Part shown: positions 1 to 64,000 of the stretch, piece by piece
Layout of the letters: every line of letters begins with the position of its first letter
Position numbering within the stretch: position 1 is the stretch's first letter
From: Candidatus Daviesbacteria bacterium
GTDB lineage: Bacteria > Patescibacteriota > Microgenomatia > Daviesbacterales > UBA10151
DNA: 64,000 bases
Assembly: GCA_016176465.1 (NCBI GenBank)
Contig: JACOXD010000004.1
Location: forward strand, 114,119-178,118
Reading direction: 5' to 3'
The notes under the pieces: generated by a model
Seen by the model: the letters and a program-made list of their open reading frames with translations, nothing else
The model's database searches: none
What the model was told of the DNA's origin: nothing
Translations under genes and position numbers: made by a program

Positions 1-85
1 TTCCTAGATAAAATGCTCCGCCAACAGCAGCAACTATTATCAAAACCCCAACCAAAACTGATACCAGAGCAAATCCTTTTTGCAT
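1..85 (-). CDS. 5' end of a secreted or membrane-anchored hypothetical protein. The start ATG is complementary to 83-85 and the ORF runs off the window start. It is a paralog of the 403..1224 protein.
   Basis: Minus-strand translation begins MQKGFALVSVLVGVLIIVAAVGGAFYL, nearly identical to the N-terminal signal-anchor of ORF 403..1224 (MQKGFAPILALIVIVVFVGVVGGAFYF). The ORF is not in the track because it lacks a stop within the window. Confidence 0.4.
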   Translation of the reverse strand, partial: MQKGFALVSVLVGVLIIVAAVGGAFYLG

Positions 86-122
86 GAATTTATCATAGCA
101 TGAGATGGTATAATAGCCACAT

Positions 123-338
123 ATGAGAAAGGTTCATTCTGTTGTCTGGAAAGAAGATGAATGGTTTGTAGCTAAAGCCTTAGAGGTTGAAGTGGCTAGT
201 CAAGGAAAAAGCGAAAAAGAAGCTTTAGATAATTTAAAAGAGGCTCTAGAGTTATATTTTGAAGATCAAGCACAAATTGATCTAGCTCCAGTTCAAAAAC
301 CTAAACTGCAGGATCTATCTATCCAGGTCAATACCTAA
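123..338 (+). CDS. HicB-like antitoxin (UPF0150 / RNase H-like fold) of a type II toxin-antitoxin pair
   Basis: 71 aa. The pattern VVWKEDEWFVAKALEV...SQGKSEKEALDNLKEALELYFED matches the HicB N-terminal domain consensus (y.a.ie.ddgg.y.a.vpdlpgc.sqGdT.eeAl.n.kEAi). TGgTATAAT (105-113) lies 10 nt upstream of the ATG. Confidence 0.55.
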   Translation: MRKVHSVVWKEDEWFVAKALEVEVASQGKSEKEALDNLKEALELYFEDQAQIDLAPVQKPKLQDLSIQVNT

Positions 339-402
339 GCTTTATTCTGCTAAAAGAGTAATTTCTCAAAGAGGAAGCCACATCAAATTACATAAGGTAA
401 TT
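339..402 (+). pseudogene. HicA-like toxin remnant (N-terminal G-S-H segment only, about 25 codons, no start codon)
   Basis: The frame shifted +1 from hicB translates to IPKLYSAKRVISQRGSHIKLHKVILL*. This resembles the HicA core (GSNHLKLRFHG in E. coli HicA), but only a fragment is present. Confidence 0.3.
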
Positions 403-1224
403 TTACTCTAAAAACTGAGGAAGGTTCCCGCTGCAGCTTTCTACCTTTTCCCAACCATTCGGCACATCACAAGGAGTTGGGAACTCTTTGCACTCACCTG
501 TTTTTGAATTTTTTGCTGGAGTAATAACTTGAATACATACTTCATCATTATTCTCAGAAGTGCTCTGCAAAAATTTGAAACTTTCTAAAATCTCTCCTGT
601 TACTTCTGGTTGATTTTGCGTTGGGAATTTGAGCAAATACATTCTGTCTTTGAATGGCACTAAAATAAACTGAGGTTTGCCATCTCTATAGTCCACAATA
701 TTGTATCCACCTAATTGCCCACTTATTGTAGCAATAAGTGTTGGTGCGATTAAGTTACTCCTTAAAGTAAAATCTCCCCAGATAAATGGGAAATACCAAT
801 ATTTTTTATACCAAGCTTCTGGGTCTAAATTATCAGGATTATTAAATACCCAAATGGTTAAAGGGGCATTTTCAAAATCCCCTTGCTTTTCTAAAAGATT
901 AACTGCCCCTACAAATTTTCCTGGCTCATAACCTACATAAGAGCTAAAGTTTTTTCTAAACTCTCCGTTCCCCCTTTTATTAAACTCTTCTTCAGACTCT
1001 TCTTTTAGAATTAAGTTGGCAGGATAGCTAAACTCAATCCCTAAACTTTGGTTTGAATAACTTTTATCTTTTTCCTTATTTTCCTGGGGTTTTAAATTTT
1101 GGGGAATCAATTTTTGAGGAGAGTCTAAATTTATCTTTTGGCTAAAGTAGAAAGCTCCCCCTACAACTCCAACAAAAACTACTATTACTATTAAAGCTAA
1201 AATTGGGGCAAATCCTTTTTGCAC
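403..1224 (-). CDS. Hypothetical secreted or membrane-anchored protein (N-terminal TM or signal anchor)
   Basis: 273 aa with a hydrophobic N-terminus ILALIVIVVFVGVVGGAFYF and no recognisable catalytic motif. It is paralogous to the truncated ORF at 1..85. Confidence 0.5.
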   Translation of the reverse strand: MQKGFAPILALIVIVVFVGVVGGAFYFSQKINLDSPQKLIPQNLKPQENKEKDKSYSNQSLGIEFSYPANLILKEESEEEFNKRGNGEFRKNFSSYVGYEPGKFVGAVNLLEKQGDFENAPLTIWVFNNPDNLDPEAWYKKYWYFPFIWGDFTLRSNLIAPTLIATISGQLGGYNIVDYRDGKPQFILVPFKDRMYLLKFPTQNQPEVTGEILESFKFLQSTSENNDEVCIQVITPAKNSKTGECKEFPTPCDVPNGWEKVESCSGNLPQFLE

Positions 1225-1246
1225 TGATTTAATTGTACCAAAATTA

Positions 1247-1924
1247 TTAACGGATAGAAGAAATTATTCTCTCAACTTGGGAAGATAAATCTTCCCTGCT
1301 TGAAGCTGGAGCATTATTGTTGGAAACGCGGTGGGAAATAATTAAACCCTTACTACCTATATTTAAACACCATTGATAATTTGTAAGGTATTGATTCCCA
1401 GAAATACTGACATTAGTTTGAGTCAATTTAATTACCTGGTGTTTTCCCAGCTGGACAGTTTCACCCTGACAGTTGGTAGTATTTCCTACTATAACTGTAA
1501 TCGGTTTTATAGCTCTATCACAAACAATTCTTTGGGAAGATAAGTTTACTGGATCAAATTCAAAGTTAGATGAATTAGAGCAAGCTACAGTTCCCCAATT
1601 TTGTTGGTAACTTAACGAAAACCCATCTCCGGTATAAATCTTAACTTGGGTTAAGGATGGGCTGGGCGATGGAGTTTGAGAGGGACGAGGGCTCACTCGT
1701 ACTATTGGGGTTGGACGAGGGGTTGGACTGGGAGAAGGAGTTTGATTGAGGAATTGGCTTGTGGGGGATGGGGTCGCGCTAAATCTAGGCACCTCTGCGT
1801 TTTCAGATATATTATTTCTAAAAGATTGAGTTAAATAATAAATTGTTCCAGCAAGTATTCCTAGGATTAAAATAATTATTATCCCTGCAACAATAAGCCC
1901 CCTTTTTGCCTCCATAGTTTTCAT
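1247..1924 (-). CDS. Hypothetical membrane-anchored protein with a Pro/Ser/Thr-rich linker
   Basis: 225 aa with an N-terminal TM helix (GLIVAGIIIILILGILAG), then a PSPTSQ...TPSPSPTPRPTP...SQTPSPSPS low-complexity linker and a Cys-containing C-terminal domain. Confidence 0.45.
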   Translation of the reverse strand: MKTMEAKRGLIVAGIIIILILGILAGTIYYLTQSFRNNISENAEVPRFSATPSPTSQFLNQTPSPSPTPRPTPIVRVSPRPSQTPSPSPSLTQVKIYTGDGFSLSYQQNWGTVACSNSSNFEFDPVNLSSQRIVCDRAIKPITVIVGNTTNCQGETVQLGKHQVIKLTQTNVSISGNQYLTNYQWCLNIGSKGLIISHRVSNNNAPASSREDLSSQVERIISSIR

Positions 1925-2015
1925 CTTTTACCATAAAATAATAATTTTTTAAAGACCTAGGAAATATACTCTAAGTTTGCTTGTTTAAAACAATCCATTA
2001 TTTTAAAATCAAAAG

Positions 2016-3017
2016 GTGGATTTAAGAGTAATTGATTCTTCTTTAAAAAAAGAATACAACAATTTAGTAACCCATGTTGTCCAATCCTGGCAGTGGGGAG
2101 AATTTAGAGAAAAATTAGGTACTCCTATTTACAGGTATGGAATCTTTGATAAAAATAAGCTTGTTACAGCCTTTACCATCACTTTTCATAAAATCCCCTT
2201 AACCTCTAAATTTATAGGCTACCTCCCTAAGGGAGGAGAACTTACCTCTGACTTAGCTTCCTTCCTTTTGCAAATAGGCAAGGGAAAAAATGCAGCTTTT
2301 ATTAAATTAGAACCTAATATTTTAAAATCAACCAATCTTAAAATAGATAAAAATTTTCATAAATCGCCAAAAAGTATGTTTACTAAATATAATTTTGTCC
2401 TAGATTTAACACCATCTATAGAGGAGTTATTAAAAAAAATGCATCCTAAAACCCGCTATAACATTAGATTGTCTGAAAAAAAGGGGGTAAAAGTAGAAGA
2501 AAGAGTAGATGATGAAGCTTTAGATATTTACTTAAAGTTATATTTTGAAACAACCAAACGCCAGGGCTATTTTGGTCATAATGAAACTTATCATAAAAAA
2601 GTTTGGCAAACTTTAAGGATGAATAATATGGCAAGACTTTTAATTGCTATCTATAAAAACATCCCTCTAACTGCTTGGATGCTTTTTAATTTTAAAGATA
2701 CACTTTATTACCCTTATGGTGGATCATCCAACTTACACCGTGATGTAATGGCATCTAATTTAGTAGCTTTTGAGGCGATTAAATTAGGAAAAAAATTAAA
2801 CTTAAAAAAAATTGATATGTGGGGATCACTTGGTCCTGATGCCAATCCCAAAGATCCTTGGTTTGGATTTCATCGTTTCAAGCAAGGATATGGAGGAGAT
2901 TTAGTTGAATATATTGGCACTTATGATCTAGTTTTTAATAGACCGACTTATTATTTAGTAAGTTATCTAGATCGTTTTACTAAGTTAAAATCAACTCTTC
3001 TTAGATTGTTAGGATGA
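2016..3017 (+). CDS. FemAB-family aminoacyltransferase (peptidoglycan interpeptide-bridge formation), paralog 1
   Basis: 333 aa of FemAB-like size and composition. It is directly coupled to a second paralog by an ATGA overlap. Tandem FemAB pairs of this kind are common in CPR genomes. Confidence 0.45.
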   Translation: MDLRVIDSSLKKEYNNLVTHVVQSWQWGEFREKLGTPIYRYGIFDKNKLVTAFTITFHKIPLTSKFIGYLPKGGELTSDLASFLLQIGKGKNAAFIKLEPNILKSTNLKIDKNFHKSPKSMFTKYNFVLDLTPSIEELLKKMHPKTRYNIRLSEKKGVKVEERVDDEALDIYLKLYFETTKRQGYFGHNETYHKKVWQTLRMNNMARLLIAIYKNIPLTAWMLFNFKDTLYYPYGGSSNLHRDVMASNLVAFEAIKLGKKLNLKKIDMWGSLGPDANPKDPWFGFHRFKQGYGGDLVEYIGTYDLVFNRPTYYLVSYLDRFTKLKSTLLRLLG

Positions 3018-3943
3018 AGGACATACTTTATTCCTCCACCGATGCCCGTCAATCGCCAATGTGGGGAGATTATTTATCTAAAATTGGTTGGAAAATTGAA
3101 TGGGTAGAAAATATTCAAATTTTTATAAGACCACTTCCCTTTTTGCCTTTTTCTATAATTAAAATTCAACATCCACTACCTCCAATTCCCTTTAAAAAAA
3201 TTGATCAAATTGCTAAAAAAAATAAAGCTTTAGCAACTATACTAGAACCTCATAATTTTAAATTCGCTGAAAAAAGTTTTTTAGATAATGGCTACTCAAT
3301 TTCCAAATTAAGATTTGCTCATACTGCTACTACTAAAATAGATTTAACTAAACCTGAAAAAGAAATATTTAAAGATTTCTCAGAAAATGCCAAACGCAAT
3401 ATAAGAAAAGCTCAAGAGAACTTGCTAGTAAAAAACTACTTTCTAAAAGAAATTAAAAACTTTGAAGAGGTATTCCTTCAATTTTTCGCTCTTTTTAGCT
3501 CGATGCAAAAAATAAAAAAAATAATGTTACCAGGTAAAACAGAACAATCTAAAAGATTGAAAGCTTTTGCTAAAAATTCTTTTATCCTCTTTGCCTACTT
3601 AAAAAAATCTAACGGTCCTATTGCAGCTTTATGGATTTTTTTTTATAAAGATGTAGCCTATTATATGCAAACAGGGACAAGTGAGTTAGGTTATAAATTA
3701 ATGGCTAATTATTTACTTACCTTAGAAGCAATTAAGCAATCCAAAAAACTTAAACTAAAAGTCTTTGATTTTGAAGCTATTTATGATCCAAGATATAAAA
3801 GTGACCATAAATCTTGGATTAAATTTTCCGAATTTAAAAAAAGGTTTCATGGCCAAATAATTGAGTATCCCCCATCTTACATAAAATTTTACAATCCTTT
3901 CTTTAAATTATTTTATTTATGTATGACTTATTTTTCCAAATAA
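3014..3943 (+). CDS. FemAB-family aminoacyltransferase, paralog 2
   Basis: 309 aa with weak but collinear similarity to the upstream ORF. The start overlaps the upstream stop (ATGA). Confidence 0.4.
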   Translation: MKDILYSSTDARQSPMWGDYLSKIGWKIEWVENIQIFIRPLPFLPFSIIKIQHPLPPIPFKKIDQIAKKNKALATILEPHNFKFAEKSFLDNGYSISKLRFAHTATTKIDLTKPEKEIFKDFSENAKRNIRKAQENLLVKNYFLKEIKNFEEVFLQFFALFSSMQKIKKIMLPGKTEQSKRLKAFAKNSFILFAYLKKSNGPIAALWIFFYKDVAYYMQTGTSELGYKLMANYLLTLEAIKQSKKLKLKVFDFEAIYDPRYKSDHKSWIKFSEFKKRFHGQIIEYPPSYIKFYNPFFKLFYLCMTYFSK

Positions 3944-4674
3944 TTTTTTTAATAGCCTTAATCTTTTTTTTATTTTTTTTAATTTGGCGGTTAAGACTTA
4001 AAAGATTAAAAAGATATAAATCTTTACTCCTTGGCAATATTGATGTTTATCAAAAATATAATAAAGAGTTGGTCTTAACTATCAATAATTTTGCCCAAGG
4101 AGTATCTATTAATAATGAAAGTATTAAAAATAGTTATTGGTATAGCATAGCTAAAAAAGTAAAAGAACATACTCAAAAAAATAAAAGTCCATGTATTTTA
4201 ATGCTGGGACTTGGTGCAAATACAATTTCCGGATTAGTTAATAAACTAGACCCAAAAATCCATCAAACAATAGTTGAAATTGATCCCTTAATTATTAATG
4301 CTTGTCAGGATTATTTTGATTTAGAGAAAAATAAAAATCTAAAACTAATAAATCAAGATGCCTATAAATTGTTAAATAAAAAGCAAGCATTTGCTGAAAA
4401 ATTTGATTGCATAGTTGTTGATATTTTTATTGGTAAAGCTCCTTATCACTCACTAGATTCCAATAAGCCATTGTTTATAGAAAAGCTACTTAAATATCTT
4501 AAAAGTAACGGCTTGATTATTTTTAATAAGCCAGGTACTTCAAAAGAAACAAAAGAGGATAATCAAATTTTAATAAGTTATCTAAAAAATAACTTTAAAA
4601 ATACTGCAATGGAATATATACACGATCCAAGGGGATATAAGAATTTTATTATTTTTGGCTTTAATAAAAAGTAA
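3919..4674 (+). CDS. Spermidine/spermine synthase-like SAM-dependent transferase with an N-terminal TM helix
   Basis: ILMLGLGANTISG...TIVEIDPLII..A..YF...N..LKLINQDAYKLL...FDCIVVDIF matches the PABS-family pattern (GGGdG...V.vEID..Vi......f...dpR..v...Dg..fl...fDvIivD). Confidence 0.45.
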   Translation: MYDLFFQIIFLIALIFFLFFLIWRLRLKRLKRYKSLLLGNIDVYQKYNKELVLTINNFAQGVSINNESIKNSYWYSIAKKVKEHTQKNKSPCILMLGLGANTISGLVNKLDPKIHQTIVEIDPLIINACQDYFDLEKNKNLKLINQDAYKLLNKKQAFAEKFDCIVVDIFIGKAPYHSLDSNKPLFIEKLLKYLKSNGLIIFNKPGTSKETKEDNQILISYLKNNFKNTAMEYIHDPRGYKNFIIFGFNKK

Positions 4675-5423
4675 TGCCTAAAAAAATCGCTTTAGTGATT
4701 TTCCCAATAATTATTTTACTTTCCTTAGTATTCTTACTTATTAAAATACTATCCACTGATATAAATAATCCTTACAAAATAGTTTTAGTTGGCGATTCCA
4801 TGACCGCAATTTTAGGAGAAAACGTCAGCGAGCTTAAAGATTATTTAAAAAAAGATTTTCCTAATCAAAAGTTTGAAATTATCAATTATAGCCTTGGTTC
4901 AACTAATATCTTTTCTGTTGATGATAGACTGGAGAAGATTTCAACCATATCTGGTAGAATCCATCCTCCTATTTTAAAACAAGACTTTGATTTAATAATT
5001 ATTGAATCCTTTGGACATAACCCGTTGTCTCAATATAAATTAAAAGAAGGGTTAGAAAAACAAACTCACGCTTTAACTTCAGCAATATATAAAATAAAAC
5101 AAACTCACCCAGAATCAAGAATAGTTTTTTTGGCAACAATTGCTCCTCATAAAACCCGCTACGGGGAAGGATCAGTTGTATTAATGCCAGATAAAAGAAT
5201 TGAGTGGGCAAAAGAGAGAGTAGCCTACATAGAAAATCATATTAAATTTGCCAAGGAAAACAACATCCCTTTAGTAAATATTTATCAAAAGTCACTTGAC
5301 GAAAAAGGAGGTGGGAATATTGACTATATTAACACCAAAGACTTTATTCACCCTTCCCCAACTGGTGTATATTTAATTAGCAAAGAGATCGCTGATTTTA
5401 TTAAAAATAATCATCTTTTCTAA
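4674..5423 (+). CDS. SGNH/GDSL-family hydrolase, membrane anchored
   Basis: An N-terminal TM helix, then block I KIVLVGDSMTA (GDS) and block V DFIHPSPTGVYL (DxxH). Confidence 0.55.
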   Translation: MPKKIALVIFPIIILLSLVFLLIKILSTDINNPYKIVLVGDSMTAILGENVSELKDYLKKDFPNQKFEIINYSLGSTNIFSVDDRLEKISTISGRIHPPILKQDFDLIIIESFGHNPLSQYKLKEGLEKQTHALTSAIYKIKQTHPESRIVFLATIAPHKTRYGEGSVVLMPDKRIEWAKERVAYIENHIKFAKENNIPLVNIYQKSLDEKGGGNIDYINTKDFIHPSPTGVYLISKEIADFIKNNHLF

Positions 5424-5448
5424 AAACTTTTTGATATAATCAAAATCC

Positions 5449-6597
5449 ATGAAACTACTTCATTTTTCTGATATTCACATTGGTATGGAAAATTATGCAA
5501 AGCTAGACCCTCAAACTGGACTATCTACTAGATTACTTGATTTTTTTAAAACTTTTGATTTTATAGTGGAAACTGCTTTTGAAAAAGAAGTTGATGCGGT
5601 AGTTTTTGCAGGAGATGCTTATAAAACTAGGGACCCAAATCCAACTCAACAACGAGGCTTTGGAGAGAGAATTAGAAAATTGGCTAAAAAAATTCCAGTT
5701 GTTTTAGTGGTAGGAAACCATGACACTCCAAATGCAGAGGGTAAAGCAAATACTTTAGATATTTACTCCGCTTTGGAAATAGATAATGTCTGGGTTTCAA
5801 GAGTTCCAGAGCTTCTAGAGATTCCAACAAAATCTGGAAATTTACAGATTGTTACTCTTCCTTGGCTTCACAAAAATGATTACAAAACTATTGGAGAAAA
5901 ATTACGTTTACTCTATGATAAAATTCAAAAAAACTCCCCTGCCATATTTTTATCACATGCTGAGGTAATTGGAGCTGAATATGGAAGTGAAAAAGGAATG
6001 ACTATTGCAAATGATGTAACAATTCCTTTGTCAATTTTGCAGGAAAAAAAGCTATCTTATGTCGCACTCGGACACATCCACAAACACCAAGTTTTATCTA
6101 AAGACCCATTAGTTGTATATGCAGGTTCTCCTCATAGGATTGATTTTGGTGAGGAAAAAGAAGAAAAAGGAATTTGTTTGGTTACCATCGATGATGTCAT
6201 TCCCGCGGAAGCGGGAATCCAAAAAAATAGATCCCCGATCAAGTCGGGGATGACATTCCCCGCCACATTCCAATTTACTAAAACTCCTTGTCGAGAGTTT
6301 CTCACCATCATTGTCAATCTAAAAGGGTCTGACCCTAACCCAACTCAAACTATTTTAAATGAGATTGGCAAACAAACTATTAATGAAAAAGTTGTAAAAG
6401 TAATTATTAATATTCCGGCAGAAATATCTGGTGAAATTGAAATGGATAAAATTAAAAAGGCTTTAAACGCTGCACACTACATTGCAGGAATCTCAAGAAA
6501 TGTTGAGAGAAAAGAAAGGATAATTATTGAAACAAAAGGAGTTGAAACTCTTTCTCCAATCCAGGCTTTAGGCAAAAAAATTTACTCCTCTTCATAA
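5449..6597 (+). CDS. sbcD: SbcD/Mre11-family nuclease. It carries an in-frame GC-rich hairpin-element insertion at about 6195-6270.
   Basis: MKLLHFSDIHIG, VVFAGDAYKTRDP, VVLVVGNHDTP and GHIHKHQ are calcineurin-like phosphoesterase motifs typical of SbcD. The segment IPAEAGIQKNRSPIKSGMTFPATFQ is encoded by two GC-rich inverted repeats. Confidence 0.75.
   Translation: MKLLHFSDIHIGMENYAKLDPQTGLSTRLLDFFKTFDFIVETAFEKEVDAVVFAGDAYKTRDPNPTQQRGFGERIRKLAKKIPVVLVVGNHDTPNAEGKANTLDIYSALEIDNVWVSRVPELLEIPTKSGNLQIVTLPWLHKNDYKTIGEKLRLLYDKIQKNSPAIFLSHAEVIGAEYGSEKGMTIANDVTIPLSILQEKKLSYVALGHIHKHQVLSKDPLVVYAGSPHRIDFGEEKEEKGICLVTIDDVIPAEAGIQKNRSPIKSGMTFPATFQFTKTPCREFLTIIVNLKGSDPNPTQTILNEIGKQTINEKVVKVIINIPAEISGEIEMDKIKKALNAAHYIAGISRNVERKERIIIETKGVETLSPIQALGKKIYSSS
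6195..6270. repeat. Pair of GC-rich hairpins (TCATTCCCGC-GGAA-GCGGGAATC and ATCCCCGA-TCAAG-TCGGGGATGAC) inserted in frame in sbcD
   Basis: Perfect inverted repeats of 8-9 bp. The same two hairpins, in the same relative order and in the same orientation with respect to the coding strand, occur at 7075-7176 inside the RT gene. A related ATTCCCG...CGGGAATGACA hairpin is at 26298-26345 in murB. Confidence 0.6.
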
Positions 6598-6628
6598 GAA
6601 AAAATTAGAAGAATATGCTGCAAAGTTA

Positions 6629-7441
6629 CTAGAAAATTAACTTTTGCCTTAATTTAAAACTGTTTGCATGACTTAAATAACCTAAATAAGATTGAAGTGG
6701 CCGATTAAAATTCTCTGATCCTAATTCTTTTAATTTTCTAAAAATTCTTCTTTTTGTTTCTGTTCTAGGCAATCTATAGTGGAGCAAAACAATATATCCT
6801 AAAAAATCAATTCCCCAATCAAGCTTTCTTAGTACAATTTTTTTAGGATGCAACTCAAGTTTTAGATGATCTTTTAGGAATTCACTGATCTGATCTATTA
6901 ATTTAGTATGATAGACTAGTCTATTAGAACTTAATAAAATTAAAAAATCATCAGCATATCTTAAATAATACTTAACTTTTAATTTGTGCTTGATAAATTG
7001 ATCTAACTCATTCATGTAAATATTAGCAAAGATTTGGGAAGTTAAATTACCTAGAGGAATACCCTTACATCCTTTGTCATCCCCGACCCATTTCGCCGAA
7101 GCGGGAGCGAGGCGAGCCTGATCGGGGATCCATGAATATTGTCTGTTTATTATATTCCCGCTTCTGCGGGAATGACATGTACAGAAACTGCTAATTACTT
7201 GTTTTAGTAACCAGGTAATACTCTCATTTGGATCATTAACATAAAAAGAAAAATAATCTCCGTGTCTGTATGTTTTACTCTTTAACATTTCATAAAGACT
7301 AAAAAGATTGTCCTCTAAGTTTCTTTCAAAAGCTTGAATATCAGCTCGTTTCTTTTTTCCTTTTCTAAACTCATTCCATGCTTGAAACAAATTATCTATC
7401 ACACTGCCTGATTTTAGCCTTGACATACCAATTTTTACCAA
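6629..7441 (-). CDS. Reverse transcriptase (group II intron-like or retron-like, 270 aa). The fingers region is replaced by GC-rich hairpin-element sequence, so it is probably inactive.
   Basis: An RT0-like N-terminus (DNLFQAWNEFRKGKKKRADIQAFERNLEDNLFSLYEMLKSKTYRHGDYFSFYVNDP) is followed by RT motifs: GIPLGNLTSQIFANIYMNELD (motifs 3-4), YLRYADDFLIL (motif 5, YADD) and GIDFLGYIV (motif 7). The expected K.R.I...DR...HA block is absent. Two GC-rich palindromes (7075-7132, 7153-7176) occupy that position. Confidence 0.7.
   Translation of the reverse strand: MVKIGMSRLKSGSVIDNLFQAWNEFRKGKKKRADIQAFERNLEDNLFSLYEMLKSKTYRHGDYFSFYVNDPNESITWLLKQVISSFCTCHSRRSGNIINRQYSWIPDQARLAPASAKWVGDDKGCKGIPLGNLTSQIFANIYMNELDQFIKHKLKVKYYLRYADDFLILLSSNRLVYHTKLIDQISEFLKDHLKLELHPKKIVLRKLDWGIDFLGYIVLLHYRLPRTETKRRIFRKLKELGSENFNRPLQSYLGYLSHANSFKLRQKLIF
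7075..7176. repeat. Pair of GC-rich hairpins (TGTCATCCCCGAC...GATCGGGGATCC and ATTCCCGC-TTCT-GCGGGAATGACA) inside the RT ORF
   Basis: See 6195-6270. This copy is the reverse complement of the sbcD copy, with a larger loop (CGCCGAAGCGGGAGCGAGGCGAG) in the first hairpin. Confidence 0.6.
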
Positions 7442-7553
7442 ACTTTATGATTTTTACAAAAATTTAAGTCAGGCAGTTACTACTTTTCCCAAAACTAAAC
7501 GTTATAGGGTATTTGTCAACATTTTACTTCCAAGCTATACTACAAAAACTTAA

Positions 7554-7982
7554 ATGGAAAAAAAGAAATTAAAAAAAGCTGTGATTTTTATTTTTTTAAA
7601 AGATAGAAAAGTCTTAGTAGAAAAGCGGATAAGAGATGCAGAAAAAATATTGAAAAATCAACTTATTTTTCCAGGAGGAGGTTTGGAAGAAAAAGATTTC
7701 GATGATCTAGAAGTTGCGCTGAAACGAGAGATTTTTGAAGAACTCGGAGTATCCGCTTCGAAATTTTCACAATTAGCAAAAGGGTTGAAAATTATTAGTG
7801 CCGGTAAAGATGCCAGTTTACATCCATTTATTATTGAAGCTTGGGAAAATGAAATTCCTGAAAAAATTTTAGATAAAGATGTTCCTCTTTTTTGGGTGGA
7901 TATAGAAGTTATGCTAGAATCCAAAATTGCTCCAACTAAAAAAATAGCAGAATTGGTAAAAGACTATTTAGAAAATGTATGA
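7554..7982 (+). CDS. NUDIX hydrolase
   Basis: A Nudix box FPGGGLEEKDFDDLEVALKREIFEELGV (GGx5Ex7REuxEExGu). A 4-nt overlap (ATGA) couples it to the sbcC start. Confidence 0.65.
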   Translation: MEKKKLKKAVIFIFLKDRKVLVEKRIRDAEKILKNQLIFPGGGLEEKDFDDLEVALKREIFEELGVSASKFSQLAKGLKIISAGKDASLHPFIIEAWENEIPEKILDKDVPLFWVDIEVMLESKIAPTKKIAELVKDYLENV

Positions 7983-10179
7983 TTCCTGTTTTACTGAAAC
8001 TATCTAATTTTACAAGCTATGGAGAAAAAGCGCCTGAATTAAATTTTACAAAATTTAAGCTCGCTGCAATTTCCGGTCCTAATGGTGCTGGTAAATCTTC
8101 ACTTCTTGATGCAATAACATGGTGTCTTTGGGGAACCTCAAGAGCTGGGGACTCATCAGATGAGTTGGTTAGGCTAGGGAGCGATAAAATGTTTGTGCAG
8201 TTTAGTTTTGAACTTGACGGAAATCTTTATACTGTTAAAAGAGCAAGATCTAAAAAAAGCGGTGGAAATACTAGCTTAGAGGTTTGGTCTGGAACAGAGA
8301 AAAAGCCAGAAACACACAATTTAACAGAAGGGACAATTAAAGCGAGCCAGCAAAAAATAATTGATACGCTACACTTAAGTTTTGAAACTTTTACCAACTC
8401 CTCTTTTTTGCGACAGGGTCATGCTGATGAGTTTACTACCAAAGGTCCAACAGATAGAAAAAGAATCTTAGCTAAGAAAAAATAAAAGAAGCGGAGATTA
8501 AATTAACACTTTTGGACTATCAACTTCTGGAAATAGAAGCAGAGCTTTCTTTAAAAAAAGATCGGGAAAAAAATTTTAGTCAAATCCAAAACGAGGTAAA
8601 TTCAGCTAAAAAAGGGGTTTTAGAGATCGAAAGTTTAATAAAAACAATTGAGGAGGAAAAACAATCTATACAGGTAAAGGTCAGTACCTTACTTGAATCC
8701 AAAAAACGCTTTGAGGATTTAAACAAAGAGATTGAGGATTTAAAACTGCAAATTAAGTTAAAGGAAAATACGAAGGAGGAATACCAGCTAATTTTAGATC
8801 AAAAGCAAGTTATTGAGAAAAATTATCAAATGTTACAGAAGTTACAAGAGAAGAAAAAAACTTTGGATAACAAAAGATCACATTTAATAAAACTTAAAGA
8901 TGAGTTGGTTTTGATAGAAAAACAAATTAATGAAAGAGAGGACAAAAGGAAACAAACTATTGCCCATTTAGAAATAGAAGGTAAGGAATTTGAAACAAAA
9001 AATGAACAATTAAAACTTCAAAATGAAAAACTAAGTAAAGAAAAAACCCTATGCCCTACTTGTAATCAACCTATTAGCGGAGAAAAAAACAGGGAAATAA
9101 TTTTAAATAATAAAAAACAAATTGAAGAAAATAACGAAAAACTAAAGGATTTAAGGCAAAAAATTGAAAAATATAAAGTGGTTATTTTGCCAGAATATCA
9201 ACTGGCCAAGGGAAAAGATATGGAGGTTAAAAAATTAGAAGAGGAAACTAAAGAATATTTTGAAACAACCAAAACCCTTTTAGAATTAGATAAGTACTCC
9301 CAAGCATATATGAAACTACAGCAAGCAGAAGTTGCTGTTAAAACCCACCAAGAAACTCTAATTGATTTAGAGAAAATATATAAGATAAAAAGTAAGGATT
9401 TAGAAAAATCCCAAAACTTTAAGGAAAACCTGGATAAGTTTTCAAAGACGTTAGAGGAAATTGAGGAAAAATTAGAAGGCAAGATGGAAGTTAAAAAAGA
9501 ACTCTCCCAAAAGGTTTTAGATCTCTCAGGAAGAGCTGGTGAAGCAAAACAATTAATAGATAGAACCATCCAAATAGAAAATTTATTCAACTTGAAAAAG
9601 AAAGAGAAAAATAAATTAACTAAAGAAAAAGAAATATTTGAGGAGTTAAGCTTAGCTTTTGGTAAAAGAGGCATTCAGGCAATGATTATTGAGGCAGCTA
9701 TTCCAGAAATTGAGGATGAAGCAAATAGGCTACTTAATAAATTAACTGAAGGCAGGATGAAGGTTCGCTTTGAAACTCAAAAAGAAACAAAAACTAAAGT
9801 TCAAACTAGTGAGGGAAAAGTTCATGCTTTAGTTGAGACTTTAGATATCATCATCTCAGATGAAATGGGTGAGAGAAATTATGATCTATATTCAGGAGGA
9901 GAAACTTTTCGGGTCAATTTTGCAATAAGATTGGCAATCTCCAAATTATTAACTCATCGAGCTGGAGCAAAGTTACAATTTTTAATTATTGATGAAGGAT
10001 TTGGTACTCAAGATGCAACAGGTAGAGCAAGATTAATAGAAGTAATTGATGCTATTAAAGATGATTTTGAGAAAATTTTAATTATTACTCATCTTGAGGA
10101 GTTAAAAGACGAGTTTCCGGTAAGAATTGAGGTTTCAAAAGATGCTTCAGGATCCACTTTTGAAATGGTCGGCGCTTAA
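7979..10179 (+). CDS. sbcC: SbcC/Rad50-family ATPase, split into two ORFs (7979..8485 and 8512..10179) by a -1 frame break at an A-run (8477-8485)
   Basis: N-terminal ORF: Walker A GPNGAGKSSLLDAITWCL. C-terminal ORF: a long coiled coil, a zinc-hook CPTC, the ABC signature LSGGETFRVNFAIRLA, and Walker B/D-loop LIIDEGFGTQD. A -1 shift after AAA (8480-8482) reads ...RILAKKK-IKEAEIKLTLLDYQLL..., which fuses both parts collinearly. The second ORF otherwise starts at TTG. Confidence 0.7.
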
Positions 10180-10193
10180 TATACAATTTAAAG

Positions 10194-10616
10194 GTGAGAA
10201 TTTTCAAAAAACTTCTACCTCTAATCCTCTCTATTGTAATTTTAGGATACATTATATATTTTACAAAACCTCCTAATTCTTGGCCTGAGGCATCTAGCTT
10301 TCAAATTTTATCTTTCTTTATCCCCTTTTTACTTTTTACAACTTTCACAATAAATTTATTTATTAGTTATTTGCCCAGAAGTTTCGCTATTGCGCTATCT
10401 TTAATGTTACTTTTAGTATTAAAGGCAGTTAATGAATTAAATCTATTAACAACTGCTGAAGTTTCGCTTTTAGTTTTTTTATTTTTTATTTTTCTTAAAA
10501 AGCCTCCCTTTTCCAGAAAAGATAGGTCTATAAATAAAGATGTACCAATTCCTAAATTAAGATTGAATAATGAAGCAAGTAGGAGTAAACTTAAGAATCT
10601 TGGAAGGAGAAATTAA
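10194..10616 (+). CDS. Small hydrophobic membrane protein (hypothetical)
   Basis: 140 aa with several predicted TM segments and a basic C-terminus. Placed between sbcC and metG. Confidence 0.35.
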   Translation: MRIFKKLLPLILSIVILGYIIYFTKPPNSWPEASSFQILSFFIPFLLFTTFTINLFISYLPRSFAIALSLMLLLVLKAVNELNLLTTAEVSLLVFLFFIFLKKPPFSRKDRSINKDVPIPKLRLNNEASRSKLKNLGRRN

Positions 10617-11984
10617 GTGAATAAATTTTATGTAACCAACTCTATACCATATGTTAATGCCAAACCTCATGTGGGATTAGCCTTGGAGTATACTCAATCA
10701 GATACAATTTATAGGTATCATAAGCTTTTAGGGGAAGAGTGCTTACTTCTTTGCGGTGCAGATGAAAATGCTTTGAAAAATGTTCAAGCTGCTGAAGCTG
10801 CTGGTGAAGATGTCCAAAGTTTTGTTGATAAAAATGCTAAATTTTTTCAGGATTTAGCTGAAAAGTTATACATCCACTTTGATGTTTTCCAAAAAGGAAG
10901 CGATCGTAAACACCATTTAGCTAGCCAAAAGTTATGGCAGCTTTGCAATAAAAGTGGCGATATCTATAAAAAATCCTATAGAGGTCTTTACTGCGTCGGT
11001 TGCGAACAGTTTTATACTAAGGAGGAATTAAATGAAAGTGGTGAGTGCTTTGAACATCCGGGTAAAAAACTTGATGAGGTTTCAGAAGAGAACTATTTTT
11101 TCAAACTATCAAAATACCAAGATAAACTCTTACAATTAATAGCGTCTGATGAATATCAAATCATTCCTGAATTTAGAAAAAATGAGATGCTTATCTTTAT
11201 CAAAAGCAGCTTACAGGATTTTAGTATTTCCAGAAGTAATGAAAGGGCTAAAAACTGGGGGGTGCAGGTTCCAGGAGATCCAACACAGCGAATTTATGTA
11301 TGGTTTGACGCTTTAAATATTTACCAATCAGGTATTGGGTTTGGATCTGATGAAGAAAAATATAACAAATGGTGGCCGGCTAATTTACATGTTATTGGCA
11401 AAGGTATTATTAGATTTCATGCAATTTATTGGCCAGCAATTTTGCTTTCTGCTGGGCTAAAGTTACCTAAAAAGTTATTTGTCCATGAATATTTCACTGT
11501 TAATGGTCAAAAGATTTCCAAAACCTTAGGTAACGTTATAGATCCAACTCCCCTAACTTCGCAGTTTGGTGCTGACGGACTAAGATATTATTGTTTAGCT
11601 AAAGTCTCCCCCTTCCAAGATGGAGATTTTACAATTGATAAGTTAAAAGAAGCATATAACTCTGATCTAGCTAATGGTTTAGGCAACTTAGTTTCAAGAG
11701 TTGCTAAGCTTTGTGAGAAAATTAATTTTGAAGCTCCAAAATTAGAGGAAAAATTTGATCCAGAAGTAAAGCAGTTACTTGAGGAATATAAATTTAATGA
11801 GGCACTAGCTTGGATCTGGGAGATTATTTCTATTGCAGATTCTAGGGTAAATGAAGAAAAACCTTGGGAAAAAGAGGGTCTAGATTTAAAAGAAGATTTA
11901 GATGAATTAGTTAGATTAATTCAACGTATTGCTTTTAATTTACAACCCTTTCGGCTCTTTTTCCCAGGATATAATGATATTTAA
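10617..11984 (+). CDS. metG: Methionyl-tRNA synthetase, minimal form lacking a C-terminal tRNA-binding extension
   Basis: The class I HIGH-region variant NAKPHVGLALEY, the CVGCEQF zinc knuckle, the KMSKS motif KISKTLGNVIDP, and an anticodon-binding helix region. Confidence 0.8.
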   Translation: MNKFYVTNSIPYVNAKPHVGLALEYTQSDTIYRYHKLLGEECLLLCGADENALKNVQAAEAAGEDVQSFVDKNAKFFQDLAEKLYIHFDVFQKGSDRKHHLASQKLWQLCNKSGDIYKKSYRGLYCVGCEQFYTKEELNESGECFEHPGKKLDEVSEENYFFKLSKYQDKLLQLIASDEYQIIPEFRKNEMLIFIKSSLQDFSISRSNERAKNWGVQVPGDPTQRIYVWFDALNIYQSGIGFGSDEEKYNKWWPANLHVIGKGIIRFHAIYWPAILLSAGLKLPKKLFVHEYFTVNGQKISKTLGNVIDPTPLTSQFGADGLRYYCLAKVSPFQDGDFTIDKLKEAYNSDLANGLGNLVSRVAKLCEKINFEAPKLEEKFDPEVKQLLEEYKFNEALAWIWEIISIADSRVNEEKPWEKEGLDLKEDLDELVRLIQRIAFNLQPFRLFFPGYNDI

Positions 11985-12675
11985 AAATTTTTCTAATTTA
12001 ATTTATGCAGTCTCTACTATTAGTGATGCAAATATGTCTTTTAAAACCGGTCCAAAAGAGGAGGTTTTAGCTAATCGTCAAAGGTTTGCTCAAAAGATTG
12101 GGATTGAACCAAACTTTATCAGTGTTCATCAAGTTCATGGCAATAAGGTCCTAGTTGTTTCTAATAACGACTTAGGTAAGTCAGAAAAAGAAGCAGATGC
12201 CATAATTACTAAAGAGCCAAATATTTTTTTACTTATAGGCAGCGCTGATTGTTTGGCAATCTCTTTCTCTGATCCAAAAAATAAAACCATTGGCCTATCT
12301 CATGCAGGCTGGAGGGGTCTGGATAAAAAAATTATTAAACAAACAATTTTTAAAATGAAGCAACATTTTAAAACCGATCCTAGAGATTTAATTATTGAGA
12401 TCTCCCCATCAATTGGTCCTTGCCATTATGGCAACTTAAGTTTGAAAAATAAAAAATCCTGGGAAAAATATTTCAGTAAAGATGCAGATAATAGCAAGGG
12501 CCTAGATTTATGGCAAGCGGCTAAGGATCAGTTAACGAAAGAAGGAGTTCCAGATAAAAACATTGCCAATTTAAAAGTTTGCACTTTTGATAATAAAAAT
12601 TACTTCTCTAACAGAAGATCTAACTTAACAAAAGAACCAGATTCCCGTTTTGCTACAATATTGGGGGTTAAATGA
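11974..12675 (+). CDS. YfiH/PgeF-family (DUF152, laccase-domain) protein
   Basis: QVHGNKVLVV, GSADCLAISFSDP, GLSHAGWRGL and a CH dyad are signature residues of the YfiH family. The track ORF begins at 11929, but an ATG at 11974 avoids a long overlap with metG. Confidence 0.6.
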   Translation: MIFKNFSNLIYAVSTISDANMSFKTGPKEEVLANRQRFAQKIGIEPNFISVHQVHGNKVLVVSNNDLGKSEKEADAIITKEPNIFLLIGSADCLAISFSDPKNKTIGLSHAGWRGLDKKIIKQTIFKMKQHFKTDPRDLIIEISPSIGPCHYGNLSLKNKKSWEKYFSKDADNSKGLDLWQAAKDQLTKEGVPDKNIANLKVCTFDNKNYFSNRRSNLTKEPDSRFATILGVK

Positions 12676-13322
12676 AACCAAAATTAAATAAAGAAGAAAA
12701 GCTAACTTTAAACACATATAAAAAAATCGCTAGACAATGGGCAAGAGAACATTCAGATAATATTTGGTCTAAAGAGATCGCAATTTTTAAAAAATACTTA
12801 CCTAAGGGTAAAATTTTAGAAATAGGTTCTGGTGATGGTCGGGATGCAAAGCAGTTAATTAAAATGGGTTATCAATATATTGGTACTGATATTTCTAAAG
12901 AGCTTCTAAAAGTAGCTAAAATGAATAACCCAAAAGCTAAATTTTATAATCAAAGCGTCTATGAGCTAGATTTCCCTGATAATTATTTTGATGGTTTTTG
13001 GGCCTCAGCAGTACTACTACACATACCAAAGGTAAGAATTAACGAAGCTTTAAAAAGAATTCAATATGTAACTAAGAATAAAGGACTGGGATTTATTACT
13101 TTAAAAAGAGGCGAGGGCGAAAAAATTGTAGAAGAAGTTACAGAAACTGGAATGAAATATAAACGGCTTTTCTCATATTATTTATTGGATGAATTTAAGA
13201 AAATTCTTAAGAAGAATGGGTTTGATATCATAAAAAGTTCTCAGAAAAGGATGGGTAAAACAACCTGGCTAATATATTTTGTAAGAGCGATAAAAAGGGA
13301 TAAAAAATTGGAGCTATTTTGA
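12672..13322 (+). CDS. Class I SAM-dependent methyltransferase
   Basis: Motif I ILEIGSGDGRDAKQL, followed by an acidic post-I residue (GTDIS) and motif II/III spacing. Confidence 0.55.
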   Translation: MKPKLNKEEKLTLNTYKKIARQWAREHSDNIWSKEIAIFKKYLPKGKILEIGSGDGRDAKQLIKMGYQYIGTDISKELLKVAKMNNPKAKFYNQSVYELDFPDNYFDGFWASAVLLHIPKVRINEALKRIQYVTKNKGLGFITLKRGEGEKIVEEVTETGMKYKRLFSYYLLDEFKKILKKNGFDIIKSSQKRMGKTTWLIYFVRAIKRDKKLELF

Positions 13323-13405
13323 TACAACAAACTGCTATAGCTTATCTGTGTATCAACTCCTAATTAATTTTATAAGTTTAGACTCTTAATTGATATAATC
13401 TTTTT

Positions 13406-14242
13406 ATGATTACTGACACTCATGCACATCTTTTTTGGGATTCATTTAAGAAAGATTTTGATGACGTTATAAAAAGGGCACTTGAGAACAAGGTAACTAC
13501 TATAATTAATGTAGGAACTGATCTGGAAACTTCTCAGGAGGCCCTTGATCAAGTTCAAGGTGAACTCTCAAATTTTCCAGAACTTTCAACTTACTCGACT
13601 ATTGGTATTCACCCGCATGAGGCCATCAAATACCTAGGTGATAAGAGATACAGGATACGTAATAAGTTAGAAAAAGACATTGAAATATTAGAACAAATTT
13701 ATAAATCTAATCCCAAGAAAGTAATAGCTGTCGGTGAGTGTGGGTTGGATTATTTTTTTGTTCCAGAATATATTCCCCCTTCCTTATCTATTGAGCAAAT
13801 TAAACATTTACAAGGAAAATTATTTCTGGCTCAAGTAAAGTTAGCTCATAAACTAAATTTACCCTTATTAGTCCACTGTAGAAAAGCTTGGGATGATATC
13901 TGGGAGTATCTTGATAATTTAAGTGGAATTATGCACTGTTTTAGTGGAGATTTAGAATCTGCAAAAAAAGCTATTAATATGGGGTTTTTAATCTCTTTTG
14001 CAGCAACCTTAACTTATCCTAAAAATGAAAACTTAAGAGAAGTTGCTCAAAAAATCCCACTAGATAAAATTGTTTTAGAAACTGATTGCCCATTCTTACC
14101 ACCCCAATCCAAAAGAGGACAGCGCAATGAACCATCATCAGTTTTAGAAATTGCAAAGTTAGTTGCAAATTTGAAAGGAATAACTATAGATAAAGTTGCT
14201 ACCCAAACTACAATTAACTTCAAAAATCTAGTTAAAGTCTAA
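13406..14242 (+). CDS. TatD-family metal-dependent hydrolase
   Basis: MITDTHAHL (HxH), GECGLDY, LVHCR, and the C-terminal D of the TatD consensus. Confidence 0.7.
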   Translation: MITDTHAHLFWDSFKKDFDDVIKRALENKVTTIINVGTDLETSQEALDQVQGELSNFPELSTYSTIGIHPHEAIKYLGDKRYRIRNKLEKDIEILEQIYKSNPKKVIAVGECGLDYFFVPEYIPPSLSIEQIKHLQGKLFLAQVKLAHKLNLPLLVHCRKAWDDIWEYLDNLSGIMHCFSGDLESAKKAINMGFLISFAATLTYPKNENLREVAQKIPLDKIVLETDCPFLPPQSKRGQRNEPSSVLEIAKLVANLKGITIDKVATQTTINFKNLVKV

Positions 14243-14299
14243 TTTTTCATTTGCAATCAACCTTTAAATTCCTTAAACTTTAGTGTACCTTCCCAAAAT

Positions 14300-16069
14300 A
14301 TGCGCTTACTTTTAAGCTTTTTTATAGGTGTCATCGGCTTTTTTTATTTGGGGGAATTATACAAAAGAACCTTCAAAAAACCGCCCCACCCTCTTCCCGG
14401 ATTACTCTTGATCTTGAGTGGATTTTTAGTCGGTTTTTGGGGTAAGGGTTATTTTCAGAAACCTTTAGATATTTTTATAGCTTTATTTTTACTAGGAGCA
14501 GGTGTGGGTTTAACTGCTTATCGCCTTTTATCTTCGCGCTATATTATCTCTGAGAAAGCGGAAAAAGGCTTTATCCACCGCCATGAAACTACACTGGAAC
14601 GATTCTTAGAAATTATTCCAGGAGCTTTAACTTGGATTGCACTCACCTCTCCTTTCTGGCTTTCCTTCACTCTACCTTTCGCTCTGGCTTATCTTTTAAT
14701 TATTGCAGATGTTTACTGGTTAATTAGCTCTGTAAAAACTGCTATATTAATTTATTTAGGATATAAAAAACTAAACTGGGCTAAAAAGCAACCATGGTTA
14801 GAAAAATTAAAAAAAGATTTTCCAAATGAATGGAAAGATTATTATCATCTATTAGTTATCCCAACTTATAAAGAAAATTTAAAAGTTTTAGCGCCTGTTT
14901 TTGATGCCATAGTTAATTCAAATTATCCTAAAGATAAAATTTTTTTAGGGTTAGGATTTGAAGCGTGGGATGATCCACAAAAAATTAAAGAGGTAAAAAA
15001 TTATTTAAAACAAGTTGAGAAAAAAATTGGTGGAGTTTTAACCACTATCCATGAACTTCAACCAGGTGAAGTTAAAGGTCCAGGTTCTAATCGAAACTGG
15101 ATGATTAAAGAAGCTCTAAAAGAGTTTGCAAAAAGAAAAATTGAGATAGACAAAATTTTTGTTACCACAATGGATGCAGATTTTGTGTTACATCCTGAGT
15201 TTTTAGGTGGAGCTTTGCATAAATATCTTTCCACCCCAGAGGAAATAAGAAATAAAAGAACTTATACAGGTTCGTTTCTCTACTACAACAACTATTGGCA
15301 AGCCCCAGCTCCAATGCGGATGATTGCTGTGGGAACTGCTTTTTGGCAATTAACAGAGATGCTATCATCCGATAAGTATCGGAACTTTTCTTCCTTTTCT
15401 ATTAACCTTAAATCACTACTTGATATTGGACTCTGGATGCCTGATAAAGTCAACGATGATTCCGGTTTTTATTGGAAAGCCTATTATCATTTTAAAGGAG
15501 ACTATAAAGTCATACCTCATTTTGTCCCGTTAAATGCTGATACTGTTTTGGATGAATCATTATTTAAAACTGTTATAAATCAATACCAACAATTAAAAAG
15601 ATGGGCTTACGGGGTGGAGTTTTACCCATATATTGTTAAAGAGTATTTTAGAAGATCTGATATTGATTTTTGGGATAAAACAGATAAGTTATTTTTTGCT
15701 CTCTGGGGTTATTGGAAATGGGGAACGTTAGCTTTATTTGTGACCTTTGGTGGAATACTAATTCCTATATTAAATCCCAACTATAAACAATCAGTCATTG
15801 CTGTTAATTTGCCCATCATCTCTTCCTGGATTCTAACTGCTGCTTTCCTTGGATTATCAGCAACTATTTTTGTCCATGAAAAAACAGTCCCTCCCCGCCC
15901 CAAAGAATGGGGGCTGCTAAAGCGAGCCTGGTCTTATTTGCAATTTTTACTCGTTCCGATAATTGTTGTTACCATCTCCTCAATCCCTCCTATACATGCC
16001 CAAACTTCTTTAATGTTTGGTCGATACTTAGAATTTAGGGTTACTAGGAAAGCCAGGGTTGAGGAATGA
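14300..16069 (+). CDS. Polytopic membrane glycosyltransferase (GT2-like)
   Basis: 589 aa. N-terminal and C-terminal TM bundles flank a cytoplasmic domain. Its motifs include VIPTYKEN, TMDAD (DxD-like) and QQLKRW (QxxRW-like). Confidence 0.45.
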   Translation: MRLLLSFFIGVIGFFYLGELYKRTFKKPPHPLPGLLLILSGFLVGFWGKGYFQKPLDIFIALFLLGAGVGLTAYRLLSSRYIISEKAEKGFIHRHETTLERFLEIIPGALTWIALTSPFWLSFTLPFALAYLLIIADVYWLISSVKTAILIYLGYKKLNWAKKQPWLEKLKKDFPNEWKDYYHLLVIPTYKENLKVLAPVFDAIVNSNYPKDKIFLGLGFEAWDDPQKIKEVKNYLKQVEKKIGGVLTTIHELQPGEVKGPGSNRNWMIKEALKEFAKRKIEIDKIFVTTMDADFVLHPEFLGGALHKYLSTPEEIRNKRTYTGSFLYYNNYWQAPAPMRMIAVGTAFWQLTEMLSSDKYRNFSSFSINLKSLLDIGLWMPDKVNDDSGFYWKAYYHFKGDYKVIPHFVPLNADTVLDESLFKTVINQYQQLKRWAYGVEFYPYIVKEYFRRSDIDFWDKTDKLFFALWGYWKWGTLALFVTFGGILIPILNPNYKQSVIAVNLPIISSWILTAAFLGLSATIFVHEKTVPPRPKEWGLLKRAWSYLQFLLVPIIVVTISSIPPIHAQTSLMFGRYLEFRVTRKARVEE

Positions 16070-16440
16070 TGAATTTATTTAACAAAATATTCAGTTTAGG
16101 GCTATCCCCAAAAACTGATCGGTTAAACCTTTATGCCTTTTTACTCTGTCTTTTTTTAGCTTTAATAACTTTAATCTTTTTTTTAATTAATAGGTCAGAC
16201 TTGCCTTTACAGCTACCACTTTTTTACTCACTGCCTTGGGGGGAAGGACAACTTATATTTCCTGATCAATTTTTAATTTTACCCCTTATAATTATTTTAA
16301 TAACCATGATTAATTCAATTATCTCTTGGCATTTACATGAGTCCCAACTATTACTTAAAAGAATATTGCTTATTAGTAGCGCTGCTTGCGCTTTTTTAAT
16401 ATTTATAACTGCCTTAAGAATTATTTATATCTATGTTTGA
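16066..16440 (+). CDS. Small membrane protein (hypothetical)
   Basis: 124 aa with three or four hydrophobic helices. It is translationally coupled to its neighbours (ATGA and ATG overlaps). Confidence 0.3.
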   Translation: MMNLFNKIFSLGLSPKTDRLNLYAFLLCLFLALITLIFFLINRSDLPLQLPLFYSLPWGEGQLIFPDQFLILPLIIILITMINSIISWHLHESQLLLKRILLISSAACAFLIFITALRIIYIYV

Positions 16441-17557
16441 TATAAGTTTTTTTATCCAGCTTTTAATTCCAGCCTTTATGGCATTTATGCTAACTTTACT
16501 TGCAATTCCCATTACAATTAAGTTAGCTTATAAATACAAATTAGTTGATGATCCAAATTTAAGACCCCATCCAGCTCATTTACATAAAAAAATAATTCCC
16601 AGGGCTGGAGGTTTACCTATTTTTTTAGCAATTTTTATATCTAGTTTACTTTTTTTACCACTTGAAAAACAACTTTTAGGAATTTTGCTTGGGGCTTCAC
16701 TCTTATTGGTCGTAGGATTAGTCGATGATCGAATATTAAATTTTAACCCTTATTTGCGATTATCTCTTTTATTTATTGCAGCGTTTATAGCAGTTTCCTT
16801 TGGGGTTGGGATCTCTTTTATAACTAATCCATTTTTTAACTTAAACATTCCTTTTTTACCCTGGAAGGAGGCAGTAATTCCTTTTGAGCAAATTAAATTT
16901 TTTGATGAAATAGGTTTTTCAAGCGCTTATATTTTTGCTTTTTTACTAATAGTGTCTTTAACTCAAGTGATTAACTTTTCTAAGGGCGTTGATGGGCAAA
17001 TGCCAGGTCTTACTTTAGTTACATCTTTGACCTTAGGATTACTTTCACTAAAACTTTTTTTTGCAGGAGATCCTAATCAACTAAATTTAGCTAAACTCTC
17101 ATTTATTTTAGCTGGTGGCTCACTTGGTTTTTTAATTTTCAATTGGCATCCGGCCAAAATTTTACCTGGCTTTTCCGCCTCCACTATCTTAGCTTTTATG
17201 TTAGCTAACCTAGCTATTTTATCCGGTGCTAAAGTTGCAACTACCCTTTTAGTCCTTGCTATTCCAGCAATTGATTTTAGTTATACCATTTTACGAAGAA
17301 TTCTATCAGGCCGTTCACCAGTTTGGGGAGATCGAGGCCATCTGCATCATAAATTATTGGATATGGGCTGGTCCCATACACAAATTAGCTTGTTTTACAT
17401 AAGTGTTTCTGCTATTTTAGGGACAGTTGCGTTATTTGTTGATACCCAAAGTAAGTTTTTTGGTGGCTTGGTAGTAATGCTTATATTTGTTATTTTTATT
17501 TTATGGATAAATTCATTTGGGGGATTATCAAAGCGATCCGACCCAGACAATGGATAA
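16433..17557 (+). CDS. Glycosyltransferase family 4 polyprenol-phosphate sugar-1-phosphate transferase (MraY/WecA family)
   Basis: About 10 TM helices, a DD motif (LVDDRILN), cytoplasmic loop motifs (GVDGQMPGL, NWHPAKILPG) and a C-terminal HLHH segment typical of MraY/WecA. Confidence 0.55.
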   Translation: MFDISFFIQLLIPAFMAFMLTLLAIPITIKLAYKYKLVDDPNLRPHPAHLHKKIIPRAGGLPIFLAIFISSLLFLPLEKQLLGILLGASLLLVVGLVDDRILNFNPYLRLSLLFIAAFIAVSFGVGISFITNPFFNLNIPFLPWKEAVIPFEQIKFFDEIGFSSAYIFAFLLIVSLTQVINFSKGVDGQMPGLTLVTSLTLGLLSLKLFFAGDPNQLNLAKLSFILAGGSLGFLIFNWHPAKILPGFSASTILAFMLANLAILSGAKVATTLLVLAIPAIDFSYTILRRILSGRSPVWGDRGHLHHKLLDMGWSHTQISLFYISVSAILGTVALFVDTQSKFFGGLVVMLIFVIFILWINSFGGLSKRSDPDNG

Positions 17558-18435
17558 AAAATTTAAGCTTGTTTGCGGGCTTAATTTTCTCCGGCCAACT
17601 TATTAGCAGCCAATCAGTATTTATTTCAATATATGCATTTTTAATTTTTTGTGGAATTACCTCTGCTACTTATTTACTAAATGATTTATTTGATATTGAA
17701 AGAGATAGGTTACACCCTTTTAAAAGTAAGCGTCCAATTGCATCAGGAGTGATCCCAATTCCTTTTGCTACTGCTTTAAGTCTAGGGCTAATTGTTATTT
17801 TACTTCCACTTTCATATTCTCTGTCTCCATCATTTTTCCTGGCTTGTTTGGCTTATTTAACTTTGCATCTTTTTTATTCAGCTTATCTTAAAACCGTCAT
17901 TTTACTTGATGTAATGATGATTGCTGCTGGATTTGTACTGCGAATTTACGCCGGTATGTGGGTAATTGATGCTCATTTAAACGTTTGGTTTTTACTGACT
18001 GTTTCATCATTCGCTTTGTTTTTGGCAATTGGAAAGAGGCGCTCTGAGCTAACTTTACTTCAAGGACAAGCGGCTAAACATCGCGAAACGCTGCTTCACT
18101 ATCCAGAGAATTTATTAGACATTTTAACTTCGATGTTTGCCACAGCTACTTGGATCTCTTATGCCTTTTTTGCCTTCTTGCAAACTCCTATTTCAGTAAG
18201 AGAAAGCTTAAGAGGAGTTTTTGCCAATCTTTCAATTCCTATTAATGAGGCTAAATATTTTATGATTACAGTTCCGCTAGTGATTTATGGCGTGATGAGA
18301 TATCTATATATAATTTATGAAAAAAAAGAAGGTGAATCTCCAGAGCGGGTTATTTTAACTGATAAACCGCTTCTTTTTACAACTATACTTTGGATTTCAA
18401 TGATTGTTGTGATAATTTACTATATTGGTGGCTAA
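17503..18435 (+). CDS. UbiA-family prenyltransferase (decaprenyl-phosphate phosphoribosyltransferase-like)
   Basis: The NDLFDIERDRLHP motif (NDxxDxxxD) and a second Asp-rich region, with 8-9 TM helices. Confidence 0.6.
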   Translation: MDKFIWGIIKAIRPRQWIKNLSLFAGLIFSGQLISSQSVFISIYAFLIFCGITSATYLLNDLFDIERDRLHPFKSKRPIASGVIPIPFATALSLGLIVILLPLSYSLSPSFFLACLAYLTLHLFYSAYLKTVILLDVMMIAAGFVLRIYAGMWVIDAHLNVWFLLTVSSFALFLAIGKRRSELTLLQGQAAKHRETLLHYPENLLDILTSMFATATWISYAFFAFLQTPISVRESLRGVFANLSIPINEAKYFMITVPLVIYGVMRYLYIIYEKKEGESPERVILTDKPLLFTTILWISMIVVIIYYIGG

Positions 18436-19229
18436 AGTTTTTCCGCGTACAAAAAAGAAATATAACCTTCTTTGCTATCTTTTAATCTGACTTTGTACCA
18501 ATCAGGGATCTCCTCAAGTAAAATTAAAGTTTCACCTGATGATACCTTACTAATTTCATTACTTGTAAGGGAAGGTTTCTCTCTAACTCTTAGAAATCCG
18601 GTTGGGGTTGTTTTTATTTTAACGGACTTTGTTAAATCAACAGGGCTTGAGGTAATTGCTGTTAAATCAGCCTCAGAAATTGCCAAATCCACTTTTAAAT
18701 TTAGCGCATAACCCAAGGTTTTAGCAATTCTTATAGAGCGTTTTAAAAAATTATTATGTGATATCAAAAAAGTATGCTCGCCCTGCGCTAAATTATCGAT
18801 CTTAATCGGGGTTTTACCATAAAGTTTACCATCAATCTCTAAAGTAGCGCCTTGGGGTGTAGAGATAATAATTGCCCCTTCTCCTTCTTCTAATCCAATT
18901 ATTTCACCCGATGACTTGGCATTATTTTCATTAATCTCTCTATTAACAACAGTTAAAGTTCCAGATGTAAGTTTGACATATCCTTGCCAAGAGCCTTTAT
19001 CATTTTTAATGGTTATTAAATATTCACCAGGCGTATAATCTTCTTTTTGGAGTGGAGTTTTTCCTAATTCCTGATTATTAACTAAAACTGAAGACTCAGG
19101 TAGCGCCTCTACTCTTAATCCAGCACGGCTTTTAATACCAATAGCTTCTGTTAGTGGTTCATAGCCATACCTCACTAAAATGGCAATTAAAGCAATTAAT
19201 ACTAAAATTATAAACAAAGCTTTTTTCAT
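18432..19229 (-). CDS. Membrane-anchored protein with two PEGA domains and a C-terminal bacterial SH3 domain
   Basis: An N-terminal TM helix. PEGA-like repeats (EALPESSVLVNNQELGKTPL..., STPQGATLEIDGKLYGKTPIKIDNLAQGEHTF). A C-terminal SH3b-like region (VREKPSLTSNEISKVSSGETLILLEEIPDWYKVRL...GYIS). Confidence 0.5.
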   Translation of the reverse strand: MKKALFIILVLIALIAILVRYGYEPLTEAIGIKSRAGLRVEALPESSVLVNNQELGKTPLQKEDYTPGEYLITIKNDKGSWQGYVKLTSGTLTVVNREINENNAKSSGEIIGLEEGEGAIIISTPQGATLEIDGKLYGKTPIKIDNLAQGEHTFLISHNNFLKRSIRIAKTLGYALNLKVDLAISEADLTAITSSPVDLTKSVKIKTTPTGFLRVREKPSLTSNEISKVSSGETLILLEEIPDWYKVRLKDSKEGYISFLYAEKL

Positions 19230-19252
19230 ATAATTTTAAATTATATACTGAT

Positions 19253-19316
19253 TTGACTTCTTAAGGCTACATTTGATAAAATTAACTCTCATCCTGCCAG
19301 TCAGCAGGATTTTTTA
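19253..19316 (+). promoter_or_regulatory. Promoter-like TTGACT-N18-TAAAAT, immediately followed by a hairpin (ATCCTGC-CAGTCA-GCAGGAT) and a T6 run, upstream of the M23 peptidase gene
   Basis: -35 at 19253-19258, -10 at 19277-19282, a perfect 7-bp stem at 19291-19310, and T-run 19311-19316. A further inverted repeat TTGCCCAAGGCAA follows. Confidence 0.35.
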
Positions 19317-19383
19317 TGTTTTGCCCAAGGCAAAAAATAAAAATTGAGGATCACCTCGAAGCAGTTTGGGGGAAGGGGTTTAG

Positions 19384-20061
19384 ATGTTACTAAAACCCCC
19401 TATTATTAGATTTCCTAGGCTAGCTGATCTTTTAAGAATCCCTACCTTTTTAGCAATGGGGGGGATTTTGCTGCTTTTTTTGCTTAACTACCAACCTGCC
19501 TGGCAGTTCCCACCTGTTAAAAAAGCTAAAGTTTTAGCCCAAGCGGAGCCGGCTCAAACAATTACTGTTGCTAGCTTACCTATTGAATTTCAGCTACCCC
19601 ATCCTGGCTATTTAAGTACCCCATTTTCTTCCTATCATCCAGGGGTTGATATTGCCACGGGTTTAGGTATGCCTATTCATTCTATTGCAAAGGGAGTTGT
19701 GACTAACACTGGTTTAAATTTTTGGGGGTTAGGGTTATTTGTAGAGATTGACCATGGTTTTAATTACCGCTCTATTTACGCTCATATGGGGAAAATTTAT
19801 ATTAAAAAAAATCAAATTGTAAAGGAAACGGATTTTATTGGAGAGGTAGGTTTAACTGGATTTACCAGCGGACCACATACTCACTTAGAATTAATTAAAG
19901 AAGATAAAAAGATTGACCCACAAACTGTTTTACCTAAAATAAGGCAAAGCCCAGAGGAAGCTGACTTTAAACCAGCAGATACTAATTCCATCATTAATCC
20001 ATCTTTAACTGAAACAAAATTACCTAAAATTTTAAGCGCTAATTCTAATCTACTCCACTAA
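19384..20061 (+). CDS. M23-family metalloendopeptidase
   Basis: HPGVDIA (HxxxD) and HMGKIYIKKNQIVKETDFIGEVGLTGFTSGPHTHLE (HxH) are canonical M23 motifs. A TM or signal segment is at the N-terminus. Confidence 0.65.
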   Translation: MLLKPPIIRFPRLADLLRIPTFLAMGGILLLFLLNYQPAWQFPPVKKAKVLAQAEPAQTITVASLPIEFQLPHPGYLSTPFSSYHPGVDIATGLGMPIHSIAKGVVTNTGLNFWGLGLFVEIDHGFNYRSIYAHMGKIYIKKNQIVKETDFIGEVGLTGFTSGPHTHLELIKEDKKIDPQTVLPKIRQSPEEADFKPADTNSIINPSLTETKLPKILSANSNLLH

Positions 20062-20643
20062 TTCCCCCTCCAAAGTAGTAACAGGTCCTGTTACCCTACC
20101 ATATTGCTCTCTTTCCCTATTAATTAATCTCTCAAGTAAATTTTTGAATTCCACAGGCGAATCTACAAATTCTAAAATAATCTCATCTTTACTGGTACCC
20201 GCAGTATTAATAATGATTTTCCCATGCCTCATGATGAAACGGTCTATAAGACCTTGGTCTACCTCCATATGGGTGATCTTATCGTATAAAGCTGAAGTTA
20301 GCTTAACATTAAAAAACCCAATTTTTATAATTACTCGTCTGGTGGTGAGGATATAGCGATGAGAGTGATAGGTAAGAAGAGTTTTTAAATAGGCTATTAA
20401 AGATGCTCCTATCAATCCAATTAACAATCCATATCCTAAATTGCCTCCTAAAAAATACATCGCCCCTAAACCAAGTAAAATAAAAATAGTTCCGGGAAAT
20501 AGAAAGTAAAGTACAAACCTATGTCTTAAGTAATTGGCGCCATAGCCTGTAGCTATTACTAACTCCTCATCTTCTGCTAAAAACTTAGCAAAGGATTGTT
20601 TCTCTTTTTGAGAAGGACTGTCCTTATATTTTGGTTTTCCCAT
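20050..20643 (-). CDS. Membrane protein with a bacterial PH domain (YdbS/YdbT-like)
   Basis: Two TM helices are followed by a PH-like segment (YILTTRRVIIKIGFFNVKLTSALYDKITHMEVDQGLIDRFIMRHGKIII). Confidence 0.5.
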   Translation of the reverse strand: MGKPKYKDSPSQKEKQSFAKFLAEDEELVIATGYGANYLRHRFVLYFLFPGTIFILLGLGAMYFLGGNLGYGLLIGLIGASLIAYLKTLLTYHSHRYILTTRRVIIKIGFFNVKLTSALYDKITHMEVDQGLIDRFIMRHGKIIINTAGTSKDEIILEFVDSPVEFKNLLERLINREREQYGRVTGPVTTLEGELVE

Positions 20644-20653
20644 CTAAGATAAA

Positions 20654-21841
20654 TCATACTACAGATTGAGGATCTACCCATACTCTATCTGTTTTCAAAA
20701 GAGTGACAAGGCTTGATAAACCTTCTTCTTGAGGAATACCTCTTTTAAAAACCTCTCCTTTTTTATATAAAGTTATTTTCCCTCCACCCTCTCCTACATA
20801 ACCATAGTCAGCATCTATCATCTCCCCTGGCCCATTGACAATACAACCCATCACAGCAATATTAAGACCAGCTGGTAGGTGAGCTGTGGCATCTTGAACC
20901 TCAGTTAAAACTAATTCTAAATCAAATTTAGTTCTACCACAGGATGGACAGCCTATATATTCCGGTTTTGTACGCCTTAACCCTACAGACTGCAATAAAT
21001 CATAACAAACAGCTATCTCATTAATTGGATCCTCCGAGAGAGAAACTCTAATTGTATCTCCTAATCCTTCCATTAATAAAGTTGCTATCCCAGCGCTAGA
21101 TTTTATTCTGGCATACTGACCTTTTCCAGCCTCAGTTACTCCCAAGTGAAGTGGGTAGCTCATTCCTTCTTGATCCATTCTCACCACCATTAAGCGATTG
21201 GCGGCGATCATCACTGGAACTCTAGAGGATTTAAGGGAAATAACTAAATTATAAAAATTATTTCTTTCACAGATTCTTAGGTATTCCATGGCAGATTCAA
21301 CCATCCCCTCTGGTGTGTCACCATACATTACCAGTAATCTATTAGACAGACTGCCATGGTTGACACCTATTCGCAAGGTAGCATCATTTTCCCGACAAGC
21401 AGCTAAAACAGGGCGCAAGGAATCCTCAATTGCTTGCAATTGATCAGAAACCTCTAGGGGTGTATAATCATCCTTTTCAGCTCTACCTCTGTCCACAAAT
21501 AGCCCTGGATTAATTCTTACTTTATCCACGTAAGGTGCCGCTGCTATTGCAATTTTGCTACCCTTATGATGGACATCAGCTACTAAGCCTACTCTTAAAT
21601 TAAAACTATTTATTTTAGCTCTGATTTGAGAAAGGGGTTCAATGTCATGAAAGGTTGGAGCAGTAATTCTAATAATTTCTGCTCCCGCTCTGGCTAAATT
21701 AACTACTTGGTTAACCACAGCTTCTACATTAGCAGTTGGAGCAGTTACCATAGTTTGAACTGCAATGGGATTATCTCCACCTACTAATACCTCTCCTATT
21801 CTGACAACCCGAGTTATTCTGCGTTCAAAAAACTCTTGCAT
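20654..21841 (-). CDS. ispG: 4-hydroxy-3-methylbut-2-enyl diphosphate synthase IspG/GcpE (MEP pathway)
   Basis: A TIM-barrel N-domain (RIGVNHGSL) and a C-terminal 4Fe-4S domain with CPSCGR...GCIVNGPGE cysteines. Confidence 0.8.
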   Translation of the reverse strand: MQEFFERRITRVVRIGEVLVGGDNPIAVQTMVTAPTANVEAVVNQVVNLARAGAEIIRITAPTFHDIEPLSQIRAKINSFNLRVGLVADVHHKGSKIAIAAAPYVDKVRINPGLFVDRGRAEKDDYTPLEVSDQLQAIEDSLRPVLAACRENDATLRIGVNHGSLSNRLLVMYGDTPEGMVESAMEYLRICERNNFYNLVISLKSSRVPVMIAANRLMVVRMDQEGMSYPLHLGVTEAGKGQYARIKSSAGIATLLMEGLGDTIRVSLSEDPINEIAVCYDLLQSVGLRRTKPEYIGCPSCGRTKFDLELVLTEVQDATAHLPAGLNIAVMGCIVNGPGEMIDADYGYVGEGGGKITLYKKGEVFKRGIPQEEGLSSLVTLLKTDRVWVDPQSVV

Positions 21842-21946
21842 TAAATAATTGGTCTGATAACTATCAGAAATCCCACAATTTATTAGAGTTAGATTATTAA
21901 AACTAACTTAATTTAGGACAAAAAGACTGCTATACCCATAAAAGGC

Positions 21947-23575
21947 TTAATATTCACCCATTCCAGGCATACCTCCAGGAGGTCCGCCAGCTGGCGGAGG
22001 GGGTTCTGGTTGATCTGTTATAAGCACATTTGTTGACATTACCATGATAGCAACAGATGAAGCATTTTGCAGTGCAGTCCTGGTTACTTTAACAGGATCA
22101 ATAATTCCTGCCTTGACCAAATCTTTTAATTTTCCATCATTGACATCTATTCCTAAATTCCCTGATGCTTCTAGTACTTTAGCTAATGCTACTCCCTCAT
22201 CTAAGCCTGCATTTTGGATTAACCTTCTAAAAGGCTGTTCAATTGCTTTTTTAACTATCTCTACTCCTACTTTCTCCTCATCCAATGCAACTTTTAAAGC
22301 ATCTAATGTCTTAGCTACTCTTAGCAAAGCTATCTCTCCTCCAGCAACTATGCCTTCCTCAATAGCAGCCTTGGTTGCAGCAACAGCATCTATTACTCTT
22401 TCTTTCTTCTCCTTCATCTCAAGCTCTGTGGCAGCTCCGACATTAATCACTGCTACACCACCTGTTAGTTTAGCGAGTCTCTCTTGCAGTTTTTCTTTAT
22501 CAAATTCAGAATCAGAACTTTCAATTTCTCTCCTGATTTGAGCAATTCTAGCCTCAATTTTCCCCTTAACTCCTTTACCATCTACAATTAGAGTATTATC
22601 TTTATCCGATGTCACTCTTGCGGCTCTACCCAAATCATCAACCTCTATTGATTCAAATTTTTTACCGGTATCTTCGGAAATTACAGTTCCCCCTGTTAAA
22701 ATAGCAATATCTTCTAACATCTCTTTTCTCCTATCCCCAAACCCGGGTGCTCCAACTGCTAATACATTTATAGTTCCTCTTAATTTATTAACAATAAGCA
22801 AAGCTAATGCTTCACTTTCTACTTCATCAGCAATAATTACCAAGTTTTTAGAAACTTGGACAAATTTTTCTAAGAAAGGTACTAAATCTGAGGCAGCGGA
22901 GATTTTTTTATCAGTAATTAAAATATGTACATCCTCAATTGATGATTCCATCTTATCTGAATCAGTTACAAAATAAGGAGAAGCAAAACCTTTATCAAAC
23001 TCCATCCCTTCTTTATAATCAACGCTCAATTCTAAAGTTTTTCCCTCCTCAACTGTAATTACCCCATCTTTACCTACTTTAGCAATAGCTTCAGAAATTA
23101 ACTGCCCAATTTGGCTATCTTGAGCAGAGATAGTGGCTACTTGAGTGTATTCTTCCTGGGTAGTAAGTTTTTTACTCATTTTTCGAAGCTCTGAAACTAA
23201 AGTATTAATTGCCAGCTCAATTCCCCGCCTTAATATCATAGGATTTGCGCCTGCTTGAATATTTTTTAAGCCTTCAGAAACAATAGCTTGAGCTAAAATA
23301 GTAGCTGTAGTTGTTCCATCTCCTGCTACATCATTAGTTTTAGAAGCTGCTTCTTTAATAAGCTGAGCTCCCATATTCTCAAATGGATCTTCAAGTTCTA
23401 TCTCTTTAGCAACAGTTACTCCATCATGTACTACATTAGGAGCTCCCCATTTTTTATCCAAAGCTACATTTCTACCCTTAGGTCCTAGCGTTGAGGCCAC
23501 AGCATCTGTTAGGGTATTAATACCTTTAAGTAGTTTTTCTCTAGCGCTACTATCAAATAATAATATTTTAGCCAT
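21947..23575 (-). CDS. groEL: Chaperonin GroEL (Cpn60)
   Basis: MAKILLFD...[13 protein letters not shown]...[13 protein letters not shown]..., the apical and equatorial signatures, and a C-terminal Gly/Pro/Met-rich tail. Confidence 0.9.
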
Positions 23576-23578
23576 AAT

Positions 23579-24007
23579 TTATTTTTCAGAACCAGGCAGA
23601 AGGGTTTCTTCCATACTAGATTTTACATCTTGCCCTGTTCCAGCTATAGGAAATTCCCAACCGATTCCAGGATGTTTAGGTGCTCCCTCAATTTTTGGTC
23701 TTTTTCCTACTTCTGTTCCTGCAGCTGTCCTAGCTAACTCCCTCTCATCATCTAAAACTGCTTCCGGATCAGCTATTAATTTCCATCGTTCTCTTGCCTC
23801 ATCAAGTACTGGGTTTGAACCTACCACACCAACTGAATCTAATAAATCACCTATTCTTATGGCTAAACTTTTAACTAACTCATTAGCGACTCCTTCAAAC
23901 TCCAAAACACCTCCCAGTGTATTTTTTTCACCACTTCTAGCCAAAGACCAGGCCGACCTAGCAAGAGTATCAGCTGTATATGCTATATCCATCATTTGTT
24001 CATTCAT
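23579..24007 (-). CDS. Hypothetical protein inserted between groES and groEL, translationally coupled to groEL
   Basis: 142 aa with no recognisable motif. Its stop is 3 nt before the groEL start. Its GC content is higher than that of the flanks. Confidence 0.4.
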   Translation of the reverse strand: MNEQMMDIAYTADTLARSAWSLARSGEKNTLGGVLEFEGVANELVKSLAIRIGDLLDSVGVVGSNPVLDEARERWKLIADPEAVLDDERELARTAAGTEVGKRPKIEGAPKHPGIGWEFPIAGTGQDVKSSMEETLLPGSEK

Positions 24008-24100
24008 ATTTATTCTAAAACTCCCATTAAATCATCAAACAGATCCTTCGCTACTCTCAGGATGACAATTTGATTTGAGAAATTATACTCAAATTGTTAT

Positions 24101-24430
24101 CTACTCCAAAATAGCCATCAGATCGTCGAACTTAACGAGCTTGTACTCCTTTCCTCCTACTTTAATCTCATCTCCACCCCATTTTTTAAAAACTACTTTA
24201 TCTCCCACCTTAACTGGTGCAACCATTACTTTGCCATTTTCCAAAATTAAATCATCACCAACAGCTACCACCACTCCTTGAGCGGGTTTTTCTTGAGCTG
24301 ATTCTGGTAGATAGATGCCTGATGCAGTTTGAGTATCTGCAGCTGATGGCTCAATTAGAGCATATCCCATTAAGGGGCGAAGATTAACTTTAGTAGCATT
24401 ACTTGCTTTATTATTTTTTTGTTTAACCAT
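24101..24430 (-). CDS. groES: Co-chaperonin GroES (Cpn10)
   Basis: VNLRPLMGYALIEP...ASGIYLPESAQEKPAQGVVVAVG...KVGDKVVFKKWGG shows typical GroES mobile-loop and roof motifs. Confidence 0.85.
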   Translation of the reverse strand: MVKQKNNKASNATKVNLRPLMGYALIEPSAADTQTASGIYLPESAQEKPAQGVVVAVGDDLILENGKVMVAPVKVGDKVVFKKWGGDEIKVGGKEYKLVKFDDLMAILE

Positions 24431-24483
24431 TTTAAGTTCAATCCTTTGGAGCAGCGGATGATAGAGGCAGTTTTGTGCCTGAA

Positions 24484-24523
24484 TTTATACCAAAAACTAG
24501 CAGACTTTGTCAAGACCTGCTAA
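24484..24523 (-). promoter_or_regulatory. Sigma70-type promoter (TTGACA-N18-TATAAA) upstream of groES, overlapped by a CIRCE-like inverted repeat (TAGCAG-N13-CTGCTA)
   Basis: Minus strand: TTAGCAGGTCTTGACAAAGTCTGCTAGTTTTTGGTATAAAT. The -35 is the complement of 24508-24513, and the -10 is the complement of 24484-24489. The inverted-repeat arms resemble degenerate HrcA CIRCE half-sites (TTAGCACTC). Confidence 0.4.
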
Positions 24524-24602
24524 TTTTTTTACCTATTTCTTACCTTTTCTAAACCAAAAATTGATGCGCTGAATATAAACTTAAGCTTCAGAAAGGAGGA
24601 AA

Positions 24603-24755
24603 TATGTCTATCCAGGTTTTAAATATCTATTCATTTAAGCTAGGGGAGAATCCTAATAAAGAATCTATCTTAACTGAAATAAAACAAGCTTTATCTCAGG
24701 CTAAAGAAAGTTTTTTAAGTTTTCTAACATATGCATTCAAAATTGAACTGCGATA
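24603..24755 (+). CDS. Unannotated small ORF (50 aa) with a strong Shine-Dalgarno sequence
   Basis: AGAAAGGAGGAAATATG gives a perfect AAGGAGG with 6-nt spacing. The ORF reads MSIQVLNIYSFKLGENPNKESILTEIKQALSQAKESFLSFLTYAFKIELR*. It is convergent with, and overlaps by about 60 nt, the end of ORF 24696..25592. It was below the ORF-track length cut-off. Confidence 0.35.
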
Positions 24756-25592
24756 ATCCTTAGGTAAAAAGTATAGCGCTCCATTACTAATCCGCTCTAA
24801 TCCTTGAGGTTTACCCATATATCTTATCTGTAGCCATCTAGCCATAGTTTCTAAAGCTTTTAAAGTATTTTCTATTATGTATCTATTTTGGGAACTTTTT
24901 TTCTTTAGATCCAAAATAGGCAATACTTGATACTTACTACCACTACTTGTTATCCAGTTAGGTAAGTACTTAAAAGCCCAATTATTTTCTGCTAGAAAGC
25001 GAGAATATATATTGTTCTTTTGGTATAAAATCCGCATCTGTAAAACTTCATGTGCAACATAGATATCTTTATTTAACTGGACTAAATTATCTTCATCGAG
25101 TATTATATTTGTACATATCTTTCCAATAGCTTTTTTTCTAGTATACCCTTTTTTCCTTCGTAGTCCAAGCAAATTAAGTAAAAAGATTAGAAGCAATCTG
25201 GAAAACCAGACACTTTTACTAGACGTGATAATAAATAAATCAATGTCATCTTTCTTCCCGCTATTTCCAATTGCTAGTCCTCCAGATATTCCAATTAATT
25301 TTAAAGTGGGGATTAATTTTAGAAAATACAAAATTAAATTTATTTTTTTTAGATATTTTTTAGATATTTTTTCTTTTTGCAACCTTAATCTAACTATTTT
25401 TTTTCTTTTTTTTAAAAAAAAGTATTGTTTATCTTCATCTACTTTTCCTTTTTTCACTAGTTTTTGCAAAATCTTATCAATTTGTTTTAAAGTGCCTTTT
25501 TTCTCTATTAGCCACTTATGAATCTCCCAAGCTTTAAGGGGGTAATCAAAAATATCAGAATAGATTAAAGTCTTTAAAATTGCTTTCTCCAT
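24696..25592 (-). CDS. Hypothetical protein, possibly a nucleotidyltransferase-fold protein
   Basis: GISGGLAIGNSGKKDDIDLFIITS resembles the GS...D.D motif of the Pol-beta-like NTase fold. The rest is Lys-rich and unassigned. Confidence 0.35.
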   Translation of the reverse strand: MEKAILKTLIYSDIFDYPLKAWEIHKWLIEKKGTLKQIDKILQKLVKKGKVDEDKQYFFLKKRKKIVRLRLQKEKISKKYLKKINLILYFLKLIPTLKLIGISGGLAIGNSGKKDDIDLFIITSSKSVWFSRLLLIFLLNLLGLRRKKGYTRKKAIGKICTNIILDEDNLVQLNKDIYVAHEVLQMRILYQKNNIYSRFLAENNWAFKYLPNWITSSGSKYQVLPILDLKKKSSQNRYIIENTLKALETMARWLQIRYMGKPQGLERISNGALYFLPKDYRSSILNAYVRKLKKLSLA

Positions 25593-25602
25593 GAAGATAA
25601 TT

Positions 25603-25687
25603 TAACACATTATGTCATTCTGATACGTCAGTGAAGAATCTAATTAGATCCTTCTCCCCTCCGGGGGCCCGCACTAAGGATGACAAA
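25603..25687. repeat. Bipartite GC-rich hairpin element (module X, gtcattctga...gaagaatc, plus module Y, gatccttc...cccgcact.aggatgacaaa), intergenic copy upstream of murB
   Basis: Module Y at 25637-25686 is about 85% identical to 38161-38204 (inside valS) and is reverse-complementary to 60746-60783. Module X recurs at 38206-38246 and 60790-60817. A short Y-like copy is at 24043-24070. Confidence 0.6.
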
Positions 25688-25704
25688 ATGCTAAAATTGA
25701 TTTC

Positions 25705-26847
25705 ATGAATGGCTTAGATAGCAAATTCAAAGAAAAAATTGTTAAAGATTTACCCTTTTCAAATCTAACAACCTTAAAAATTGGTGGACCTATCAAGTAT
25801 TTTTTTGAAGCTAAAACTGAGGATGAGTTAATAGAAGCTGTTAAATTTGCTCAAAAAAATTCTCTTCCCTATTTAGTAATTGGTGGCGGATCTAATCTTT
25901 TGGTATCTGATAAAGGATATGATGGACTAGTTATAAAAAATTCCATAACTGGAATAGCGAGGGGTGACAGCGAGGAGAGGTCTTGGCGCGTACCCGCAGC
26001 GATCAGGCAACGACCTGAGAGTGAGGATACACGACGAGAAACCGAGCTGGCAGGACCCGGAGCAATTTTGAAGGTAAAAGGCGGGACTGTTTTACAAGAT
26101 TTAGTGGATTATTCTATAAAAAATGGTTTATCTGGTTTACAAAAGATGACTGGGATCCCAGGAACTATAGCTGGGGCAGTTTATGGAAATGCAGGTGCTT
26201 ACGGCCAAACTATTTCTGACCATATAGTAAAGGTGACCATTCTAAAACCAACAACAGGGTCATCTTTCAACTTAATTGGAGGATCCAGTCAGATAGATTC
26301 CCGCTGGAGTTTACCCCGTACCTCGATACGGGACGGGAATGACAATACTGAAATTAAGACCCTAACCAAAGACGCATGTGGATTTGATTACCGCCATAGT
26401 TCCTTTAAAGAAAACAAATCCATTATTTTAGAAGTAATTTTTGAGCTGGAACAGGGAAATCCTAAAACTTTAAAGAAAGAATCTGAAGAAATTTTAGAAA
26501 AAAGATTAGTTAAATATCCAAAAGGAATTAAATGTCCTGGTAGTTTTTTTATGAATATAGTTACTGAAAATTTGCCAAAGGATGTTTTAGAAAAAATTCC
26601 CCAAAATATGATTATGTATGGAAAAATCCCTGCAGGAGCACTTTTAGAAGAAGTTGGAGCAAAAGGAGATTCAATTGATGGAATAGAAATAGCTCCTTAT
26701 CATGCTAATTTATTTGTTAATAAAGGTGGTGGTAAGGCTGAAGATTTTTACAATTTAGCTAAAAAATATTTTCAAAAAGTTAAAGAAAAATTTGGAATTA
26801 CCCTTGAACCAGAAGTCCAATTAATTAATTTACCAGCCTTAAATTAA
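25705..26847 (+). CDS. murB: UDP-N-acetylenolpyruvoylglucosamine reductase MurB, with in-frame insertions
   Basis: An FAD-binding N-terminus (LTTLKIGGPIKYFFEAKTEDELIEAVKFAQKNSLPYLVIGGGSNLL) and a MurB C-terminal domain. A GC-rich segment of about 105 nt at 25955-26063 (ARGDSEERSWRVPAAIRQRPESEDTRRETELAGPG) interrupts conserved blocks, and it is homologous to an insert in tsaD. Confidence 0.75.
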   Translation: MNGLDSKFKEKIVKDLPFSNLTTLKIGGPIKYFFEAKTEDELIEAVKFAQKNSLPYLVIGGGSNLLVSDKGYDGLVIKNSITGIARGDSEERSWRVPAAIRQRPESEDTRRETELAGPGAILKVKGGTVLQDLVDYSIKNGLSGLQKMTGIPGTIAGAVYGNAGAYGQTISDHIVKVTILKPTTGSSFNLIGGSSQIDSRWSLPRTSIRDGNDNTEIKTLTKDACGFDYRHSSFKENKSIILEVIFELEQGNPKTLKKESEEILEKRLVKYPKGIKCPGSFFMNIVTENLPKDVLEKIPQNMIMYGKIPAGALLEEVGAKGDSIDGIEIAPYHANLFVNKGGGKAEDFYNLAKKYFQKVKEKFGITLEPEVQLINLPALN

Positions 26848-26909
26848 TTCTTTATTCTGAAGCTATTTTTGATACACTAGAATGCTATAGCTTTTTAGTG
26901 CATCACTGC

Positions 26910-27311
26910 TTAAAAATAATCAACTTCTCTTTTAGCCTGGAAGTGGGTACCATTTTTACTATTGCGAACTTTTTGTACGATTAACCAATAAGTTTTAAAA
27001 GTATTAGGATCATCTAATTTTGGCCGAGCATAGCCTGCTACTAAAATTGCTTGTTTTATCTTTAAATCTAGATTTTCTAATACGCTAAGTTGAAGTGGAC
27101 ACCCAGCTGAATGCCCAATCAAAACAGTCTCAGGAGTGTAGGTTTCTTTTAAAGCAACAGGCAGCCATTTTTTAATACCTGGGTGATTTGCATCAGGCAA
27201 TTGTGGGAGAGAAACGCTATAACCTCTTTTTTCTAATTCTTTAGTTAGCCATGGAAACCAAAAAGAATCCTTTGTCTCCCCAGTTCCATGTAGTATAACA
27301 ACATTTTTCAT
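26910..27311 (-). CDS. Small alpha/beta hydrolase (YdeN/RBBP9-like serine hydrolase)
   Basis: VVILHGTGE near the N-terminus, a GHSAGC nucleophile elbow (GxSxG), and a short alpha/beta-hydrolase fold of 133 aa. Confidence 0.5.
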   Translation of the reverse strand: MKNVVILHGTGETKDSFWFPWLTKELEKRGYSVSLPQLPDANHPGIKKWLPVALKETYTPETVLIGHSAGCPLQLSVLENLDLKIKQAILVAGYARPKLDDPNTFKTYWLIVQKVRNSKNGTHFQAKREVDYF

Positions 27312-27843
27312 TTTATTTTCTCTTTAGGAACTTCTTGTCTTTCTTCACCAAAAATTTTGCTATTAAAATAATAGATGCTTTCTGGAATTATTTTGACAAA
27401 TAACCAACTGGGATTATCTATAAAAGGCTCATTTTGCTCTAAACTACCAACTCTACGATAATAAATTTTGTGCGCTTTTTTCTTTTCTTGCTGGTCTTTA
27501 AGAATATAAGCTTTTCCTTCTAGCTGAATACCTATTACATCTCCTTTTTGTTGTGTTGAATAAACTGCTACAGCTACTTTAGGATTTTTAGAAATATTTT
27601 GCATATGCCTTACATGAGACATTGAGATAAAATAAAGATTAAATTTGCTATCCCAAGCAAAGTACACTGGATTTGCCCAAACACTTCCATTATCAATAGT
27701 TGCTATACAACAATAGTCTGTTGATTTAAGACAATCTAATAAATATTTTCTCCAATTAAAATCTTTTATTTTAATAACTCCTTTAACATCTTTAAGCTTA
27801 TCTTGTCTGTAATAATACGATAACTTAAAATTTGTGTTTGCAT
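27308..27843 (-). CDS. Pyridoxamine 5'-phosphate oxidase-like FMN-binding protein (general stress protein 26-like). The N-terminus requires a -1 frameshift at the complement of 27763-27772.
   Basis: The track ORF (27308..27667) begins mid-domain at MYFAWDSKFNLYFIS. The upstream -1 frame encodes the missing strands: KDFNWRKYLLDCLKSTDYCCIATIDNGSVWANPVYFAWDS. The only ATG (complement of 27841-27843, 20 nt after the upstream gene) is in another frame and terminates at TAA inside the A-run TTA TTA AAA TAA AAG. Confidence 0.45.
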
Positions 27844-27863
27844 GAGGTTATTTTAAACACTCT

Positions 27864-29186
27864 TTATTCCTCACTTGGAGCAGGTAAGGGATTGATGTAT
27901 TTATCCAAAACTTGTTTAACACCTTGCTCTGTAGTTTGCAAAGCGTTTAGGGGATCTCTTCCTTCAAGTGTAGCATTAATTGCATCCTCATAGTATTTAA
28001 TCATCTCATCATTTATTCCCTGATCAAAGGTTCTTGATGCTAAATACCAGGATTTAAAGGTAGGCGCCTGTGCAACAAAAGCCCCTGCTATTGGATCATT
28101 GATTATCTCTTTTTGCAAGTCTACCCTCGAGTAAGGCTGACCGAATAATCTTGTCCTTGATGCTTCTTGATAAAGCAGTTTTTCAACCTCTTTGGAGGTT
28201 AGAAAATTTAAAAATTCCCAAGCTTTTTTTTGGTTTGATGATTTATTAGAAACTGCTAGTGCCCAATAAGTTGCCCAACCAATATTTCTGCCAGGCAAAT
28301 GAGGAACAGGAGCAGTTTTGAAATTTAACTCAGGATTAGCTACCCTTAACTCATGGGCTCTCCAAGAGGGGGCAAAATAAAATGCTAATTTTCCTGAAAA
28401 AAAAGCTTGGGTTGAGCCTTCCATCGCCACACTCCAAACTCTTTTTGCTGGATCTTCATTTTTAATAAAACTGGTATAAAACCTTAAAACGTCTGCGCCT
28501 GCTTTAGTGGCTGGTTTTTCTAAATTGGCATTTGGTTGCTGGGAAAAAAGTAACCCCACTATATCGCTCCAATGATCAACATTTGAAGTAGTTCCCATAG
28601 CAGCACCAGCTATTTGGATATTACTCTTCTCATCTTTAACAGTTAGTTTGGAAGCTGCATCCATAAACTCATCCCAGTTTTGGGGTATTTTTATATTTTT
28701 TTGGCTTAAAAGGTCTTCATTATAAAAAAGCGCTAATCCATCTACCTCTAAAGGCAGGGCATAAATTTGGTTATTTTTAATAAAATTATCAGTAGCGATT
28801 GGGTAGAAGGTTTTTTTGAACTGATCAATACTCATTAAATCCAAAGGTATTGCTGCTATAGTGCTTTTTTGTAAAAACATTGGTACCCAGCTATTGTGAA
28901 TCATTAAAATATCCGGCCCGTTTTCACTTTGTAGGATTTGAGTTTGTACCCTGGTTCGATAATTTACTGAGGATTGATGAGTATATTCAACTGTTACACT
29001 TGGATTTCTCTTCTGATATAAATCAATCGCCCCTTTTATCAAACTCTCATCTTCCCAAAGTCCCCAAACTTTTAAAGTCACTGGTTGATTCAAGTTAGAT
29101 GTTCCTTTTAGTAAATATCCAAACCGCCAAAAAAGTATTCCCAAAATTACACTAATTACTAAAACTACTATAATTATTATCTTCAT
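27864..29186 (-). CDS. ABC transporter extracellular solute-binding protein (family 1 sugar/oligosaccharide-type), membrane anchored
   Basis: An N-terminal TM helix, then about 400 aa typical of SBP_bac_1 (VWGLWEDE..., aromatic-rich binding cleft). Confidence 0.6.
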   Translation of the reverse strand: MKIIIIVVLVISVILGILFWRFGYLLKGTSNLNQPVTLKVWGLWEDESLIKGAIDLYQKRNPSVTVEYTHQSSVNYRTRVQTQILQSENGPDILMIHNSWVPMFLQKSTIAAIPLDLMSIDQFKKTFYPIATDNFIKNNQIYALPLEVDGLALFYNEDLLSQKNIKIPQNWDEFMDAASKLTVKDEKSNIQIAGAAMGTTSNVDHWSDIVGLLFSQQPNANLEKPATKAGADVLRFYTSFIKNEDPAKRVWSVAMEGSTQAFFSGKLAFYFAPSWRAHELRVANPELNFKTAPVPHLPGRNIGWATYWALAVSNKSSNQKKAWEFLNFLTSKEVEKLLYQEASRTRLFGQPYSRVDLQKEIINDPIAGAFVAQAPTFKSWYLASRTFDQGINDEMIKYYEDAINATLEGRDPLNALQTTEQGVKQVLDKYINPLPAPSEE

Positions 29187-29251
29187 TGAGTTTATTTATT
29201 ATAACTTAAATTTAGCATCATTTTTTCCTATTCTTATCTTTTTTTGTTAAA

Positions 29252-30997
29252 ATGTGGCCCATGAGTAAACTGAGAGTTATTATTTTTATAATCATAATTA
29301 GCCTTTTTTTAAGCTTTAAACTAATATTTTTAAATAAGATTTATCCCGGGGTAAAGGTGGCAAGCGTGGACTTAATGGGATTAACCAAGGCAGAAGCAAG
29401 AGAAAAAATTGAGAAAAAAATATTTAAAGATCGCGCCAAACTTTTATCATTTAAACAAAGCGAACAAAACTATCATATTGATTTATCAAAAGGGTTTATT
29501 ATTGAAAGCGATCAAGCAATAGATGAAGCATATCAGTTTGGTAGAACCAAATTTAGCTACCCGCCGCCAAATGTAAAAATCCATACAAATTTCAATAAAC
29601 AATTTGAAAGCAGTATTCAAAATATCGCTTTTGCAATTAATATCGAAGCGATTGATTCTCAATTAAAAGTTGACGATTCCCAAATTAATGTTACTCCATC
29701 TCAAGACGGATTGGTTTTGGATGAAGATGAACTAAAAGTAAAAATTACTAACTATCTAAATACTGGCTTGATTGATAATACTATTCCCACTAAAAAGAAA
29801 CTACCAAATTTGAACTATGAGCAGGCTTTATCTCTAAAGCAGTCTTTAGATGAGATTAAGCTCTCCCCCATTCAACTTAAATTTAAAGATAGGCTCTGGT
29901 TACTGGATTTAGAAACAGCGCTAAATTTAATAGATATTGAAAGTTCAAATCCTTCCTTAGCATCCTTAGTAATAAATGATCAAAATATCAATATCCCCAA
30001 AATTAAAGTAGGTAAAGAGGTTATTGAAGATCGAAAGATAGTTTTAAATCAAAAAGCCCTAGATGATTACTTAAATGAACTATCTTTAGACATCAACCAA
30101 GCAGTTGAGGAACCGCTATTTAACTTTGACGGAGTGAAAGTTGTGGAGTTTCGCCCACCCCTTGAGGGTAGAAAATTAAATAAAGATATTAGCGCATCTT
30201 TGATAACAAATGCTATTTTAGCTAAGCAAAAGCAAATTGAATTGCCTGTTGATATAACTTTACCTAAAAATAAACTAACTAATGATCTAGGTATTAAAGA
30301 GTTAGTTGGTAGAGGATTCTCAAACTTTGCTGGATCAATTCCCAATAGAGTGTTTAATATCTCTTTAGCTGCATCAAGAATTAACGGAGTTTTAATTGCA
30401 CCTAATGAGGAGTTTTCTTTTAATAAAACAGTCGGTGATATATCAAGCGCATCTGGTTATAAACAAGCTTATGTTATTAAATCAGGCAGAACTGTTTTAG
30501 ATGATGGAGGGGGTGTATGCCAAGTATCAACCACACTTTTTAGAACTGTTCTAAATTCAGGATTACCGGTAATAGCAAGAACAGCACATGCATATAGAGT
30601 AGGTTACTATGAGCAAGGATTCCCTCCAGGACTTGATGCAACTATTTTTTCACCTAATGTTGACTTTAAATTTAAAAATGACACAAGCCATCACATTCTG
30701 ATTCAGGCTTATATAATAGGAAACTCTTTATATATAGATTTTTACGGTACAAAAGATGGTAGGGTCGCTAAAATCTCAACTCCTGTAGTTACTAACCAAA
30801 CTCCTCCACCACCAGAGTTAAGACAAGATGATCCAACCCTACCTAAAGGAGTGGTAAAACAAGTAGATTTTGCAGCCTGGGGAGCAAATGTAGTATTTTC
30901 AAGAACAGTTATAAGAAATGGTGAGACTATAATTAATGAGTCATTTAGATCAAACTTCCGCCCATGGCAAGCAGTCTACCTTGTAGGAACTCAATAA
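29252..30997 (+). CDS. VanW-family protein with an N-terminal TM helix
   Basis: The C-terminal VanW signature region GGGVCQVSTTLFRTVLNSGLPVIARTAHAYRVGYY. Confidence 0.6.
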   Translation: MWPMSKLRVIIFIIIISLFLSFKLIFLNKIYPGVKVASVDLMGLTKAEAREKIEKKIFKDRAKLLSFKQSEQNYHIDLSKGFIIESDQAIDEAYQFGRTKFSYPPPNVKIHTNFNKQFESSIQNIAFAINIEAIDSQLKVDDSQINVTPSQDGLVLDEDELKVKITNYLNTGLIDNTIPTKKKLPNLNYEQALSLKQSLDEIKLSPIQLKFKDRLWLLDLETALNLIDIESSNPSLASLVINDQNINIPKIKVGKEVIEDRKIVLNQKALDDYLNELSLDINQAVEEPLFNFDGVKVVEFRPPLEGRKLNKDISASLITNAILAKQKQIELPVDITLPKNKLTNDLGIKELVGRGFSNFAGSIPNRVFNISLAASRINGVLIAPNEEFSFNKTVGDISSASGYKQAYVIKSGRTVLDDGGGVCQVSTTLFRTVLNSGLPVIARTAHAYRVGYYEQGFPPGLDATIFSPNVDFKFKNDTSHHILIQAYIIGNSLYIDFYGTKDGRVAKISTPVVTNQTPPPPELRQDDPTLPKGVVKQVDFAAWGANVVFSRTVIRNGETIINESFRSNFRPWQAVYLVGTQ

Positions 30998-31004
30998 GTT
31001 AGCT

Positions 31005-31427
31005 TTACTCAGAAATGTTAAATTTATTTTCAAGAAAACATCGAATTAAATTTTTAGTGGCGGGAAATAGGTTTTGAGGAATCTTTTTGATATCTACCCA
31101 TTGCCATTTTTCCCAATCTTTAGGTTTGAGCAGTTTTATTTTACCTTTAATATTTGCTATTAACCCAATACCGATATAATGATTATTGAACTCATAATTT
31201 GCGTTCACTGAGATAATTTTGTAATTTATTACTTTGCAACCTATCTCTTCTTTAATATTCCTTTTGACAGCCTCACCAATACTTTCGTTGAACTTTAAAT
31301 CTCTTCCCGGAACCCCATAAACTTGTGTATTTTGATATAGCCACTCTTTGGTCAGAAAACCAAGCAATACTTTATTGCCTTTCTTAACCAAAATATCAAC
31401 ATTAACTCTTGGGAGCTTGGGGCTCAT
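31005..31427 (-). CDS. NUDIX hydrolase
   Basis: A Nudix-box-like segment GVPGRDLKFNESIGEAVKRNIKEEIGC (a variant of Gx5Ex7REuxEExGu). Confidence 0.5.
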   Translation of the reverse strand: MSPKLPRVNVDILVKKGNKVLLGFLTKEWLYQNTQVYGVPGRDLKFNESIGEAVKRNIKEEIGCKVINYKIISVNANYEFNNHYIGIGLIANIKGKIKLLKPKDWEKWQWVDIKKIPQNLFPATKNLIRCFLENKFNISE

Positions 31428-31470
31428 AATTTTTCACCTCTTTCCTTTTAGATTTTTATATCTGCATACC

Positions 31471-31887
31471 TTACCAATCGCAATAAAGTGATGTTGTATC
31501 GAGTTTTGGACTCTGATCATGCTGCGGACTTTCCGTTGTTACAACCTCTAAGTGCTCAACTAAAGACCTAGCCACCCCAAAAGGCAACTCTGCTAGATCT
31601 TGTTGATGGGCAATTGGTCTATAGGCAATAGGTCTGGTCGAATCTTGTGGAACTTCTCCAACTCCAAGTACACAATTTGTGACTTCTGTTAAAACTAGAG
31701 GCTGATTTGGGTCGCTAGCTAATCCTCTTGGATATCTAAAAAGCCAAACCACTGCACTGTATCTTCTACCATCTGCGCTAAACTCACCTAAATTTATAGA
31801 TCCTAAAAGACTTCTTGGCTCTTCAAAACTCAAAAAAGTCCTAGCTCCTTCTAGTTTTCCGAATAATTCTTCTATTTCACTTACCAT
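31471..31887 (-). CDS. Hypothetical protein (138 aa) in a region of elevated GC
   Basis: An intact ORF with the SD AAGGGGG 6 nt upstream. It has no recognisable motifs. An intrinsic terminator lies immediately upstream of it. Confidence 0.35.
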   Translation of the reverse strand: MVSEIEELFGKLEGARTFLSFEEPRSLLGSINLGEFSADGRRYSAVVWLFRYPRGLASDPNQPLVLTEVTNCVLGVGEVPQDSTRPIAYRPIAHQQDLAELPFGVARSLVEHLEVVTTESPQHDQSPKLDTTSLYCDW

Positions 31888-31911
31888 TTATTTACCCCCT
31901 TTCAAAACATA

Positions 31912-31938
31912 AAAAAACCTCTCCTTTAAGGAGAGGCA
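31912..31938 (-). terminator. Rho-independent terminator (perfect 9-bp stem CCTCTCCTT/AAGGAGAGG followed by T7) on the minus strand
   Basis: Minus-strand sequence GCCTCTCCTTAAAGGAGAGGTTTTTTTATG. It sits 25 nt upstream of the start of ORF 31471..31887, in the geometry of an attenuator or the end of a small RNA. Confidence 0.55.
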
Positions 31939-32110
31939 TAAAAAAATTGTTTTCCTTCGATTTCTCTCAGGACTAATCCTTCCCTTACAGGGTTGGGTTT
32001 AGCACCTTAGTTTACTGCTAGGTTGCTGGATGGATCATCAGGCCAAATCCTGCGTCCTTCATAGCTTTACGCAAAGAAGGATCTCCCCATCACTCTTGAT
32101 TTATTTAAAT
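31939..32110 (-). ncRNA. Candidate structured RNA or riboswitch-like leader (unclassified)
   Basis: A non-coding tract of about 170 nt with GC content well above background and multiple internal complementary segments (ATCCT..CCTTC / GAAGGATC, CTTTGCGTAAAG, GGTGCTAAACC..). It ends at the intrinsic terminator. The class could not be assigned by eye (not obviously tRNA, tmRNA or RNase P). Confidence 0.3.
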
Positions 32111-32164
32111 ATATAAAATAATCTTACATCTAGTTATTTATTCTGTCAAACTAAACTTAATTTC

Positions 32165-32725
32165 ATGAGATTTTTTATTGCTTTAGAAATCCCTGAGGAA
32201 AGTAAGCAAGAGCTAAAGGTTATCCAATCTCAGATTAAAGAAATTATTCCTCAAGTTAGGTTAACCGATAATGATAAGCTACATTTAACCATTACCTTTA
32301 TTGGTGAGCAACCGGAGAATCTTAAAGATAAATTAATAGAGCTTATCAATAATTCTGTTGTTGATATTTCACCCTTTATCGTAACTCCAGCACTTATAGA
32401 TGGATTTCCCAATATTCACAATCCTAAAATTTTATGGATTGGTATTAAAGGAGATATAGATAAAATACTTTTAATCAGGGAGCGGATAAAAGATAGTTTA
32501 GCTAGTTTAAATTTAGATGTGGATATCAGAAGATTCATTCCTCATATCGCTGTAGCAAAAGTTACAAATTTTAAAATTTCTAAGCTGCAGGAAGCTCAAA
32601 TACAAAAAATTATGCAAAAAGAGTTTGAACCAATTAAAGTAAAATCAATTAAACTTTTTGAATCAGTACCTAATCTGGGTTTTCACAAACATAATACCTT
32701 AGCAGAAATCTTTTTAACCTCTTAA
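32165..32725 (+). CDS. 2'-5' RNA ligase / 2H phosphoesterase (LigT/ThpR family)
   Basis: Two H-x-T/S-x motifs (HLTITF and HIAVAK) about 80 aa apart in a 186-aa protein. Confidence 0.55.
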   Translation: MRFFIALEIPEESKQELKVIQSQIKEIIPQVRLTDNDKLHLTITFIGEQPENLKDKLIELINNSVVDISPFIVTPALIDGFPNIHNPKILWIGIKGDIDKILLIRERIKDSLASLNLDVDIRRFIPHIAVAKVTNFKISKLQEAQIQKIMQKEFEPIKVKSIKLFESVPNLGFHKHNTLAEIFLTS

Positions 32726-32774
32726 ATTTGCTTTAATTTGCTTGCTAGTTGTATAATATGTCTTATAGTAATAT

Positions 32775-34196
32775 ATGTCTATATACACTCTGGAAAGTGA
32801 AAGAGCTTCACCCTACAACCGAGTAGGGAAAGACCCCTTAAGGTATTTTAAAGATTTAAGTTTGGCTGTTTTAGATCAGTTGATCACCCCCGAGGGAATT
32901 TTCGCCTCTACTTTTAAAGGCCATGAGGGTATCTTTTATGGTAGATTCCGAAGAGACAGTGCAAAAATTGCCAAATTCGTCTTAGCAGCCCTGCCTAATC
33001 ATTCAGCAAAACTTATTTCCAACACTGTGGATGGATTTTTATGGTTAGATCAATTTCGAGGTAAACAAAACGTTTCCAAACGAGGGGAGGAACAAGATAA
33101 AGAACCTCATGAAGTCCGCTCCCCAGGGTACTATGATCATTTAACAACTGGTAGGGTAAATCAAAGACAAAAACCTTTTTTTGTTGATAAAAGCAGCGGA
33201 TTTATGATTAACTGGGATAGTGTTGATGCTACCCCTTTAGCCGGTTTAATTAGGTGTGAATTTTTGAATTTAGGATTGGTTGATCCCAATGAACAAATCC
33301 CACTTTTAAAAAAAAGCTTAGAATGGTCCTTAAGAAATCTCCACGAAAGTAGTGGATTTCCCGGTTTTGCTTATAATCCCAGGCGTCCTTATGCTTGTTT
33401 GCCTAATCAACATTGGGCAGATAGTGAATTTACAATGTATCATCGTGATGGCCGCCCCGCTGCTTACCCTCGCAAACCTGTTGAAGTGGCAGGTTATACC
33501 TGGGCATTTTTTCTCCATGGGGCGGACCAGCTAGATCGAGAAAACCACCAACATACAGACCATGCTTTTGCAAAAAAATTAAGAGTTGTGGCAGCTGACC
33601 TTAAGAAAAGATTTAATAGTCCGCAAGGATTTTTAATGCCTGATAATAAAGTCGGAGCATACTTTGCTGAGTTTATAGATGGAAATGGGCAGCAAGGAAC
33701 TAATGTTACTTCTCAAGTAGGTTTGGGAATGAGTTTTACCTATCAAGGTGAGTCAATAGTTGAGGAGAGATATCTAGCTTCAACTGTGGCAAGAATTATG
33801 CAACCTGATCTATTTGATCCAACTGCAGGTCTGAGAATTTATAGTAATGAAGAAAGTACTACTTTTGATCCAGATGGCTATCATAGCTCATCCGATACTT
33901 ACTGGCCTTTTGAACCTCCTTTAGTAGCAATCGGTTTTGAGCAATTACAATTTGAGTCAGAGGCTAAAAATTTAATGCTTTCAATTTTTCCTCCAATTAC
34001 CCATTTTGGTTGTTGTATAGAGCAATTTCGCGTGAGAAATGGAATTTATGATCGCTTTAGGAACTCCCAAACTGGTCAAACCAGCTCTACTGATCAAGGA
34101 TGGACAGCCGCTGGTTTATATTATGCTGCTACCCATCCTTTGGTCAGAGAGTTTTTTGCTTCCTTAAGACCCCAACCTCACCTCTTTGTTGCTTAA
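32775..34196 (+). CDS. Hypothetical protein (473 aa), possibly an (alpha/alpha)6-barrel glycoside hydrolase-like enzyme, in a region of elevated GC
   Basis: A Trp/Tyr-rich composition (WADSEF, GYTWAFFLHGADQ, DTYWPFEPPL) reminiscent of six-hairpin glycosidases. No firm motif assignment. Confidence 0.3.
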   Translation: MSIYTLESERASPYNRVGKDPLRYFKDLSLAVLDQLITPEGIFASTFKGHEGIFYGRFRRDSAKIAKFVLAALPNHSAKLISNTVDGFLWLDQFRGKQNVSKRGEEQDKEPHEVRSPGYYDHLTTGRVNQRQKPFFVDKSSGFMINWDSVDATPLAGLIRCEFLNLGLVDPNEQIPLLKKSLEWSLRNLHESSGFPGFAYNPRRPYACLPNQHWADSEFTMYHRDGRPAAYPRKPVEVAGYTWAFFLHGADQLDRENHQHTDHAFAKKLRVVAADLKKRFNSPQGFLMPDNKVGAYFAEFIDGNGQQGTNVTSQVGLGMSFTYQGESIVEERYLASTVARIMQPDLFDPTAGLRIYSNEESTTFDPDGYHSSSDTYWPFEPPLVAIGFEQLQFESEAKNLMLSIFPPITHFGCCIEQFRVRNGIYDRFRNSQTGQTSSTDQGWTAAGLYYAATHPLVREFFASLRPQPHLFVA

Positions 34197-34232
34197 CTTG
34201 CTAATTTAGATACCCTTTTTTAGAATTACTCC

Positions 34233-35396
34233 ATGAATAAATTTAAATTAATTTTAGGGATTGAGACATCTTGTGATGAAACAGCAGCTGCAATACTAAA
34301 AAAGGATGAAGGTCAGATTACTATTTTATCTAATATTGTTGCCTCTTCAGCTAAATTACAAGAAAAATATGGAGGAATTATTCCAGAACAGGCTGCTAGA
34401 GAACAGATTAAAGCTATCATTCCTGTTATTACTGAAGCGCTTAAAAAGGCACGAGTAACAAGTGATAAGTTAGATGCCATAGCAGTTACCCAAGGACCTG
34501 GTTTAATAGGTTCCTTGCTAGTAGGGGTCGAAACAGCTAAAGTTTTAAGTTTAATTTGGGAAAAACCTTTAATTCCTATAAATCATTTATTAGGACATTT
34601 TTATGCAAATTGGATAGCGACGGAGGGTGACAGGGAGGAGAGATCTCGGCGCACCCCCGCAGCGAAGTTGTTACGAGACGAGGAGGTACGACGAGAAACC
34701 GAGCTGGCAGGACCCCCAAGCGTACCAGAGTTCCCCTATCTTGGACTTTTAGTCTCTGGTGGCCATACAGATTTAGTTTTATTTAAAAATCACAATGAAT
34801 ATGACTACCTAGGTGGAACAAGGGATGATGCAGCTGGTGAATGCTTTGATAAATGCGCCAGGTTACTGGGATTTCCCTATCCTGGTGGACCAAAGATTTC
34901 TAAACTGGCAGAGAATGGAAATCCCAAGGCTTTTAAATTCCCAAGACCTATGGAAAAATCTAATGATTTTGATTTTTCTTTTTCCGGCTTAAAGACTTCT
35001 TTTGCTAATTTAGTTAATAGTTCAGAGTTTAAAGTTCAGAGTAAAAAATCAATAAGCTACAAACTCAAAGCGAAGCGTACTCATAACTTAGTCTCTGACT
35101 TAGCTGCATCTTTGGAACAAGCCATTATTGATTCACTCATTACTAAAACCATTAAAGCTGCTCAAAAATATAACATTAAACAAATCATTATTGCAGGAGG
35201 AGTTGCTGCTAATAAAAAACTAATTTCAGAGTTACAATTAGCTATTAACAATGAACTATTAACTATTAAACTCTTTGTTCCTCCACCCTATCTTTGTACA
35301 GATAACGCTGCAATGATTGCCTCCCGTGCTTTTTTTGAAAAAGAGATTAAAGATCCTATATCTTTACAAGCAGATCCAAATTTATCCTTAGCTTGA
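34233..35396 (+). CDS. tsaD: tRNA N6-adenosine threonylcarbamoyltransferase TsaD (Kae1/Gcp family), with a 35-aa in-frame insertion
   Basis: LGIETSCDETAAAI, the HLLGH metal-binding motif, and LVSGGHT. A GC-rich segment at 34612-34722 (ATEGDREERSRRTPAAKLLRDEEVRRETELAGPP) lies between the two conserved motifs and is homologous to the murB insert. Confidence 0.8.
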   Translation: MNKFKLILGIETSCDETAAAILKKDEGQITILSNIVASSAKLQEKYGGIIPEQAAREQIKAIIPVITEALKKARVTSDKLDAIAVTQGPGLIGSLLVGVETAKVLSLIWEKPLIPINHLLGHFYANWIATEGDREERSRRTPAAKLLRDEEVRRETELAGPPSVPEFPYLGLLVSGGHTDLVLFKNHNEYDYLGGTRDDAAGECFDKCARLLGFPYPGGPKISKLAENGNPKAFKFPRPMEKSNDFDFSFSGLKTSFANLVNSSEFKVQSKKSISYKLKAKRTHNLVSDLAASLEQAIIDSLITKTIKAAQKYNIKQIIIAGGVAANKKLISELQLAINNELLTIKLFVPPPYLCTDNAAMIASRAFFEKEIKDPISLQADPNLSLA

Positions 35397-35432
35397 CAAG
35401 CAATTCTCTTTAATATACTCTATAGGATTGAT

Positions 35433-35972
35433 ATGGCAAGAAGAAATCCAGAAGGTTTTTCAGAAATAGCCTCAGCTGCATTTGTGACAAATTATGAGGT
35501 TATGCTTGGGATAGCATATAGGCTGGTTTCAAACCCTGAACGAGTTGACGATTTATTACAGAACACAGCCTTAAGAGTACGGCATACTTTAGATCCTACA
35601 CGCTCTCCTCGATCCTATTTAGCTAGAGCTATTAAACTTCAATATTGGGACGAAGGAAGAATTCTTCTAAGAGAAGGTCGCTACCTTGATCCCACTCCTT
35701 TGGAAGATTTAGTAAACTTGCCAGATCAAACTCCATCCCCAGAACAGCAGCTTTTACAAGCAGAAAGAAGGGCAATATTAGATAAATTAATTAATTCGTT
35801 ACCCAGCAAGCAAAGGAGGCTTTTGGAATTAGCAAGAATTGGCTTAAGTCAACCAGAAATAGCTGATGCTACTCATCTCCCTTTGGGGACAGTAAAGTCA
35901 AGAATCCGCTCAGCCATACAGCACATGTCTACCCACCCAGCAGTAAGAAAATATTTGGAGCAAACCACCTAA
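35433..35972 (+). CDS. Sigma-70-family (ECF-like) factor or HTH regulator
   Basis: The C-terminal region-4-like HTH LPSKQRRLLELARIGLSQPEIADATHLPLGTVKSRIRSA. The N-terminal part is a weak match to region 2. Confidence 0.4.
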   Translation: MARRNPEGFSEIASAAFVTNYEVMLGIAYRLVSNPERVDDLLQNTALRVRHTLDPTRSPRSYLARAIKLQYWDEGRILLREGRYLDPTPLEDLVNLPDQTPSPEQQLLQAERRAILDKLINSLPSKQRRLLELARIGLSQPEIADATHLPLGTVKSRIRSAIQHMSTHPAVRKYLEQTT

Positions 35973-36044
35973 TAATTCTAACTTGATTTTTGCTAAAATA
36001 TTTGAAGACTTAAAGATACATGAATAAAGTAGCGGAGGATTAAT

Positions 36045-36302
36045 ATGTCTGAATTTGAAGGACCATGGGATATTGAAATGGAAAAAATTTGGGAGCAATA
36101 CAAAGGTCAAAGGACTCCAGATGTACCAACAAACAGGTATTTAGAATTTGGAGAAGATGGTCAACCCTTAGAAGATTACAGGCTCAATCAGCTACCTCCA
36201 ACAGCCCAATATATTTCTAAGCAGCCAAATAGACTTAAGATATTTGCTACTTTCCCTTACCATGTAGTTACCCAAGCAAATTTAGAAGGCAGAAATGGAT
36301 AA
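36045..36302 (+). CDS. Small hypothetical protein downstream of the sigma-like gene
   Basis: 85 aa, overlapping the valS start by 8 nt. It could be an anti-sigma-like partner, but there is no motif support. Confidence 0.2.
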   Translation: MSEFEGPWDIEMEKIWEQYKGQRTPDVPTNRYLEFGEDGQPLEDYRLNQLPPTAQYISKQPNRLKIFATFPYHVVTQANLEGRNG

Positions 36303-38550
36303 AACTCAAAATACTGAGGAAAAATGGTACAAGTTTTGGGAAAATCAGGGACTTTTTAAAGCAGACCCTGATTCTTCCAAGCCTTCATATTCTATTTTAA
36401 TGCCTCCTCCTAATTTAACTGGTGAACCACACGCTGGGCACACAATCCAACATTTAATAATGGACGGCTTAGCCAGATTTAAAAGAATGCAAGGATTTGA
36501 TGTTTTATTTCAACCCGGTGTTGATCATGCAGGGATTCAATTTGAAGGAACTTTAAATAAGTTATTAGAAAAAGAAGGTTTAAGGAAGATAAGTTTGGGT
36601 AGAGAGAAATGGATGGAAAGAGCCTGGCAATTTAAAGGTGAGATTTATAAGTCTTTCCATAAAACCTGGAGAGCTATGGGGATTTCAGCTGACTGGAAAA
36701 GAGAAGTTTTTACTCTAGATCCTAAAATGCAGCGAGCTGTTTTAGAGGAATTTAAAACTTTTTGGGAACAAGATCTTTTATACAAAGGAGCATATATTGT
36801 CCAGTGGTGCCCTAAAGATGCTACTGCTATTGAGGATTTGGAAATGGAGTATGAGGAAAGGACTGAAAAGCTCTACTATGTTAAATATAAAGTAGCAGGA
36901 GACCCTAGATATCCTAACGAAGAATACATTGTGGTAGCTACTGCTCGTCCAGAAACAATTTACGCCGATGTCGCTATTGCTGTTCATCCTGAATCTAGAT
37001 ACAAAGATTATGCAGGAAGAGATGCTTATAAACCTCTCGCTCCTAGTGAAAAACTCGTAGATAGAGAGATTAAAATAATTACAGATGATAGGGTTAATAA
37101 AGAATTTGGAACAGGTGCTTTAAAAATAACTCCTGGCCATGATCCTCTAGATTATAAGATAGGCAAAGACCACAACTTATCTATCTTACATGCTGTTGAT
37201 AAAGCAGGAGGGATGACAGATTTGGCAGGCGATCTTAAAGGATTATCTGTTTCAGAAGCTCGAGAAAAAACAGCTGAGATGTTAGACAAACAAGGATCTA
37301 TTGACCACATTGAGGAATACACTCATTCAGTGCCAGTTTGTGAAAGGTGTAAATCTACTATTGAACCCTTAGTTTCCGAGGAATGGTTTGTAAAAATGAA
37401 GCCTCTTGCCCAAAAAGCCCTAAAATCCCTAAAGGATATCAACTTTTTTCCAAAGAATTTTGAAAAAGTAATTGCTGATTGGTTAGAAGAAATTCATGAC
37501 TGGTCAATTTCTAGGTCTTTGTGGTGGGGACACAGAATCCCTGTTTGGTATTGTCAAAAGTGTAATTCAAACCACGAAGTAGGAAAAGATAAAGATATGG
37601 TTATATCCTTGACTCACCCAGAGCAAAATTGCCAAACTTGTAAGCTAAATCAATGGGTCCAGGATGATCAGATTTTAGATACCTGGTTTTCATCAGGTCT
37701 TTGGCCCATGGCAACCTTAGGCTGGCCCTCCTCCGCTGAAGCTTCGGAGGGTAAACCAGACGAGTGGTTAAACATGAAGAAATATTACCCATATGATTTT
37801 GAAATATCTGCTCCAGAAATTAAATTTTTATGGATTGCTAGAATGATTATGCTGGGGGTTTGGTTTGCTCAGGATATTCCTTTTAAAAATATGTTTTTTA
37901 CAGGGACACTGCGAGACCTTCAAGGAAGAAAGTTTTCTAAGTCTTTAGGAAATGGGGTTTTTCCTTTGCCTTTAATTGATACTTGGGGAGTGGATGCTTA
38001 TAGAATGGCTATTTTTGGCTTTGCAGCTCCTGCAAGAGATGGAAGGGCAAGCAGACAAACTTTGGATGAAAGGTGTAAGAACTTTAGAAATTTTGTAACA
38101 AAGCTTAAAAACATTGCTAAGTTTATAGTTGATTTAAAACCAAAAGGAACGCAGTCATTAGATCCTTCCTCCTTAAAGGGACCCGCACTTCAGGATGACC
38201 AAACAGAGAATGTCATTCTGAGCGCCAGAGAAGAATCCAATCCAGAAGATATTGAAATTCTTGAGAAACTTAATAAAACAATTAAAAATGTAACAAAAGA
38301 ACTAAATAAGTTTAACTTTCATTTAGCCTCTGATTTTATTTATGAATTTATTTGGCATGAATTTGCAGATAAATATATTGAATCATCTAAAAATAGAAGA
38401 AAAGATGCTCAACCAGTTTTAGAATATATCTTTAAAACTTCTTTAGAGCTTCTTCATCCTTTCATGCCCTTTATTACGGAGGAAATTTGGCAAAGGCTCC
38501 CACATGCGGAAAAATCCATAATGATCGCCAAGTGGCATGAAGTTAAATAA
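36295..38550 (+). CDS. valS: Valyl-tRNA synthetase, short form (751 aa, no C-terminal coiled coil), carrying a hairpin-element insertion at 38161-38247
   Basis: The HIGH motif PPPNLTGEPHAGH, an editing domain, KMSKS KFSKSLGN, and an anticodon-binding domain. The segment SLDPSSLKGPALQDDQTENVILSAREESNPEDIE is encoded by the GC-rich bipartite element. Confidence 0.8.
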   Translation: MDKTQNTEEKWYKFWENQGLFKADPDSSKPSYSILMPPPNLTGEPHAGHTIQHLIMDGLARFKRMQGFDVLFQPGVDHAGIQFEGTLNKLLEKEGLRKISLGREKWMERAWQFKGEIYKSFHKTWRAMGISADWKREVFTLDPKMQRAVLEEFKTFWEQDLLYKGAYIVQWCPKDATAIEDLEMEYEERTEKLYYVKYKVAGDPRYPNEEYIVVATARPETIYADVAIAVHPESRYKDYAGRDAYKPLAPSEKLVDREIKIITDDRVNKEFGTGALKITPGHDPLDYKIGKDHNLSILHAVDKAGGMTDLAGDLKGLSVSEAREKTAEMLDKQGSIDHIEEYTHSVPVCERCKSTIEPLVSEEWFVKMKPLAQKALKSLKDINFFPKNFEKVIADWLEEIHDWSISRSLWWGHRIPVWYCQKCNSNHEVGKDKDMVISLTHPEQNCQTCKLNQWVQDDQILDTWFSSGLWPMATLGWPSSAEASEGKPDEWLNMKKYYPYDFEISAPEIKFLWIARMIMLGVWFAQDIPFKNMFFTGTLRDLQGRKFSKSLGNGVFPLPLIDTWGVDAYRMAIFGFAAPARDGRASRQTLDERCKNFRNFVTKLKNIAKFIVDLKPKGTQSLDPSSLKGPALQDDQTENVILSAREESNPEDIEILEKLNKTIKNVTKELNKFNFHLASDFIYEFIWHEFADKYIESSKNRRKDAQPVLEYIFKTSLELLHPFMPFITEEIWQRLPHAEKSIMIAKWHEVK
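38161..38247. repeat. Bipartite GC-rich hairpin element (Y+X modules) inserted in frame in valS
   Basis: GATCCTTCCTCCTTAAAGGGACCCGCACTTCAGGATGACCAAACA plus GAGAATGTCATTCTGAGCGCCAGAGAAGAATCC. These are homologous to 25603-25687 and inverted relative to 60745-60818. Confidence 0.6.
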
Positions 38551-39067
38551 TCTCCTTTTTATATTTAATCCTTTGCTTAAAAAGGTTTTCTCTAAACCCC
38601 CCTTCATTAATAAATTTTTTCTTTAAAGCTTCTATTTGTCTTGAGAGTAAAAAAGTTTCCATTTGGCAAAAAGTCAAAAGCATATTAGCTGCCTCTTCGG
38701 GATTATGAGGAAGATTTGGGGTGTTAGGAATATTAGGCTTAACCCAAACAGCCCTAAACTCCCTAAAAACTCTAATCCTAGGATCGCTCTTATCCCAAAT
38801 CCTTAAGTTCCTCTGTCTTAGGAAATCCTCAAAATCGGCTGTTAATTCTTTAAAAGATCCATGGGCAACACCACAAAGCTTTATATAACTTTCCAGGCTT
38901 TGCATAGTATATCCTTCAACTATGTTTTGCTTTCCAGACCTAGCTGCCTGCTCCATCTGATCAACAGTTCTGGACTTAGGGTTTATCCAGCGCGTTACAA
39001 ACTGAACAGTTAGATCATGAATAACAGTAGCTAGAATATATGTAGAGAGATTTTTGTACCCTTCCAC
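38543..39067 (-). CDS. Four-helix-bundle protein (TIGR02436-like, the family often found in 23S rRNA intervening sequences)
   Basis: MEQAARSGKQNIVEGYTMQSLESYIKLCGVAHGSFKEL matches the Q..RA..SI..NIAEG........F...A.GS..E core. Confidence 0.45.
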   Translation of the reverse strand: MEGYKNLSTYILATVIHDLTVQFVTRWINPKSRTVDQMEQAARSGKQNIVEGYTMQSLESYIKLCGVAHGSFKELTADFEDFLRQRNLRIWDKSDPRIRVFREFRAVWVKPNIPNTPNLPHNPEEAANMLLTFCQMETFLLSRQIEALKKKFINEGGFRENLFKQRIKYKKEII

Positions 39068-39135
39068 TATTTGATTTTAGCAAAAATTACAAAGCCCAGT
39101 TAGATTTAAACCTATCAGATATTATTTGTAGTGAT

Positions 39136-39906
39136 TTATTTTTTTTCCTCATCAGCAGATTCTGCAGGGGTTTCTTCTTTAGCTTCTCCATCTTCTTCGA
39201 CTGCCTCTTCACCCGCTGCCTTCTCTCCCTCTGCTACCTCCTCACCTTCCACTGGGGCCTCAGCACCCTCCTCAGCTGCTTGCTCTGCAGCTACAGCAGC
39301 TGCTTCAGCTGCTTGCTCTTCTAATAACTTCTTCATCTCCTCAGTTATTGCAGGAGCTAACTTAACCACTACCTCTTCTGGTTCAAGATGAATAGTTAAT
39401 TTAGATTTATCATAGTTTAACTCTCCTACAGTTATAGCATCATCAATATTTTTAAGCGGGGTTATATCAACCTCAATATTTTCTACTAAATCAGTAGGCA
39501 ATGCTTCAACCTCAACCTCACTTAAGGTTTGCAAAATTACTGCCTCCCCCATTTTTACTGCCTCTATCTCTTCTCCAGTAATAATTATTGGTACTGGAAC
39601 TTTTACTTTTTCTGATAAATTTACTTGATAAAAATCAATATGTAAAAGGTTACCTGTTAGAGGATGAACCTGAACATCCCTAATTAAAACCGGTCTAATT
39701 TTTTTTGCACCAATTTTTAAATCAATTAATCCTGTTTCTCCTGCTTGGTGAAGCACAGGTAAAAAATCTTTTAGAAAAACAGAAACATGTTCTGTTTCCT
39801 CATTTTTGCCAAATACATGAGCGGGAATTAAACCCATCATGCGTAGCTTTTTAACTTTTTTACCCAAAACTTCCCGTTCTTTAGCGTTAAGTAAAGTTCG
39901 CTCCAT
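39136..39906 (-). CDS. rplY: Ribosomal protein L25 / general stress protein Ctc, with a long acidic Ala/Glu-rich C-terminal tail
   Basis: The N-terminal L25 domain (LNAKEREVLGKKVKKLRMMGLIPAHVFGK...), the Ctc-type C-domain, and a 60-aa AEEGAEAPVEGEE tail. Confidence 0.65.
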   Translation of the reverse strand: MERTLLNAKEREVLGKKVKKLRMMGLIPAHVFGKNEETEHVSVFLKDFLPVLHQAGETGLIDLKIGAKKIRPVLIRDVQVHPLTGNLLHIDFYQVNLSEKVKVPVPIIITGEEIEAVKMGEAVILQTLSEVEVEALPTDLVENIEVDITPLKNIDDAITVGELNYDKSKLTIHLEPEEVVVKLAPAITEEMKKLLEEQAAEAAAVAAEQAAEEGAEAPVEGEEVAEGEKAAGEEAVEEDGEAKEETPAESADEEKK

Positions 39907-39953
39907 TTTGGTAATTTACCATAATGTGAGCCTATATTCAAGGAGCTAAGGAG

Positions 39954-42902
39954 TTATTTAAGTGTAAATTTAATCTCAATGGTACGATCAAACTTTAAGT
40001 CAGTTTTAACACTAATCTCTTGAATTGGGAAAGAATCACTACCTCCAGATAGATTAGCCTGCATATTAATTGGATAAGTTAATATTGGATCGCCGCTTGT
40101 CCCTGGCTGTTTTAAAACATCTAATCTATACCTGTTTTCTTTACCTTTAAAGGCAAGCGGGTTTTGCAATGAATAATTAAGTGTTAAAATCTGCTGCTTT
40201 CTAGGTAAAACCTCAATTAGAGTAGAAAATCCAGTTCTACCATAATCAGAAAAGGGTAAAACTTTAGAGGTAATATCCAAACTTCCAAGTGTTGCTTTAT
40301 CAAGCTTAGTGCCAGATGGCAGATAAACTCTTAATCGGTTTTTATATTTTCCAGCAGGGAAAACATCTGATGGGCTATTGTTTTTATAATTTATTACTAG
40401 CGTATGAAATATTTGGCCTTCTTTGCCAATTAAGGAATTTAGCTTAAAACTTCTTTCTAAATAATAATTTGACTTATTAGCTCCCAAATTAGCATCTATT
40501 ACTGCTAAAAAGTCATCAGTTTGCCCATCAATAATATTGGGCTGTCTTGGTAATACTCCTGCCCAATTTTGGGAGGTTAAGTAAGAAAAAGCCTCTTGAT
40601 TTGTAAGATAAACAAGTAGGTGTTTTTCCTCTAAAGACTCCCCTACTGCTTTAACAATTGCCGGCCAGTTTTGATCATCAAGAAAAAATATTTTATTAAA
40701 CAGTTCGCTTGTAAGTGAGGTTAAAAAATTTTTCTTAGCCTGGGACCCTGGAAAAAAATTTACTTCAGCATGAGAAATTGCTTTTTCAAATAAGTTTTTA
40801 GAAGTTATGGTCTCTTTATAATCACTCAAGGCTAAACCTCCTACTGCTTCAACCAGCTTACTTGATGCCATCAGATCAAGTGCTATAACTCCTTGGAGCT
40901 GTTCCCCAGTTATTTTTTTATATAAAAACTCAGCTTGCCTAGCTGATGTGGGAAAATCAGGTTCAAAATTAGAATCCCTTAAAAATAATCTATTTTGGCC
41001 CAAATCGTTTTTTAAATCTATAGGAGGCTCAATTATTTCTTTTAACTCTCCATCCAAATTATAAATATCATCAACAGCGATTTTTTTAATCTTACCCTTT
41101 TCAAACTCCAATTTGGCAAAAGAACCAATAAACCCACCAGTTGGCCTAAGCTCAAAATTATTTTGCAGTAATATTAAATATTTTTTAGATCCATTAACTG
41201 CTGTCACCTCAGGCAGTAAATATGCTGCTGCTTTAGCTTTCTCTACTAATTCAAGATAAGAATCTAACTTTTTTGTTAAATCCTCAATTCTTACTTTAAG
41301 TTGTCCCGGAGAGGAATCTAAAAGATTTTTATCAGATAAACCTAATTTAACTTTAGCAATTTTTTCACCTGATGAGGTTAGTTCAAGCTGAGCTTTTTGA
41401 TACAAAGCTTGAGGATCTTCGTTTAATTCACCAGAAATTATTTTTGTAGTTTTAAATAACACCTCCATTCCAATTACAGCATGATTAACTCCTTCAATAC
41501 CCTCCTCTGTTAAACTAAAAAGTTCCTCTAAATAATTAAAAACTCCATCAAGTAATCCAATCCTTTTTAAAATTTGAAAGGAATTAATTACCTCCTTACT
41601 TTGCTTAATAGCTTGCATCGCTGCCTTTGTTTCTACTGAGGCTTTCTCAAATTGCCCTAAAGCTATAGCATCCTGAGCAATTTCCAAATGCTGCCTAATT
41701 GTAAAAGCCCCAACTGTTAAAGTTATCAAAGGATATAAAAGTCCAAAAAGAATAATTGCTAATCCTAAAAAAGCTAAAAACTTTCCCTTTGATGGCAATA
41801 TTACTTTTAACTTCTTTTTTTCCTTCCCTTCTTCACCAGAAAAAGGCAAGCCATGCTTCTTTTTAAACTCTTCATGACTTATTTTCAGCTCATTTAAGAG
41901 TTTTCTAACCTCGGATGATGGAGTTTGCATAGCTAAATTCTCACTGGAAGCTTCACCTTTTTTTGGGATTATATCTTCCCTATCAATAAATTCTTTACTG
42001 ATTTGGAAATATTTAAGAGTTTTTTTAAGGGCGTTAATCCATGAGGTTTTTGGTTTCCAGGAAAGCTCTTTAATGGTTTTAGATAAATTAGGAGTTGACC
42101 AGATAGGAAGCGAGGTAAATTTTAACCCATAATTTTCATACCAAATAGGATCATTTAAAACTTTTTTAATTTCTTCCAACTTAATTGGGTCTGGATTTAC
42201 TCCATCGTAAATTTTATTGGCGGTTCCGTTTAAAAATGCGGTTTTTAATATTAGATCAACGGCATCATCTATATATAAAGCCCGAGTGCTAAACTCATCC
42301 AAACTGCCCCCATCAGATAAATTATTAGTTAATGCTTGTCTAATTAAAGAAACTAGTGAATCGTCACTTTTAAGGTTCATTCGCTCTCCAAAAACGCTAC
42401 CTAATCTTATGATTCTTGCATTTAATCTATGCTCTTTAGCATACTTTGCTAAACTAATTTCTAAATGTTTTAGATCAGCGAATTTTCCCAAATTGCGTTT
42501 ATAAAGCTCAATTGAGGAAATTAAAACAAAACGAGGGGAAGTTTCATTATTTTTTTGATAGCGATAAAGAAGTTCAAGAGTATTTAAAAGCTCTGTTAAA
42601 TGAGGAATACCCTCATTGGCTACAAAAAATAAATAATCAATTCTAGCTAATTTAAGATGTATTGCCTCTGTCCCTAAATGATTAATAAAATGAAAATTTT
42701 TATCTTTATTAGCATTTTCCAAAAAAAATTTGTTAGAGCTGCTCAATTGGTCAATGGCAACAACTTGAATGTTTTTCTCAAGTAACCTCTCAGCTAAATG
42801 AGAACCTAAAAAAGAAGCAGCTTTCACGATTAAGGCTACTGGGCGGTTTCGCGAAAGGGATATATTGTAATCTGAGTTAATATTATTAAGTGAGTCTTGC
42901 AC
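39954..42902 (-). CDS. Large membrane protein (982 aa): an N-terminal NAD(P)-binding epimerase/dehydratase-like Rossmann domain, a TM helix, and a long extracytoplasmic domain (DUF4012-like)
   Basis: An N-terminal Rossmann region (VALIVKAASFLGSHLAERLLEKNIQVVAID), a hydrophobic segment (FLAFLGLAIILFGLLYPLITLTVGAF), and then a beta-rich domain of about 600 aa. Confidence 0.45.
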   Translation of the reverse strand: MQDSLNNINSDYNISLSRNRPVALIVKAASFLGSHLAERLLEKNIQVVAIDQLSSSNKFFLENANKDKNFHFINHLGTEAIHLKLARIDYLFFVANEGIPHLTELLNTLELLYRYQKNNETSPRFVLISSIELYKRNLGKFADLKHLEISLAKYAKEHRLNARIIRLGSVFGERMNLKSDDSLVSLIRQALTNNLSDGGSLDEFSTRALYIDDAVDLILKTAFLNGTANKIYDGVNPDPIKLEEIKKVLNDPIWYENYGLKFTSLPIWSTPNLSKTIKELSWKPKTSWINALKKTLKYFQISKEFIDREDIIPKKGEASSENLAMQTPSSEVRKLLNELKISHEEFKKKHGLPFSGEEGKEKKKLKVILPSKGKFLAFLGLAIILFGLLYPLITLTVGAFTIRQHLEIAQDAIALGQFEKASVETKAAMQAIKQSKEVINSFQILKRIGLLDGVFNYLEELFSLTEEGIEGVNHAVIGMEVLFKTTKIISGELNEDPQALYQKAQLELTSSGEKIAKVKLGLSDKNLLDSSPGQLKVRIEDLTKKLDSYLELVEKAKAAAYLLPEVTAVNGSKKYLILLQNNFELRPTGGFIGSFAKLEFEKGKIKKIAVDDIYNLDGELKEIIEPPIDLKNDLGQNRLFLRDSNFEPDFPTSARQAEFLYKKITGEQLQGVIALDLMASSKLVEAVGGLALSDYKETITSKNLFEKAISHAEVNFFPGSQAKKNFLTSLTSELFNKIFFLDDQNWPAIVKAVGESLEEKHLLVYLTNQEAFSYLTSQNWAGVLPRQPNIIDGQTDDFLAVIDANLGANKSNYYLERSFKLNSLIGKEGQIFHTLVINYKNNSPSDVFPAGKYKNRLRVYLPSGTKLDKATLGSLDITSKVLPFSDYGRTGFSTLIEVLPRKQQILTLNYSLQNPLAFKGKENRYRLDVLKQPGTSGDPILTYPINMQANLSGGSDSFPIQEISVKTDLKFDRTIEIKFTLK

Positions 42903-42992
42903 GTTTACATCCTAATCTAGTACATGCAAAGTAGCAAGAGAGATCAAAAGTATCGTAATATAGCTGCTGGAATAATTAGAAGTGAAAACCCC

Positions 42993-43454
42993 CTAAAGAC
43001 TTTGTTTAGCTATCAATATAAAAATTATAGAGGTTAAAAAAAACCCTACCAGGAGAAAAATTTTATCTGTATTTTTATACTCCATTAGTTGATCTTGCTT
43101 AAAGGTTGTTGCAGTGTATTTACTTTCTATAAACCCTTTAACTTTATCACTTAGAAAAAATATATTTTCTTTATTTTTTCCTCTTACTTCACTTTCTATA
43201 TGATTTGGACCATATTTAAAAATATAGATTCTTGTATCATTTAACTCTAAAGATGTGGAATTCTTAATATCTTCACGAAGCTTTTTAACTACTTCATCAA
43301 TTGAGGTTTGACTTGAGCTAAATCTTAGCTCAAAATATGAGTTAACCTTTATCTGCTTGGGTTCCATAATATAAAGATAAAAGGGCAAGCATAGGGCAAA
43401 AATTATTAGAATAAAAAGTACACTTATCTTTTTAACAGTTTTATGAATACTCAT
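42993..43454 (-). CDS. Hypothetical membrane-associated protein
   Basis: 153 aa with N-terminal and C-terminal hydrophobic helices. Confidence 0.3.
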   Translation of the reverse strand: MSIHKTVKKISVLFILIIFALCLPFYLYIMEPKQIKVNSYFELRFSSSQTSIDEVVKKLREDIKNSTSLELNDTRIYIFKYGPNHIESEVRGKNKENIFFLSDKVKGFIESKYTATTFKQDQLMEYKNTDKIFLLVGFFLTSIIFILIAKQSL

Positions 43455-43854
43455 CTAACGCCTTATTTGCCAGCCTATCGGCAATAAAATTTTCTCTTCT
43501 GGGCACATTTTTATAACTTATCACTCCCAAGTTCTCTTCCACCTCTTTAATTTTTGAGAAATACTCTTTGAGTTTTAAGTTTTTAATTTTATAGACTCCG
43601 GAGAGTTGTTTTGTAATTAACTGTGAATCAGAAATAATCTTCACTTCATGAGGAGCTTTTCTACTAAAATAAGTCTTTATATATTCCAGCGCCTTTAATA
43701 CTGCTACATATTCTGCAATATTATTGGTAGCAGTGCCAATTGTTTTTCCTTCCTGATGCAAAATTACACCCAAGTGGGTTTTAATTATAAAACCATAAGA
43801 GGAGGGACCTGGATTACCCCTGGATGCACCATCAGTGTTAACTATTAATTTCAT
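43441..43854 (-). CDS. rnhA: Ribonuclease HI
   Basis: MKLIVNTDGASRGNPGPSSYGFII (catalytic D), E in EYVAVLKALEY, and D in ISDSQLI, the RNase H DEDD motifs. Confidence 0.7.
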   Translation of the reverse strand: MKLIVNTDGASRGNPGPSSYGFIIKTHLGVILHQEGKTIGTATNNIAEYVAVLKALEYIKTYFSRKAPHEVKIISDSQLITKQLSGVYKIKNLKLKEYFSKIKEVEENLGVISYKNVPRRENFIADRLANKALDEYS

Positions 43855-45073
43855 CTTTGAATTTAAAGTAGAGGATAGTTAGAAGTAAAAATAAAATCAA
43901 GTACTCAGAAATACCGGTAATGGCTGATGCAGCAATGAAGGAATAGGAAGGAATGAAGACTAAATTAAGAAAAATATTGATAATTAAACCAAAAGCATAA
44001 ATTAAAGCTAACGATTTATACTCCTTTAAAGTCAAAAAAACCCACATTAAAAGCGAGGACAGAAAATAAGCCGGAAAGGATAAGGAAAGAATTTTTAAAC
44101 TTAGAGAAGCTGGCTGAAAACCACTATTAGCAATTATTTTAATAACTAAATCAGCTAAAGTAAAAATAACTAGGCTTGCTAAAATTGAAATTAAAAATAA
44201 AATTACTCCCGCTAGTTTAATCTCCTTAAAAAATTTTATTTTGTTAAAAGAGAAACTTTGGACCATTAGGGGATAGAAACCATTCATAATAAAGGTAGGT
44301 ATAACTAATATGTTTTGAAAAACTTGATAGGCAAGGTTGTAATTTCCGGAACTGGAAATCCCATGATAAAAAGAAAGAATAAACGTATCAATTCGAAAAT
44401 ATAGTGAATTTAAAACAAGAGTAAGCGAGATAGGCCAAGAAACTAAAAGCAAGCCTTTAATATATAAAAAAGAGGGCACTTCTAATTTAAAACGATAAAA
44501 CTTTTTTATTAAAATAAAGGAAGTAGTATTACTCATCAAATCACCCAAAACCAATCCCAAATTAAGTAGATACACGGGCAGTTTCATCAGTCCAAGGGCA
44601 ATAATTAAAGGTATTTGAACCAATGAATCAAGTGAAGAAGCAATTACAGAAAGGTTATATTTTAACCTGTATTGAAAAATTAAATTAAATGAATTATATA
44701 AAGCCATTCCTGTAATAGTTAAGGAACCAAATAAAACAGCTAGCTTAAAATCGTCACTTCCTAGAGGAAGTAAAAAAGCAACAACACTAGATCCCACTAC
44801 CAAAACTAAACTCCAAATCAATCTAAAGTTAAAAAGCTTATTAGCCTCATTGGGAGAACTCTTTAATCTTGGCAAGACAATAGCATTTAATCCTAAATCA
44901 GAGGCTAAATAAAAAAAGGAGAGAAATGTCAAAGCTAAAGTAAAAACCCCAGTTCCGTCTTCTCCATAAAAACGAGCAATAAATCCTAAAATAAATAAAG
45001 TGGCCAGGCTGTTTACTACTTTACCCAGTATTTGGTAACTTGTTTGCTGAAATACTTTTCTTAAAATTTCCAC
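43838..45073 (-). CDS. Polysaccharide biosynthesis flippase (Wzx / MOP superfamily)
   Basis: 411 aa with about 12 TM helices and an N-terminal pattern typical of Polysacc_synt proteins. Confidence 0.5.
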   Translation of the reverse strand: MEILRKVFQQTSYQILGKVVNSLATLFILGFIARFYGEDGTGVFTLALTFLSFFYLASDLGLNAIVLPRLKSSPNEANKLFNFRLIWSLVLVVGSSVVAFLLPLGSDDFKLAVLFGSLTITGMALYNSFNLIFQYRLKYNLSVIASSLDSLVQIPLIIALGLMKLPVYLLNLGLVLGDLMSNTTSFILIKKFYRFKLEVPSFLYIKGLLLVSWPISLTLVLNSLYFRIDTFILSFYHGISSSGNYNLAYQVFQNILVIPTFIMNGFYPLMVQSFSFNKIKFFKEIKLAGVILFLISILASLVIFTLADLVIKIIANSGFQPASLSLKILSLSFPAYFLSSLLMWVFLTLKEYKSLALIYAFGLIINIFLNLVFIPSYSFIAASAITGISEYLILFLLLTILYFKFKDEINS

Positions 45074-46334
45074 TTTTTAATTCTAGCATGCTAAAACCCC
45101 AGACTAAAAAGAACAATCTTTGACCTTGGGGAAGCGTTAAAAAATAATGGTCAAACATTCCCAAAATTAATATACTAAACCAAGTAAAAATTAAAACATT
45201 TTTTAAAAATACAGGCTTAATCTTTAAAAGTTTATAAAGAGGAAAAAATATTAAAATAGAAAATCCTAAAAAACCTACAATTCCAGTTTCTGCTAAGCTT
45301 AATAAGAAAATATTATGTACAGGTTGCAAAAAACGAGTTTGACCAGCTATTACCGAAGATGCCGACGTTGCATTAATAAAATTATTAAGTCCGATTCCAA
45401 ATATCGGGGAGTTAAAAAAATGAATTAGAGAAACTTCTGCTAATTGTTCTCTGCGGATTAATGAGATGTAATCAAAACTAAATGTAGAAAAAAACCTAGT
45501 AAATAAAAAGGGAGAGGCAAGGGCAAGTAGTATTAAAATCAAAAGTAATCTTTTTTTTCTGAAAAAGAGAATAATTTGTAAGAAAAAAATAGCTAGAGCG
45601 ATTCTTGAAAAAGTCAGTATGATAAGCAAAGCTCCAAGGACTTGAATAGAAAAATTTATTTTAGATTTAACCAATAAATTTATTATTGGCAAAGTAATTA
45701 CTAAAAAACCAGCAAAGACATTAGGATGAGGGAAAGTACCATATGGTCGCAAAAAAATCTGATCAAAGTAATTAAACTTTGCAATAGAGGGAGTTGATAG
45801 GTTAAATTCTCTCTCTCCTAATATCCAAAACCCTAAAGAGTGGGATAAAAAAAATTGCCCTAACCCTAAAAAACACTCAAGCAAAATGGAACTACTCAAA
45901 CCCAAGAAAAGATTTTTTTTAATATCTGATAGATTTTTACTTGCGATATAAATTCCTAAAAAGGATGCTAAAAATAGCTGCTCCAAACGAAATAAACTAG
46001 CTCCTAAATTACTGGTATTAAATAAAGATAAAACTTGCGTGAGAAGGAAAAAGAGAGTCAAAAGTAGCGCTTTAGAGTTAATTTTTGATTTATTTCTGGA
46101 AGAAACTATATTTAAAAGAAAACAAAATAGCAAACTTAAAATTAAAAGATCCCAAAAAAAGATTGTTGGGGATAGATAATCAATTTTTAAAGAATAAATA
46201 TAACTAAAATCAAACCAAAAGTGTCTGCCAAGCTGAGTGGGAAGAAAAAATATAATTAAAAAAAATAAATAGCTTTCTAATTTTGCAAAAAAATTAAGAT
46301 CCCTTGGAAGTAACTTTTTTAGAGGATTTTTCAT
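45021..46334 (-). CDS. O-antigen ligase-like (Wzy_C) polytopic membrane protein
   Basis: 437 aa with about 10-12 TM helices and a central loop containing the R...H-like Wzy_C pattern (RIALAIFF, FDHYFLTL). Confidence 0.45.
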   Translation of the reverse strand: MKNPLKKLLPRDLNFFAKLESYLFFLIIFFLPTQLGRHFWFDFSYIYSLKIDYLSPTIFFWDLLILSLLFCFLLNIVSSRNKSKINSKALLLTLFFLLTQVLSLFNTSNLGASLFRLEQLFLASFLGIYIASKNLSDIKKNLFLGLSSSILLECFLGLGQFFLSHSLGFWILGEREFNLSTPSIAKFNYFDQIFLRPYGTFPHPNVFAGFLVITLPIINLLVKSKINFSIQVLGALLIILTFSRIALAIFFLQIILFFRKKRLLLILILLALASPFLFTRFFSTFSFDYISLIRREQLAEVSLIHFFNSPIFGIGLNNFINATSASSVIAGQTRFLQPVHNIFLLSLAETGIVGFLGFSILIFFPLYKLLKIKPVFLKNVLIFTWFSILILGMFDHYFLTLPQGQRLFFLVWGFSMLELKSGNFKKSISANKLPNTG

Positions 46335-46839
46335 TTACTTTTTCCCCTGGGGCAGGCTTAATAATTATATGACGGTTAATCCCTTCACCTAAACTTTCTG
46401 ATTCTACACCTTCAGTGCCAGAAATTGTTAGATGAATTACTCTTCTTTCCCAAGCAGGCATTGGTTCAAGCTCCATTTGCTCACTTGTTTCTATCACTTT
46501 TTGCGCCCAAGCTCTAGCCTTATGAGCTAAATCTTCCTCTCTTGATTTTCTCCAATTAGAAACATCAATGACCACTTTTTTAAATTCTTCTCCTTCTTTG
46601 AGGGATTTTGCTAAAATTTGATTAACTATTAGCTGAAGGGCAGATAAAGTCTCTCCATGCCTGCCTATTAATTTACCAGCATCGATAATCTCAATAGAGG
46701 CAGCTATATAATCGGCGCTTTCTTCAACCTCAAATGAACCCTCAAGCGAGAGTAAACCTAATATATTTTCTAAAATCTCAGAAACTTTATTTTCGTAGAA
46801 AACCTTATTCTCCATGAGAACCTCCTTTTCCATTAACAC
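46294..46839 (-). CDS. jag: Jag/KhpB-like RNA-binding protein (KH + R3H domains)
   Basis: Conserved position immediately downstream of yidC. KH-like IAASIEIIDAGKLIGRHGETLSALQLI and R3H-like LEPMPAWERRVIH. Confidence 0.6.
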   Translation of the reverse strand: MLMEKEVLMENKVFYENKVSEILENILGLLSLEGSFEVEESADYIAASIEIIDAGKLIGRHGETLSALQLIVNQILAKSLKEGEEFKKVVIDVSNWRKSREEDLAHKARAWAQKVIETSEQMELEPMPAWERRVIHLTISGTEGVESESLGEGINRHIIIKPAPGEKVNEKSSKKVTSKGS

Positions 46840-47665
46840 CCCTTAATCTATTAATAATCCCATCCATTCCACCCCATCCTGAAAGTAGGTACTGTTGGAT
46901 TATGCCGATTAATGTAAACATATTCCAGTAAACAGAAAGGCCGGTCGGGAATTGCCAGGAGAAAAAACCAATCATAACCGGCATCATATAAACCATTTGC
47001 CCCTGGATAGCACTCATAGCATCCTCAGCTTTCTCTTTCTCTTTCATCTCTTTAGGTAAATCTGAAGGATATTTTTTAACAGGCTTTGGCATAATCATTT
47101 TTGATTGAATAAAGGTCAATACCGCTGTTAAGAGTGGGATCAAAAGCAAGAGGTAACCGTGTTGGACAAACTCAGCAGGCTTATAAGTTAGGTTGATCCC
47201 TAAAAAATTAGGATCAGGGGGGGAAGATAACTTCATGACAGGAAAATATAGCATTTCGTTAATTTGTTTTAAACCACTCGGACCGGAAAAAAAAGCAAAA
47301 ATCGCCTGATAAAGCGCGATTAGAATTGGAAACTGAATTAAAGTAGGCAGACACCCAGCAGCAGGATTGACCCCATGTTCTTTATATAACTGCATTTGGG
47401 CTTTGGCAAAAGCTTGTTTATCCCCTGCATGCTTTTTTTTAAGCTCATCCATATGAGGCTTTAAATCAGCCATTTTTTTAGCAGATTTTAATTGCCGAGA
47501 AATTGCCGGCCAAGTAACTAGCCTTATAAGTAAAGTTAAAATAATAATGGAAAATCCTAACGCTCCTGGGATTCCCAGGTATTGAAGTGTATTGATTAAA
47601 AATACCAACAAGTTAATTAAGGGAGCTAAAAAAACAGTATTGAATAAATCAAAAATTACCTGCAC
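46805..47665 (-). CDS. yidC: Membrane protein insertase YidC (short, Gram-positive/CPR type)
   Basis: The YidC/Oxa1 60-kDa-IMP core (GVNPAAGCLPTLIQFPILIALYQAI..., WQFPTGLSVYW). The order rpmH-rnpA-yidD-yidC-jag is conserved. Confidence 0.8.
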   Translation of the reverse strand: MQVIFDLFNTVFLAPLINLLVFLINTLQYLGIPGALGFSIIILTLLIRLVTWPAISRQLKSAKKMADLKPHMDELKKKHAGDKQAFAKAQMQLYKEHGVNPAAGCLPTLIQFPILIALYQAIFAFFSGPSGLKQINEMLYFPVMKLSSPPDPNFLGINLTYKPAEFVQHGYLLLLIPLLTAVLTFIQSKMIMPKPVKKYPSDLPKEMKEKEKAEDAMSAIQGQMVYMMPVMIGFFSWQFPTGLSVYWNMFTLIGIIQQYLLSGWGGMDGIINRLRGVNGKGGSHGE

Positions 47666-47874
47666 GAAATTATCCTCCTTAATCCTAAATAAACTCCTCT
47701 AATGCTGCCATACTCAGCAATCATTTGCTTTGTATACTGCGAACAAGTTGGGTAATTTCGACAACTTCCTCCCGGAGCAAAGTAAGATAAAACACCATGA
47801 TCAAATGAAAGGAATTTTTGGTAAAAATCAATTAGGGATAATAATATCTTGGACATTTTGTAAATCTTTAGCAA
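47656..47874 (-). CDS. yidD: Membrane protein insertion efficiency factor YidD
   Basis: CRNYPTCSQY...RCHP-like Cys motif (CRxxPTCSxY) in a 72-aa protein, in the conserved position. Confidence 0.7.
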   Translation of the reverse strand: MLKIYKMSKILLSLIDFYQKFLSFDHGVLSYFAPGGSCRNYPTCSQYTKQMIAEYGSIRGVYLGLRRIISCR

Positions 47875-48163
47875 CCAAAGTAGGATTTGCTTTTAAAATA
47901 TTGACTTTAGGCATGATAACTAAATTCAAATTTTTAATCAATAGCGGATAAGTTAGGTCAGTAGCGCTGAAAGCTAATCTTTTAGCCTTGTTTCGCTGTG
48001 TTGATTTAGGAAAGTATATTTTAGAAAGGGCAATTCCAATTAAGGGATTTTCATTTTCTCCGAGTCTAAAATTAAGTTTTAAATATTTTGTTTCTTTTTT
48101 ATCTCCTTTGGCTACCCACTTAAAACTTTTTGATAAATTTAGCCTTTTATTTTTAGGAAGCAT
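47828..48163 (-). CDS. rnpA: RNase P protein component RnpA
   Basis: A basic 111-aa protein with a KNKRLNLSKSFK RNR-like motif, located between rpmH and yidD. Confidence 0.7.
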   Translation of the reverse strand: MLPKNKRLNLSKSFKWVAKGDKKETKYLKLNFRLGENENPLIGIALSKIYFPKSTQRNKAKRLAFSATDLTYPLLIKNLNLVIMPKVNILKANPTLVAKDLQNVQDIIIPN

Positions 48164-48173
48164 AGGAAAAAGT

Positions 48174-48314
48174 TTAGATTGTTAAACGATGAGCACCTTT
48201 TAACCGTCTTCGTTTCAAAATTAACTGTCCGGTTTTAGAAGACATTCGAGCCCTAAATCCATGTTTTTTTTGGCGCTTAGCTTTTTTAGGCTGGTAGGTA
48301 CGTTTAGTAGACAT
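48174..48314 (-). CDS. rpmH: Ribosomal protein L34
   Basis: [46 protein letters not shown] is near-consensus L34. The longer track ORF (to 48401) is a spurious 5' extension through oriC sequence. Confidence 0.85.
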
Positions 48315-48401
48315 GGGGACAAGTATACTATACTTACCCGGGATACGAAATATGTAATATGAAATATGTTTACTTATTGTGTCTCGTATTCCGTATCTCA
48401 T

Positions 48402-48488
48402 ATCACATATCCCAAAAATATATTTGATCCATTAATTAATAGTTTCTCTCTCTTTACCTGTTGATAACTTATCCACTAATATAGCTTC
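48402..48488. promoter_or_regulatory. rpmH-dnaA intergenic region with DnaA-box-like 9-mers (oriC part 1 / dnaA promoter)
   Basis: TTATCCACT at about 48466-48474, and TTGATAAC (the complement, TTATCAACA-like) at about 48457-48465. An adjacent AT-rich repeat tract (ATACGAAATATG / ATATGAAATATG) lies at 48330-48400. Confidence 0.45.
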
Positions 48489-49820
48489 ATGGACGAAAAG
48501 GAGAGAAAAAAGATCTGGACGAAGATAACTGATGTTATTAAAGAAGAAATCTCATCAGCCAATTTTAGAACCTGGTTTTCTCAAACAGTGCTGGGAGAAA
48601 TAAGTAATGAAAAGATGGTGATATTTGTCACTTCTGCATTCATTAAAAACCAGCTCTTATCACGCTATCAATCTTTACTTGAAGAGGCTATTGAAAAAAC
48701 TTTGGGCAAAAAAATGGTGGTTGAATGTAAAATAAACACCACAATCAACTCAATTTCGGAAGAAAGTTTTGAGCTGGAAACTCCTCCACGACTACAATCT
48801 TTTGTAGGCCTTAACCCAAGATATACTTTAGCCAATTTTGTGGTTGGATTAACCAATAACTTAGCTTATGCAGCGGCTCAAGCCGTTGTCCAAAACCCAG
48901 GCATCTCTTATAACCCTTTATTTATTTACGGTCCATCAGGGGTAGGGAAGACTCACCTGATGCAAGCTATTGGTAATGCCATTTTTGGCAAAAATTCCTA
49001 CTCAAAAATAGTTTATGCTCCCTCAGAACGCTTTATGGTTGATTTTGTGGATTCAATTCAAAATAAAAAAACAGGAGATTTCCGCTCAAAATACCGATCC
49101 TCCAATTTATTATTAATAGATGATATCCAGTTCATAGCTGGAAAAGATTCCACACAGGAGGAGTTTTTCCATACTTTTAATGAATTACACTCCAAAAATT
49201 GCCAGATTGTTTTGACTTCAGATAGACCTCCTAATGAAATGGTAAAATTAGAATCCAGGTTACTCTCCAGATTCCAAGGGGGATTAATGGTGGACATTCA
49301 ATTACCTGACTTTGATACCCGGATGGCAATATTAAAAACTAAATTAAAAGAGCGAGAAGAAACCCTTCCTGAGGAATATCTTAAGCTAATTGCTGAAAAT
49401 ATAGAATCCAACACAAGAGAGCTTGAAGGGAAGCTTATTCAAATACTGCAAATGAGCAAACTAAGCAACCAACCCCTAAATGAAGACTCGGTTAGGAAGT
49501 TTTTGGGATCTAGACATAAACAATTATCAGCTAATATAGATCATAAAAAAGTTCTAACAACTTTAAATAACTATTTTAATATAAAAACAGCGGATTTAAC
49601 TGGTCCTAGACGGCAAAAAGAATTAGTTTTACCCAGGCATTTGGCAATGTATATTCTTTACGAAGAGTGCAAAATTCCCATGGAAAAGATTGGTCAAATT
49701 TTAGGAGGTAGGGATCACACTACTATTTTGCATGGGATTGAAAAAATAAGGGGTAATTTAGGAAGGGACCGGGAAGTACAAAGACTACTGATTGAAATAA
49801 AACAACAGCTTCTAAATTAA
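48489..49820 (+). CDS. dnaA: Chromosomal replication initiator DnaA
   Basis: AAA+ motifs: Walker A GPSGVGKTHL, Walker B LLLIDDIQF, sensor and arginine-finger regions. The C-terminal DNA-binding domain (LTGPRRQKELVLPRHLAMYIL..., IGQILGGRDHTTILHGIEKI). Confidence 0.9.
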   Translation: MDEKERKKIWTKITDVIKEEISSANFRTWFSQTVLGEISNEKMVIFVTSAFIKNQLLSRYQSLLEEAIEKTLGKKMVVECKINTTINSISEESFELETPPRLQSFVGLNPRYTLANFVVGLTNNLAYAAAQAVVQNPGISYNPLFIYGPSGVGKTHLMQAIGNAIFGKNSYSKIVYAPSERFMVDFVDSIQNKKTGDFRSKYRSSNLLLIDDIQFIAGKDSTQEEFFHTFNELHSKNCQIVLTSDRPPNEMVKLESRLLSRFQGGLMVDIQLPDFDTRMAILKTKLKEREETLPEEYLKLIAENIESNTRELEGKLIQILQMSKLSNQPLNEDSVRKFLGSRHKQLSANIDHKKVLTTLNNYFNIKTADLTGPRRQKELVLPRHLAMYILYEECKIPMEKIGQILGGRDHTTILHGIEKIRGNLGRDREVQRLLIEIKQQLLN

Positions 49821-50002
49821 ATATCCACATTTCCCCTTTAGTTATCCACATACTTTTCCACAATTTTAAAGTATTTTTCAACACGAAAAAAGTTCGAAAT
49901 CTATTCTTAAATTGCTTGGTTTTTAAACTTATGCACATGCTCTATAATAGCTATTACTAATTTGAATATATTATATTTATCTAGAAATAAGTGGACAACT
50001 AA
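49821..50002. promoter_or_regulatory. oriC DnaA-box cluster with an AT-rich unwinding region, between dnaA and dnaN
   Basis: ATATCCACA (49821-49829), TTATCCACA (49842-49850), TTTTCCACA (about 49854-49862), TTATGCACA (about 49928-49936), and an inverted TTGTCCACT (about 49989-49998). These are interspersed with AT tracts (TTTTAAAGTATTTTT, TATAATAGCTATTACTAATTTGAATATATTATATTTAT). Confidence 0.65.
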
Positions 50003-50461
50003 ATGGAAATAAATTGGGTTGTTATTTTATTTATTGTACTTGGGTTGATAATTGCTTATTTAATCGGCAGACTGCAAGCAAAACCAAAATCAAGCGATAT
50101 TCCACAAGATTTCATAGATTTGTATAAACAAGTTGAAGGACTACCTTTAAGAGTTTTACAAACCATTCAAGGCTCAATTAATCCCCAGAAAGGAAAAATG
50201 GCAGAGCTTTTAACCTATGCAGAGCTTAGATATGATTATGATCGGATCATTCCGCTAGGTTGGCCAATTGATTTTATTGGAATTAAAAATAATGAGCGGA
50301 TTGATTTTATAGAAGTTAAATCAGGAAACTTTGCACTCTTGACAGATGAGGAAAAACACATTAAAAACCTTATAGTTAAAGGATCTGTTCATTTTAGATT
50401 AATTAAAGTAACAGAAGAAGAAATTTCTAAATTTATTTCTGCCCAAAAGGAAGGAAATTGA
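50003..50461 (+). CDS. Membrane-anchored PD-(D/E)xK nuclease-fold protein (YraN/Hjc-like), inserted between dnaA and dnaN
   Basis: An N-terminal TM helix (WVVILFIVLGLIIAYLIG). The pattern GKMAELLTYAELRYDYDRIIPLGWPIDFIGIKNNERIDFIEVKSG matches the E...(x)GEiDlia....e..fVEVK.R arrangement of YraN (UPF0102) and Hjc nucleases. Confidence 0.45.
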   Translation: MEINWVVILFIVLGLIIAYLIGRLQAKPKSSDIPQDFIDLYKQVEGLPLRVLQTIQGSINPQKGKMAELLTYAELRYDYDRIIPLGWPIDFIGIKNNERIDFIEVKSGNFALLTDEEKHIKNLIVKGSVHFRLIKVTEEEISKFISAQKEGN

Positions 50462-50477
50462 CAGTAATCAATTAACA

Positions 50478-51587
50478 ATGAAGATTACAATACTCCAGCA
50501 GGATTTGGTTGGTCCTCTCCAGGCAGTTTCCCGCTCAACCGGAAAGAGTAATTTACCAGTGCTTGCTAATATCTTAATCCAAACAGAAGCAGGTAAACTT
50601 AAACTCTCTGCCACTAACTTAGAGATAGGGGTTATAAAAAAAGTTAATGCAAAGGTGGAAGAAGATGGAGAAATCACTGTCCCATCAAGAACCTTTCTTG
50701 ATGTTATAACCTCACTAACAGGTGAAAAAATAACTTTAGAGGGCTCACTTGACCAATTAAAAATTTCTACCAGTAGTTTTAAAGCATCCATTAATGGGAT
50801 CCCAGCTAATGAATTTCCCTCAATTCCTTTAGCATCAGAGCAATCAGTTGTTTTAGATGCTTTTATACTAAAGCAGTCTTTGCCTGAGATTACTTTTGCA
50901 GCAGCTGTTGATGAGGGAAGGCCTATTTTAACTGGAATTTTAACTGAAATAAAAAAGGATTCCCTAGAACTTGTTGCAACAGATGGTTTTAGATTGGCTC
51001 ATAAGAAGGTTAAGATATTAGGAGAAGGGGAGTTTAAAGCTTTAATTCCCAGAAAGACTTTTGAAGAAATTGTTAGGTTAATTGATGAAGATTTAGTAAA
51101 CAGTAAAGAAGAAAAAGTGGAAATGGCAACAGCCGAAGGTCAAAACCAGATTATTTTTAAAATTGGCCAAACTGAACTTTCCTCTCGCTTAATTGAAGGA
51201 AATTTCCCATCCTGGGATAAAATAATCCCAAAAGAGTTTGAAAACAGAACTATTATTGAAAAGGGGGAACTTGCCAAAGCTGTCAAGCTGGCCTCAGTCT
51301 TTGCAAAAGACGTCGCTAATATTATAAAGATCCAAACCAGTGAAAATAAAATTATAGTCTCATCAGAGACAAAGGAGTTAGGTTCACAGGAAAGTGAAGT
51401 TGAATGCCTTGTTGAGGGCTCCCCTTTAATTATTGCTTTTAATGGTCGCTTTTTATCAGACGTACTAGCAGCTTGTTCCACTTCGCAAATTGCCATAGAA
51501 TTTTCCGGATCTTTATCAGCTGCGCTGCTTAAGCCAGTTGGGGAAGAGGGGTTAGAATATATTATTATGCCTGTTCGCTTAACTTAG
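50478..51587 (+). CDS. dnaN: DNA polymerase III beta sliding clamp DnaN
   Basis: MKITILQQDLVGPLQAVSRSTGKSNLPVLANILIQTEAGKLKLSATNLEIGV... with three-domain clamp architecture, in the conserved position after dnaA. Confidence 0.85.
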   Translation: MKITILQQDLVGPLQAVSRSTGKSNLPVLANILIQTEAGKLKLSATNLEIGVIKKVNAKVEEDGEITVPSRTFLDVITSLTGEKITLEGSLDQLKISTSSFKASINGIPANEFPSIPLASEQSVVLDAFILKQSLPEITFAAAVDEGRPILTGILTEIKKDSLELVATDGFRLAHKKVKILGEGEFKALIPRKTFEEIVRLIDEDLVNSKEEKVEMATAEGQNQIIFKIGQTELSSRLIEGNFPSWDKIIPKEFENRTIIEKGELAKAVKLASVFAKDVANIIKIQTSENKIIVSSETKELGSQESEVECLVEGSPLIIAFNGRFLSDVLAACSTSQIAIEFSGSLSAALLKPVGEEGLEYIIMPVRLT

Positions 51588-52051
51588 GCACCCCTATACT
51601 CAATGGTTTTAAAATGGAAAATTACCGGATCGCTTAAGGTTTTATTATTTTCAAACTTGGTACCTACTTGAATATTTAATGTATATCCCTGGCCTAAGGA
51701 AAAAGGATCATTTGGAATAATTTTTAAGGTTTTATTATTATTAGTTAGCTCAACTTTAAAGTCTATATTGGGTTCAATAACTATTCTGGTTTCAGGGATA
51801 TTTACCAAGGGTTGGTTAAAATTAATCTCCAAAGTCTGTGTAGGTAAAATAGTAGCTTCCTCTAGTGGGGAAGGGTTAGTTGAGATAACCTTGGGAGTTT
51901 CATCTTTAGGTTCTTGGTCAGCTGTAATAGGAAAATCTTTAACAGGAGTTTCACTTTTTGAGTAAAGTCCACCTTGGAAAATAGCAATTAGTAAAAGTCC
52001 TAAAACAGTAATTATAATTATTAATGGTTTTTTTAATAAAGAGAATTTCAT
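51584..52051 (-). CDS. Membrane-anchored extracytoplasmic protein (hypothetical), the last gene of the T4SS-like cluster
   Basis: 155 aa with an N-terminal TM helix (LLKKPLIIIITVLGLLLIAIF) and a beta-rich ectodomain. Confidence 0.35.
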   Translation of the reverse strand: MKFSLLKKPLIIIITVLGLLLIAIFQGGLYSKSETPVKDFPITADQEPKDETPKVISTNPSPLEEATILPTQTLEINFNQPLVNIPETRIVIEPNIDFKVELTNNNKTLKIIPNDPFSLGQGYTLNIQVGTKFENNKTLSDPVIFHFKTIEYRGA

Positions 52052-52656
52052 TCTCTGATTAAGTCTTCTTTAATAGGTCCTGATTCATTAATATCCTCAC
52101 CAAATTCTCTAATGTATTTCTCAGCAGTGCTTGGTTTAAATAATTGTATTTCATAAACTTCCTCTGTAAAAGGATTCGCAATCAAGGCAACGCCTTTAGA
52201 GCTATAAATATGAGTTTCGATTAAGGGTCCATATGTCTTAGAGCCTTTTTTGATACTTTCCACTTCGCCAAATCTTTCCTTGAAGTAGGAAAGCTTGACA
52301 TAAGATGGATGATTTGTTTGTTCTGGAATATTTATTCTTTCAAAGATAACTTGGCCATCTTTAACAATTACTTGATCTGGTCTTACAGGATTAATGTAAG
52401 TTTCTAAATTATATTCAACCTTTCCCTCTCCCAGCTCTTTTTTCTCCTTTATTATTAAGTTTTTTTCTATCTCTTGGGAGTTGGTTTTCCCAATTATTGT
52501 TTTTTGTAAATCAGAAATTTTAGGTGGGGTTAAACTCTCTTGTGGTTTTTTTAAAAATATAATTAGTAAAAGTATTAATATTAAAATTAAAAGTAAAACT
52601 AAAATCAATATGAAAACTGGCTTATTTTTAGGTATTAAAAAATAAAATTTATCCAT
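52048..52656 (-). CDS. Membrane-anchored extracytoplasmic protein (hypothetical, in the T4SS-like cluster)
   Basis: 202 aa with an N-terminal TM helix (VFILILVLLLILILILLLIIFL). ATGA overlaps give translational coupling. Confidence 0.35.
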   Translation of the reverse strand: MDKFYFLIPKNKPVFILILVLLLILILILLLIIFLKKPQESLTPPKISDLQKTIIGKTNSQEIEKNLIIKEKKELGEGKVEYNLETYINPVRPDQVIVKDGQVIFERINIPEQTNHPSYVKLSYFKERFGEVESIKKGSKTYGPLIETHIYSSKGVALIANPFTEEVYEIQLFKPSTAEKYIREFGEDINESGPIKEDLIRE

Positions 52657-52657
52657 A

Positions 52658-53401
52658 TTAATAGTTTCCTAATATATAGTTTGCCACATTATAGTGAAGA
52701 GGGAAATCCTCTCTTAAGTTTGGCGGGTGATAATCTGGTGAACAAAGGACTGTTTGCAATTTAGTTTCTGGGTTTAAGTAGTAAGCAATAGTTTCTGCAA
52801 AATCCTCAGAAATGTTATTACTTTTAGTGCATTCATATGCGTGGTTGCCATACCAAGTAACTCCTTTCTCAACCGCATGGGCCCTGAGATAATCTGACCA
52901 GCGAATCTGTTCCCGGTTATTACAGTTTGCAATAACATGGCCTAGTTCGTGGATTAATATTAACTTAAAAAGGGTTTCATCTTGGTAGGTTCCTACGTAT
53001 ACACTAACGCCTTTGAAACATCCCACTTGGGAAGAATCACGAGGGACTGAAGCAAATATTGTTGAGCCACGTACGTAATCAAAAAATTTTGTGTGAGAAA
53101 CATCCCAAAATTTTTCCCAAGCCCAGCGTAAGTGCCTGGTTCCATAATTTCTCATGGTAATTCCAAATTTTTCTTTAATTGCCCCTTCCAATGCAGCATC
53201 AGGAATATCTGGAGCAGTAGCCCTTACTCCTAGCTGAAGGGAGTTAGATACTTGTGGTTTTTGATCTAAGGGAGCATCACCAACCCTGGTGATTACTGGG
53301 TTACTCTTAACTGATTCCTGTGCAAAAACCAAACTAATAGTTGGTGATACTAAAAATGATAATAAAATTAAGATGTAAGTTAGGATTTTCATAATTAACA
53401 A
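52658..53401 (-). CDS. Secreted HExxH zinc metallopeptidase-like protein
   Basis: An N-terminal signal peptide (MKILTYILILLSFLVSPTISLVFAQE) and the LILIHELGHVIANC HExxH motif. Cys-rich. Confidence 0.45.
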   Translation of the reverse strand: MLIMKILTYILILLSFLVSPTISLVFAQESVKSNPVITRVGDAPLDQKPQVSNSLQLGVRATAPDIPDAALEGAIKEKFGITMRNYGTRHLRWAWEKFWDVSHTKFFDYVRGSTIFASVPRDSSQVGCFKGVSVYVGTYQDETLFKLILIHELGHVIANCNNREQIRWSDYLRAHAVEKGVTWYGNHAYECTKSNNISEDFAETIAYYLNPETKLQTVLCSPDYHPPNLREDFPLHYNVANYILGNY

Positions 53402-53973
53402 CCCGGCGCCATCGGATCAAATTTATATCCGCTTCCGCGCAGCTTATTGGAGACTTCAAAATTCAGATAAAATACTGCCGGAACCTGGCAAATCCCCTCA
53501 TCGCTAAAACCTTGTTCTTTAAACCAGCTAACCGTCTCCTCTTTAGCAAGGTCAATATCTGTAGTTAAAATTTCTACCATAAATTCATCCGCTGCTTTTA
53601 CATACTCTACCTTAAAGGTAGAAGTTGTAATTAAAATAGAAGATTGGTTTCCAATTGATGAAAGCAAAGAATCTTTAGCCGCCTGGTCCAAAGAAGAGAG
53701 GGTTTGACGATTTTCTAATCTATCAAGCAATTTTTTGGTCTTTGGGCTTTCATAAGTTATTGGAGGTTGTGTAATTTCTGATGAAGGAGCTGGGGAGAAA
53801 CTTGGAACACTAGATGGCAAGGGAGAAGTTCTCAACTCTTTTTTAGAAAAAAGGCTAGAGATTATTATAAAAACTAACCCTAAGATGGCAATTAATAAAA
53901 TAATTATTAAAATTTTAGTATTTCCAGGAATTAAACTTAGCATCTTATTATCGCCTATACTTATCTTGGGCAC
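53395..53973 (-). CDS. Membrane-anchored extracytoplasmic protein (possible VirB8-like bitopic component)
   Basis: 192 aa with an N-terminal TM helix (ILIIILLIAILGLVFIIISSLF), a Ser/Pro linker and a globular C-domain. The topology matches VirB8-like proteins, but there is no motif evidence. Confidence 0.3.
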   Translation of the reverse strand: MPKISIGDNKMLSLIPGNTKILIIILLIAILGLVFIIISSLFSKKELRTSPLPSSVPSFSPAPSSEITQPPITYESPKTKKLLDRLENRQTLSSLDQAAKDSLLSSIGNQSSILITTSTFKVEYVKAADEFMVEILTTDIDLAKEETVSWFKEQGFSDEGICQVPAVFYLNFEVSNKLRGSGYKFDPMAPGC

Positions 53974-55713
53974 AGGCCCAGTAACCCCAGGTTCTACCTT
54001 TGGTTGCTAAGAAATTATTGTAATTGATTGCATTAGTCGTTTGTAAGGTCCAAACCACATCTCCATGGTCATACTGGCCATTTCTTCCTCTGCCCATCTG
54101 ATAAAGTCCCCATGCACCTTGCGGATCAGGTGACCCACTGAAGAAATCATTTGGGTTATAACTACTTTCACAAGGGATAATTACATTAAACCAGAAATAA
54201 GCGTTAGTTGGATCATTTTGCTCTATGAGGGTATATAAATCATCTTTAGTAAAATTACATTGGGGGTCACCATAATTTTGCCCCAATGGGTTATTTAACT
54301 TATACCTTCCACTACATGTGTCATTATTTGCAGGAACATTTCCGGTAGTTGGAATGGTTCCAGCTCCACTAGTTGAGGTTATCTTTGCATCAGCACTGTT
54401 TACTACCCAAATATTATCATCAAGTGGGGCAACAACTAAAGCTAGTTGTTTAGTTTGACCTGAGGAAAGAGAGAATTGCCAGGTGACCACCTTACCTCTG
54501 CATTATCAGGGATAATATCTGTTACCTCAATATTAGCTATTCCTTGACCTAGGTATCCAACATTAATTGTGTATACAATAGGTTGTCCATTAGCAACCGC
54601 TCCATCAACCCCCCCTGGCCCTGTTTTAGAAATTGCTAATTGTTTGGAAGAAGATAGATTTTGGCCAGGAACTCCTCCTCCAAAAAGATTTAAAAGCATT
54701 GCCCCAAAAATTATCAAAAAAAGTAATCCTATAAAAAGTAGAGCTAATCTTTTATCAGCGATGGTCCTGGTTGGACCAAAGCGCCTAAACCTTCCAAAAA
54801 ACCGCCCTCCATTCCCTAGAAGTCTACCTCTTCCTGAGAAAATTCTTCCCAGATTAATATTTGGCCGCCAGGAGAACATATTTCTTAAAGGCATCCTAAA
54901 AGTTCTGGAGCTACCACTACTGCCTCTAAGGATGCCCATAAAACCTAAAATTCGATTACTAAAAAAAGCACCGCCTAATCCGCCAATGGCAGCGCCACCC
55001 CAGCTTCCGACTATTCCACCCATGACTGCCCCAGCACCGCCAGTCCATAAAGCAGGCTTACTTAAGATTTTTTTAAATGGAACAGTGTTAATTTTATTGA
55101 GAGGAATTTTAGAGAGGAGGTTGCTACTTCTTTGAAAAAAACTCCCTAAATTTTGCCTAATATTAATTGGTGCTCGCGGAATAGGACTTGGAGCAGGAGG
55201 CGAAGAAGGAGTAGGTGTTGTTGGAGTTGGAGGTTGACTCGGTTGGGGCTGAGGAGGGCTGGCGGGTGGCTGTGGAGGTTGTTGGGGAGGAAAGGGGGCT
55301 TGGTGGGGGAGGCTTGCTGGTGCAGAAGCTCCTCCATGAGATGGAGTAGGAGATGGTGTTTCTTGTTGTGACTGCTGGGCTAACTCAGCTTGTTCTGCCT
55401 CTGCTTCTTGTCTAAATTGCTCAATAACCTCTTTTGGCTCCTCAATTACTTTATTGGAATTCCAAATTTCATTTAGGTCAGGATCATTTCTTGCATAAGC
55501 AGTAGCAACAGTATCAATATAGCCTTCAGTTGTTGGCAAAACCTTAAATTTTGCTGGTAGAAATCTCTTGGAGTATTTAACAGCTAATTTTCGTGAAATG
55601 CGAGATGGAAACCCAGGGATGTTTAGGCTCCTAAATTGATCCTGCTTATTTTTATGAAACCTTAAAATTACGTTTAAAAGTGCTTTATGTAAACTAAACT
55701 GGACTAAAGCCAT
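53948..55713 (-). pseudogene. Surface protein with a Pro-rich region, a TM helix, a DUF11 conserved-repeat domain and a C-terminal VirB1-like lytic transglycosylase (SLT) domain. It is interrupted by a -1 frameshift at about 54442-54490 (track ORFs 54442..55713 and 53948..54490).
   Basis: Upstream ORF: PQQPPQPPASPPQPQPSQPPTPTTPTPSSPPAPSP, a Gly-rich segment, the TM LALLFIGLLFLIIFGAMLL, then a DUF11-like IVYTINVGYLGQGIANIEVTDIIPDNAEV. The DUF11 unit continues in the -1 frame as VVTWQFSLSSGQTKQLALVVAP. Downstream: SLT motifs CESSYNPN (ES), GAWGLYQM (GLMQ-like) and NAINYNN (AYN-like). Confidence 0.5.
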
Positions 55714-55715
55714 TT

Positions 55716-57497
55716 TTATCCTCCTTTAATTAAATCCTCAGGGTTAGCGGTTATTAACTGGTGCTCCTCAGGGGAAGCAATTACAGACATCGCAACATGT
55801 GTTGGCCCGGCAAAAAATAACCCCTGGCCTACCCCAGCAGATAATAAAAGCCTCATCTCTCCCTCTGATAGATTAAATACTTCCCCAATGCGTTCAATTG
55901 AGGCAGGGCTTTGTTTTAATAGAATTTGAATTGATGAATTAGAGATAATCTCTTTTCCCCGATCTCCTCCTAAGAAATCCTCTACATCTTGAGTAATGGT
56001 TGTTACTCCCAAAAAATATTTCCTTGCTCTTTTAGCAATTTCTACTAAAAAATCAGCTGAGTCAGGATTTTTCATCATATACCAGGCCTCATCTACAACC
56101 AGCAATCTTTTTTTACGCTTAATCCTGATTTTAGTCCAGATATAATCTAGTATTAGATACATAGCTAGCGGCCGCAGCTGATCTGCTAAATCCCTGACAG
56201 AAAATACAGTTAAAGAGTTAGATAAATCAATATTTGAAGGAGCGGAAAAAATCCCAGCCAGCGATCCTTTAATAAACCTCTCTAGTCTAAAATTTAATTC
56301 CAATGCTTGAGGTTCTTCCATACCAGCTAAAACTTTGTACAAATCTTCCATCAAAGGAGGTGGGTTTTTTTGAGTTTTTGGATCAGGGGTAATGCCTTTT
56401 AATCTATAGGTAGTAGTTATTGCTCTATCGAGTATTGCTGCTTGCCCGGCATCTAAACTTCCCAGCACTAATTTTAAAAACCCGGTTAATGATAAAATCT
56501 TTCTACCCAACTCATTTTCACCAGTCATGGCAACAGATGATAAATCAAAAGGGTTAATTTTAATTGGGGAATCAGATGAGAAATTAATATAATTTCCACC
56601 AATGGCTTTAGATAAACTTAGATACTCTTGTTCAGGATCAATTACTATAGCATCTGTCCCAAACATTAAAGAACGCAGCGTTTCTAATTTTACTAAATAT
56701 GATTTTCCCGCGCCTGACTTGGCGAAGATCGTACTGTTCCCATTCTCTAAACTAAACCTGTCAAAAATAATTAGTGAATCATTGTGCTCATTAATTCCAT
56801 ACATTATTCCCTCATTAGCAGTTAGTTCTGAGGAGGTAAATGGAAAAGTAGTAGCTAGGGATGTAGTATCCATATTATGGTTAAGAAGTAAAAGGTCTGC
56901 TCCTAAAGGTAGTGTTGAGATAAAAGAGTCCTCCATCTGCAAGGTTAGAGGATAAGCGTTTATGGAAAGTGAAGCTAGGGTGGATTGTAAAATCTTTGAG
57001 GTATTATCCAGTTCTTCTTTGGAGCTTGAAGGTAGTGTAATATATAACCCCAATTGGAAAAATCTTTCCGCCCCTCTGGCTAGTTGATCTTGCAGCGCTC
57101 TGGCATCATCCAAGGAAACTTGAACTGAAGGGTCTATATCCCTACCTCTTTCCAAATCAGTTTGGATGGTTGCTTCCATTTCAGCAATCTTTCTTTTTAG
57201 ATCATCCAAAATATCTTTTGAGGTAGATGGATAAATAAACATGGAAATATTTAACGAATGATCAAAAGATACTAGTGGTTCAAGCCAGTTTGGGCCAATA
57301 TAACGAGGGTAGCCTGCCACAAAAAAAGAACGAAAATATGTAGTGTTGATTCTTAAATGATTAAAATCAATCTCCATATCTTTAGGAGATAAAACATCAA
57401 CCAAAGAGACTGAATTGTTCACTGTTAATGGCGCATTGTTAATAGAAGTACTTTGAGTTTTTTTAGGCTTAATAAGATCAAGTAAAGGTATTTTCAT
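55716..57497 (-). CDS. VirB4/TraE/PrgJ-family type IV secretion ATPase (C-terminal ATPase domain)
   Basis: Walker A FAKSGAGKSYL, Walker B RLLVVDEAWYMM, and a length of 593 aa. Overall collinear with the CagE/TrbE/VirB4 C-terminal region. Confidence 0.75.
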   Translation of the reverse strand: MKIPLLDLIKPKKTQSTSINNAPLTVNNSVSLVDVLSPKDMEIDFNHLRINTTYFRSFFVAGYPRYIGPNWLEPLVSFDHSLNISMFIYPSTSKDILDDLKRKIAEMEATIQTDLERGRDIDPSVQVSLDDARALQDQLARGAERFFQLGLYITLPSSSKEELDNTSKILQSTLASLSINAYPLTLQMEDSFISTLPLGADLLLLNHNMDTTSLATTFPFTSSELTANEGIMYGINEHNDSLIIFDRFSLENGNSTIFAKSGAGKSYLVKLETLRSLMFGTDAIVIDPEQEYLSLSKAIGGNYINFSSDSPIKINPFDLSSVAMTGENELGRKILSLTGFLKLVLGSLDAGQAAILDRAITTTYRLKGITPDPKTQKNPPPLMEDLYKVLAGMEEPQALELNFRLERFIKGSLAGIFSAPSNIDLSNSLTVFSVRDLADQLRPLAMYLILDYIWTKIRIKRKKRLLVVDEAWYMMKNPDSADFLVEIAKRARKYFLGVTTITQDVEDFLGGDRGKEIISNSSIQILLKQSPASIERIGEVFNLSEGEMRLLLSAGVGQGLFFAGPTHVAMSVIASPEEHQLITANPEDLIKGG

Positions 57498-57500
57498 ATC

Positions 57501-58271
57501 TTAATCCTCTAGTTCCTCAACAACAAATGGTGTAGTAGTTCTTGGTTCACTAGGATAAGCTATCGGTGCTGTTTTTGGTGTAGTAGTTGCCTGAGGGCTA
57601 GTTATTGGAGGTGTTGAGGGTTGAGTTGTTGCCATCTGAGCAGGTGGATTAGGGGTAGAAAGTGAAGAAGCGAGGGGTAAGTTTAAATTAGTTGATTCAA
57701 CTTCTAAAACAGTTTCTTGAAATTCACTAGGGTTATAAATATCATAAAATAATTCAATTAACTTAGCACTGTTTAATTGCTGCGCTCGCAAGCCTATTCT
57801 CCATAATTGACGGATAATATGGTCTCGCCTTGGAATTAAAATAGTCAAAGCTTTTTGGCTGTTTTTGGTACTATTTTTTGTTAAGCCAAGTTCTAGATAA
57901 GAGAGGGGAATGATTATAAAAAATTGTTTATCCAAAACATCATTTTCTTTTACTGTTTGGGAGATAAAATTTTTATACCTTAAAATCATTGATGCAAGTA
58001 AGGGGTTACTTTGTTTTTTGTGTGCCTCTTCAAGCTTTTCCAAATAAGAGGTGACATTTAATCTTTTAGACCTAATCATAATTTGAATTGAAAAAGAAAG
58101 TGAGTTTAAAAGTCCGGCAAAACCGCTAATGATAGAAAGCTGTTCTCGCTCAGATAGTAAGCCAAAGTTAACAGCGCTTGTCTCCAATATAAGTGCTAAG
58201 CTAGAATCTTTTAAAATGACTAAATCACCTTGGATATCTTGGATTGGTAAATGTTCTTGAGTAGTAGCCAT
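57501..58271 (-). CDS. VirB4 N-terminal-domain-like protein (a separate ORF immediately upstream of the ATPase ORF), with a Pro/Thr-rich C-terminal tail
   Basis: LPIQDIQGDLVILKDSSLALILETSAVNFGLLSEREQLSIISGFAGLLNSLSFSIQIMIRS matches the N-terminal pattern of Gram-positive VirB4 homologs (ip.~~i~dgii~~kdGsy~kil~v~~iN~~L~s~~E). A TAA stop and a 3-nt spacer precede the ATPase ORF. Confidence 0.45.
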   Translation of the reverse strand: MATTQEHLPIQDIQGDLVILKDSSLALILETSAVNFGLLSEREQLSIISGFAGLLNSLSFSIQIMIRSKRLNVTSYLEKLEEAHKKQSNPLLASMILRYKNFISQTVKENDVLDKQFFIIIPLSYLELGLTKNSTKNSQKALTILIPRRDHIIRQLWRIGLRAQQLNSAKLIELFYDIYNPSEFQETVLEVESTNLNLPLASSLSTPNPPAQMATTQPSTPPITSPQATTTPKTAPIAYPSEPRTTTPFVVEELED

Positions 58272-58308
58272 AATAATAGTTAATAGTTCACAGTTAATAG
58301 TTTATTGT

Positions 58309-59490
58309 TCATAGATTTTTGGCATGGATACTTATAGGAGGAATTACTTTTCCATCAAGCGTTATCTCTAAAGTGTCAAAGTAAAATCCTTCTTTTTCAA
58401 GGGTAATTGTGTAAGTTCCATTAGGTAGGGGTGTTGCCGCTAAGAATTGGCCTAATTTGTTTGATTTTAGGGCTCTAACGGGTAATCCTTGCTTATCATG
58501 GGTTACAATAATTACGCCATCCAAATAATTACCCTGGTTATCAGTTACTATCCCATTAATACTATTGGGTGTGGAAGTTAAAGTGATCTTAGTATCTTTG
58601 CTTGATGCAAGCTCTGGTGCTACTACTACTTTTTTGGGAGTAGGGCTAATTGGGGTTTGGGCAAGCAAAGCTAATTTATGGGAGATTTCTGCTTGCTGAT
58701 TATTTAATGCTGACAAAGTTTCTAAAGCTAGTTGAAGCTGTGCAGCAAAATAGGTAGTATTAGTACCTGGTTGGACAGCCGCAGCTTTTATGCGGTTAAT
58801 CAAATTTTGCGTTTCTATAATTTTAGTTTGGATAATTTGAGCTTGCTTGGCTAGCTCCACTTCCAAATGTAGTTGTTCACTGCTAGGCAAATGGGGAGGC
58901 ATAAAAGTTTTTGGTACCTCAGGAGGAATTTGTGGTTGAGAGAGAGTTGAGGGTTGTTTTGGAGGAGTTGTTAGGGGAGGAGTAATGGGCTGGTTAATAG
59001 CTTGAGGGGCAGGGATATTAATAGTTGAAGCGGTAGGAGTGTTTACAGGTGAGACTGTAGCAGTTATTGGAGCTGCTTGCTGGTCAAACCTAGCTATGGT
59101 TGTTATTTTAGGAGTAGTTGAGTTTTGAGGTCTTGGGGCAAAACTTAAGAGGTAATAAGCTAAGCGGTTTTTAAAAAACAATTCATCTTTTTTAATGTTT
59201 TTAGATTGCCAGGTTCTTTTTGTTGGATTAAATATTGCTTTAAAAAAAGTTATTGCCCAATGATCTAGAGGTCTTTCATAAATGGGTAAAAAAGCAAAAG
59301 CTGCTCCAAATGAAGCTGAGATTATAATAATAGGCCAGGCAATTAAAGGAAGCTTAGGAGCAATTAAAATAAAAGTTAAATAAGCAGTTGCGAGTCCTGC
59401 TGCCAGATAAAGAAACTGCTTTAGTGTCATATCGCCAACTAGATGAAATTCAAATTGGCTGACATTTTTAGGTACAGGGTGTCCGTCCAT
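58309..59490 (-). CDS. PrgI/VirB3-like two-TM membrane protein with a Pro/Thr-rich linker, a coiled coil and a C-terminal carboxypeptidase-regulatory-like beta-sandwich domain
   Basis: The N-terminus FEFHLVGDMTLKQFLYLAAGLATAYLTFILIAPKLPLIAWPIIIISASFGAAFAFLP shows the PrgI-family hairpin topology. The C-terminus GIVTDNQGNYLDGVIIVTHDKQGLPVRALKSNKLGQFLAATPLPNGTYTITLEKEGFYF is a CarboxypepD_reg-like fold. Confidence 0.45.
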   Translation of the reverse strand: MDGHPVPKNVSQFEFHLVGDMTLKQFLYLAAGLATAYLTFILIAPKLPLIAWPIIIISASFGAAFAFLPIYERPLDHWAITFFKAIFNPTKRTWQSKNIKKDELFFKNRLAYYLLSFAPRPQNSTTPKITTIARFDQQAAPITATVSPVNTPTASTINIPAPQAINQPITPPLTTPPKQPSTLSQPQIPPEVPKTFMPPHLPSSEQLHLEVELAKQAQIIQTKIIETQNLINRIKAAAVQPGTNTTYFAAQLQLALETLSALNNQQAEISHKLALLAQTPISPTPKKVVVAPELASSKDTKITLTSTPNSINGIVTDNQGNYLDGVIIVTHDKQGLPVRALKSNKLGQFLAATPLPNGTYTITLEKEGFYFDTLEITLDGKVIPPISIHAKNL

Positions 59491-59639
59491 AACACAACAA
59501 GCTTATAATGTGAAAATTTTACTGTCCAGCCACTCAAAATAGATCATTTTCCACACAATATCTTGGATCTTGAAAAACTTAACTAAACCCTATACGCTAA
59601 GTAATAACTAAATACTTAAAGGATAGATTGGATCAGACC

Positions 59640-59820
59640 AATCTTTAATCAGGGGAAAAGCGATGACCCGCTTCGCAGCGAGGCGAGAATTTCGCTGTTG
59701 TGCCGCAACCGTATAACCGGACTGCCTGAATCCTTTTTCTCTTCGAGCAAAGAGTCCGCAAGAAGCGGATGGGTTTACCAACTTAAACCTCCTCGAAGGG
59801 GGTATTTTTTTGCTAAAAAT
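59640..59820. repeat. GC-rich repeat-derived leader region. It contains partial copies of the hairpin-element family (gcgatgacccgcttcgcagcgaggcgag) and a GATTGG-N6-CCAATC inverted repeat.
   Basis: It shares AGCGAGGCGAG and CGCTTCGC cores with 7095-7120. The track ORF start at 59698 lies in this repeat (MCRNRITGLPES...), so the true start of the downstream gene is probably ATG 59821. Confidence 0.45.
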
Positions 59821-61098
59821 ATGAAAGAATCCCTTGCTCAAACCCCACATTATTTAGGGGAAAATTCTATATTAGATGGGACAGGCTTTGATTTATATAA
59901 AGAAGTCCAAAGATTTTTTTTAAACTTAAATCAAGCTAACAATCCTACACCTGAGCTTGAAGCTAATATTAGAACTTATGTAGTGGAATATATCTTTAAC
60001 GGAACAGTAATACCTCATTTAGTTGATCAAGACGGCGAGGGAAATGTAATTAACAGCTATGACAAACAAAGAATAGTTAATAAAATTACCCCAAGTGAAA
60101 GAAGAGGTGTAATTTTAAGAGCTTCAGAAAAAATTGATGAGTTTTTTAGGAATTTGAGAAGAACAGGCAGAAAAGGTCTTGCAGCAGTCAATAGTCCTGA
60201 AGGTTGGACAGGAATGAGAGATAGTGAAGGAGACTTAATTGAATATGTTAATCATCAAATCCCCATTTTTTGGACGAGGGAGGATAAAAGGTTTAGGGGT
60301 TTAACTTTAGTAACTGATTTAACGCCTGAGCAATCAAAACAATTATCAATTAACTTAGGAATTAATGAGATAAAGTTATCAAGACAAGGTGAGGATTTAA
60401 TTTGCGATATTGTGGAAAACCCAGCAACATTTAGTTATCCAAGATCCCGAATTAAAACACCAGAAGATGTTTTCCAAGAGATCTTAAGAGTTAGAGGCTC
60501 TGGTGATTTTGCCTTTAAACAACAGGATGGGTCTATAAAGTATGTACCTGTTAAAAAGATGCTTGAGGATATTAGAAGGTTTGATGAGCTGCTTGAGTTT
60601 AGTGAAGAGATAGAAGTATATATTGCAAATTTAAAACAGTTTATTTTAGATAATACAATAGATTTTAAAAATCATTTTACTCAAAAAAGATTAGTGAGTG
60701 AAATAGAAAGAACAATTCTGAAAATAACAAGGGTAACTCTTATATCAAGTACAAATGTCATCCTGACCCGCCTGGGCGGGGAAGGATCCACAAAATTAGA
60801 TTCTTCGCCTTCGGCTCAGAATGACAAACACGCTTTGAATGACAATGATTATTTTCCATCTCCAGATAATTTTAAAAAAGAGATTGCTTATTTAAAGATG
60901 CAAGCAGGCTGTGCTGGAGGGGGTAAAGGAAAAAGAAAGGTTTTACTATCTGATAGTGCTAAAGTTTTAGAAAATTTAAACTCTTTTGGGGTTGGTAAAG
61001 GAAGAAGGTGTAAAATGTGTGGGGAGATAAATTATTGTAGTGAGAGTTGCTGGAAAGAGGATTGTGGTGGAGATTTGGATTTTGCAGCTGCAGCATAA
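59821..61098 (+). CDS. Hypothetical protein with a C-terminal Cys-rich zinc-ribbon-like motif. It carries an internal hairpin-element insertion (60745-60818).
   Basis: MKESLAQTPHYLGEN... and a C-terminal CKMCGEINYCSESCWKEDCGGD (C-x2-C...C-x3-C-x4-C). The segment TNVILTRLGGEGSTKLDSSPSAQNDKHAL is encoded by the bipartite GC-rich element. Confidence 0.45.
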   Translation: MKESLAQTPHYLGENSILDGTGFDLYKEVQRFFLNLNQANNPTPELEANIRTYVVEYIFNGTVIPHLVDQDGEGNVINSYDKQRIVNKITPSERRGVILRASEKIDEFFRNLRRTGRKGLAAVNSPEGWTGMRDSEGDLIEYVNHQIPIFWTREDKRFRGLTLVTDLTPEQSKQLSINLGINEIKLSRQGEDLICDIVENPATFSYPRSRIKTPEDVFQEILRVRGSGDFAFKQQDGSIKYVPVKKMLEDIRRFDELLEFSEEIEVYIANLKQFILDNTIDFKNHFTQKRLVSEIERTILKITRVTLISSTNVILTRLGGEGSTKLDSSPSAQNDKHALNDNDYFPSPDNFKKEIAYLKMQAGCAGGGKGKRKVLLSDSAKVLENLNSFGVGKGRRCKMCGEINYCSESCWKEDCGGDLDFAAAA

Positions 61099-61133
61099 GT
61101 GAAAGTTATTTCTTTGCCTGTTTATCAGTATCT

Positions 61134-61335
61134 TCAAGTATCTGCTTTATATTTTATCTCTGCAACGTCAAAAAGACTTAACCCCTTTGGCAATTCTACT
61201 AAAATATCAATATCACTGTCTTCTTTTGCTTCTCCTCGCACATACGAACCAAAGAGAACAGAACGAGTCACTCCCGCCTCTTTTGGGTGAAAAGATGCAT
61301 TTGAAGCTAGCTTAGGGTATAATTTAAAAACAATG
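61134..61335 (-). pseudogene. Truncated MNT-type (Pol-beta-like) nucleotidyltransferase gene fragment without a start codon
   Basis: The minus strand encodes ...IVFKLYPKLASNASFHPKEAGVTRSVLFGSYVRGEAKEDSDIDILVELPKGLSLFDVAEIKYKADT*, which contains the GS-x9-DxD minimal-NTase motif (LFGSYARGEA.EDSDIDLLV). There is no in-frame ATG. The 137-aa track ORF extends antisense through the Pro-rich 5' end of the large plus-strand gene. Confidence 0.4.
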
Positions 61336-64000
61336 GCTGATGGACCTGCCAATAAAGAAGCCGACGGAAACAATGCACCGCCTGAACCCCAAGCAGGTGC
61401 GACTCCAATTGTTCCTTTAAGACCTCCTGGTTCACTAGGTGGATTTAGAAGAGGACCAGTAACTTTAGGGCCTCCAACAGAGCCTGTTACTGAAGCCCCG
61501 GATGCTGAGCCAGAAGAGGAGGAAGAAACAGCTCCATCCCAACCCATACCCCCTTCAGTGACTCCTCCTGAAGTAGTACCAAGTCCACCAGTTGCTTCCC
61601 CTTGGTGGAAAGATGCAGAACCTACTCCAGTTGCGCCTCTTGTCGCTCCACCCCTTATTCCTCCCAGTGGAGGACCTCCAGCCCCTCCTATTCCACCTAC
61701 TGGACCTCTCCCAGAAGAAGCTGGTGATGGGAAATATGAACCGGCTACTCCTTTATCTGAAATGCAAAGACAATATAATTTCCAACATATTCTAAGAGAA
61801 ATTCAGTATGTTGAGGCTACATATCCTGATGCAACCACAAGGCCGGCCGAATGGCAATCTTCTTATGAAGAGGCATTATACTTAAGGGACGCTTATTTAC
61901 AAGATGCTCAAAATAGAAATTTGTTTGCTGACTTACAAAGAGAACTCGATTTTAGCTATGTTGAATTACAAAATGAGTTCTCTCAAAACCCAGCAGCAGG
62001 TTTTCGTTTGGTTAGGAAATTAAGACAGCAAGATGTTGAAGGGGGTATTTGGAGAGATCCCAGATTTGCTGGATTCAAGAGCTGGGGAGAAGGTATCCCA
62101 GATATATATTGGCATACTGGCATAAATAGAATACTACAAGCTTTGGAAGGAAATCCAGCTACTGCTTTTGCTGCTTGGGAATGGCAATCTCCTGCTCTGA
62201 CACCGGAACAAAAGAAAGCTTCCGAAATTCCCCGTGGCAGCTCAGAGTTTAAAGAATTAATGAAAAAAATTAATATTCTTTCTAGAAAATTGTTGTCAAA
62301 AACTATCCCTGTGGATATTAGAATCCAACTAGAGACAGAGCTTACTCAAGCAAAAGAGGCTCGAGATAAACTTGTTGTTGAAGCGAACGACCTAGGTCTA
62401 ATTAGTAATGAATTAAAATGGTTTTTATATAGCCGCTGGAGGTATTTTAGAATCAGGTTGCCTTTGGATCAAAGAAGGGATGAATTTGAACAATATAAAA
62501 ATGATGCTAAACTAAGATCACAAGAAAACCCAGCATTTTGGGAGCAAAATATGGGAGAAAATGGAGAAGATCTTTTTGTTAAGTATGGGGGAGTTATTGA
62601 TTACTTTTGGCAGGAAGGTTGGGATTTAATGGGTTTAGCTATTTTTAAAGATAGATGGGATGATTTTTCTAAAAAAGTTCAGGAGTCAGCAGTGGGTAAA
62701 ATTTGGAATATAGAGGATTTGAAGGGAAATCCAGTAGTAGGAGTAGAGGCTATAAAAAATCTGATTGAAAAAATCAGAATATCTAGAAAACGGTATGCTT
62801 ATTCGCGTGAACGAATAGGTAGTCTAGTTCCTCTAGTCGATGATATTGATGAGCTTCCGGATGTAGTCCTGGATTACTTTAGAAGATCAGCAAAGGCTTT
62901 AGGTAAGGCTAGAATAGATGTACTAATTCAAAATATTGAGCAAAAGAAAAACACTGAGGGGGCAACTTTATTTGATGAATTTTTGCAACTTTTTCCAGAG
63001 TATGAAAATGACCCCCGGGTAGAGCGAGCTCAGGCTTTGATGAATGCAATGTTTAGTATGTTTGGGGCTGAAGCTATTGCTGGAAAAGGTAAAGAAGCAT
63101 GGCCAGGATTTTTCCATTTCTTAAAAGATTTTGTTCAAGATTGGCAAAGCAATTTTGATGCGTTATATTTCAAGCCATTAGTTGCAAGAGCTTTGTATTT
63201 ATTTGCTCAAAACGATGGCGAGTATTTTCGGTTAGGTGCGGTTAGTGAAGAAGATCCTGAACTAGGAGAAATGGAGGCTTTTAAAAAAGCTAAAAAAAGA
63301 GAATTTGTTGAGGATCTAGTAAGACATAAATTAAGAGGTACTAAAGATTTACTAAATAATCATCCTGTTTTCCAACGTTTAAAGAAAAAATTGGATGATT
63401 TAGATAGAAATGATCCAGACTACAATAGTCCAGATTTTGTACCCAGATGGGAAGAATATACCCAAAAAGCCTTGGCAGCTGCCAGCATGAAAACAGCTGC
63501 AGAACAAGCCATACGTGGTGAGGGAGTTGAGGAGCTAGTTGATGAGAAAGAGGAACGAATTAAATTTGAACATGTATTAGCTAGATCTTTAACTGAGGCA
63601 GAATTTGAGGCTATGTATGAAGAAATACAGATACAAGATGTAGAGGATTTTGCAGCAAAGAAGAAAGAAGCAACAGAGGCTGTTGCTATAGCAGAAAGGA
63701 TGATGATTGTTTTAGGTCCAGGAAACAGATTTGCTGGACCCAGGTTAAAGCCCGATGGTGGTGGATTAAAACTAATGTCTGCTGAGGTAAGAGGCAGACT
63801 AGTTCGCTATCTTGAACTTGATGCGAAGAGACCCGTAGATCAGCAAGTATTTAGAGTTACTCATACTTTACATAAATTGGGAATTCATACAACCTTGCCG
63901 GTCTTTAATATGTTTCATCTAGGGGCAGATGACCCAATCCGAACCGCCTTTGAAAAGCATCTTGATAAAAGTGGATTTGATGTAAGTGGAATGAGATGGA
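61333..64000 (+). CDS. Large hypothetical protein with a Pro-rich disordered N-terminus (more than 889 aa, continuing beyond the window end)
   Basis: A continuous open frame from ATG 61333 to the window end. It is absent from the track because it has no stop in the window. The N-terminus is MADGPANKEADGNNAPPEPQAGATPIVPLRPPGS...PPAPPIPPTGPLPEE, followed by a helical, Trp/Tyr/Glu-rich domain. Confidence 0.55.
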   Translation, partial: MADGPANKEADGNNAPPEPQAGATPIVPLRPPGSLGGFRRGPVTLGPPTEPVTEAPDAEPEEEEETAPSQPIPPSVTPPEVVPSPPVASPWWKDAEPTPVAPLVAPPLIPPSGGPPAPPIPPTGPLPEEAGDGKYEPATPLSEMQRQYNFQHILREIQYVEATYPDATTRPAEWQSSYEEALYLRDAYLQDAQNRNLFADLQRELDFSYVELQNEFSQNPAAGFRLVRKLRQQDVEGGIWRDPRFAGFKSWGEGIPDIYWHTGINRILQALEGNPATAFAAWEWQSPALTPEQKKASEIPRGSSEFKELMKKINILSRKLLSKTIPVDIRIQLETELTQAKEARDKLVVEANDLGLISNELKWFLYSRWRYFRIRLPLDQRRDEFEQYKNDAKLRSQENPAFWEQNMGENGEDLFVKYGGVIDYFWQEGWDLMGLAIFKDRWDDFSKKVQESAVGKIWNIEDLKGNPVVGVEAIKNLIEKIRISRKRYAYSRERIGSLVPLVDDIDELPDVVLDYFRRSAKALGKARIDVLIQNIEQKKNTEGATLFDEFLQLFPEYENDPRVERAQALMNAMFSMFGAEAIAGKGKEAWPGFFHFLKDFVQDWQSNFDALYFKPLVARALYLFAQNDGEYFRLGAVSEEDPELGEMEAFKKAKKREFVEDLVRHKLRGTKDLLNNHPVFQRLKKKLDDLDRNDPDYNSPDFVPRWEEYTQKALAAASMKTAAEQAIRGEGVEELVDEKEERIKFEHVLARSLTEAEFEAMYEEIQIQDVEDFAAKKKEATEAVAIAERMMIVLGPGNRFAGPRLKPDGGGLKLMSAEVRGRLVRYLELDAKRPVDQQVFRVTHTLHKLGIHTTLPVFNMFHLGADDPIRTAFEKHLDKSGFDVSGMRW

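Follow-up and report, generated by a model that had tools for sequence, protein, structure and literature searches.

The GC-rich hairpins scattered through the window (the whole 64-kb stretch of Candidatus Daviesbacteria DNA analysed here, with a GC content of 34.6%) are probably copies of the NTS/SRM repeat family, which would be cut as single-stranded DNA (ssDNA) by an Ssn GIY-YIG nuclease encoded outside the window and would be copied without target-site duplication. The Ssn-related motif (SRM)/NTS family, a widespread bacterial repeat, was described in 2025 in Nat Commun, where a single-domain GIY-YIG nuclease acting on ssDNA was demonstrated as its partner (PMC11893778). The family is characterised by inverted repeats of 20-50 nt that can form hairpins in ssDNA, by units flanking a cd10448-type single-domain GIY-YIG gene of about 94 amino acids, and by sequence-specific binding and cleavage by the cognate Ssn, confined to ssDNA. 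A known repeat family is met here in a new phylum, in housekeeping genes of a tiny genome and with an in-frame behaviour like that of RPEs (Rickettsia palindromic elements), and the Ssn/SRM system is extended to the Candidate Phyla Radiation (CPR).

Twelve units were recognized in the window, each consisting of GTCAT, a palindrome closing on that AT, and C; a single unit may be written as GTC, a 16-50-nt palindrome beginning with AT, and C. The 5' GTC flank (as GTCAT) is present in all 12 units and the C directly 3' of the palindrome (...ATC) in 11 of them, the exception being the minus-strand unit at 7176 (...AATA). The pattern used to search the window, GTCATYCY-N6-36-RGRATC, matched 10 times against 0.15 matches expected (largest shuffle 1), and two further units narrowly miss it, namely the plus-strand unit at 7076, with a 41-nt gap where the limit is 36 nt, and the minus-strand unit at 7176, with ATA for ATC. 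Inverted pairs hold most of the window units and are the most frequent arrangement overall, accounting for about half of units; solo and back-to-back units are also common. In an element of the paired kind the two inverted units have their GTCAT ends outward and a spacer of 2-36 bp between them, resulting in a non-autonomous element of 60-100 bp. Nine of the 12 window units are intragenic, i.e. located within ORFs. The copies and their surroundings are as follows.

5449-6597, plus strand: sbcD host gene (Metallophos), with the insert at amino acids 249-268
6195-6255, plus strand: inverted pair (doublet) in sbcD, encoding VIPAEAGIQKNRSPIKSGMT
6196-6219, plus strand: first unit of the sbcD pair, GTCATTCCCGCGGAAGCGGGAATC; the spacer between the two units is CAAAAAAATA
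6230-6254, minus strand: second unit of the sbcD pair, GTCATCCCCGACTTGATCGGGGATC
6629-7441, minus strand: relic reverse-transcriptase (RT) ORF, 270 amino acids
7075-7176, minus strand: inverted pair inside the relic RT ORF, its two stems identical to those of the sbcD copy
7076-7130, plus strand: unit of the RT pair with a 35-nt loop
7088-7121, unstranded: secondary GC-rich insert that lies inside the 7076 unit's loop and contains AGCGAGGCGAG and a CGAAGCGGG/CCCGCTTCG motif
7153-7176, minus strand: unit of the RT pair with ATA, not ATC, after the palindrome
24042-24066, minus strand: solo unit GTCATCCTGAGAGTAGCGAAGGATC, intergenic, downstream of groES
25613-25685, plus strand: intergenic inverted pair upstream of murB, whose stems (ATTCT / ATCCTT) belong to a second class
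26296-26343, minus strand: solo unit GTCATTCCCG...CGGGAATC in murB, peptide IDSRWSLPRTSIRDGND
38161-38199, minus strand: solo unit in the ORF 36295-38550 of a class I aminoacyl-tRNA synthetase (ValRS by eye), with a stray GTCAT at 38155
38212-38237, plus strand: solo unit GTCATTCTGAGCGCCAGAGAAGAATC in the same synthetase ORF, back to back with the unit at 38161-38199
59655-59705, unstranded: loosely related GC-rich fragment without a GTCAT unit
60756-60826, plus strand: inverted pair (ATCCT / ATTCT stems) in the ORF 59698-61098, peptide NVILTRLGGEGSTKLDSSPSAQNDK

The four perfect stems that the earlier note had described in sbcD and the RT ORF were all confirmed as 8 bp. In sbcD they are ATTCCCGC/GGAA/GCGGGAAT at 6199-6218 and ATCCCCGA/TCAAG/TCGGGGAT at 6231-6251, and in the RT ORF ATCCCCGA/35-nt loop/TCGGGGAT at 7079-7129 and ATTCCCGC/TTCT/GCGGGAAT at 7154-7173. 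The (T)GTCAT and ATGAC(A) termini proposed for them were likewise found, each pair being bounded by TGTCAT...ATGACA. As had been claimed, each element reads TGTCATTCCCGC... along the coding strand of the ORF around it, and the frames differ: sbcD reads the unit as GTC ATT CCC, giving VIPAEAGIQ...SGMT (an example junction peptide is ...TIDDVIPAEAGIQK...), and the RT ORF reads it as TGT CAT TCC, giving CHSRRSGN.... As ssDNA the sbcD element folds at -17.5 kcal/mol (z -5.7) and the RT element at -21.8 kcal/mol (z -3.6), with none of 200 shuffles equal in either case; the reasoning that hairpins with conserved termini are recognised in ssDNA is supported. The 3' end of sbcD is frameshifted within an A7 run.

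The RT relic is located in a lineage-specific insertion of about 0.9 kb between sbcD and a NUDIX gene. To say that its insert keeps the RT ORF open is misleading, because this ORF is a truncated relic and not an intact gene, having lost about 95 residues that include RT motifs 1-3. An insert comparable to that nested in the loop of its 7076 unit was found in the 7638 unit of another locus, L015.

Among the related hairpins listed earlier for the rest of the window, the one at 26298-26345 is a real copy, although it is a single unit and not a pair. The region 38155-38240 holds two separate units placed back to back. The bipartite X/Y elements (25613-25685 and 60756-60826) are related and proved to be ordinary inverted pairs of the second stem class. 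Through its fragment at 59655-59705, the region 59650-59720 has AGCGAGGCGAG and CCCGCTTCG in common with the insert in the RT copy's loop, but the relation is loose and the GTCAT-stem-ATC build is absent from this region.

The view that the hairpins were inserted at the nucleotide level and happen to preserve the reading frame is supported, because orthologous sites in SbcD and MurB are either empty or filled and because three unit frames occur at one site. The sbcD insert is missing at the orthologous site of two loci (L001 and L009) and from about half of the homologues, the SbcD loop being only 7-9 amino acids long in 25 of 44 loci and 49 of 98 proteins. Filled SbcD loops elsewhere hold other unit subfamilies, in the frames GTC ATT, TCA TTG and CAT TCT. 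The murB unit is common to the window and the protein P0392 and is missing from most MurB homologues. Target-site duplications, for which the earlier note had proposed a check, were not borne out as a feature of these insertions: a flanking direct repeat is absent in 23 of 26 pairs.

The evidence also supports a dispersed repeat family and not a local duplication of about 1 kb, both from the window matches and from relatives. In 1.38 Mb of Daviesbacteria-type DNA, 152 units were counted against 33-59 in shuffles, using the finder without its strict stem-GC rule, which misses the ATTCT/ATCCT class; five stem classes are dominant. NTS-type units were found on at least 120 IMG/VR contigs. The stems covary strongly and are under pairing constraint. 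Among metagenomic copies, for which only the flanks and the loop were fixed in the covariation test, the 4-nt inner stems are perfectly complementary in 116 of 129 copies with at least 17 stem variants, so that the stem conservation, named earlier as a point to be inspected, holds; in Daviesbacteria loci, inner stems are complementary in 8 of 14 and 5 of 8 cases. The orthologous sbcD copy in L003 and L007 shows a compensated pair, CCCCGA/TCGGGG having become CCCGGA/TCCGGG.

Comparison with the Neisseria system places the conserved bases of the units at positions that are functional in that system. In Neisseria, Ssn (about 95 amino acids) binds the hairpin formed by the unit in ssDNA and cuts just 5' of the unit; Ssn binding depends above all on the C that directly follows the palindrome, and cleavage is governed by the 3 nt preceding the palindrome, which also give orientation (PMC11893778). 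The conserved GTC (12/12) and C (11/12) of the window correspond to these cleavage and binding positions. Three substitutions separate the unit at 6195-6222 from the NTS consensus of Neisseria (28 nt), where the limit used by its authors was 1 mismatch, and exact copies of the dRS3 sequence (ATTCCC-N8-GGGAAT) lie at 6199-6218 and 7154-7173. Of the 12 window units only one, the minus-strand unit at 6255, fits the degenerate SRM expression as published (shuffles 0.11). This expression is too narrow for long-loop units: those with 20-40-nt loops fall outside its definition and cannot match by design.

It follows from the match to the Ssn-related motif that the likely partner is a GIY-YIG ssDNA nuclease of about 95 amino acids and not a HUH/RAYT transposase. 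Such a gene was found by a motif scan of Daviesbacteria loci: positions 20763-21056 of L033 encode a 95-amino-acid GIY-YIG protein (Pfam E 1.6e-16), and units flank the gene. Homologues that are also flanked by units occur in the Daviesbacteria loci L087-L096 and in the gammaproteobacterium Thiohalophilus (L097, 70% identical), and within Daviesbacteria the association is limited to two contexts that are independent of each other, L033 and the locus syntenic across L087-L096. By manual count, the spacing of Tyr7, Tyr18 and Glu65 in the Daviesbacteria protein equals that of Y6, Y17 and E64 in SsnA (residues from the Fig. 3 legend of PMC11893778); NCBIfam holds no model for the protein. Such a gene lies within the flank examined in only one of 120 metagenomic and three of 120 viral unit-holding loci. 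In the 64-kb window itself no Ssn-like gene was detected by regex, by tblastn with 20 queries or by Pfam, and proteobacterial ssnA was not found beside plasmid NTS copies in Sphingomonas, Sphingobium and Legionella. The ORF 24101-24430 beside the solo unit downstream of groES was considered as a candidate Ssn gene and rejected, as it is GroES.

By analogy with Neisseria, a unit exposed as ssDNA would fold into a hairpin and would be bound and cut just 5' of it by an Ssn-family nuclease of about 95 amino acids. The genome presumably encodes this nuclease outside the window, as related Daviesbacteria do, with units flanking the gene there, and the elements would be copied to new sites without target-site duplication. 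In a gene-dense genome, the copies that persist would be those in tolerant surface loops with an open frame, and the same SbcD and MurB loops would therefore carry different subfamilies and frames in each lineage. For Ssn, the published demonstration covers cleavage and an influence on transformation but no transposition (PMC11893778); it may move the repeats, or it may only cut, e.g. policing incoming or replicating ssDNA. A bolder proposal, which we put forward as speculative and rather improbable in full, is that Ssn-SRM is a truly mobile system in which the nuclease copies hairpin doublets into ssDNA without target duplication, repeatedly in frame and in the same exposed loops of essential proteins of gene-dense CPR genomes. 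This would be a general mechanism of RPE-like selfish coding DNA, and the recurrence in SbcD and MurB would reflect targeting, e.g. of existing hairpins or loops, beyond selection alone.

Hairpins with conserved termini had led the earlier note to HUH/RAYT-type transposases, and it is unlikely that the units are REP/REPIN elements moved by a RAYT or IS200/IS605-derived hairpins moved by a Y1 HUH transposase. Hairpin units with a conserved 5' flank, the REPIN-like inverted pairs holding about half of the units and the pairs without target-site duplication are all in line with such elements. The conserved 5' flank of REP elements is GTAG, however, whereas that of the window units is GTC(AT), with C on the other side, and the gene flanked by units in Daviesbacteria is a GIY-YIG gene. 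Furthermore, with nine of 12 units intragenic, the copies are not 'extragenic'. Y1_Tnp gave no match in Pfam scans of the window ORFs (minus eleven ORFs read by eye as housekeeping) and is absent from the gene tables of relatives; with the same eleven ORFs excepted, the earlier statement that the window holds no transposase stands. A likeness to REP-type elements was remarked on, and the analogy drawn, in the Ssn paper itself (PMC11893778). In their small size, their dispersal and their 6-bp TGTCAT/ATGACA terminal inverted repeat the elements could also recall a classical MITE, derived by deletion from a DDE IS, but this is very improbable: the 'TIR' is merely the flank of each hairpin unit, single and back-to-back units are common, most pairs are without a target-site duplication, no transposase was found in the window, and the approximately 1.4 Mb examined showed no parent IS.

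The units might chiefly be targets and not movers, used by phages or site-specific recombinases for integration or recombination, or preferred places of homologous exchange. This would agree with the report of dRS3 as a phage recombinase target in Neisseria (PMC11893778), with the NTS-type units on IMG/VR contigs and with the small palindromes nested in unit loops (in L052 and the RT copy). As the main account it has a low probability, since it leaves the arrival of units at new intragenic sites unexplained and neither an integrase nor a phage adjoins any copy in the window; it can hold alongside the Ssn/SRM explanation, and the two are not mutually exclusive. Least probable of all, and only marginally credible, is the idea that the inserts are not selfish or nuclease-related DNA but have been selected as RNA structures (terminators or regulators) or as modules of the protein. 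The ORFs do remain open, and the sbcD insert is kept in an 86%-identical relative; yet one DNA unit gives unrelated peptides in three frames, the sbcD insert is modelled by AlphaFold as a low-confidence coil between two strands, the units occur in both orientations and without a T-run, an Rfam scan of the window gave no match, and the compensatory change in the sbcD copy keeps the DNA pairing and not the peptide. Terminators, RNA genes, chance and local duplication were considered and rejected.

With the Ssn/SRM explanation, a speculative transposon reading is replaced by a concrete and testable partner, a 95-amino-acid GIY-YIG ssDNA nuclease. The repeated colonisation of the same SbcD and MurB surface loops by inverted doublets, in frame, is a behaviour unreported for Ssn/SRM; the words 'intragenic', 'intergenic' and 'in-frame' are absent from the Ssn paper (PMC11893778). 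Empty and filled orthologous sites, together with three frames at one position, make the gain and loss of the repeats countable. The units are also a source of spurious peptide motifs in CPR annotation, such as VIPAKAGIQ, SGMT, PRNDG and ILSEAKNL.

Among known systems, the units share with NTS/SRM the GTC, the AT-initiated palindrome and the C, a stem that varies in sequence while pairing is kept, many copies per genome, symbiont hosts, and, in related genomes, the flanking of a 94-95-amino-acid single-domain GIY-YIG gene; one window unit is near-identical to the Neisseria 28-mer. The differences are a host from the CPR/Patescibacteria, a majority of window copies placed in frame within ORFs, the prevalence of the inverted pair over other forms, many units with long or nested loops beyond the published SRM expression, and the absence of an ssn gene from the 64-kb window. 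The dRS3/NIME repeats of Neisseria agree in the exact consensus at the two stems given above, but here the phylum and GC content are different, the RS/NIME mosaic context is missing and copies are intragenic. REP/REPIN-RAYT and IS200/IS605 elements likewise combine ssDNA-recognised hairpins, inverted doublets and the lack of target duplication, and differ in the flank, in the Y1 HUH enzyme where GIY-YIG is found here, and in their extragenic position. Elhai et al., in 2008, are said to have described small dispersed cyanobacterial repeats that nest within one another; these very short palindromes nested in other repeats, occasionally in genes, resemble the window units, whereas their sequences are unrelated, and we know of no nuclease that accompanies them. 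Literature searches on palindromic elements in CPR and on a link between RPE and GIY-YIG returned nothing. RPEs, too, are palindromic repeats that sit in frame, at structurally tolerant positions, in housekeeping genes unrelated to one another, within the reduced genome of a symbiont (PMC10969869), although they are about 150 bp long and confined to Rickettsia. An in-frame palindrome absent from orthologues is seen here in SbcD and MurB, a resemblance that is behavioural only. A link between SRM and RPE is possible, because Rickettsia is counted among the SRM-rich genomes (PMC11893778), and the present units join two literatures, that of the Neisseria NTS/dRS3 repeats and that of the Rickettsia RPE-type coding palindromes.

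The basic repeat is the half element (the unit) and not the pair, and it is built of GTC, a palindrome opening with the AT of GTCAT, and a C. The four perfect 8-bp stems described in the earlier note were confirmed by sequence check, TGTCAT...ATGACA bounds both ordered pairs (in sbcD and the RT ORF), and these two elements, as had been noticed, share a common orientation relative to the host ORF and are read in different frames. As ssDNA they fold far better than shuffled sequences (z -5.7 and -3.6, respectively). Twelve units were found in the window, the GC content of which is 34.6%, and the pattern GTCATYCY-N6-36-RGRATC matches 10 of them against 0.15 expected by chance. Four inverted pairs have their GTCAT ends outward:

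6195-6255, inverted pair
7075-7176, inverted pair
25613-25685, inverted pair
60756-60826, inverted pair

The remaining four occur singly or back to back, and nine of the twelve units are intragenic, lying in sbcD, the RT ORF, murB, an aminoacyl-tRNA synthetase ORF and ORF 59698-61098. Two stem classes were distinguished: class I has eight continuous Watson-Crick pairs (ATTCCCGC, ATCCCCGA), and in class II an outer stem of 5 bp (ATTCT, ATCCT; ATTGC in relatives) is followed by GA-rich positions and a GCGAAGC-type apex. Pairing by hand indicates that the ATTCT/ATCCT class II units probably form a continuous stem with tandem G·A pairs. A GC-rich motif, CGCTTCG...AGCGAGGCGAG, is nested in hairpin-unit loops (window 7088-7121; relative L015, about 7650-7685) and was found once alone, at 59655-59705 upstream of ORF 59698-61098. 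A type IV secretion/conjugation-like cluster (window about 52000-61100) holds proline-rich surface proteins and the following genes:

58309-59490, minus strand, PrgI-family protein
55716-57497, minus strand, VirB4/TraC/TraG P-loop ATPase

The SbcD of the window is identical to a protein annotated from Candidatus Daviesbacteria, a CPR/Patescibacteria lineage. Alignment of SbcD homologues showed two conserved blocks separated by a hypervariable gap, into which 20 residues of the window protein, VIPAEAGIQKNRSPIKSGMT, fall. At the DNA level the site is empty in a 77%-identical relative (L001), and an 86%-identical one (L003/L007) carries the element with covariation of the stem, CCCCGA/TCGGGG being changed to the compensated CCCGGA/TCCGGG. 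The loop measures 7-9 aa in 25 of 44 loci; of 98 proteins, 49 have a loop of 5-9 aa and 32 one of 25-49 aa. Filled sites contain different unit subfamilies, and all three frames are used:

frame GTC ATT CCC, peptide VIPA.AGI...SGMT
frame TCA TTG CGA, peptide SLRATAKQS...PRNDG
frame CAT TCT GAA, peptide RHSELDSES...FGMT

Since the frames differ at one site, these data point to three or more independent insertions into the SbcD loop. Orthologous empty and filled sites, with three frames at one position, bear out the earlier proposal that the insertions occurred at the nucleotide level. In the AlphaFold model the insert lies in a coil bordered by strands 241-247 and 272-278; pLDDT is <50 at residues 252-266, and the flanking 10-residue blocks have mean values of 91 and 93. 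Other loops contain solo units, further small palindromes or microsatellites; expansions of the latter were seen in L013, L019, L023, L027 and L066. The palindrome CTGCCTGCCGGCAGGCAG stands alone in the loop of L024, and its near-copy CTGCCTTGCCGGCAGGCAG is nested in the first hairpin loop of the L052 doublet. Immediately beyond the right-hand end of this doublet in the window sbcD (6255-6270) lies GACATTCCCCGCC, with GACATTCTCAGCGAG in L007 (10825-10840), resembling the beginning of another unit; both may represent a decayed third unit. The sbcD gene is frameshifted in an A7 run (window 6572-6641), its conserved C-terminus KKLEEYAAKLLEN being readable in another frame, and sbcC is split into two ORFs, with a deletion of about 25 aa and a frameshift (window 8440-8520). 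Either the sbcCD operon is decaying or the assembly has errors in homopolymers.

MurB repeats the SbcD pattern: at 380 aa the window protein is longer than all the others among 120 homologues (296-356 aa), and a solo unit occupies one of its two variable sites. A second in-frame repeat of about 105 nt, unrelated to the units, is present in murB (25956-26065) and a tsaD-like ORF (34616-34726); it is GC-rich and folds into a long imperfect hairpin, and its two copies are 80% identical. Both filled and empty versions of its MurB site were seen among Daviesbacteria homologues. The view that the insertions keep ORFs open holds for the RT ORF (6629-7441, minus strand) only as far as the frame itself: full-length homologues have 330-350 aa, and about 95 residues, RT motifs 1-3 among them, are gone, so this ORF is a relic merely remaining open. 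Its hairpin element lies in a short variable linker immediately before the GLPLGN motif. In relatives, sbcD and the NUDIX gene abut or overlap; the whole 0.9-kb segment that separates them here (6642-7553) is an insertion specific to the lineage.

No target duplication was evident: when pairs from the window and from relatives were taken together, 23 of 26 lacked a flanking direct repeat, and no flank consensus was seen around them. Daviesbacteria-type loci and the window (1.38 Mb) contain 152 units vs 33-59 in shuffles, about half in inverted pairs and spread very unevenly among genomes. A scan of metagenomes in which the flanks and the loop alone were fixed (GTCATCC-N4-CTTGA-N4-GGATC) yielded 129 copies on contigs of 27-73% GC; the N4 arms are perfectly complementary in 116, with at least 17 variants, and ATGAC follows within 75 nt in 60, mostly as a recognisable inverted partner and in a few cases as a bare pentamer. 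NTS-like (see below) and class II 30-mers were found on at least 120 IMG/VR contigs and on plasmid-database records of Neisseria, Azospirillum, Legionella, sphingomonads, Methylobacterium, cyanobacteria and others, the two N. gonorrhoeae records being chromosome-sized (about 2.17 Mb). Chance and local duplication were both excluded as origins of the units.

A text search with the stem sequence pointed to the Ssn nuclease family, described in 2025, of which SsnA is a 94-aa single-domain GIY-YIG protein (PMC11893778). No GIY-YIG gene and no transposase (for HUH/RAYT types, as already remarked) was found in the window, where eleven ORFs outside the scan were identified by eye (GroEL, tRNA synthetase, L25, TsaD, flippase-like, O-antigen-ligase-like, YidC, RnpA, L34, DnaA, DnaN). 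A motif scan of related loci revealed one 95-aa GIY-YIG ORF (L033, 20763-21056; Pfam E 1.6e-16) with a unit on either side and, counted by hand, Tyr7, Tyr18 and Glu65 spaced as Y6, Y17 and E64 of SsnA. It has >4000 homologues, including proteins annotated from Daviesbacteria, Levybacteria and Microgenomates. Ten further Daviesbacteria loci (L087-L096), of which three belong to different NCBI assemblies and the others are near-duplicate places with the homologue P0142, share the order DUF8128/DUF87 gene, GIY-YIG, XerC-like gene, DivIC; one unit lies upstream of the GIY-YIG gene and a unit plus a pair downstream, where a candidate tRNA-like sequence was also read by eye. In Thiohalophilus (L097) two units precede the gene and three follow it. 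The chromosomal position of the gene is conserved in several Daviesbacteria, yet the L033 protein is 70% identical to this gammaproteobacterial homologue, and many homologues lie on very short contigs; horizontal spread and breaks in assembly at the repeats are therefore likely.

The conserved termini had led the earlier note to propose substrates of HUH/RAYT-type transposases; with a GIY-YIG gene flanked by units in relatives, this reading fits less well than one based on Ssn. Classical MITEs, recombinase targets, and a functional peptide or RNA likewise fit less well. In the Ssn-based reading, a cognate gene would be located elsewhere in this genome, the window units would be its putative substrates, and their persistence inside genes would reflect a filter for open frames in tolerant loops.

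Binding and cleavage specific to ssDNA are known from Neisseria, where SsnA binds and cuts the hairpin as ssDNA only (PMC11893778). The Neisseria NTS, CGTCATTCCCGCGMAVGCGGGAATCYRG, contains the dRS3 repeat ATTCCC-N8-GGGAAT (PMC11893778); window 6195-6222 has three differences from the NTS and is an exact match to dRS3, and the unit at 6255 (minus strand) fits the published degenerate expression for the Ssn-related SRM repeats. For binding, the key base is the C directly 3' of the palindrome, and the three bases 5' of the palindrome control cleavage, which takes place a few nucleotides 5' of the repeat (PMC11893778). The positions critical for binding and cleavage in Neisseria are exactly those conserved in the window units.

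Follow-up and report, generated by a model that had tools for sequence, protein, structure and literature searches.

A reverse transcriptase ORF between sbcD and sbcC of a Candidatus Daviesbacteria genome is very probably the relic of a chromosomal DGR

A short reverse transcriptase (RT) gene lies between sbcD and sbcC in the genome of a Candidatus Daviesbacteria bacterium, and the locus raises the question of which kind of element the gene comes from and whether anything of that element still works. In the stretch of DNA analyzed here (the window, 64 kb in length and 34.6% GC), the gene appears as an 813-nt ORF on the minus strand (6629-7441) that reads 270 aa from a TTG codon at 7441. The NCBI call of the same gene starts at a GTG (7400-7402) and gives a 257-aa product, 100% identical to the corresponding part of the ORF, which is named RNA-directed DNA polymerase (P0001, Candidatus Daviesbacteria bacterium). 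The ORF list, this protein and a match to Pfam RVT_1 agree with an earlier note on this DNA that the ORF is a real RT fragment. It is very probably the non-functional relic of a chromosomal diversity-generating retroelement (DGR) of the CPR/Patescibacteria. No second RT was found in the 64-kb window.

The RVT_1 match (E 1.9e-12) is confined to residues 123-218 of the ORF, which correspond to profile positions 114-205 of 205, and thus only the second half of the RT domain is present. This C-terminal half (6629-7075, minus strand) runs from motif 4 (GIPLGNLTSQ) through motif 5 with the YADD box and motifs 6-7 to the thumb, shares 74% identity with the homolog P0007 and aligns to residues 173-310 of the PDB chain 8ub7_A. 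At the other end of the ORF is a retained N-terminal RT0 segment (7229-7402, minus strand; ‘IDNLFQAWNEF...FYVNDP’), with 70% identity to residues 23-79 of P0007 and an alignment to residues 15-75 of 8ub7_A. Relative to the closest homolog (P0002, at locus L001), an in-frame deletion of 282 nt, or 94 codons, has occurred between ‘...FYVNDP’ and ‘...WLLKQVISSF’, with its junction at 7226-7229 on the minus strand. The lost block, from KxRHIHKA to LKLDIKKFFASVDH, comprised motifs 1, 2 and 3, a region that in RTs generally includes the fingers and should hold the first catalytic aspartate (the motif-3 block). Downstream of the deletion a native segment is left, ESITWLLKQVISSF (7184-7225, minus strand), the last part of the motif 3-4 linker. 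The window ORF does not hold the complete set of RT motifs 1-7 with all catalytic aspartates. The earlier note had rightly recognized the RT0 segment and, as comparison with homologs confirms, the absence of the K/R..DR..HH fingers block; its reading of motifs 3-7 and YADD holds for motifs 4-7 and the YADD box and fails for motif 3, which the 94-codon deletion removed.

The class of the RT emerges from its homologs. About 7,900 of these were found, the best 120 of which are nearly all 325-375 aa in length, and the named proteins among these best 120 are from Microgenomates/CPR genomes. Intact homologs (330-350 aa) align end to end with 8ub7_A, a chain of 328 aa. In a PDB search with one such protein (P0018, 333 aa), residues 10-323 match this chain at E 2.6e-41, as against 4.5e-20 for the next match, the group II RT GsI-IIC, and 1e-5 or worse for Drt3a, G2L4 and Drt2; no retron RT is present among the PDB matches of P0018 at E<=0.001. 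The chain bears the PDB label ‘Reverse transcriptase’ and, to judge from the aligned sequence, is presumably the bRT of the Bordetella phage DGR. It is also the best PDB match of the window ORF (E 4.4e-17), which aligns to it in two blocks (ORF residues 15-75 to chain residues 15-75, and 121-259 to 173-310). In addition, the motif 4 of the window RT is DGR-like (motif I/LGxxxSQ), and by this feature and its closeness to bRT the ORF falls within the DGR clade of RTs.

Other RT classes have to be weighed against this assignment. The top NCBIfam match of the window RT is the group II model TIGR04416 (E 6e-18), and some homologs are annotated as ‘reverse transcriptase/maturase’, as might be expected of the remnant of a group II intron ORF. 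However, the window RT reaches 65 bits with this model, whose cut-off is 300, and the Pfam and NCBIfam searches detected no X/maturase or En (endonuclease) domain in the window RT, as the earlier note had stated. That note had likewise seen no room for group II ribozyme domains, and an Rfam search of 5400-10300 (E<=1), which for retrons covers only the described msr/msd types, returned neither group II intron domains nor retron RNA; its sole match was FtrB at a chance-level E of 0.9, located on a hairpin element in sbcD. The intact relatives, moreover, are proteins of 330-350 aa whose match to 8ub7_A is 21 orders of magnitude better than that to the group II RT and which are accompanied by TR, VR and Avd. 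For these reasons a group II intron remnant was rejected, and we consider such an origin exceedingly improbable.

An RT of the retron or defense type (DRT/UG/Abi) can be approached in the same way. In the C-terminal half, PADLOC has matches to RT_UG17 and Drt3a (about 1e-17 to 1e-19), but the UG matches cover only the shared palm, and the best PADLOC model for the window RT is the generic RT. The NCBIfam scores lie far below their cut-offs: 54 of 200 bits for Drt3a, 45 of 390 for Drt2, 22 of 450 for Drt4 and 35 of 235 for retron St85. No effector is fused to the RT or lies next to it, neither a retron nor any other RNA family was matched, and the relatives are DGRs; on the model scores, the missing retron RNA and the nature of the relatives, a retron or defense RT was rejected as well. 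Judged from sequence, then, the window RT is a DGR RT of the CPR/Microgenomates and not a group II, retron or defense RT. Of the classification in the earlier note, ‘decayed retroelement’ and ‘not group II’ stand, and ‘retron or defense-type’ gives way to the evidence of bRT-like intact homologs flanked by bAvd and TR/VR pairs.

The organization of an intact element can be seen in these relatives. Of the 41 loci in which the RT is intact and the upstream sequence extends for 1.3 kb or more, 35 contain a TR/VR pair at a threshold of 75%, and over these loci 589 of the 645 TR/VR mismatches fall at TR adenines; three further loci contain pairs just below the threshold. In L005, a 114-nt TR at 463-576 of the locus is paired with a VR at 14-127, at the end of the upstream gene, and the differences are at TR adenines in 21 of 21 cases. 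Between TR and RT, on the opposite strand, is an ORF of 79-96 aa that matches Pfam bAvd (PF22296; E 4.9e-18 and 5e-14), and a bAvd-like gene of this kind is present in almost every fetched locus. The cassette order is sbcD, the RT convergent with it, a (TG)n tract, avd divergent to the RT, TR, the target gene with its 3′ VR, and sbcC. The full cassette resides between sbcD and sbcC in L016 and in the metagenome loci L087, L090, L092, L093 and L119, and partial forms with the same convergence of RT and sbcD are found in L003-5, L036, L091 and L130.

Two further observations concern individual loci. The bAvd-like gene, divergent from the RT and placed between it and the TR (587-874, minus strand, in L005; 10969-11208 in L016; 6407-6697 in L028; and most of L086-L165), apparently has TTG or TTA as its first codon (LSQ...). 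Between L092 and L093 neither the RT nor the gene order differs, but a TR/VR pair with 11 A-site differences is present in L093 and no repeat at all upstream in L092, which may reflect loss of the VR or an assembly gap in the hypervariable region.

A cellular, CPR-restricted clade of DGRs has been described as clade 2 (Roux et al., 2021; PMC8144416), and a ‘CPR set’ of DGRs has been reported by Wu et al. (2018; PMC5758913). The locus resembles these CPR cellular DGRs in its RT family, its Daviesbacteria/Microgenomates host and its chromosomal site, and in having relatives with target-VR, TR, bAvd and A-specific differences; it differs from them in that the window copy lacks TR, VR and target as well as RT motifs 1-3, the native start and almost all of avd. 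With the Bordetella BPP-1 DGR (bRT-Avd, TR and the VR of mtd), the family shares, in addition to the end-to-end alignment of intact homologs with 8ub7_A, the ...G.LTSQ.FAN... motif 4, a Y(A/M)DD box and the bAvd-like partner. The identity, however, is about 30%, the element is cellular rather than phage-borne, and gene order and orientation are different, with avd co-oriented with the RT in Bordetella and divergent from it here; residues 76-172 of the Bordetella bRT have no counterpart in the window copy. By analogy with the Bordetella paradigm, the RT together with Avd would copy TR RNA into cDNA with misincorporation opposite adenines, and the cDNA would replace the VR. Of this mechanism, what the relatives show is the sequence footprint, namely the A-specific TR/VR mismatches.

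Of 74 loci from this DGR family, 47 have the (TG)n tract (n = 6-24); it lies between the divergent avd and RT genes, about 35-50 nt before the conserved N-terminus of the RT, as in L005 (935-966), L003, L092/L093 and L096-L099. Its length varies among loci with an identical RT (n = 12, 16 and 17 for P0007), and n ranges from 20 to 24 among L096-L099, whose RT match statistics are identical. Conceivably, the tract may act as a phase-variable switch of DGR activity. In the DGR literature examined, neither a divergent avd nor a (TG)n tract before the RT was found described.

Little of this cassette is left in the window. Homology to the relatives stops at 7505, approximately 100 nt upstream of the RT. 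Up to that point the window has kept a conserved intergenic block (7403-7463), which separates the divergent avd and RT in relatives and is a putative promoter region, and a remnant of the bAvd-like gene that amounts to its first 14 codons (LSQAVTTFPKTKRY; 7464-7505, plus strand); everything beyond that in avd has been lost by deletion, along with the TR and the VR-bearing target gene. A sigma-70 promoter scan of the block on the minus strand found nothing, and so no RT promoter is claimed there. At 7397-7405 (minus strand) is a second deletion junction, which ends exactly at the (TG)n tract: of the tract only GTGTG is left, and some 40 nt that contained the native ATG and the first approximately eight codons are missing. 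The ancestral arrangement would have been a cassette of target-VR, TR, divergent bAvd-like gene, (TG)n tract and RT, bounded by the 3′ end of sbcD on one side and the 5′ end of sbcC on the other. Three deletions would lead from there to the present form, one removing avd after codon 14 together with the TR and the target gene, another ending at the (TG)n tract and removing the native RT start, and a third removing RT motifs 1-3 in the in-frame loss of 282 nt.

Searches for the missing parts returned the same picture. No TR/VR-type, A-biased repeat pair is present anywhere in the 64-kb window, no repeats were found in the region upstream of the window RT, and tblastn with the target proteins of three relatives gave no match in the window. 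TR/VR pair, target with a 3′ VR and Avd gene are accordingly all absent from the window apart from the 14-codon avd stub; the search covered 64 kb of the genome, and an intact DGR could be present elsewhere in it. The two flanks that the earlier note had singled out for msr/msd-like or template-repeat structures hold neither: 7442-7553 contains the conserved block between avd and RT, followed by the 14-codon remnant of avd and the promoter region of the NUDIX gene, and in 6598-6628 lies the ancestral end of sbcD, now out of frame. Since the relic is unable to polymerize and has neither template nor target, it most likely does nothing.

Broken RTs of the same DGR family were observed elsewhere, at 1267-1636 of L124, 852-1676 of L139 and 474-968 of L094. 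In the first of these, only residues 3-78 and 287-340 are left, in a copy that adjoins avd and a TR/VR pair, and the contig carries a second, intact DGR beside it.

The retained parts of the window RT are nevertheless strikingly clean when set against its losses. Of the 126 highly conserved columns of the family, 42 are lost in the window RT, but 82 of the 84 such positions in the retained parts are intact; intact homologs deviate at the same conserved positions by a mean of 1.0 and a maximum of 4, a range that includes the window RT. The reading frame, too, runs without interruption for 813 nt, at a genomic GC content of 35%. Clean conserved sites and an open frame imply either that the decay is very recent or that the remainder is still under constraint. 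Under the second alternative, a fingerless, non-catalytic fragment made up of RT0, palm motifs 4-7 and thumb would be retained and expressed, having been exapted after the loss of Avd, TR and target, for example for nucleic-acid binding, Avd-like binding or regulation. That the large deletion is in frame, that the conserved upstream block has been kept and that the GTG start has an AGG upstream of it would be in keeping with such retention, as would the open frame and the conserved residues themselves. An in-frame deletion, however, has a chance probability of one in three, the fragment has lost Avd, TR and target as partners, and neighboring genes are decaying too. The nearest homologs of the window RT are about 75% identical and none has the same deletion, and among about 8000 homologs and 165 loci no second genome with the 94-codon-deleted form was found. 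Retention in a new role is thus distinctly improbable, and the clean state of the retained parts fits a very recent loss of the DGR.

A further feature of the relic is a GC-rich element of 101 nt with GTCAT...ATGAC ends (7076-7176), which folds as a pair of hairpins (z = -3.3) and lies, as an in-frame insertion, in the loop that joins motif 3 to motif 4. The earlier note had supposed that hairpin-element sequence replaced the fingers. The element is instead a separate in-frame insertion before motif 4, and P0002, a homolog of 375 aa with all RT motifs and intact fingers, contains the same element at the same site. Among about 100 homologs with all RT motifs, 15 have related elements, of several sequence families, in the same loop. 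The element in the window RT would be an older, tolerated in-frame insertion, and the loop before GIPLGN, to judge from these sequences, either attracts insertions as a hot spot or is the one place that tolerates them. A sister element is inserted in frame in sbcD (6196-6254), where relatives have varied inserts at the corresponding loop (e.g., L007, L014 and L031).

Extra sequence just before GIPLGN was seen in P0002, P0004, P0006, P0009, P0012, P0019, P0023, P0030, P0082 and other homologs, and at least nine of the 15 loop inserts start with ...SFC.CH, like the hairpin elements. Five GC-rich, two-hairpin GTCAT...ATGAC elements of 46-101 nt were noted in the window (6196-6254, 7076-7176, 25614-25684, 38154-38199 and 60757-60825); the two that are in frame, in sbcD and the RT, are each one base short of a multiple of three. 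By description, the Rickettsia palindromic elements are similar in being short, GC-rich hairpin repeats that sit in frame at tolerant surface loops (here those of the RT and SbcD), but the present elements have GTCAT...ATGAC termini and two hairpins and belong to another sequence family and another host phylum.

The genes around the RT are themselves damaged. On the plus strand, sbcD (5449-6640, with the present ORF at 5449-6597; TIGR00619, E 5e-33) has a frameshift at its 3′ end (6570-6640), so that the ancestral C-terminus of approximately 22 aa (…AKKFTPLHKKKLEEYAAKLLEN*), which ends with the stop at 6638-6640, is now encoded in a different frame; ancestrally, as in relatives, this 3′ end overlapped the 3′ end of the RT gene. 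In sbcC (7979-10179, plus strand), which is a single ORF of 727-744 aa in relatives, the loss of about 46 nt near 8474-8511, which took ‘DILGLDHYDKLEEKAKE’ with it, has broken the frame and left two ORFs, at 7979-8485 (168 aa) and 8512-10179 (555 aa). An SbcCD operon with an intact sbcD and a single sbcC ORF is thus not present in the window. Farther along the window, the 3′ end of metG is frameshifted (11940-11990), with loss of the last approximately 26 aa of MetRS; about eight other neighboring genes are full length. Three host genes within 6.5 kb have frame-breaking, multi-nucleotide deletions relative to all relatives, and this 6.5-kb stretch is either really decaying or poorly assembled.

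It could be, then, that the deletions are assembly or consensus artefacts of the MAG and that the real organism has an intact DGR, sbcD, sbcC and metG at this place. Four genes between 5.4 and 12 kb (sbcD, the RT, sbcC and the essential metG) would share the same kind of multi-nucleotide deletion in the midst of full-length neighbors, the retained RT parts have no extra substitutions at conserved sites, and the hypervariable VR, the (TG)n tracts and the hairpin repeats are all hard to assemble. However, the deletions measure from 14 to more than 1000 nt and are not of the homopolymer-error type, and the one that took avd, TR and target joins cleanly to a NUDIX gene with a promoter-like site of its own. 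Six independent mis-joins would be needed in one 191-kb contig, and RT relics occur in other assemblies too. On balance we regard an artefact as unlikely and a true DGR relic as the better account of the locus.

There remains the question of what the location between sbcD and sbcC signifies. The earlier note was correct that the two genes are normally adjacent: among 62 species-representative genomes with both genes on one contig, nothing lies between them in 38. A NUDIX gene without an RT occupies the junction in ten genomes and a NUDIX gene together with another gene in one, other cargo is present in 12, and a DGR in one. The NUDIX gene is therefore not the unusual intruder that the note had made of it, the sbcD-NUDIX-sbcC arrangement being that of ten related genomes; L006, the closest relative (sbcD 86% identical), is one with a NUDIX-only junction and no RT. 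By sequence likeness, the other cargo at these junctions (among L006-L071) includes PIN/DUF433-like and MazF/RHH toxin-antitoxin pairs, HicB, and HAD-like and pentapeptide-repeat proteins; a four-helix-bundle protein, the sole cargo checked against Pfam, matches 23S_rRNA_IVP at E 1.7e-37. No relative was found in which an RT and a NUDIX gene occur together at this junction, and the ancestral arrangement given above is a putative one. Since RT and NUDIX gene occur independently and many unrelated cargo genes are found at the same place, the junction is a variable cargo site, and the proximity of RT, NUDIX and SbcCD is positional rather than functional.

In the window, the NUDIX gene (7554-7982, plus strand) is intact, is not part of the DGR and has its own promoter-like site, TTGTCA-N17-TATACT, at 7513-7541. 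Its product matches the PADLOC candidate defense model PDC-S07 at E 6e-11, about level with the MutT models (E 1e-10, far below cut-off). In several relatives, the start or stop of the NUDIX gene overlaps sbcD and sbcC.

The earlier note had raised the possibility that the RT forms a defense module with SbcCD and NUDIX, and the PDC-S07 match, together with a match of the sbcC N-terminus to PADLOC LmuB, could be taken as hints of one. The RT and NUDIX genes are, however, never joined at the junction in relatives, unrelated genes take the same position, the motif-3 block of the RT is missing, and both sbcD and sbcC are frame-broken. Taken together with the low scores of the defense and retron models, these points make a defense-type RT, with or without such a module, very unlikely, and the proposal of the module is not supported. 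In the DGR-relic account, NUDIX and sbcCD would be neighbors by position only.

The RT relic is of a known kind, an ordinary decaying gene and not a new defense system, and the suggestion of a defense module of RT, SbcCD and NUDIX can be removed. A public entry named ‘RNA-directed DNA polymerase’ is predicted to be unable to polymerize, and sbcD and sbcC on either side of it are disrupted as well, which calls for caution with the annotation of this region. More widely, the comparison with relatives brings to light a variable cargo site between sbcD and sbcC in Daviesbacteria, a hypervariable (TG)n tract before most RTs of the family, and hairpin elements that recur in one loop of the RT. The locus itself would offer a snapshot of the loss of a DGR from a small CPR genome.

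What the first reader, a model, noticed from the sequence alone, without database searches (positions are those of the whole stretch)
8474..8490. sbcC broken at G_AAA_AAA_TAA_AAG, restored by a -1 shift
The Walker-A head (7979..8485) and the coiled-coil, zinc-hook and signature-motif body (8512..10179) are collinear SbcC. A -1 slip of tRNA-Lys from AAA(8480-8482) to AAA(8479-8481), with a UAA stop in the A site, yields ...RILAKKKIKEAEIKLTLLDYQLL... without gaps. This is either a homopolymer sequencing error, a pseudogene, or recoding.
Basis: seen in the sequence. Interest (0 to 1): 0.55.

Follow-up and report, generated by a model that had tools for sequence, protein, structure and literature searches.

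The report
sbcC broken by a 46-base deletion
The DNA-repair gene sbcC of this uncultured Daviesbacteria genome is split because about 46 bases, coding for 15 strictly conserved amino acids, are missing, and its partner sbcD carries a similar 14-base out-of-frame deletion, so this is an ordinary decaying gene pair and not programmed frameshifting.

Summary
The two collinear SbcC pieces exist as described: 7979..8485, and 8476/8512..10179 in the -1 frame. Both frames are open only in 8476..8485, which holds an A6 run. The claim that a -1 slip restores the protein "without gaps" is wrong. All 117 full-length orthologous proteins and all 81 orthologous loci encode one uninterrupted SbcC. They all carry 15 residues (A-DILGLDHYDKLEEK) between RKRIL and AKEK that this window lacks. 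One contiguous 46-nt deletion at 8473|8474 explains both the missing block and the frame change. The A6 run is ordinary ancestral Glu-Lys-Ile coding sequence.

The partner gene sbcD has the same kind of lesion. A 14-nt deletion at 6570|6571 puts its conserved C-terminal helix (6572..6640) out of frame. A dead retroelement reverse transcriptase lies between the two genes. About 60 other ORFs in the window show no split.

There is no significant downstream RNA structure and no ortholog shares the break. Best reading: recent pseudogenisation of sbcCD by small deletions (about 0.7). An assembly artefact or minority allele cannot be excluded without reads (about 0.2). Recoding is very unlikely. Interest is low.

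The parts
7979..8485 (+). sbcC 5' fragment (168 aa): Walker A 8075..8101, Q-loop 8411..8422. Ends at TAA 8483..8485, a stop created by the frame change.
   Evidence: NCBI annotates it separately as a 168-aa 'SMC family ATPase' (P0143).
8473..8474 (+). Inferred junction of a single 46-nt deletion: GCT[GAT ... GAA AAA GCT A]AA GAA AAA ATA. It removes the codons for DILGLDHYDKLEEKA plus one base.
   Evidence: Ortholog protein alignments. Codon comparison with L001 and L002. Lys is AAA in 79% of codons here, so the single-event model is the likelier one.
8477..8482 (+). It is ancestral coding sequence (G)AA AAA A(TA) = Glu-Lys-Ile in the downstream frame.
   Evidence: Compare L002 GAA AAG ATA and P0006 AKEKIKEAQIKL.
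8476..10179 (+). sbcC 3' part (coiled coil, CPTC zinc hook 9052..9063, signature YSGGE 9889..9903, Walker B 9979..10005, H-loop 10084..10095). Open from 8476, first start codon TTG 8512. NCBI calls only 8830..10179 (449 aa).
   Evidence: (P0015).
5449..6597 (+). sbcD as it now reads (382 aa). Intact metallophosphoesterase body; the tail ...ALGKKIYSSS* is out of frame.
6570..6571 (+). Inferred junction of a 14-nt deletion in sbcD: GCT TTA [AAR AAA TAT TTT GA]G GCA AAA AAA TTT. It removes 'KKYFE' and shifts the frame. An A7 run (6574..6580) follows.
   Evidence: tblastn of ortholog C-termini (E = 1.4e-5). Sequence. Alignment with about 60 SbcD orthologs, all carrying AL[KR]KYFE[AS]KK.
6572..6640 (+). 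Stranded, out-of-frame sbcD C-terminus AKKFTPLHKKKLEEYAAKLLEN*. This is the second helix of the helix-loop-helix that anchors Mre11/SbcD on the Rad50/SbcC coiled coil.
   Evidence: Role of the helix-loop-helix from PMC3258140.
6629..7441 (-). Remnant of a diversity-generating-retroelement (DGR) type reverse transcriptase. It keeps GNLTSQIFAN and YADD but lacks about 108 aa of the core and carries a piece of the hairpin element.
   Evidence: Pfam RVT_1 positions 114-205 of 205 only, against the intact 327-aa homolog in L031 covering 8-205 beside a bAvd-like gene.
7554..7982 (+). NUDIX hydrolase gene, apparently intact. Its stop overlaps the sbcC start (ATGA). It is a normal member of the operon in some lineages.
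   Evidence: Pfam. The same gene lies between sbcD and sbcC in at least 10 other loci.

Best explanation
sbcC here is a recently inactivated gene. One deletion of about 46 bases at 8473|8474 removed the codons for 15 conserved residues at the root of the SbcC coiled coil, plus one extra base. Translation from 7979 therefore runs into TAA at 8483, and the rest of the gene sits in the -1 frame. The A6 run is simply the next few ancestral codons (Glu-Lys-Ile) and plays no part.

The partner nuclease gene sbcD was hit in the same way by a 14-base deletion at 6570|6571 that strands its C-terminal SbcC-anchoring helix out of frame. Together with a dead retroelement RT between them, the locus looks like an SbcCD system that is no longer under selection and is eroding by small deletions.

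Shown: the missing blocks, the frame relations, their absence from all relatives, and the intactness of the other genes in the window. Inferred: that each lesion was one event, that the lesions are real in the genome, and that the proteins are non-functional.
For: 1. All 117 full-length orthologs are single proteins of about 742 aa and all carry the 15 residues missing here. That gap is the only place where the joined product lacks residues present in more than 90% of orthologs.
2. All 81 orthologous loci have sbcC in one frame, and 79 show the IL.DILGL..Y motif, out to Chloroflexota at 31-38% identity.
3. The block aligns with the conserved 'KLLGIDEFEKCYQKM' helix of archaeal Rad50 structures 5f3w and 3aux.
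4. The codon comparison fits a contiguous 46-nt loss, given that the Lys codon is AAA in 79% of cases here.
5. sbcD has a second out-of-frame deletion. Its conserved tail is found in the +1 frame (tblastn E = 1.4e-5), and every one of about 60 orthologs has KKYFE where the window has nothing.
6. In both genes the frame change lies within 10 nt of the missing block, which argues for one event per gene.
7. About 60 other ORFs in the 64-kb window have full-length family matches and none is split. Two random lesions falling one in each of these two genes would have a chance of about 0.2% (own estimate from the gene lengths).
8. The RT between the genes is also degraded.
9. No programmed-frameshift features were found.
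Against: Apart from the deleted block, only 2 of 176 near-invariant SbcC columns differ (T to S, E to D), which is within the normal ortholog range. All catalytic motifs are intact. The inactivation must therefore be very recent, or the lesions are not fixed or not real.

No reads were available. The only independent assembly fragment of this organism (Logan contig L082) is identical to the window but stops at 8455, 18 nt short of the junction, so the junction is unconfirmed.

The ancestral sequence is inferred from relatives that are at most 67% identical. Whether each lesion was one event (46 nt, 14 nt) or two (45+1, 15-1) cannot be proven.
Confidence: 0.7

Rival explanations
1. Assembly or curation artefact, or a minority allele. 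The real dominant genome has intact sbcC and sbcD, and the two small deletions entered the consensus during metagenome assembly, bubble resolution or scaffold polishing.
For: The gene bodies are otherwise perfectly conserved. The sequence is a metagenome-assembled genome with no close relative in public data: the best hit is 67% identical, and a scan of metagenome contigs gave 0 hits. The independent Logan contig ends 18 nt before the junction, which could reflect a branch in the assembly graph.
Against: Short-read assemblers do not normally create 14- and 46-nt deletions in unique sequence. No long repeat flanks either site. No other gene in 64 kb is affected, yet both subunits of one complex are. 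The Logan contigs of this organism are short overall, so a break near the junction may be chance, about 4% by own estimate.
Confidence: 0.2
2. Simple homopolymer sequencing error (A7 read as A6) in an otherwise normal gene.
For: Adding one A to 8477..8482 restores a single ORF. sbcD could likewise be rejoined by removing one A from its A7 run.
Against: The rejoined proteins would still lack 15 and 5 residues that every ortholog has. The A7 model puts Lys where orthologs have Glu or Asp. About 315 other A/T runs of 6 or more in the window show no frameshift. This reading would also need an independent in-frame deletion to sit within 10 nt of an error, twice.
Confidence: 0.04
3. Recoding or rescue. 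A -1 ribosomal slip of tRNA-Lys at AAA_AAA_UAA, or insertion of an A by RNA polymerase, yields some full-length SbcC. A +1 or A-deletion event at the A7 run does the same for SbcD.
For: A runs lie in the frame-overlap window of both genes (8477..8482 and 6574..6580). A stop in the A site and Lys codons are known slip-prone contexts (general knowledge; review PMC5009743, listed).
Against: The break is not conserved in any of 81 loci. G_AAA_AAA is not a full slippery heptamer. The downstream fold is no better than shuffles (z = -0.28). Transcriptional slippage rises exponentially with run length, and no reading-frame rescue was seen even in Buchnera (PMC5574713); A6 and A7 are short runs. The products would lack conserved segments. 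A runs are common here.
Confidence: 0.03
4. Functional split gene. The 168-aa Walker-A lobe and a separately initiated 555-aa remainder (TTG 8512) reassemble non-covalently.
For: Rad50 N- and C-terminal ATPase halves were crystallised as separate chains (1f2t_A and 1f2t_B, 1ii8). All motifs are intact.
Against: No relative is split. The coiled-coil root is shortened on one strand only, so the register is lost. sbcD's anchoring helix is also out of frame. Shine-Dalgarno analysis cannot help because most genes here lack such a motif.
Confidence: 0.03

Closest known systems
Bacterial pseudogenes formed by small out-of-frame deletions (deletional bias in reduced genomes; general knowledge, see also PMC3164680 listed)
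   Same: Short deletions whose length is not a multiple of three. The gene body is otherwise preserved. Several lesions cluster in functionally linked genes. The host is a small, AT-rich genome.
   Different: Nothing substantive. The only open point is that the lesions are unverified at read level.
SbcCD / Mre11-Rad50 nuclease complex (E. coli SbcC 6s6v; archaeal Rad50 5f3w and 3aux; T. maritima complex, PMC3258140)
   Same: The ancestral genes are clear orthologs. SbcC has Walker A, Q-loop, CxxC zinc hook, signature motif, Walker B and H-loop. SbcD has a full metallophosphoesterase domain and a C-terminal helix-loop-helix.
   Different: Here SbcC is interrupted and lacks the first 15 residues of the coiled-coil root. 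SbcD lacks 5 residues of helix 1 and has helix 2 out of frame. Both lesions lie in or next to the interface that holds the two proteins together (PMC3258140).
Programmed -1 frameshifting on A_AAA_AAG / A_AAA_AAA (dnaX, IS elements; PMC5009743)
   Same: Lys AAA codons at the frame junction, with a stop codon next.
   Different: Only six A's preceded by G. No stimulatory structure. No conservation. The product would not be a normal protein.
Rescue of frameshifted genes by polymerase slippage at poly(A) tracts in insect endosymbionts (PMC5574713; PMC3017870 listed)
   Same: AT-rich reduced genome, with an A run at the frame junction.
   Different: The endosymbiont tracts are long and the indel lies inside the tract. 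Here the runs are 6-7 nt and the lesion is a 46- or 14-nt deletion beside them.

Membership tests
SbcC/Rad50 ATPase (ancestral gene identity) | N-terminal Walker A lobe and C-terminal signature/Walker B lobe, separated by a coiled coil with a CxxC zinc hook | tested here: met
   Pfam AAA_23 1.9e-23 and SbcC_Walker_B 2.6e-7. CPTC, YSGGE and FLIIDEGFG located. 55-67% identity to 117 full-length orthologs. PDB Rad50 and SbcC hits.
SbcC/Rad50 ATPase (intact, functional member) | One uninterrupted reading frame including the conserved IL.DILGL..Y helix at the coiled-coil root | tested here: not met
   Frame break at 8476..8485. 15 residues absent that 117 of 117 proteins and the readable loci retain.
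Programmed ribosomal -1 frameshift site | Slippery heptamer X_XXY_YYZ in the zero frame | tested here: not met
   The sequence is G_AAA_AAA_TAA. Only a single P-site slip is perfect; tandem re-pairing would mismatch at G8476.
Programmed ribosomal -1 frameshift site | Downstream stimulatory RNA structure or upstream Shine-Dalgarno-like stimulator | tested here: not met
   Fold of 8483..8560 gives -9.5 kcal/mol, z = -0.28, with 75 of 200 shuffles as good. No GGAGG in 8455..8476.
Programmed ribosomal -1 frameshift site | Site and two-frame arrangement conserved among orthologs | tested here: not met
   0 of 81 loci and 0 of 117 proteins.
Programmed ribosomal -1 frameshift site | Trans-frame product detected | not testable with these tools
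   No proteomic or ribosome-profiling data for this uncultured organism.
Pseudogene by deletion | Loss of sequence relative to all orthologs, with length not a multiple of three | tested here: met
   45 nt of codons plus 1 nt in sbcC. 14 nt in sbcD.
Pseudogene by deletion | Relaxed constraint visible as excess substitutions or further lesions | tested here: inconclusive
   No excess substitutions (2 of 176 near-invariant columns). However, there is a second lesion in the partner gene and a degraded RT at the locus.
Pseudogene by deletion | Lesion present in the organism's DNA (read support) | not testable with these tools
   No reads. The Logan contig L082 stops at 8455. No other same-organism fragment was found.

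The most novel reading that the evidence does not exclude
Both subunit genes carry trimmed interface segments (SbcC coiled-coil root, SbcD anchoring helix), and in both the frame junction sits on an A run. Small amounts of a matched, shortened SbcCD complex might then be made by slippage (-1 at A6 in sbcC, +1 or A-loss at A7 in sbcD). That would be a slippage-throttled nuclease in an organism whose genes are peppered with hairpin elements.
Probability: 0.02. Interest if true: 0.5.

Novelty: already known. Interest (0 to 1): 0.1.

Why it matters
It matters little beyond annotation. It shows that this Daviesbacteria population has probably just lost the SbcCD hairpin/double-strand-break nuclease. 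Both sbcC fragments, now annotated as a 168-aa 'SMC family ATPase' and a 449-aa 'hypothetical protein', and sbcD should be labelled pseudogenes.

It is also a useful caution for scans. A stop beside an A run that a -1 shift 'repairs' can hide a larger deletion, which only an ortholog alignment reveals.

If the loss is real, it adds one data point on DNA-repair erosion in ultra-small bacteria of the Candidate Phyla Radiation (CPR). There is a speculative link to tolerance of the palindromic insert elements seen in this genome.

Tried and rejected
- **Exact-product look-ups.** The 168-aa, 449-aa, 555-aa, 382-aa (sbcD) and 140-aa products are not on record. Only the NUDIX product led to an independent contig (L082), and that contig stops before the junction.
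- **Metagenome scan.** A scan of metagenome contigs for a 29-mer just upstream of the junction gave 0 hits. The source genome is also not among the species-representative genomes.
- **Further protein searches.** Two searches aimed at same-organism fragments crossing the junction found only the NCBI fragments P0143 and P0015, plus partial proteins of other species that keep ILADILGL.
- **Ribosome-binding-site test for TTG 8512.** Rejected as uninformative. Only 5 of 28 well-supported gene starts have any GGAG/GAGG/AGGA motif upstream.
- **sbcD insert as a third decay lesion.** I first read the 19-aa insert in sbcD this way. Rejected, because many intact orthologs carry different inserts in the same loop.
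- **RT/NUDIX block truncating sbcD.** Rejected. The old sbcD stop (6638..6640) is still there, and NUDIX between sbcD and sbcC is a common arrangement.
- **VirB4-like pair 57501..58271 / 55716..57497.** It looked like an in-frame stop, but it is a normal gene boundary with its own ATG.
- **Repeats.** No long direct repeats flank either deletion that could explain an assembler collapse.

Full report
**What is in the sequence.** The window is AT-rich (34.6% G+C) and comes from an uncultured Candidatus Daviesbacteria genome of the Candidate Phyla Radiation (CPR). Two NCBI proteins from one 191-kb contig are 100% identical to parts of the locus: P0143, a 168-aa 'SMC family ATPase', and P0015, a 449-aa 'hypothetical protein HYS91_01495'.

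ORF 7979..8485 encodes the Walker-A lobe of SbcC (Pfam AAA_23, 1.9e-23) and ends ...GCT AAG AAA AAA TAA. The -1 frame opens at 8476, just after a TAA at 8473..8475, and runs to 10179. It carries the coiled coil, the CPTC zinc hook, YSGGE, Walker B and the H-loop.

**Why it is not a one-base problem.** A search of the large protein collection gave 905 relatives. The best 120 are 48-67% identical, and apart from P0015 they are single proteins of about 720-750 aa.

In alignments with 58 and then 117 of them, the joined product has exactly one gap where more than 90% of orthologs have residues. Fifteen residues, consensus ADILGLDHYDKLEEK, are missing between RKRIL and AKEK. Ile, Leu, Leu and Glu in that block are invariant in 117 of 117.

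In 81 orthologous loci, including Chloroflexota at 31-38% identity, sbcC is in one frame. The IL.DILGL..Y motif was found in 79 of them. Of the other two, L059 has a run of N at that point and L070 did not match the pattern used. The block aligns with 'KLLGIDEFEKCYQKM' of Methanocaldococcus Rad50 structures, the helix that starts the coiled coil.

At DNA level the window reads GCT|AAG AAA AAA TAA AAG AAG CGG. L002 reads GCA GAT ATT ... GAA AAA GCC AAG GAA AAG ATA AAA GAA GCC. If the ancestral Lys codon was AAA (79% of Lys codons here), one contiguous 46-nt deletion, GCT[GAT...GCT A]AA GAA AAA ATA AAA GAA GCG, reproduces the observed sequence exactly. That includes the stop in each frame.

The A6 run is therefore the ancestral Glu-Lys-Ile coding sequence (compare P0006, AKEKIKEAQIKL), not the lesion. 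The slip or A7 model would put Lys at a position where orthologs have Glu (101) or Asp (9).

**A second lesion in the partner gene.** In relatives sbcD lies just upstream of sbcC, either adjacent (L001, L002) or separated by a NUDIX gene (at least 10 loci). The window's sbcD ORF (5449..6597) ends ...ALGKKIYSSS*, whereas orthologs continue for about 20 more residues.

tblastn finds that tail, AKKFTPLHKKKLEEYAAKLLEN*, in the +1 frame at 6572..6640 (E = 1.4e-5). About 60 SbcD orthologs all read AL[KR]KYFE[AS]KK[YF].P there, and the window lacks KKYFE. One 14-nt deletion, GCT TTA [AAR AAA TAT TTT GA]G GCA AAA AAA TTT, gives the observed sequence.

[quoted passage not shown] So both subunits are hit by out-of-frame deletions, in or next to the element that holds them together. 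In each gene the frame change lies within 10 nt of the missing block, which argues for one event per gene and against a real in-frame deletion plus a separate homopolymer error.

**Context.** Between sbcD and NUDIX lies a reverse transcriptase ORF on the minus strand (6629..7441). It keeps GNLTSQIFAN and YADD but matches only positions 114-205 of the 205-position RVT_1 model. Its homolog in L031 is 327 aa, covers positions 8-205, and sits beside a bAvd-like gene and a candidate target gene, which is the layout of a diversity-generating retroelement (DGR). L014 has the same neighbours. The window's copy is a remnant.

The other roughly 60 ORFs of the window give full-length family matches, and no adjacent pair is a split gene. 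One suspicious same-frame pair is a normal gene boundary. The assembly is therefore not generally indel-prone. By my own estimate from gene lengths, two random lesions falling one each in sbcD and sbcC would have a chance of roughly 0.2%.

**Tests of the recoding idea.**
- No relative shares the break.
- G_AAA_AAA is not a full slippery heptamer.
- The 78 nt downstream fold no better than shuffles (z = -0.28).
- A runs of 6 or more occur every 147 nt in this Lys-rich gene.
- Transcriptional slippage rises exponentially with run length, and no frame rescue was seen even in Buchnera (PMC5574713).
- Any rescued product would still lack conserved residues.
- Shine-Dalgarno reasoning about re-initiation at TTG 8512 is uninformative, because most genes here have no such motif.

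**What keeps the verdict from being firmer.** Outside the deleted block, the SbcC sequence deviates at only 2 of 176 near-invariant columns, both conservative, and all motifs are intact. The event is therefore very recent, not fixed, or not real.

I could not see reads. The only independent assembly fragment of this organism is Logan contig L082 from SRR12113424. It is identical to 7535..8455 and stops 18 nt before the junction. That may be low coverage or a graph branch. No other same-organism fragment was retrievable.

**Verdict.**
- Recent pseudogenisation of sbcCD by small deletions: about 0.7.
- Artefact or minority allele: about 0.2.
- Simple homopolymer error, recoding, and functional split gene: a few percent each.

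This is a known, ordinary kind of event and interest is low.

Noticed in passing
window 6196..6252 (+) and 7153..7175 (-): A 57-nt double-hairpin element (GTCATTCCCGCGGAAGCGGGAATCCAAAAAAATAGATCCCCGATCAAGTCGGGGATG) is inserted in frame in sbcD and adds 19 aa. Part of it recurs in the RT remnant. The same SbcD loop carries different inserts of up to about 40 aa in many intact orthologs (L003, L027, L012, L018, L020, L025), so it is an insertion hot spot that tolerates translated repeat elements.
   Followed up: partly
window 6629..7441 (-); L031 1501..3889; L014 1..2230: The window holds the remnant of a DGR-type reverse transcriptase between sbcD and NUDIX. Relatives have an intact RT, a bAvd-like gene and a candidate variable target gene right next to sbcC, which suggests a recurrent retroelement site beside sbcCD in Daviesbacteria.
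   Followed up: partly
window 7554..7982 (+): A NUDIX hydrolase gene lies between sbcD and sbcC, and its stop overlaps the sbcC start (ATGA). The same three-gene order occurs in at least 10 other Daviesbacteria loci, so it is a conserved sbcD-nudix-sbcC operon variant of unknown meaning.
   Followed up: partly
L082 (= window 7535..8455): An independent Logan assembly contig of the same organism (SRR12113424) is 100% identical to the window but ends 18 nt upstream of the sbcC deletion junction. This could be chance low coverage or a sign of allele polymorphism there.
   Followed up: partly
window 25962..26002 and 34625..34665 (+): A G+C-rich 41-nt repeat (85% identical) lies inside murB and tsaD. 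Both proteins are longer than usual and have their Pfam domain matches split into two stretches. These look like further in-frame insert elements in housekeeping genes.
   Followed up: no
window, gene starts (e.g. 5449, 13406, 32775): Only 5 of 28 well-supported starts have any GGAG/GAGG/AGGA motif upstream. Several have a TATAAT-like box a few bases before the ATG, which hints at widespread leaderless or Shine-Dalgarno-independent initiation.
   Followed up: no
L042 about 1300..1450: In another Daviesbacteria genome (JACPEZ010000003.1), sbcD is interrupted at the insert hot spot. About 38 residues are missing and the frame changes, so sbcD decay or assembly trouble is not unique to this window.
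   Followed up: partly
window 46294..51587: This is a replication-origin type neighbourhood: jag/khpB, yidC, yidD and rnpA on the minus strand, then dnaA (48489..49820), a Holliday-junction-resolvase-like ORF and dnaN (50478..51587).
   Followed up: no
window 26910..27311 (-) and 38543..39067 (-): A 133-aa Ser_hydrolase ORF covers only positions 1-103 of the 172-position family model and may be truncated. A 174-aa ORF gives a sub-threshold match to the 23S_rRNA_IVP four-helix-bundle family.
   Followed up: no

Follow-up and report, generated by a model that had tools for sequence, protein, structure and literature searches.

The groESL operon in the 64-kb stretch of Candidatus Daviesbacteria DNA analyzed here (hereafter, the window) is read from the minus strand in the order groES, a 93-nt spacer, a third open reading frame (ORFX), TAA-att-ATG, and groEL. 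The features of the operon and of its promoter, with exact coordinates for the genes, are the following.

24523..24497, minus strand: inverted repeat with CIRCE geometry, TTAGCAggt-N9-gtcTGCTAg (TTAGCAggtCTTGACAaagtcTGCTAg), overlapping the -35 element of the groES promoter.
24484..24513, minus strand: putative sigma-70 promoter of the operon, TTGACA, 18 nt, TGg-TATAAA, read from the sequence.
24430..24101, minus strand: groES, 109 aa, ending in ...KFDDLMAILE-TAG; Pfam Cpn10, E=4.1e-28.
24100..24008, minus strand: groES-ORFX spacer, 93 nt.
24040..24100, minus strand: segment of the spacer between the live groES stop and a relic groES end, 61 nt, containing a hairpin element.
About 24066..24042, minus strand: decayed hairpin repeat of the form GTCATYCYG...GRATC (GTCATCCTGAGAGTAGCGAAGGATC), placed by exact match and family consensus.
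24039..24010, minus strand: relic groES 3' end, FDDLMGVLE-stop, 30 nt, ending 2 nt before the ORFX ATG.
24007..23579, minus strand: ORFX, 142 aa, NCBI HYS91_01570 (hypothetical protein), ending in TAA (23581..23579).
23581..23573, minus strand: ORFX/groEL stop-start junction, TAA-ATT-ATG, read from the sequence.
23575..21947, minus strand: groEL, 542 aa; Pfam Cpn60_TCP1, E=1.1e-71.

An earlier note on this DNA, made from its letters and open reading frames, had placed a 142-aa ORF between groES and groEL, separated from groES by a 93-nt spacer and with its stop 3 nt from the groEL start, and all of this agrees with the gene order and coordinates given above (TAA, 'att', then ATG at 23575). The same note had called ORFX and groEL translationally coupled, which stands as a description of the stop-start geometry: coupling is predicted where a stop codon is at most a few nt from the next start or overlaps with it, and the TAA-ATT-ATG junction has this arrangement. 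Upstream of groES, the putative promoter was absent from the output of the consensus scan, since the rule of that scan demands T as the last base of the -10 hexamer. When the inverted repeat at its -35 element was compared to the CIRCE reference (TTAGCACTC-N9-GAGTGCTAA), the outer arms and the spacing matched (TTAGCA-N15-TGCTAG), while the inner arms differed. Of 72 related loci, 20 have the pattern T[TC]AGCA-N15-TGCT[AG][AG] 5' of groES, in every case surrounding a TTGACA, and the repeat is a putative binding site of HrcA. The operon of the window resembles the canonical bicistronic groES-groEL operon under CIRCE/HrcA control, having the same gene order and a CIRCE-geometry repeat at its promoter; unlike that operon, it contains an unrelated third cistron (up to four in relatives) that holds the start context of groEL.

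ORFX is a real protein-coding gene, native in style. The chance of a 142-codon open frame is about 2e-5 at the local base composition, and a log-odds codon score for which the long ORFs of the window served as the training set, and which blends amino-acid composition with synonymous codon choice, gave 0.53 bits per codon for the ORFX frame, compared to 0.54 for groEL, 0.45 for groES and 0.31 +/- 0.10 for the long genes of the window. The other frames scored from −0.6 to −1.4 (four of five strongly negative), apart from one antisense frame at 0.19, and the antisense 68-aa ORF (23859..24065, plus strand) is an ordinary shadow frame of ORFX. The GC content at the three codon positions (0.57/0.45/0.21) was close to that of groEL (0.54/0.37/0.21), with a strong GC1>GC2>GC3 periodicity. 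The codon-usage consistency that the earlier note had proposed to check is therefore present, and the very poor coding potential that it had raised as an objection does not apply, as ORFX scores like groEL. In addition, Rfam identified no RNA family in the whole window, and the predicted folding of the groES-ORFX spacer was no stabler than that of shuffled sequences (z=−0.36). Although the lack of homologs and the low confidence of the structural model (pLDDT 54) could be cited for a spurious ORF or a non-coding RNA region, we find such an explanation hardly credible in view of the open frame and its gene-like codon score and periodicity.

The predicted protein is acidic (pI 4.65) and begins with M-N-E. 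In the low-confidence, single-sequence AlphaFold model, helices span residues 3-28, 36-58, 66-79 and 81-96, and residues 95-142 form a disordered tail rich in Gly, Pro, Lys and Glu. A Foldseek search of this model against the PDB was uninformative, returning generic and designed helical bundles only (best E 0.6). Most likely, the product is soluble and helical, ends in a disordered tail and has a role that is dispensable and specific to the lineage; it is probably highly expressed.

The searches for homologs returned ORFX itself and nothing else, whether 5.8 billion protein clusters were searched with a word index, 1.84 billion representatives (about 15 billion proteins) were searched exhaustively with phmmer (HMMER), or 241 million metagenome records were scanned with the back-translated sequence; these self-matches bear out the earlier description of ORFX as lineage-specific. 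No paralog was found within the 64-kb window. Its description as an ORF without a recognisable motif was confirmed as well, since comparison by sequence with Pfam, NCBIfam and the PDB gave nothing significant (matches such as DUF7890 at E=0.029 and eL32 at E=0.2, the best in the PDB, are at noise level) and PADLOC and PHROGs gave no match. A Cpn10/GroES-type co-chaperonin, including those of phages, was rejected because ORFX lacks PF00166 and a PHROG match, while groES was found at E=4e-28. When the ORFs found at the same position in related genomes were aligned to ORFX, pairwise and in a multiple alignment, none was significant (best E=0.013, in a five-sequence database, and not credible). 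The positional counterpart at locus L111 and the ORF at locus L131 were also searched against the 5.8-billion-cluster database, but only the queries were returned, so that no profile comparison was possible for ORFX.

groES and groEL are among the most invariant gene pairs in bacteria, and their adjacency is taken as given. To measure the gap between the two genes, we drew on species-representative genomes for groEL loci and on metagenomes for groES loci. The clade set comprised 65 non-redundant Daviesbacteria operons, in which GroES is 60-78% and GroEL about 76-84% identical to the window. Twenty-seven of these operons were tight, with a gap of 1-13 nt, and five were intermediate (35-128 nt), containing hairpins only (L002, L132 and L160), a 24-codon mini-ORF (L085) or a bare 35 nt (L095). 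The other 33 had gaps of 190-1,529 nt, each occupied by between one and four ORFs on the same strand. Outside Daviesbacteria (L008-L081; 73 genomes with both genes), the gap measured 2-193 nt and no relative of ORFX was present. The 40 gap ORFs of at least 60 aa fell into 36 BLAST clusters, and 35 of the 36 distinct ORFs had no match in Pfam, PADLOC or PHROG. The only occupant of a known family (L140:930-1286) encodes a 118-aa four-helix-bundle protein of the 23S-rRNA-IVS/Avd-like type (PF05635, E=1.6e-29) and has spacers of 30-44 nt on both sides, which are rare among the occupants. Assignment of ORFX itself to PF05635/PF22296 was rejected, since only the L140 ORF matched and the other 34 did not, and known anti-phage defence was likewise rejected for ORFX and the slot ORFs, as none of 36 matched PADLOC. 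The largest slot (L118:3809-5339; 1,529 nt) held four consecutive, mutually unrelated ORFs (111, 114, 119 and 146 aa), with spacings of 1-13 nt or an overlap linking neighbours. Across 37 distinct slot ORFs the mean codon score was 0.376, while flanking genes scored 0.31 and shadow ORFs −0.03, and 97% of the slot ORFs scored above the 95th percentile of shadow ORFs. Relative to background, the slot ORFs were enriched 2.35-fold in Arg, with Lys at 0.56-fold, and had a GRAVY of −0.43 (background −0.09) and a median pI of 5.5 (background 7.9). The occupants were thus shown to have protein-like codon statistics and to be hydrophilic, acidic, rich in Arg and Glu, and almost never related to one another. 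We consider it probable that the groES-groEL interval is a hypervariable slot throughout Candidatus Daviesbacteria and that ORFX is what this slot contains in the window.

The survey also bears on whether ORFX could be a dedicated co-chaperone or GroEL cofactor, a conserved partner that binds GroEL/GroES and modulates their action. Where ORFX lies in the operon and the coupling geometry that it forms with groEL would suit such a role, and one may conjecture that a hydrophobic patch in the tail (GIGWEFPIAG) could in principle dock on the apical domains of GroEL. However, tblastn found no match to ORFX in any of 160 related loci, 27 of the 65 operons contain no insert at all, the other occupants are unrelated ORFs although GroEL is 76-93% conserved, and ORFX resembles neither Cpn10 nor any PHROG, which would cover phage co-chaperonins. 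A conserved operon partner of GroEL is rejected on these grounds, and we regard a dedicated cofactor as very unlikely. The earlier note had proposed a co-chaperone-associated protein and had named conservation in relatives as the deciding test; with no homolog, about 40% of the operons empty and unrelated ORFs in the others, a conserved function fails by that test. The absence of conservation and the frequent loss speak against a universal role as chaperonin cofactor, and ORFX is a real gene whose function is probably non-universal.

In tight operons, the ribosome-binding site of groEL is embedded in the 3' end of groES, as in the canonical operon. When the closest pairs of tight and occupied operons were aligned, the extra DNA took up precisely the interval from the groES stop to the groEL coding sequence; in L085 compared to L101, the insert starts immediately behind ATG-GCA and supplies a new ATG-GCT at its end. 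Most slot ORFs start 1-11 nt after the preceding stop, and in 31 of 37 gaps an ORF ends −8 to +22 nt from the groEL ATG. The context of the first slot ORF is that of the groEL ATG in tight operons (...TTGGAGTAAAAAT|ATG GCA...), and since the slot ORF took over the ATG-GCA start of groEL, the slot ORFs share an N-terminus of the form M-[A/T]-E (17 of 37, compared to 11 of 407 background proteins; p=1e-13). The first slot ORF thus reuses the ribosome-binding site and ATG-GCA start of groEL, and the groEL ATG is re-created within a few nucleotides of the stop of the last slot ORF. In occupied operons, groEL has either a new strong Shine-Dalgarno (SD) sequence within the 3' end of the slot ORF or none, and about a third of them, the window included, belong to the latter type. 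In the window, no SD match was found in the 20 nt upstream of groEL (−2.7 kcal/mol, compared to about −5.9 in tight operons). A search of the gaps for relic groEL N-termini gave none that was significant, with L142 marginal. In this locus, the first slot ORF (L142:698-1161) carries a weak echo of the groES C-terminus (EDDLMV, p=0.015) and of the groEL N-terminus (MAKKIIAV, p=0.05), and the L142 slot could be a young one, born from a duplication of the junction.

The spacer between groES and ORFX has a composite structure. Its last 30 nt read TTT GAT GAT TTA ATG GGA GTT TTA GAA TAA, a relic of a groES 3' end, where the live gene ends in KFDDLMAILE-stop. The relic aligned to the C-terminus of the window's own groES with a BLOSUM score of 37, which was reached by none of 200 shuffles, and among 41 gaps scanned a groES relic was found in the window (37) and in L111 (40; IDDLMAILEE-stop) only. 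At the nucleotide level the relic and the live end are identical at 21 of 33 positions, differing at synonymous sites, and each matches the clade consensus at 24 of 33 nt, which leaves their age order undecided. Since the relic ends 2 nt before the ORFX ATG, ORFX would once have been coupled directly to groES, in the geometry that is usual for slot ORFs of other lineages. ORFX now lies 93 nt from the live groES stop, its nearest SD-like sequence being a GGGAG 14 nt 5' of the ATG, and the efficiency of its initiation after the rearrangement of hairpin and relic is uncertain.

The upstream 61 nt of the spacer, 80% identical to L111 over 56 nt, contain a member of a hairpin family, GTCATYCYG-(GC-rich inner stem)-GRATC, of which about 12 copies occur in the 64 kb, mostly as convergent pairs.

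6196 (+), 6254 (−), 7076 (+), 7176 (−), 25614 (+) and 25684 (−): hairpin copies in the window.
26343 (−), 38199 (−), 38212 (+), 60757 (+), 60825 (−) and 24066 (−): hairpin copies in the window.

Intact copies fold with −13.6 to −17.7 kcal/mol (z −2.3 to −3.1), whereas the copy next to ORFX has lost the inner stem and, at −4.6 kcal/mol and z about 0, does not form a stable stem-loop; the hairpin copy of the earlier note is a real member of the family, but a decayed one. The family belongs with the REP/MITE-like palindromic repeats of CPR genomes, whose consensus the spacer element matches and which are dispersed, often in convergent pairs, and also insert in frame into genes (murB). The copy adjacent to ORFX differs from this type in its missing inner stem, and it has no mechanistic link to the ORF. 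The presence of a family member upstream of ORFX had led to the suggestion that ORFX was carried in with the hairpin, but several observations make this highly improbable. The hairpin is separated from ORFX by the relic groES end, whose stop is 2 nt from the ORFX ATG; hairpin copies occur at the orthologous position in L002, L132, L160 and L111, and in the first three the gap contains the hairpin without an ORF, while most slot ORFs have no hairpin; L111, with a gap of 517 nt compared to 525 nt in the window, shares both the hairpin segment and the relic but has an ORF unrelated to ORFX; and no hairpin-plus-ORFX unit was found elsewhere in the window. Since the relic lies between the two, the hairpin represents a separate, secondary rearrangement and not the vehicle of ORFX. 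From the arrangement of the spacer, the 61-nt hairpin segment and the present groES terminus would be the product of this rearrangement, which could have occurred by duplication or by imprecise recombination with a donor operon.

Pairs of related loci indicate how rapidly the slot changes. L131 and L148 have GroEL proteins 93% identical over 538 aa and share no similarity in slot DNA or protein. L133, L151 and L103, with GroEL about 95% identical over a comparable 150-410 aa, differ in their slots, which contain a 65-aa ORF in L133, an unrelated ORF of 127 aa in L151 and nothing in L103, and L130 (4-nt gap) and L134 (295-nt gap) have chaperonins 95.5% identical. By these comparisons, even lineages with 93-95% identity between their chaperonins gain, lose or replace slot ORFs. 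Other occupants are related to each other: the slot ORFs of L131 and L104 are 53% identical at about 90% GroES identity, those of L148 and L116 are 55% and those of L120 and L158 36% identical, and the 24-codon mini-ORF of L085 is a truncated relative of the 65-aa ORF of L133. For slot ORFs, dN/dS was 0.46-0.80, compared to 0.04-0.11 for groES in the same pairs. In L131/L104, a block of 38 codons gave 0.24 (95% CI 0.07-0.65), with dS equal to that of groES, and the remainder 1.4. By these measures, some occupants are inherited and diverge fast under partial constraint. The lineage of the window is poorly sampled, the nearest GroES being 78% identical, and selection on ORFX itself is not measurable from this set. 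The orphan status of ORFX is what the tempo of slot turnover predicts.

Based on the sequence geometry, we propose the following scheme for expression of the operon. ORFX would be transcribed together with groESL from the TTGACA-N18-TGgTATAAA promoter of CIRCE type, and its translation would start at its own A/U-rich leader, with GGGAG 14 nt 5' of the ATG. Because groEL lacks an SD sequence, most of its translation would come from ribosomes that terminate on ORFX and reinitiate at TAA-ATT-ATG. As a consequence, ORFX would be abundant and nonsense mutations in it would lower the output of GroEL, a penalty that would preserve the open frame even for a product of little importance. The coupling of ORFX to groES would have been lost in a later rearrangement that placed the 61-nt hairpin segment and a new groES terminus upstream and left the old groES relic beside ORFX. 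If groEL depended on translation of the slot ORF, uncoupled or decayed slots should be restricted to operons in which groEL has its own SD sequence; this association was not significant (Fisher p=0.35), and a dependence of groEL on ORFX translation can thus only be hypothesized.

The scheme could be carried further by taking the polypeptide to be functionless, so that translation itself delivers ribosomes to groEL and prevents polarity while the sequence drifts within a 'do no harm' limit. We consider this possible but not likely. The overall dN/dS of 0.46-0.80 (1.4 outside the conserved block), the unrelated and often lost occupants, the ORFs covering the gap from end to end, the absence of an SD sequence from groEL in about a third of the occupied operons, and the bias toward hydrophilic, charged residues would all be consistent with a translated spacer of this kind. 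Against it, all 37 slot ORFs show strong protein-like codon periodicity, the codon score of ORFX is as high as that of groEL, the confidence interval of dN/dS for the 38-codon block of L131/L104 excludes 1, and the association of SD sequences with coupling was not significant. Two observations speak for function in at least some products: all occupants are protein-like in composition, and one family contains a constrained block.

The replacement of occupants between near-identical flanks, like that of cassettes, their extreme diversity and a dN/dS above 1 in parts of one ORF could also point to an arms race, in which fast-diversifying effectors are exchanged horizontally with groES and groEL as the recombination arms; anti-phage or anti-hijack factors acting on the chaperonin and host-interaction proteins of an episymbiont are offered as examples. 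The relic groES end could likewise have been left behind when the operon recombined imprecisely with that of a donor. Of 36 ORFs, however, 35 had no PADLOC or PHROG match, no donor copy of any searched cassette was found elsewhere and recombination breakpoints were not demonstrated, and we regard such a cassette system as unlikely. A bolder reading, in our judgment a fairly unlikely one, takes the groES-groEL junction as a dedicated site of gene birth and cassette exchange, with the chaperonin genes as recombination arms and their high, stress-induced expression as the promoter of the payload. At this site the lineage would test and exchange small proteins that evolve fast, are made in abundance and act either on the chaperonin or on partners, from phage or host, that depend on it, and ORFX would be a functional, lineage-private modulator and not a passenger.

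Returning to ORFX as the local occupant of a hypervariable slot, we compared the slot to known systems of small-gene turnover. With flexible genomic islets and phage 'morons', which are small orphans between syntenic genes, it shares presence/absence and replacement polymorphism, orphan occupants and rapid turnover. Morons usually bring their own promoter and terminator, whereas the slot ORFs have neither; unlike morons, they sit inside an essential operon and are, by their spacing, apparently chained in translation to both neighbours. No phage or mobile-element gene was found near the slot. The slot resembles integron cassettes in that its occupants are promoterless small ORFs in one orientation at a fixed site with an upstream promoter, four of them in L118; unlike integrons, its junctions are only 1-15 nt long, with short A/T-rich TAA...ATG repeats instead of attC. 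An integron gene cassette was rejected for ORFX, since the 3 nt between ORFX and groEL leave no room for attC, and no integrase-like gene was found in the conserved neighbourhood.

The long Daviesbacteria loci have a conserved order, c6-c7-murB(−)-c3-groES-slot-groEL-c4-c5(−). The gene upstream of groES (24696-25592, minus strand), encoding a 298-aa protein without a Pfam domain, is kept in this position in most of them (cluster c3). The murB gene of the window (25705..26847, plus strand) has two in-frame insertions (25966-26058 and 26254-26352), about 31 and 33 residues long, that are specific to the lineage. These lie at loops where L002 has other insertions, one resembling a translated hairpin ('VIPAKAGI'), and the second insert contains the hairpin copy at 26343 (−) in a region that is locally GC-rich (0.42). 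Downstream of groEL, most relatives have a gene for a 197-aa predicted membrane protein (c4) followed by c5, while the window has ispG/gcpE (20654-21841, minus strand; E=2e-120), which marks a synteny break just downstream of groEL in the lineage of the window. Singleton ORFs were also found at the other boundaries of groESL, downstream of groEL in 7 of 30 loci and upstream of groES in 6 of 29. Examples directly 3' of groEL are L006:5623-5985, which starts at the groEL stop, L085:5538-5972 and L122:5833-6447. The singleton ORFs downstream of groEL indicate that orphan insertion is not confined to the groES-groEL junction, and the slot may be the most visible and frequent case of a general gene flux that affects these small genomes and is not specific to chaperonins. 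As a control, two other tight gene pairs stayed tight in six loci each, a sample that is too small.

Neither genes lying between groES and groEL nor the chaperonin operons of Daviesbacteria were described in any paper found by a literature search (8 million full texts), and the hypervariable slot in the Daviesbacteria groESL operon is, in this sense, previously undescribed. What was learned of ORFX itself is modest, as it is a real gene of probably non-universal function. It was unexpected, however, that about half of the groESL operons of this candidate-phylum-level lineage hold unrelated orphan genes between groES and groEL. With one site, the same flanks and dozens of independent occupants, the slot offers a natural replicated system for the birth, persistence and death of orphan genes, and it allows testing whether coupling to an essential gene can 'lock in' a dispensable ORF. 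The slot is also a warning that position within an operon is poor evidence of function.
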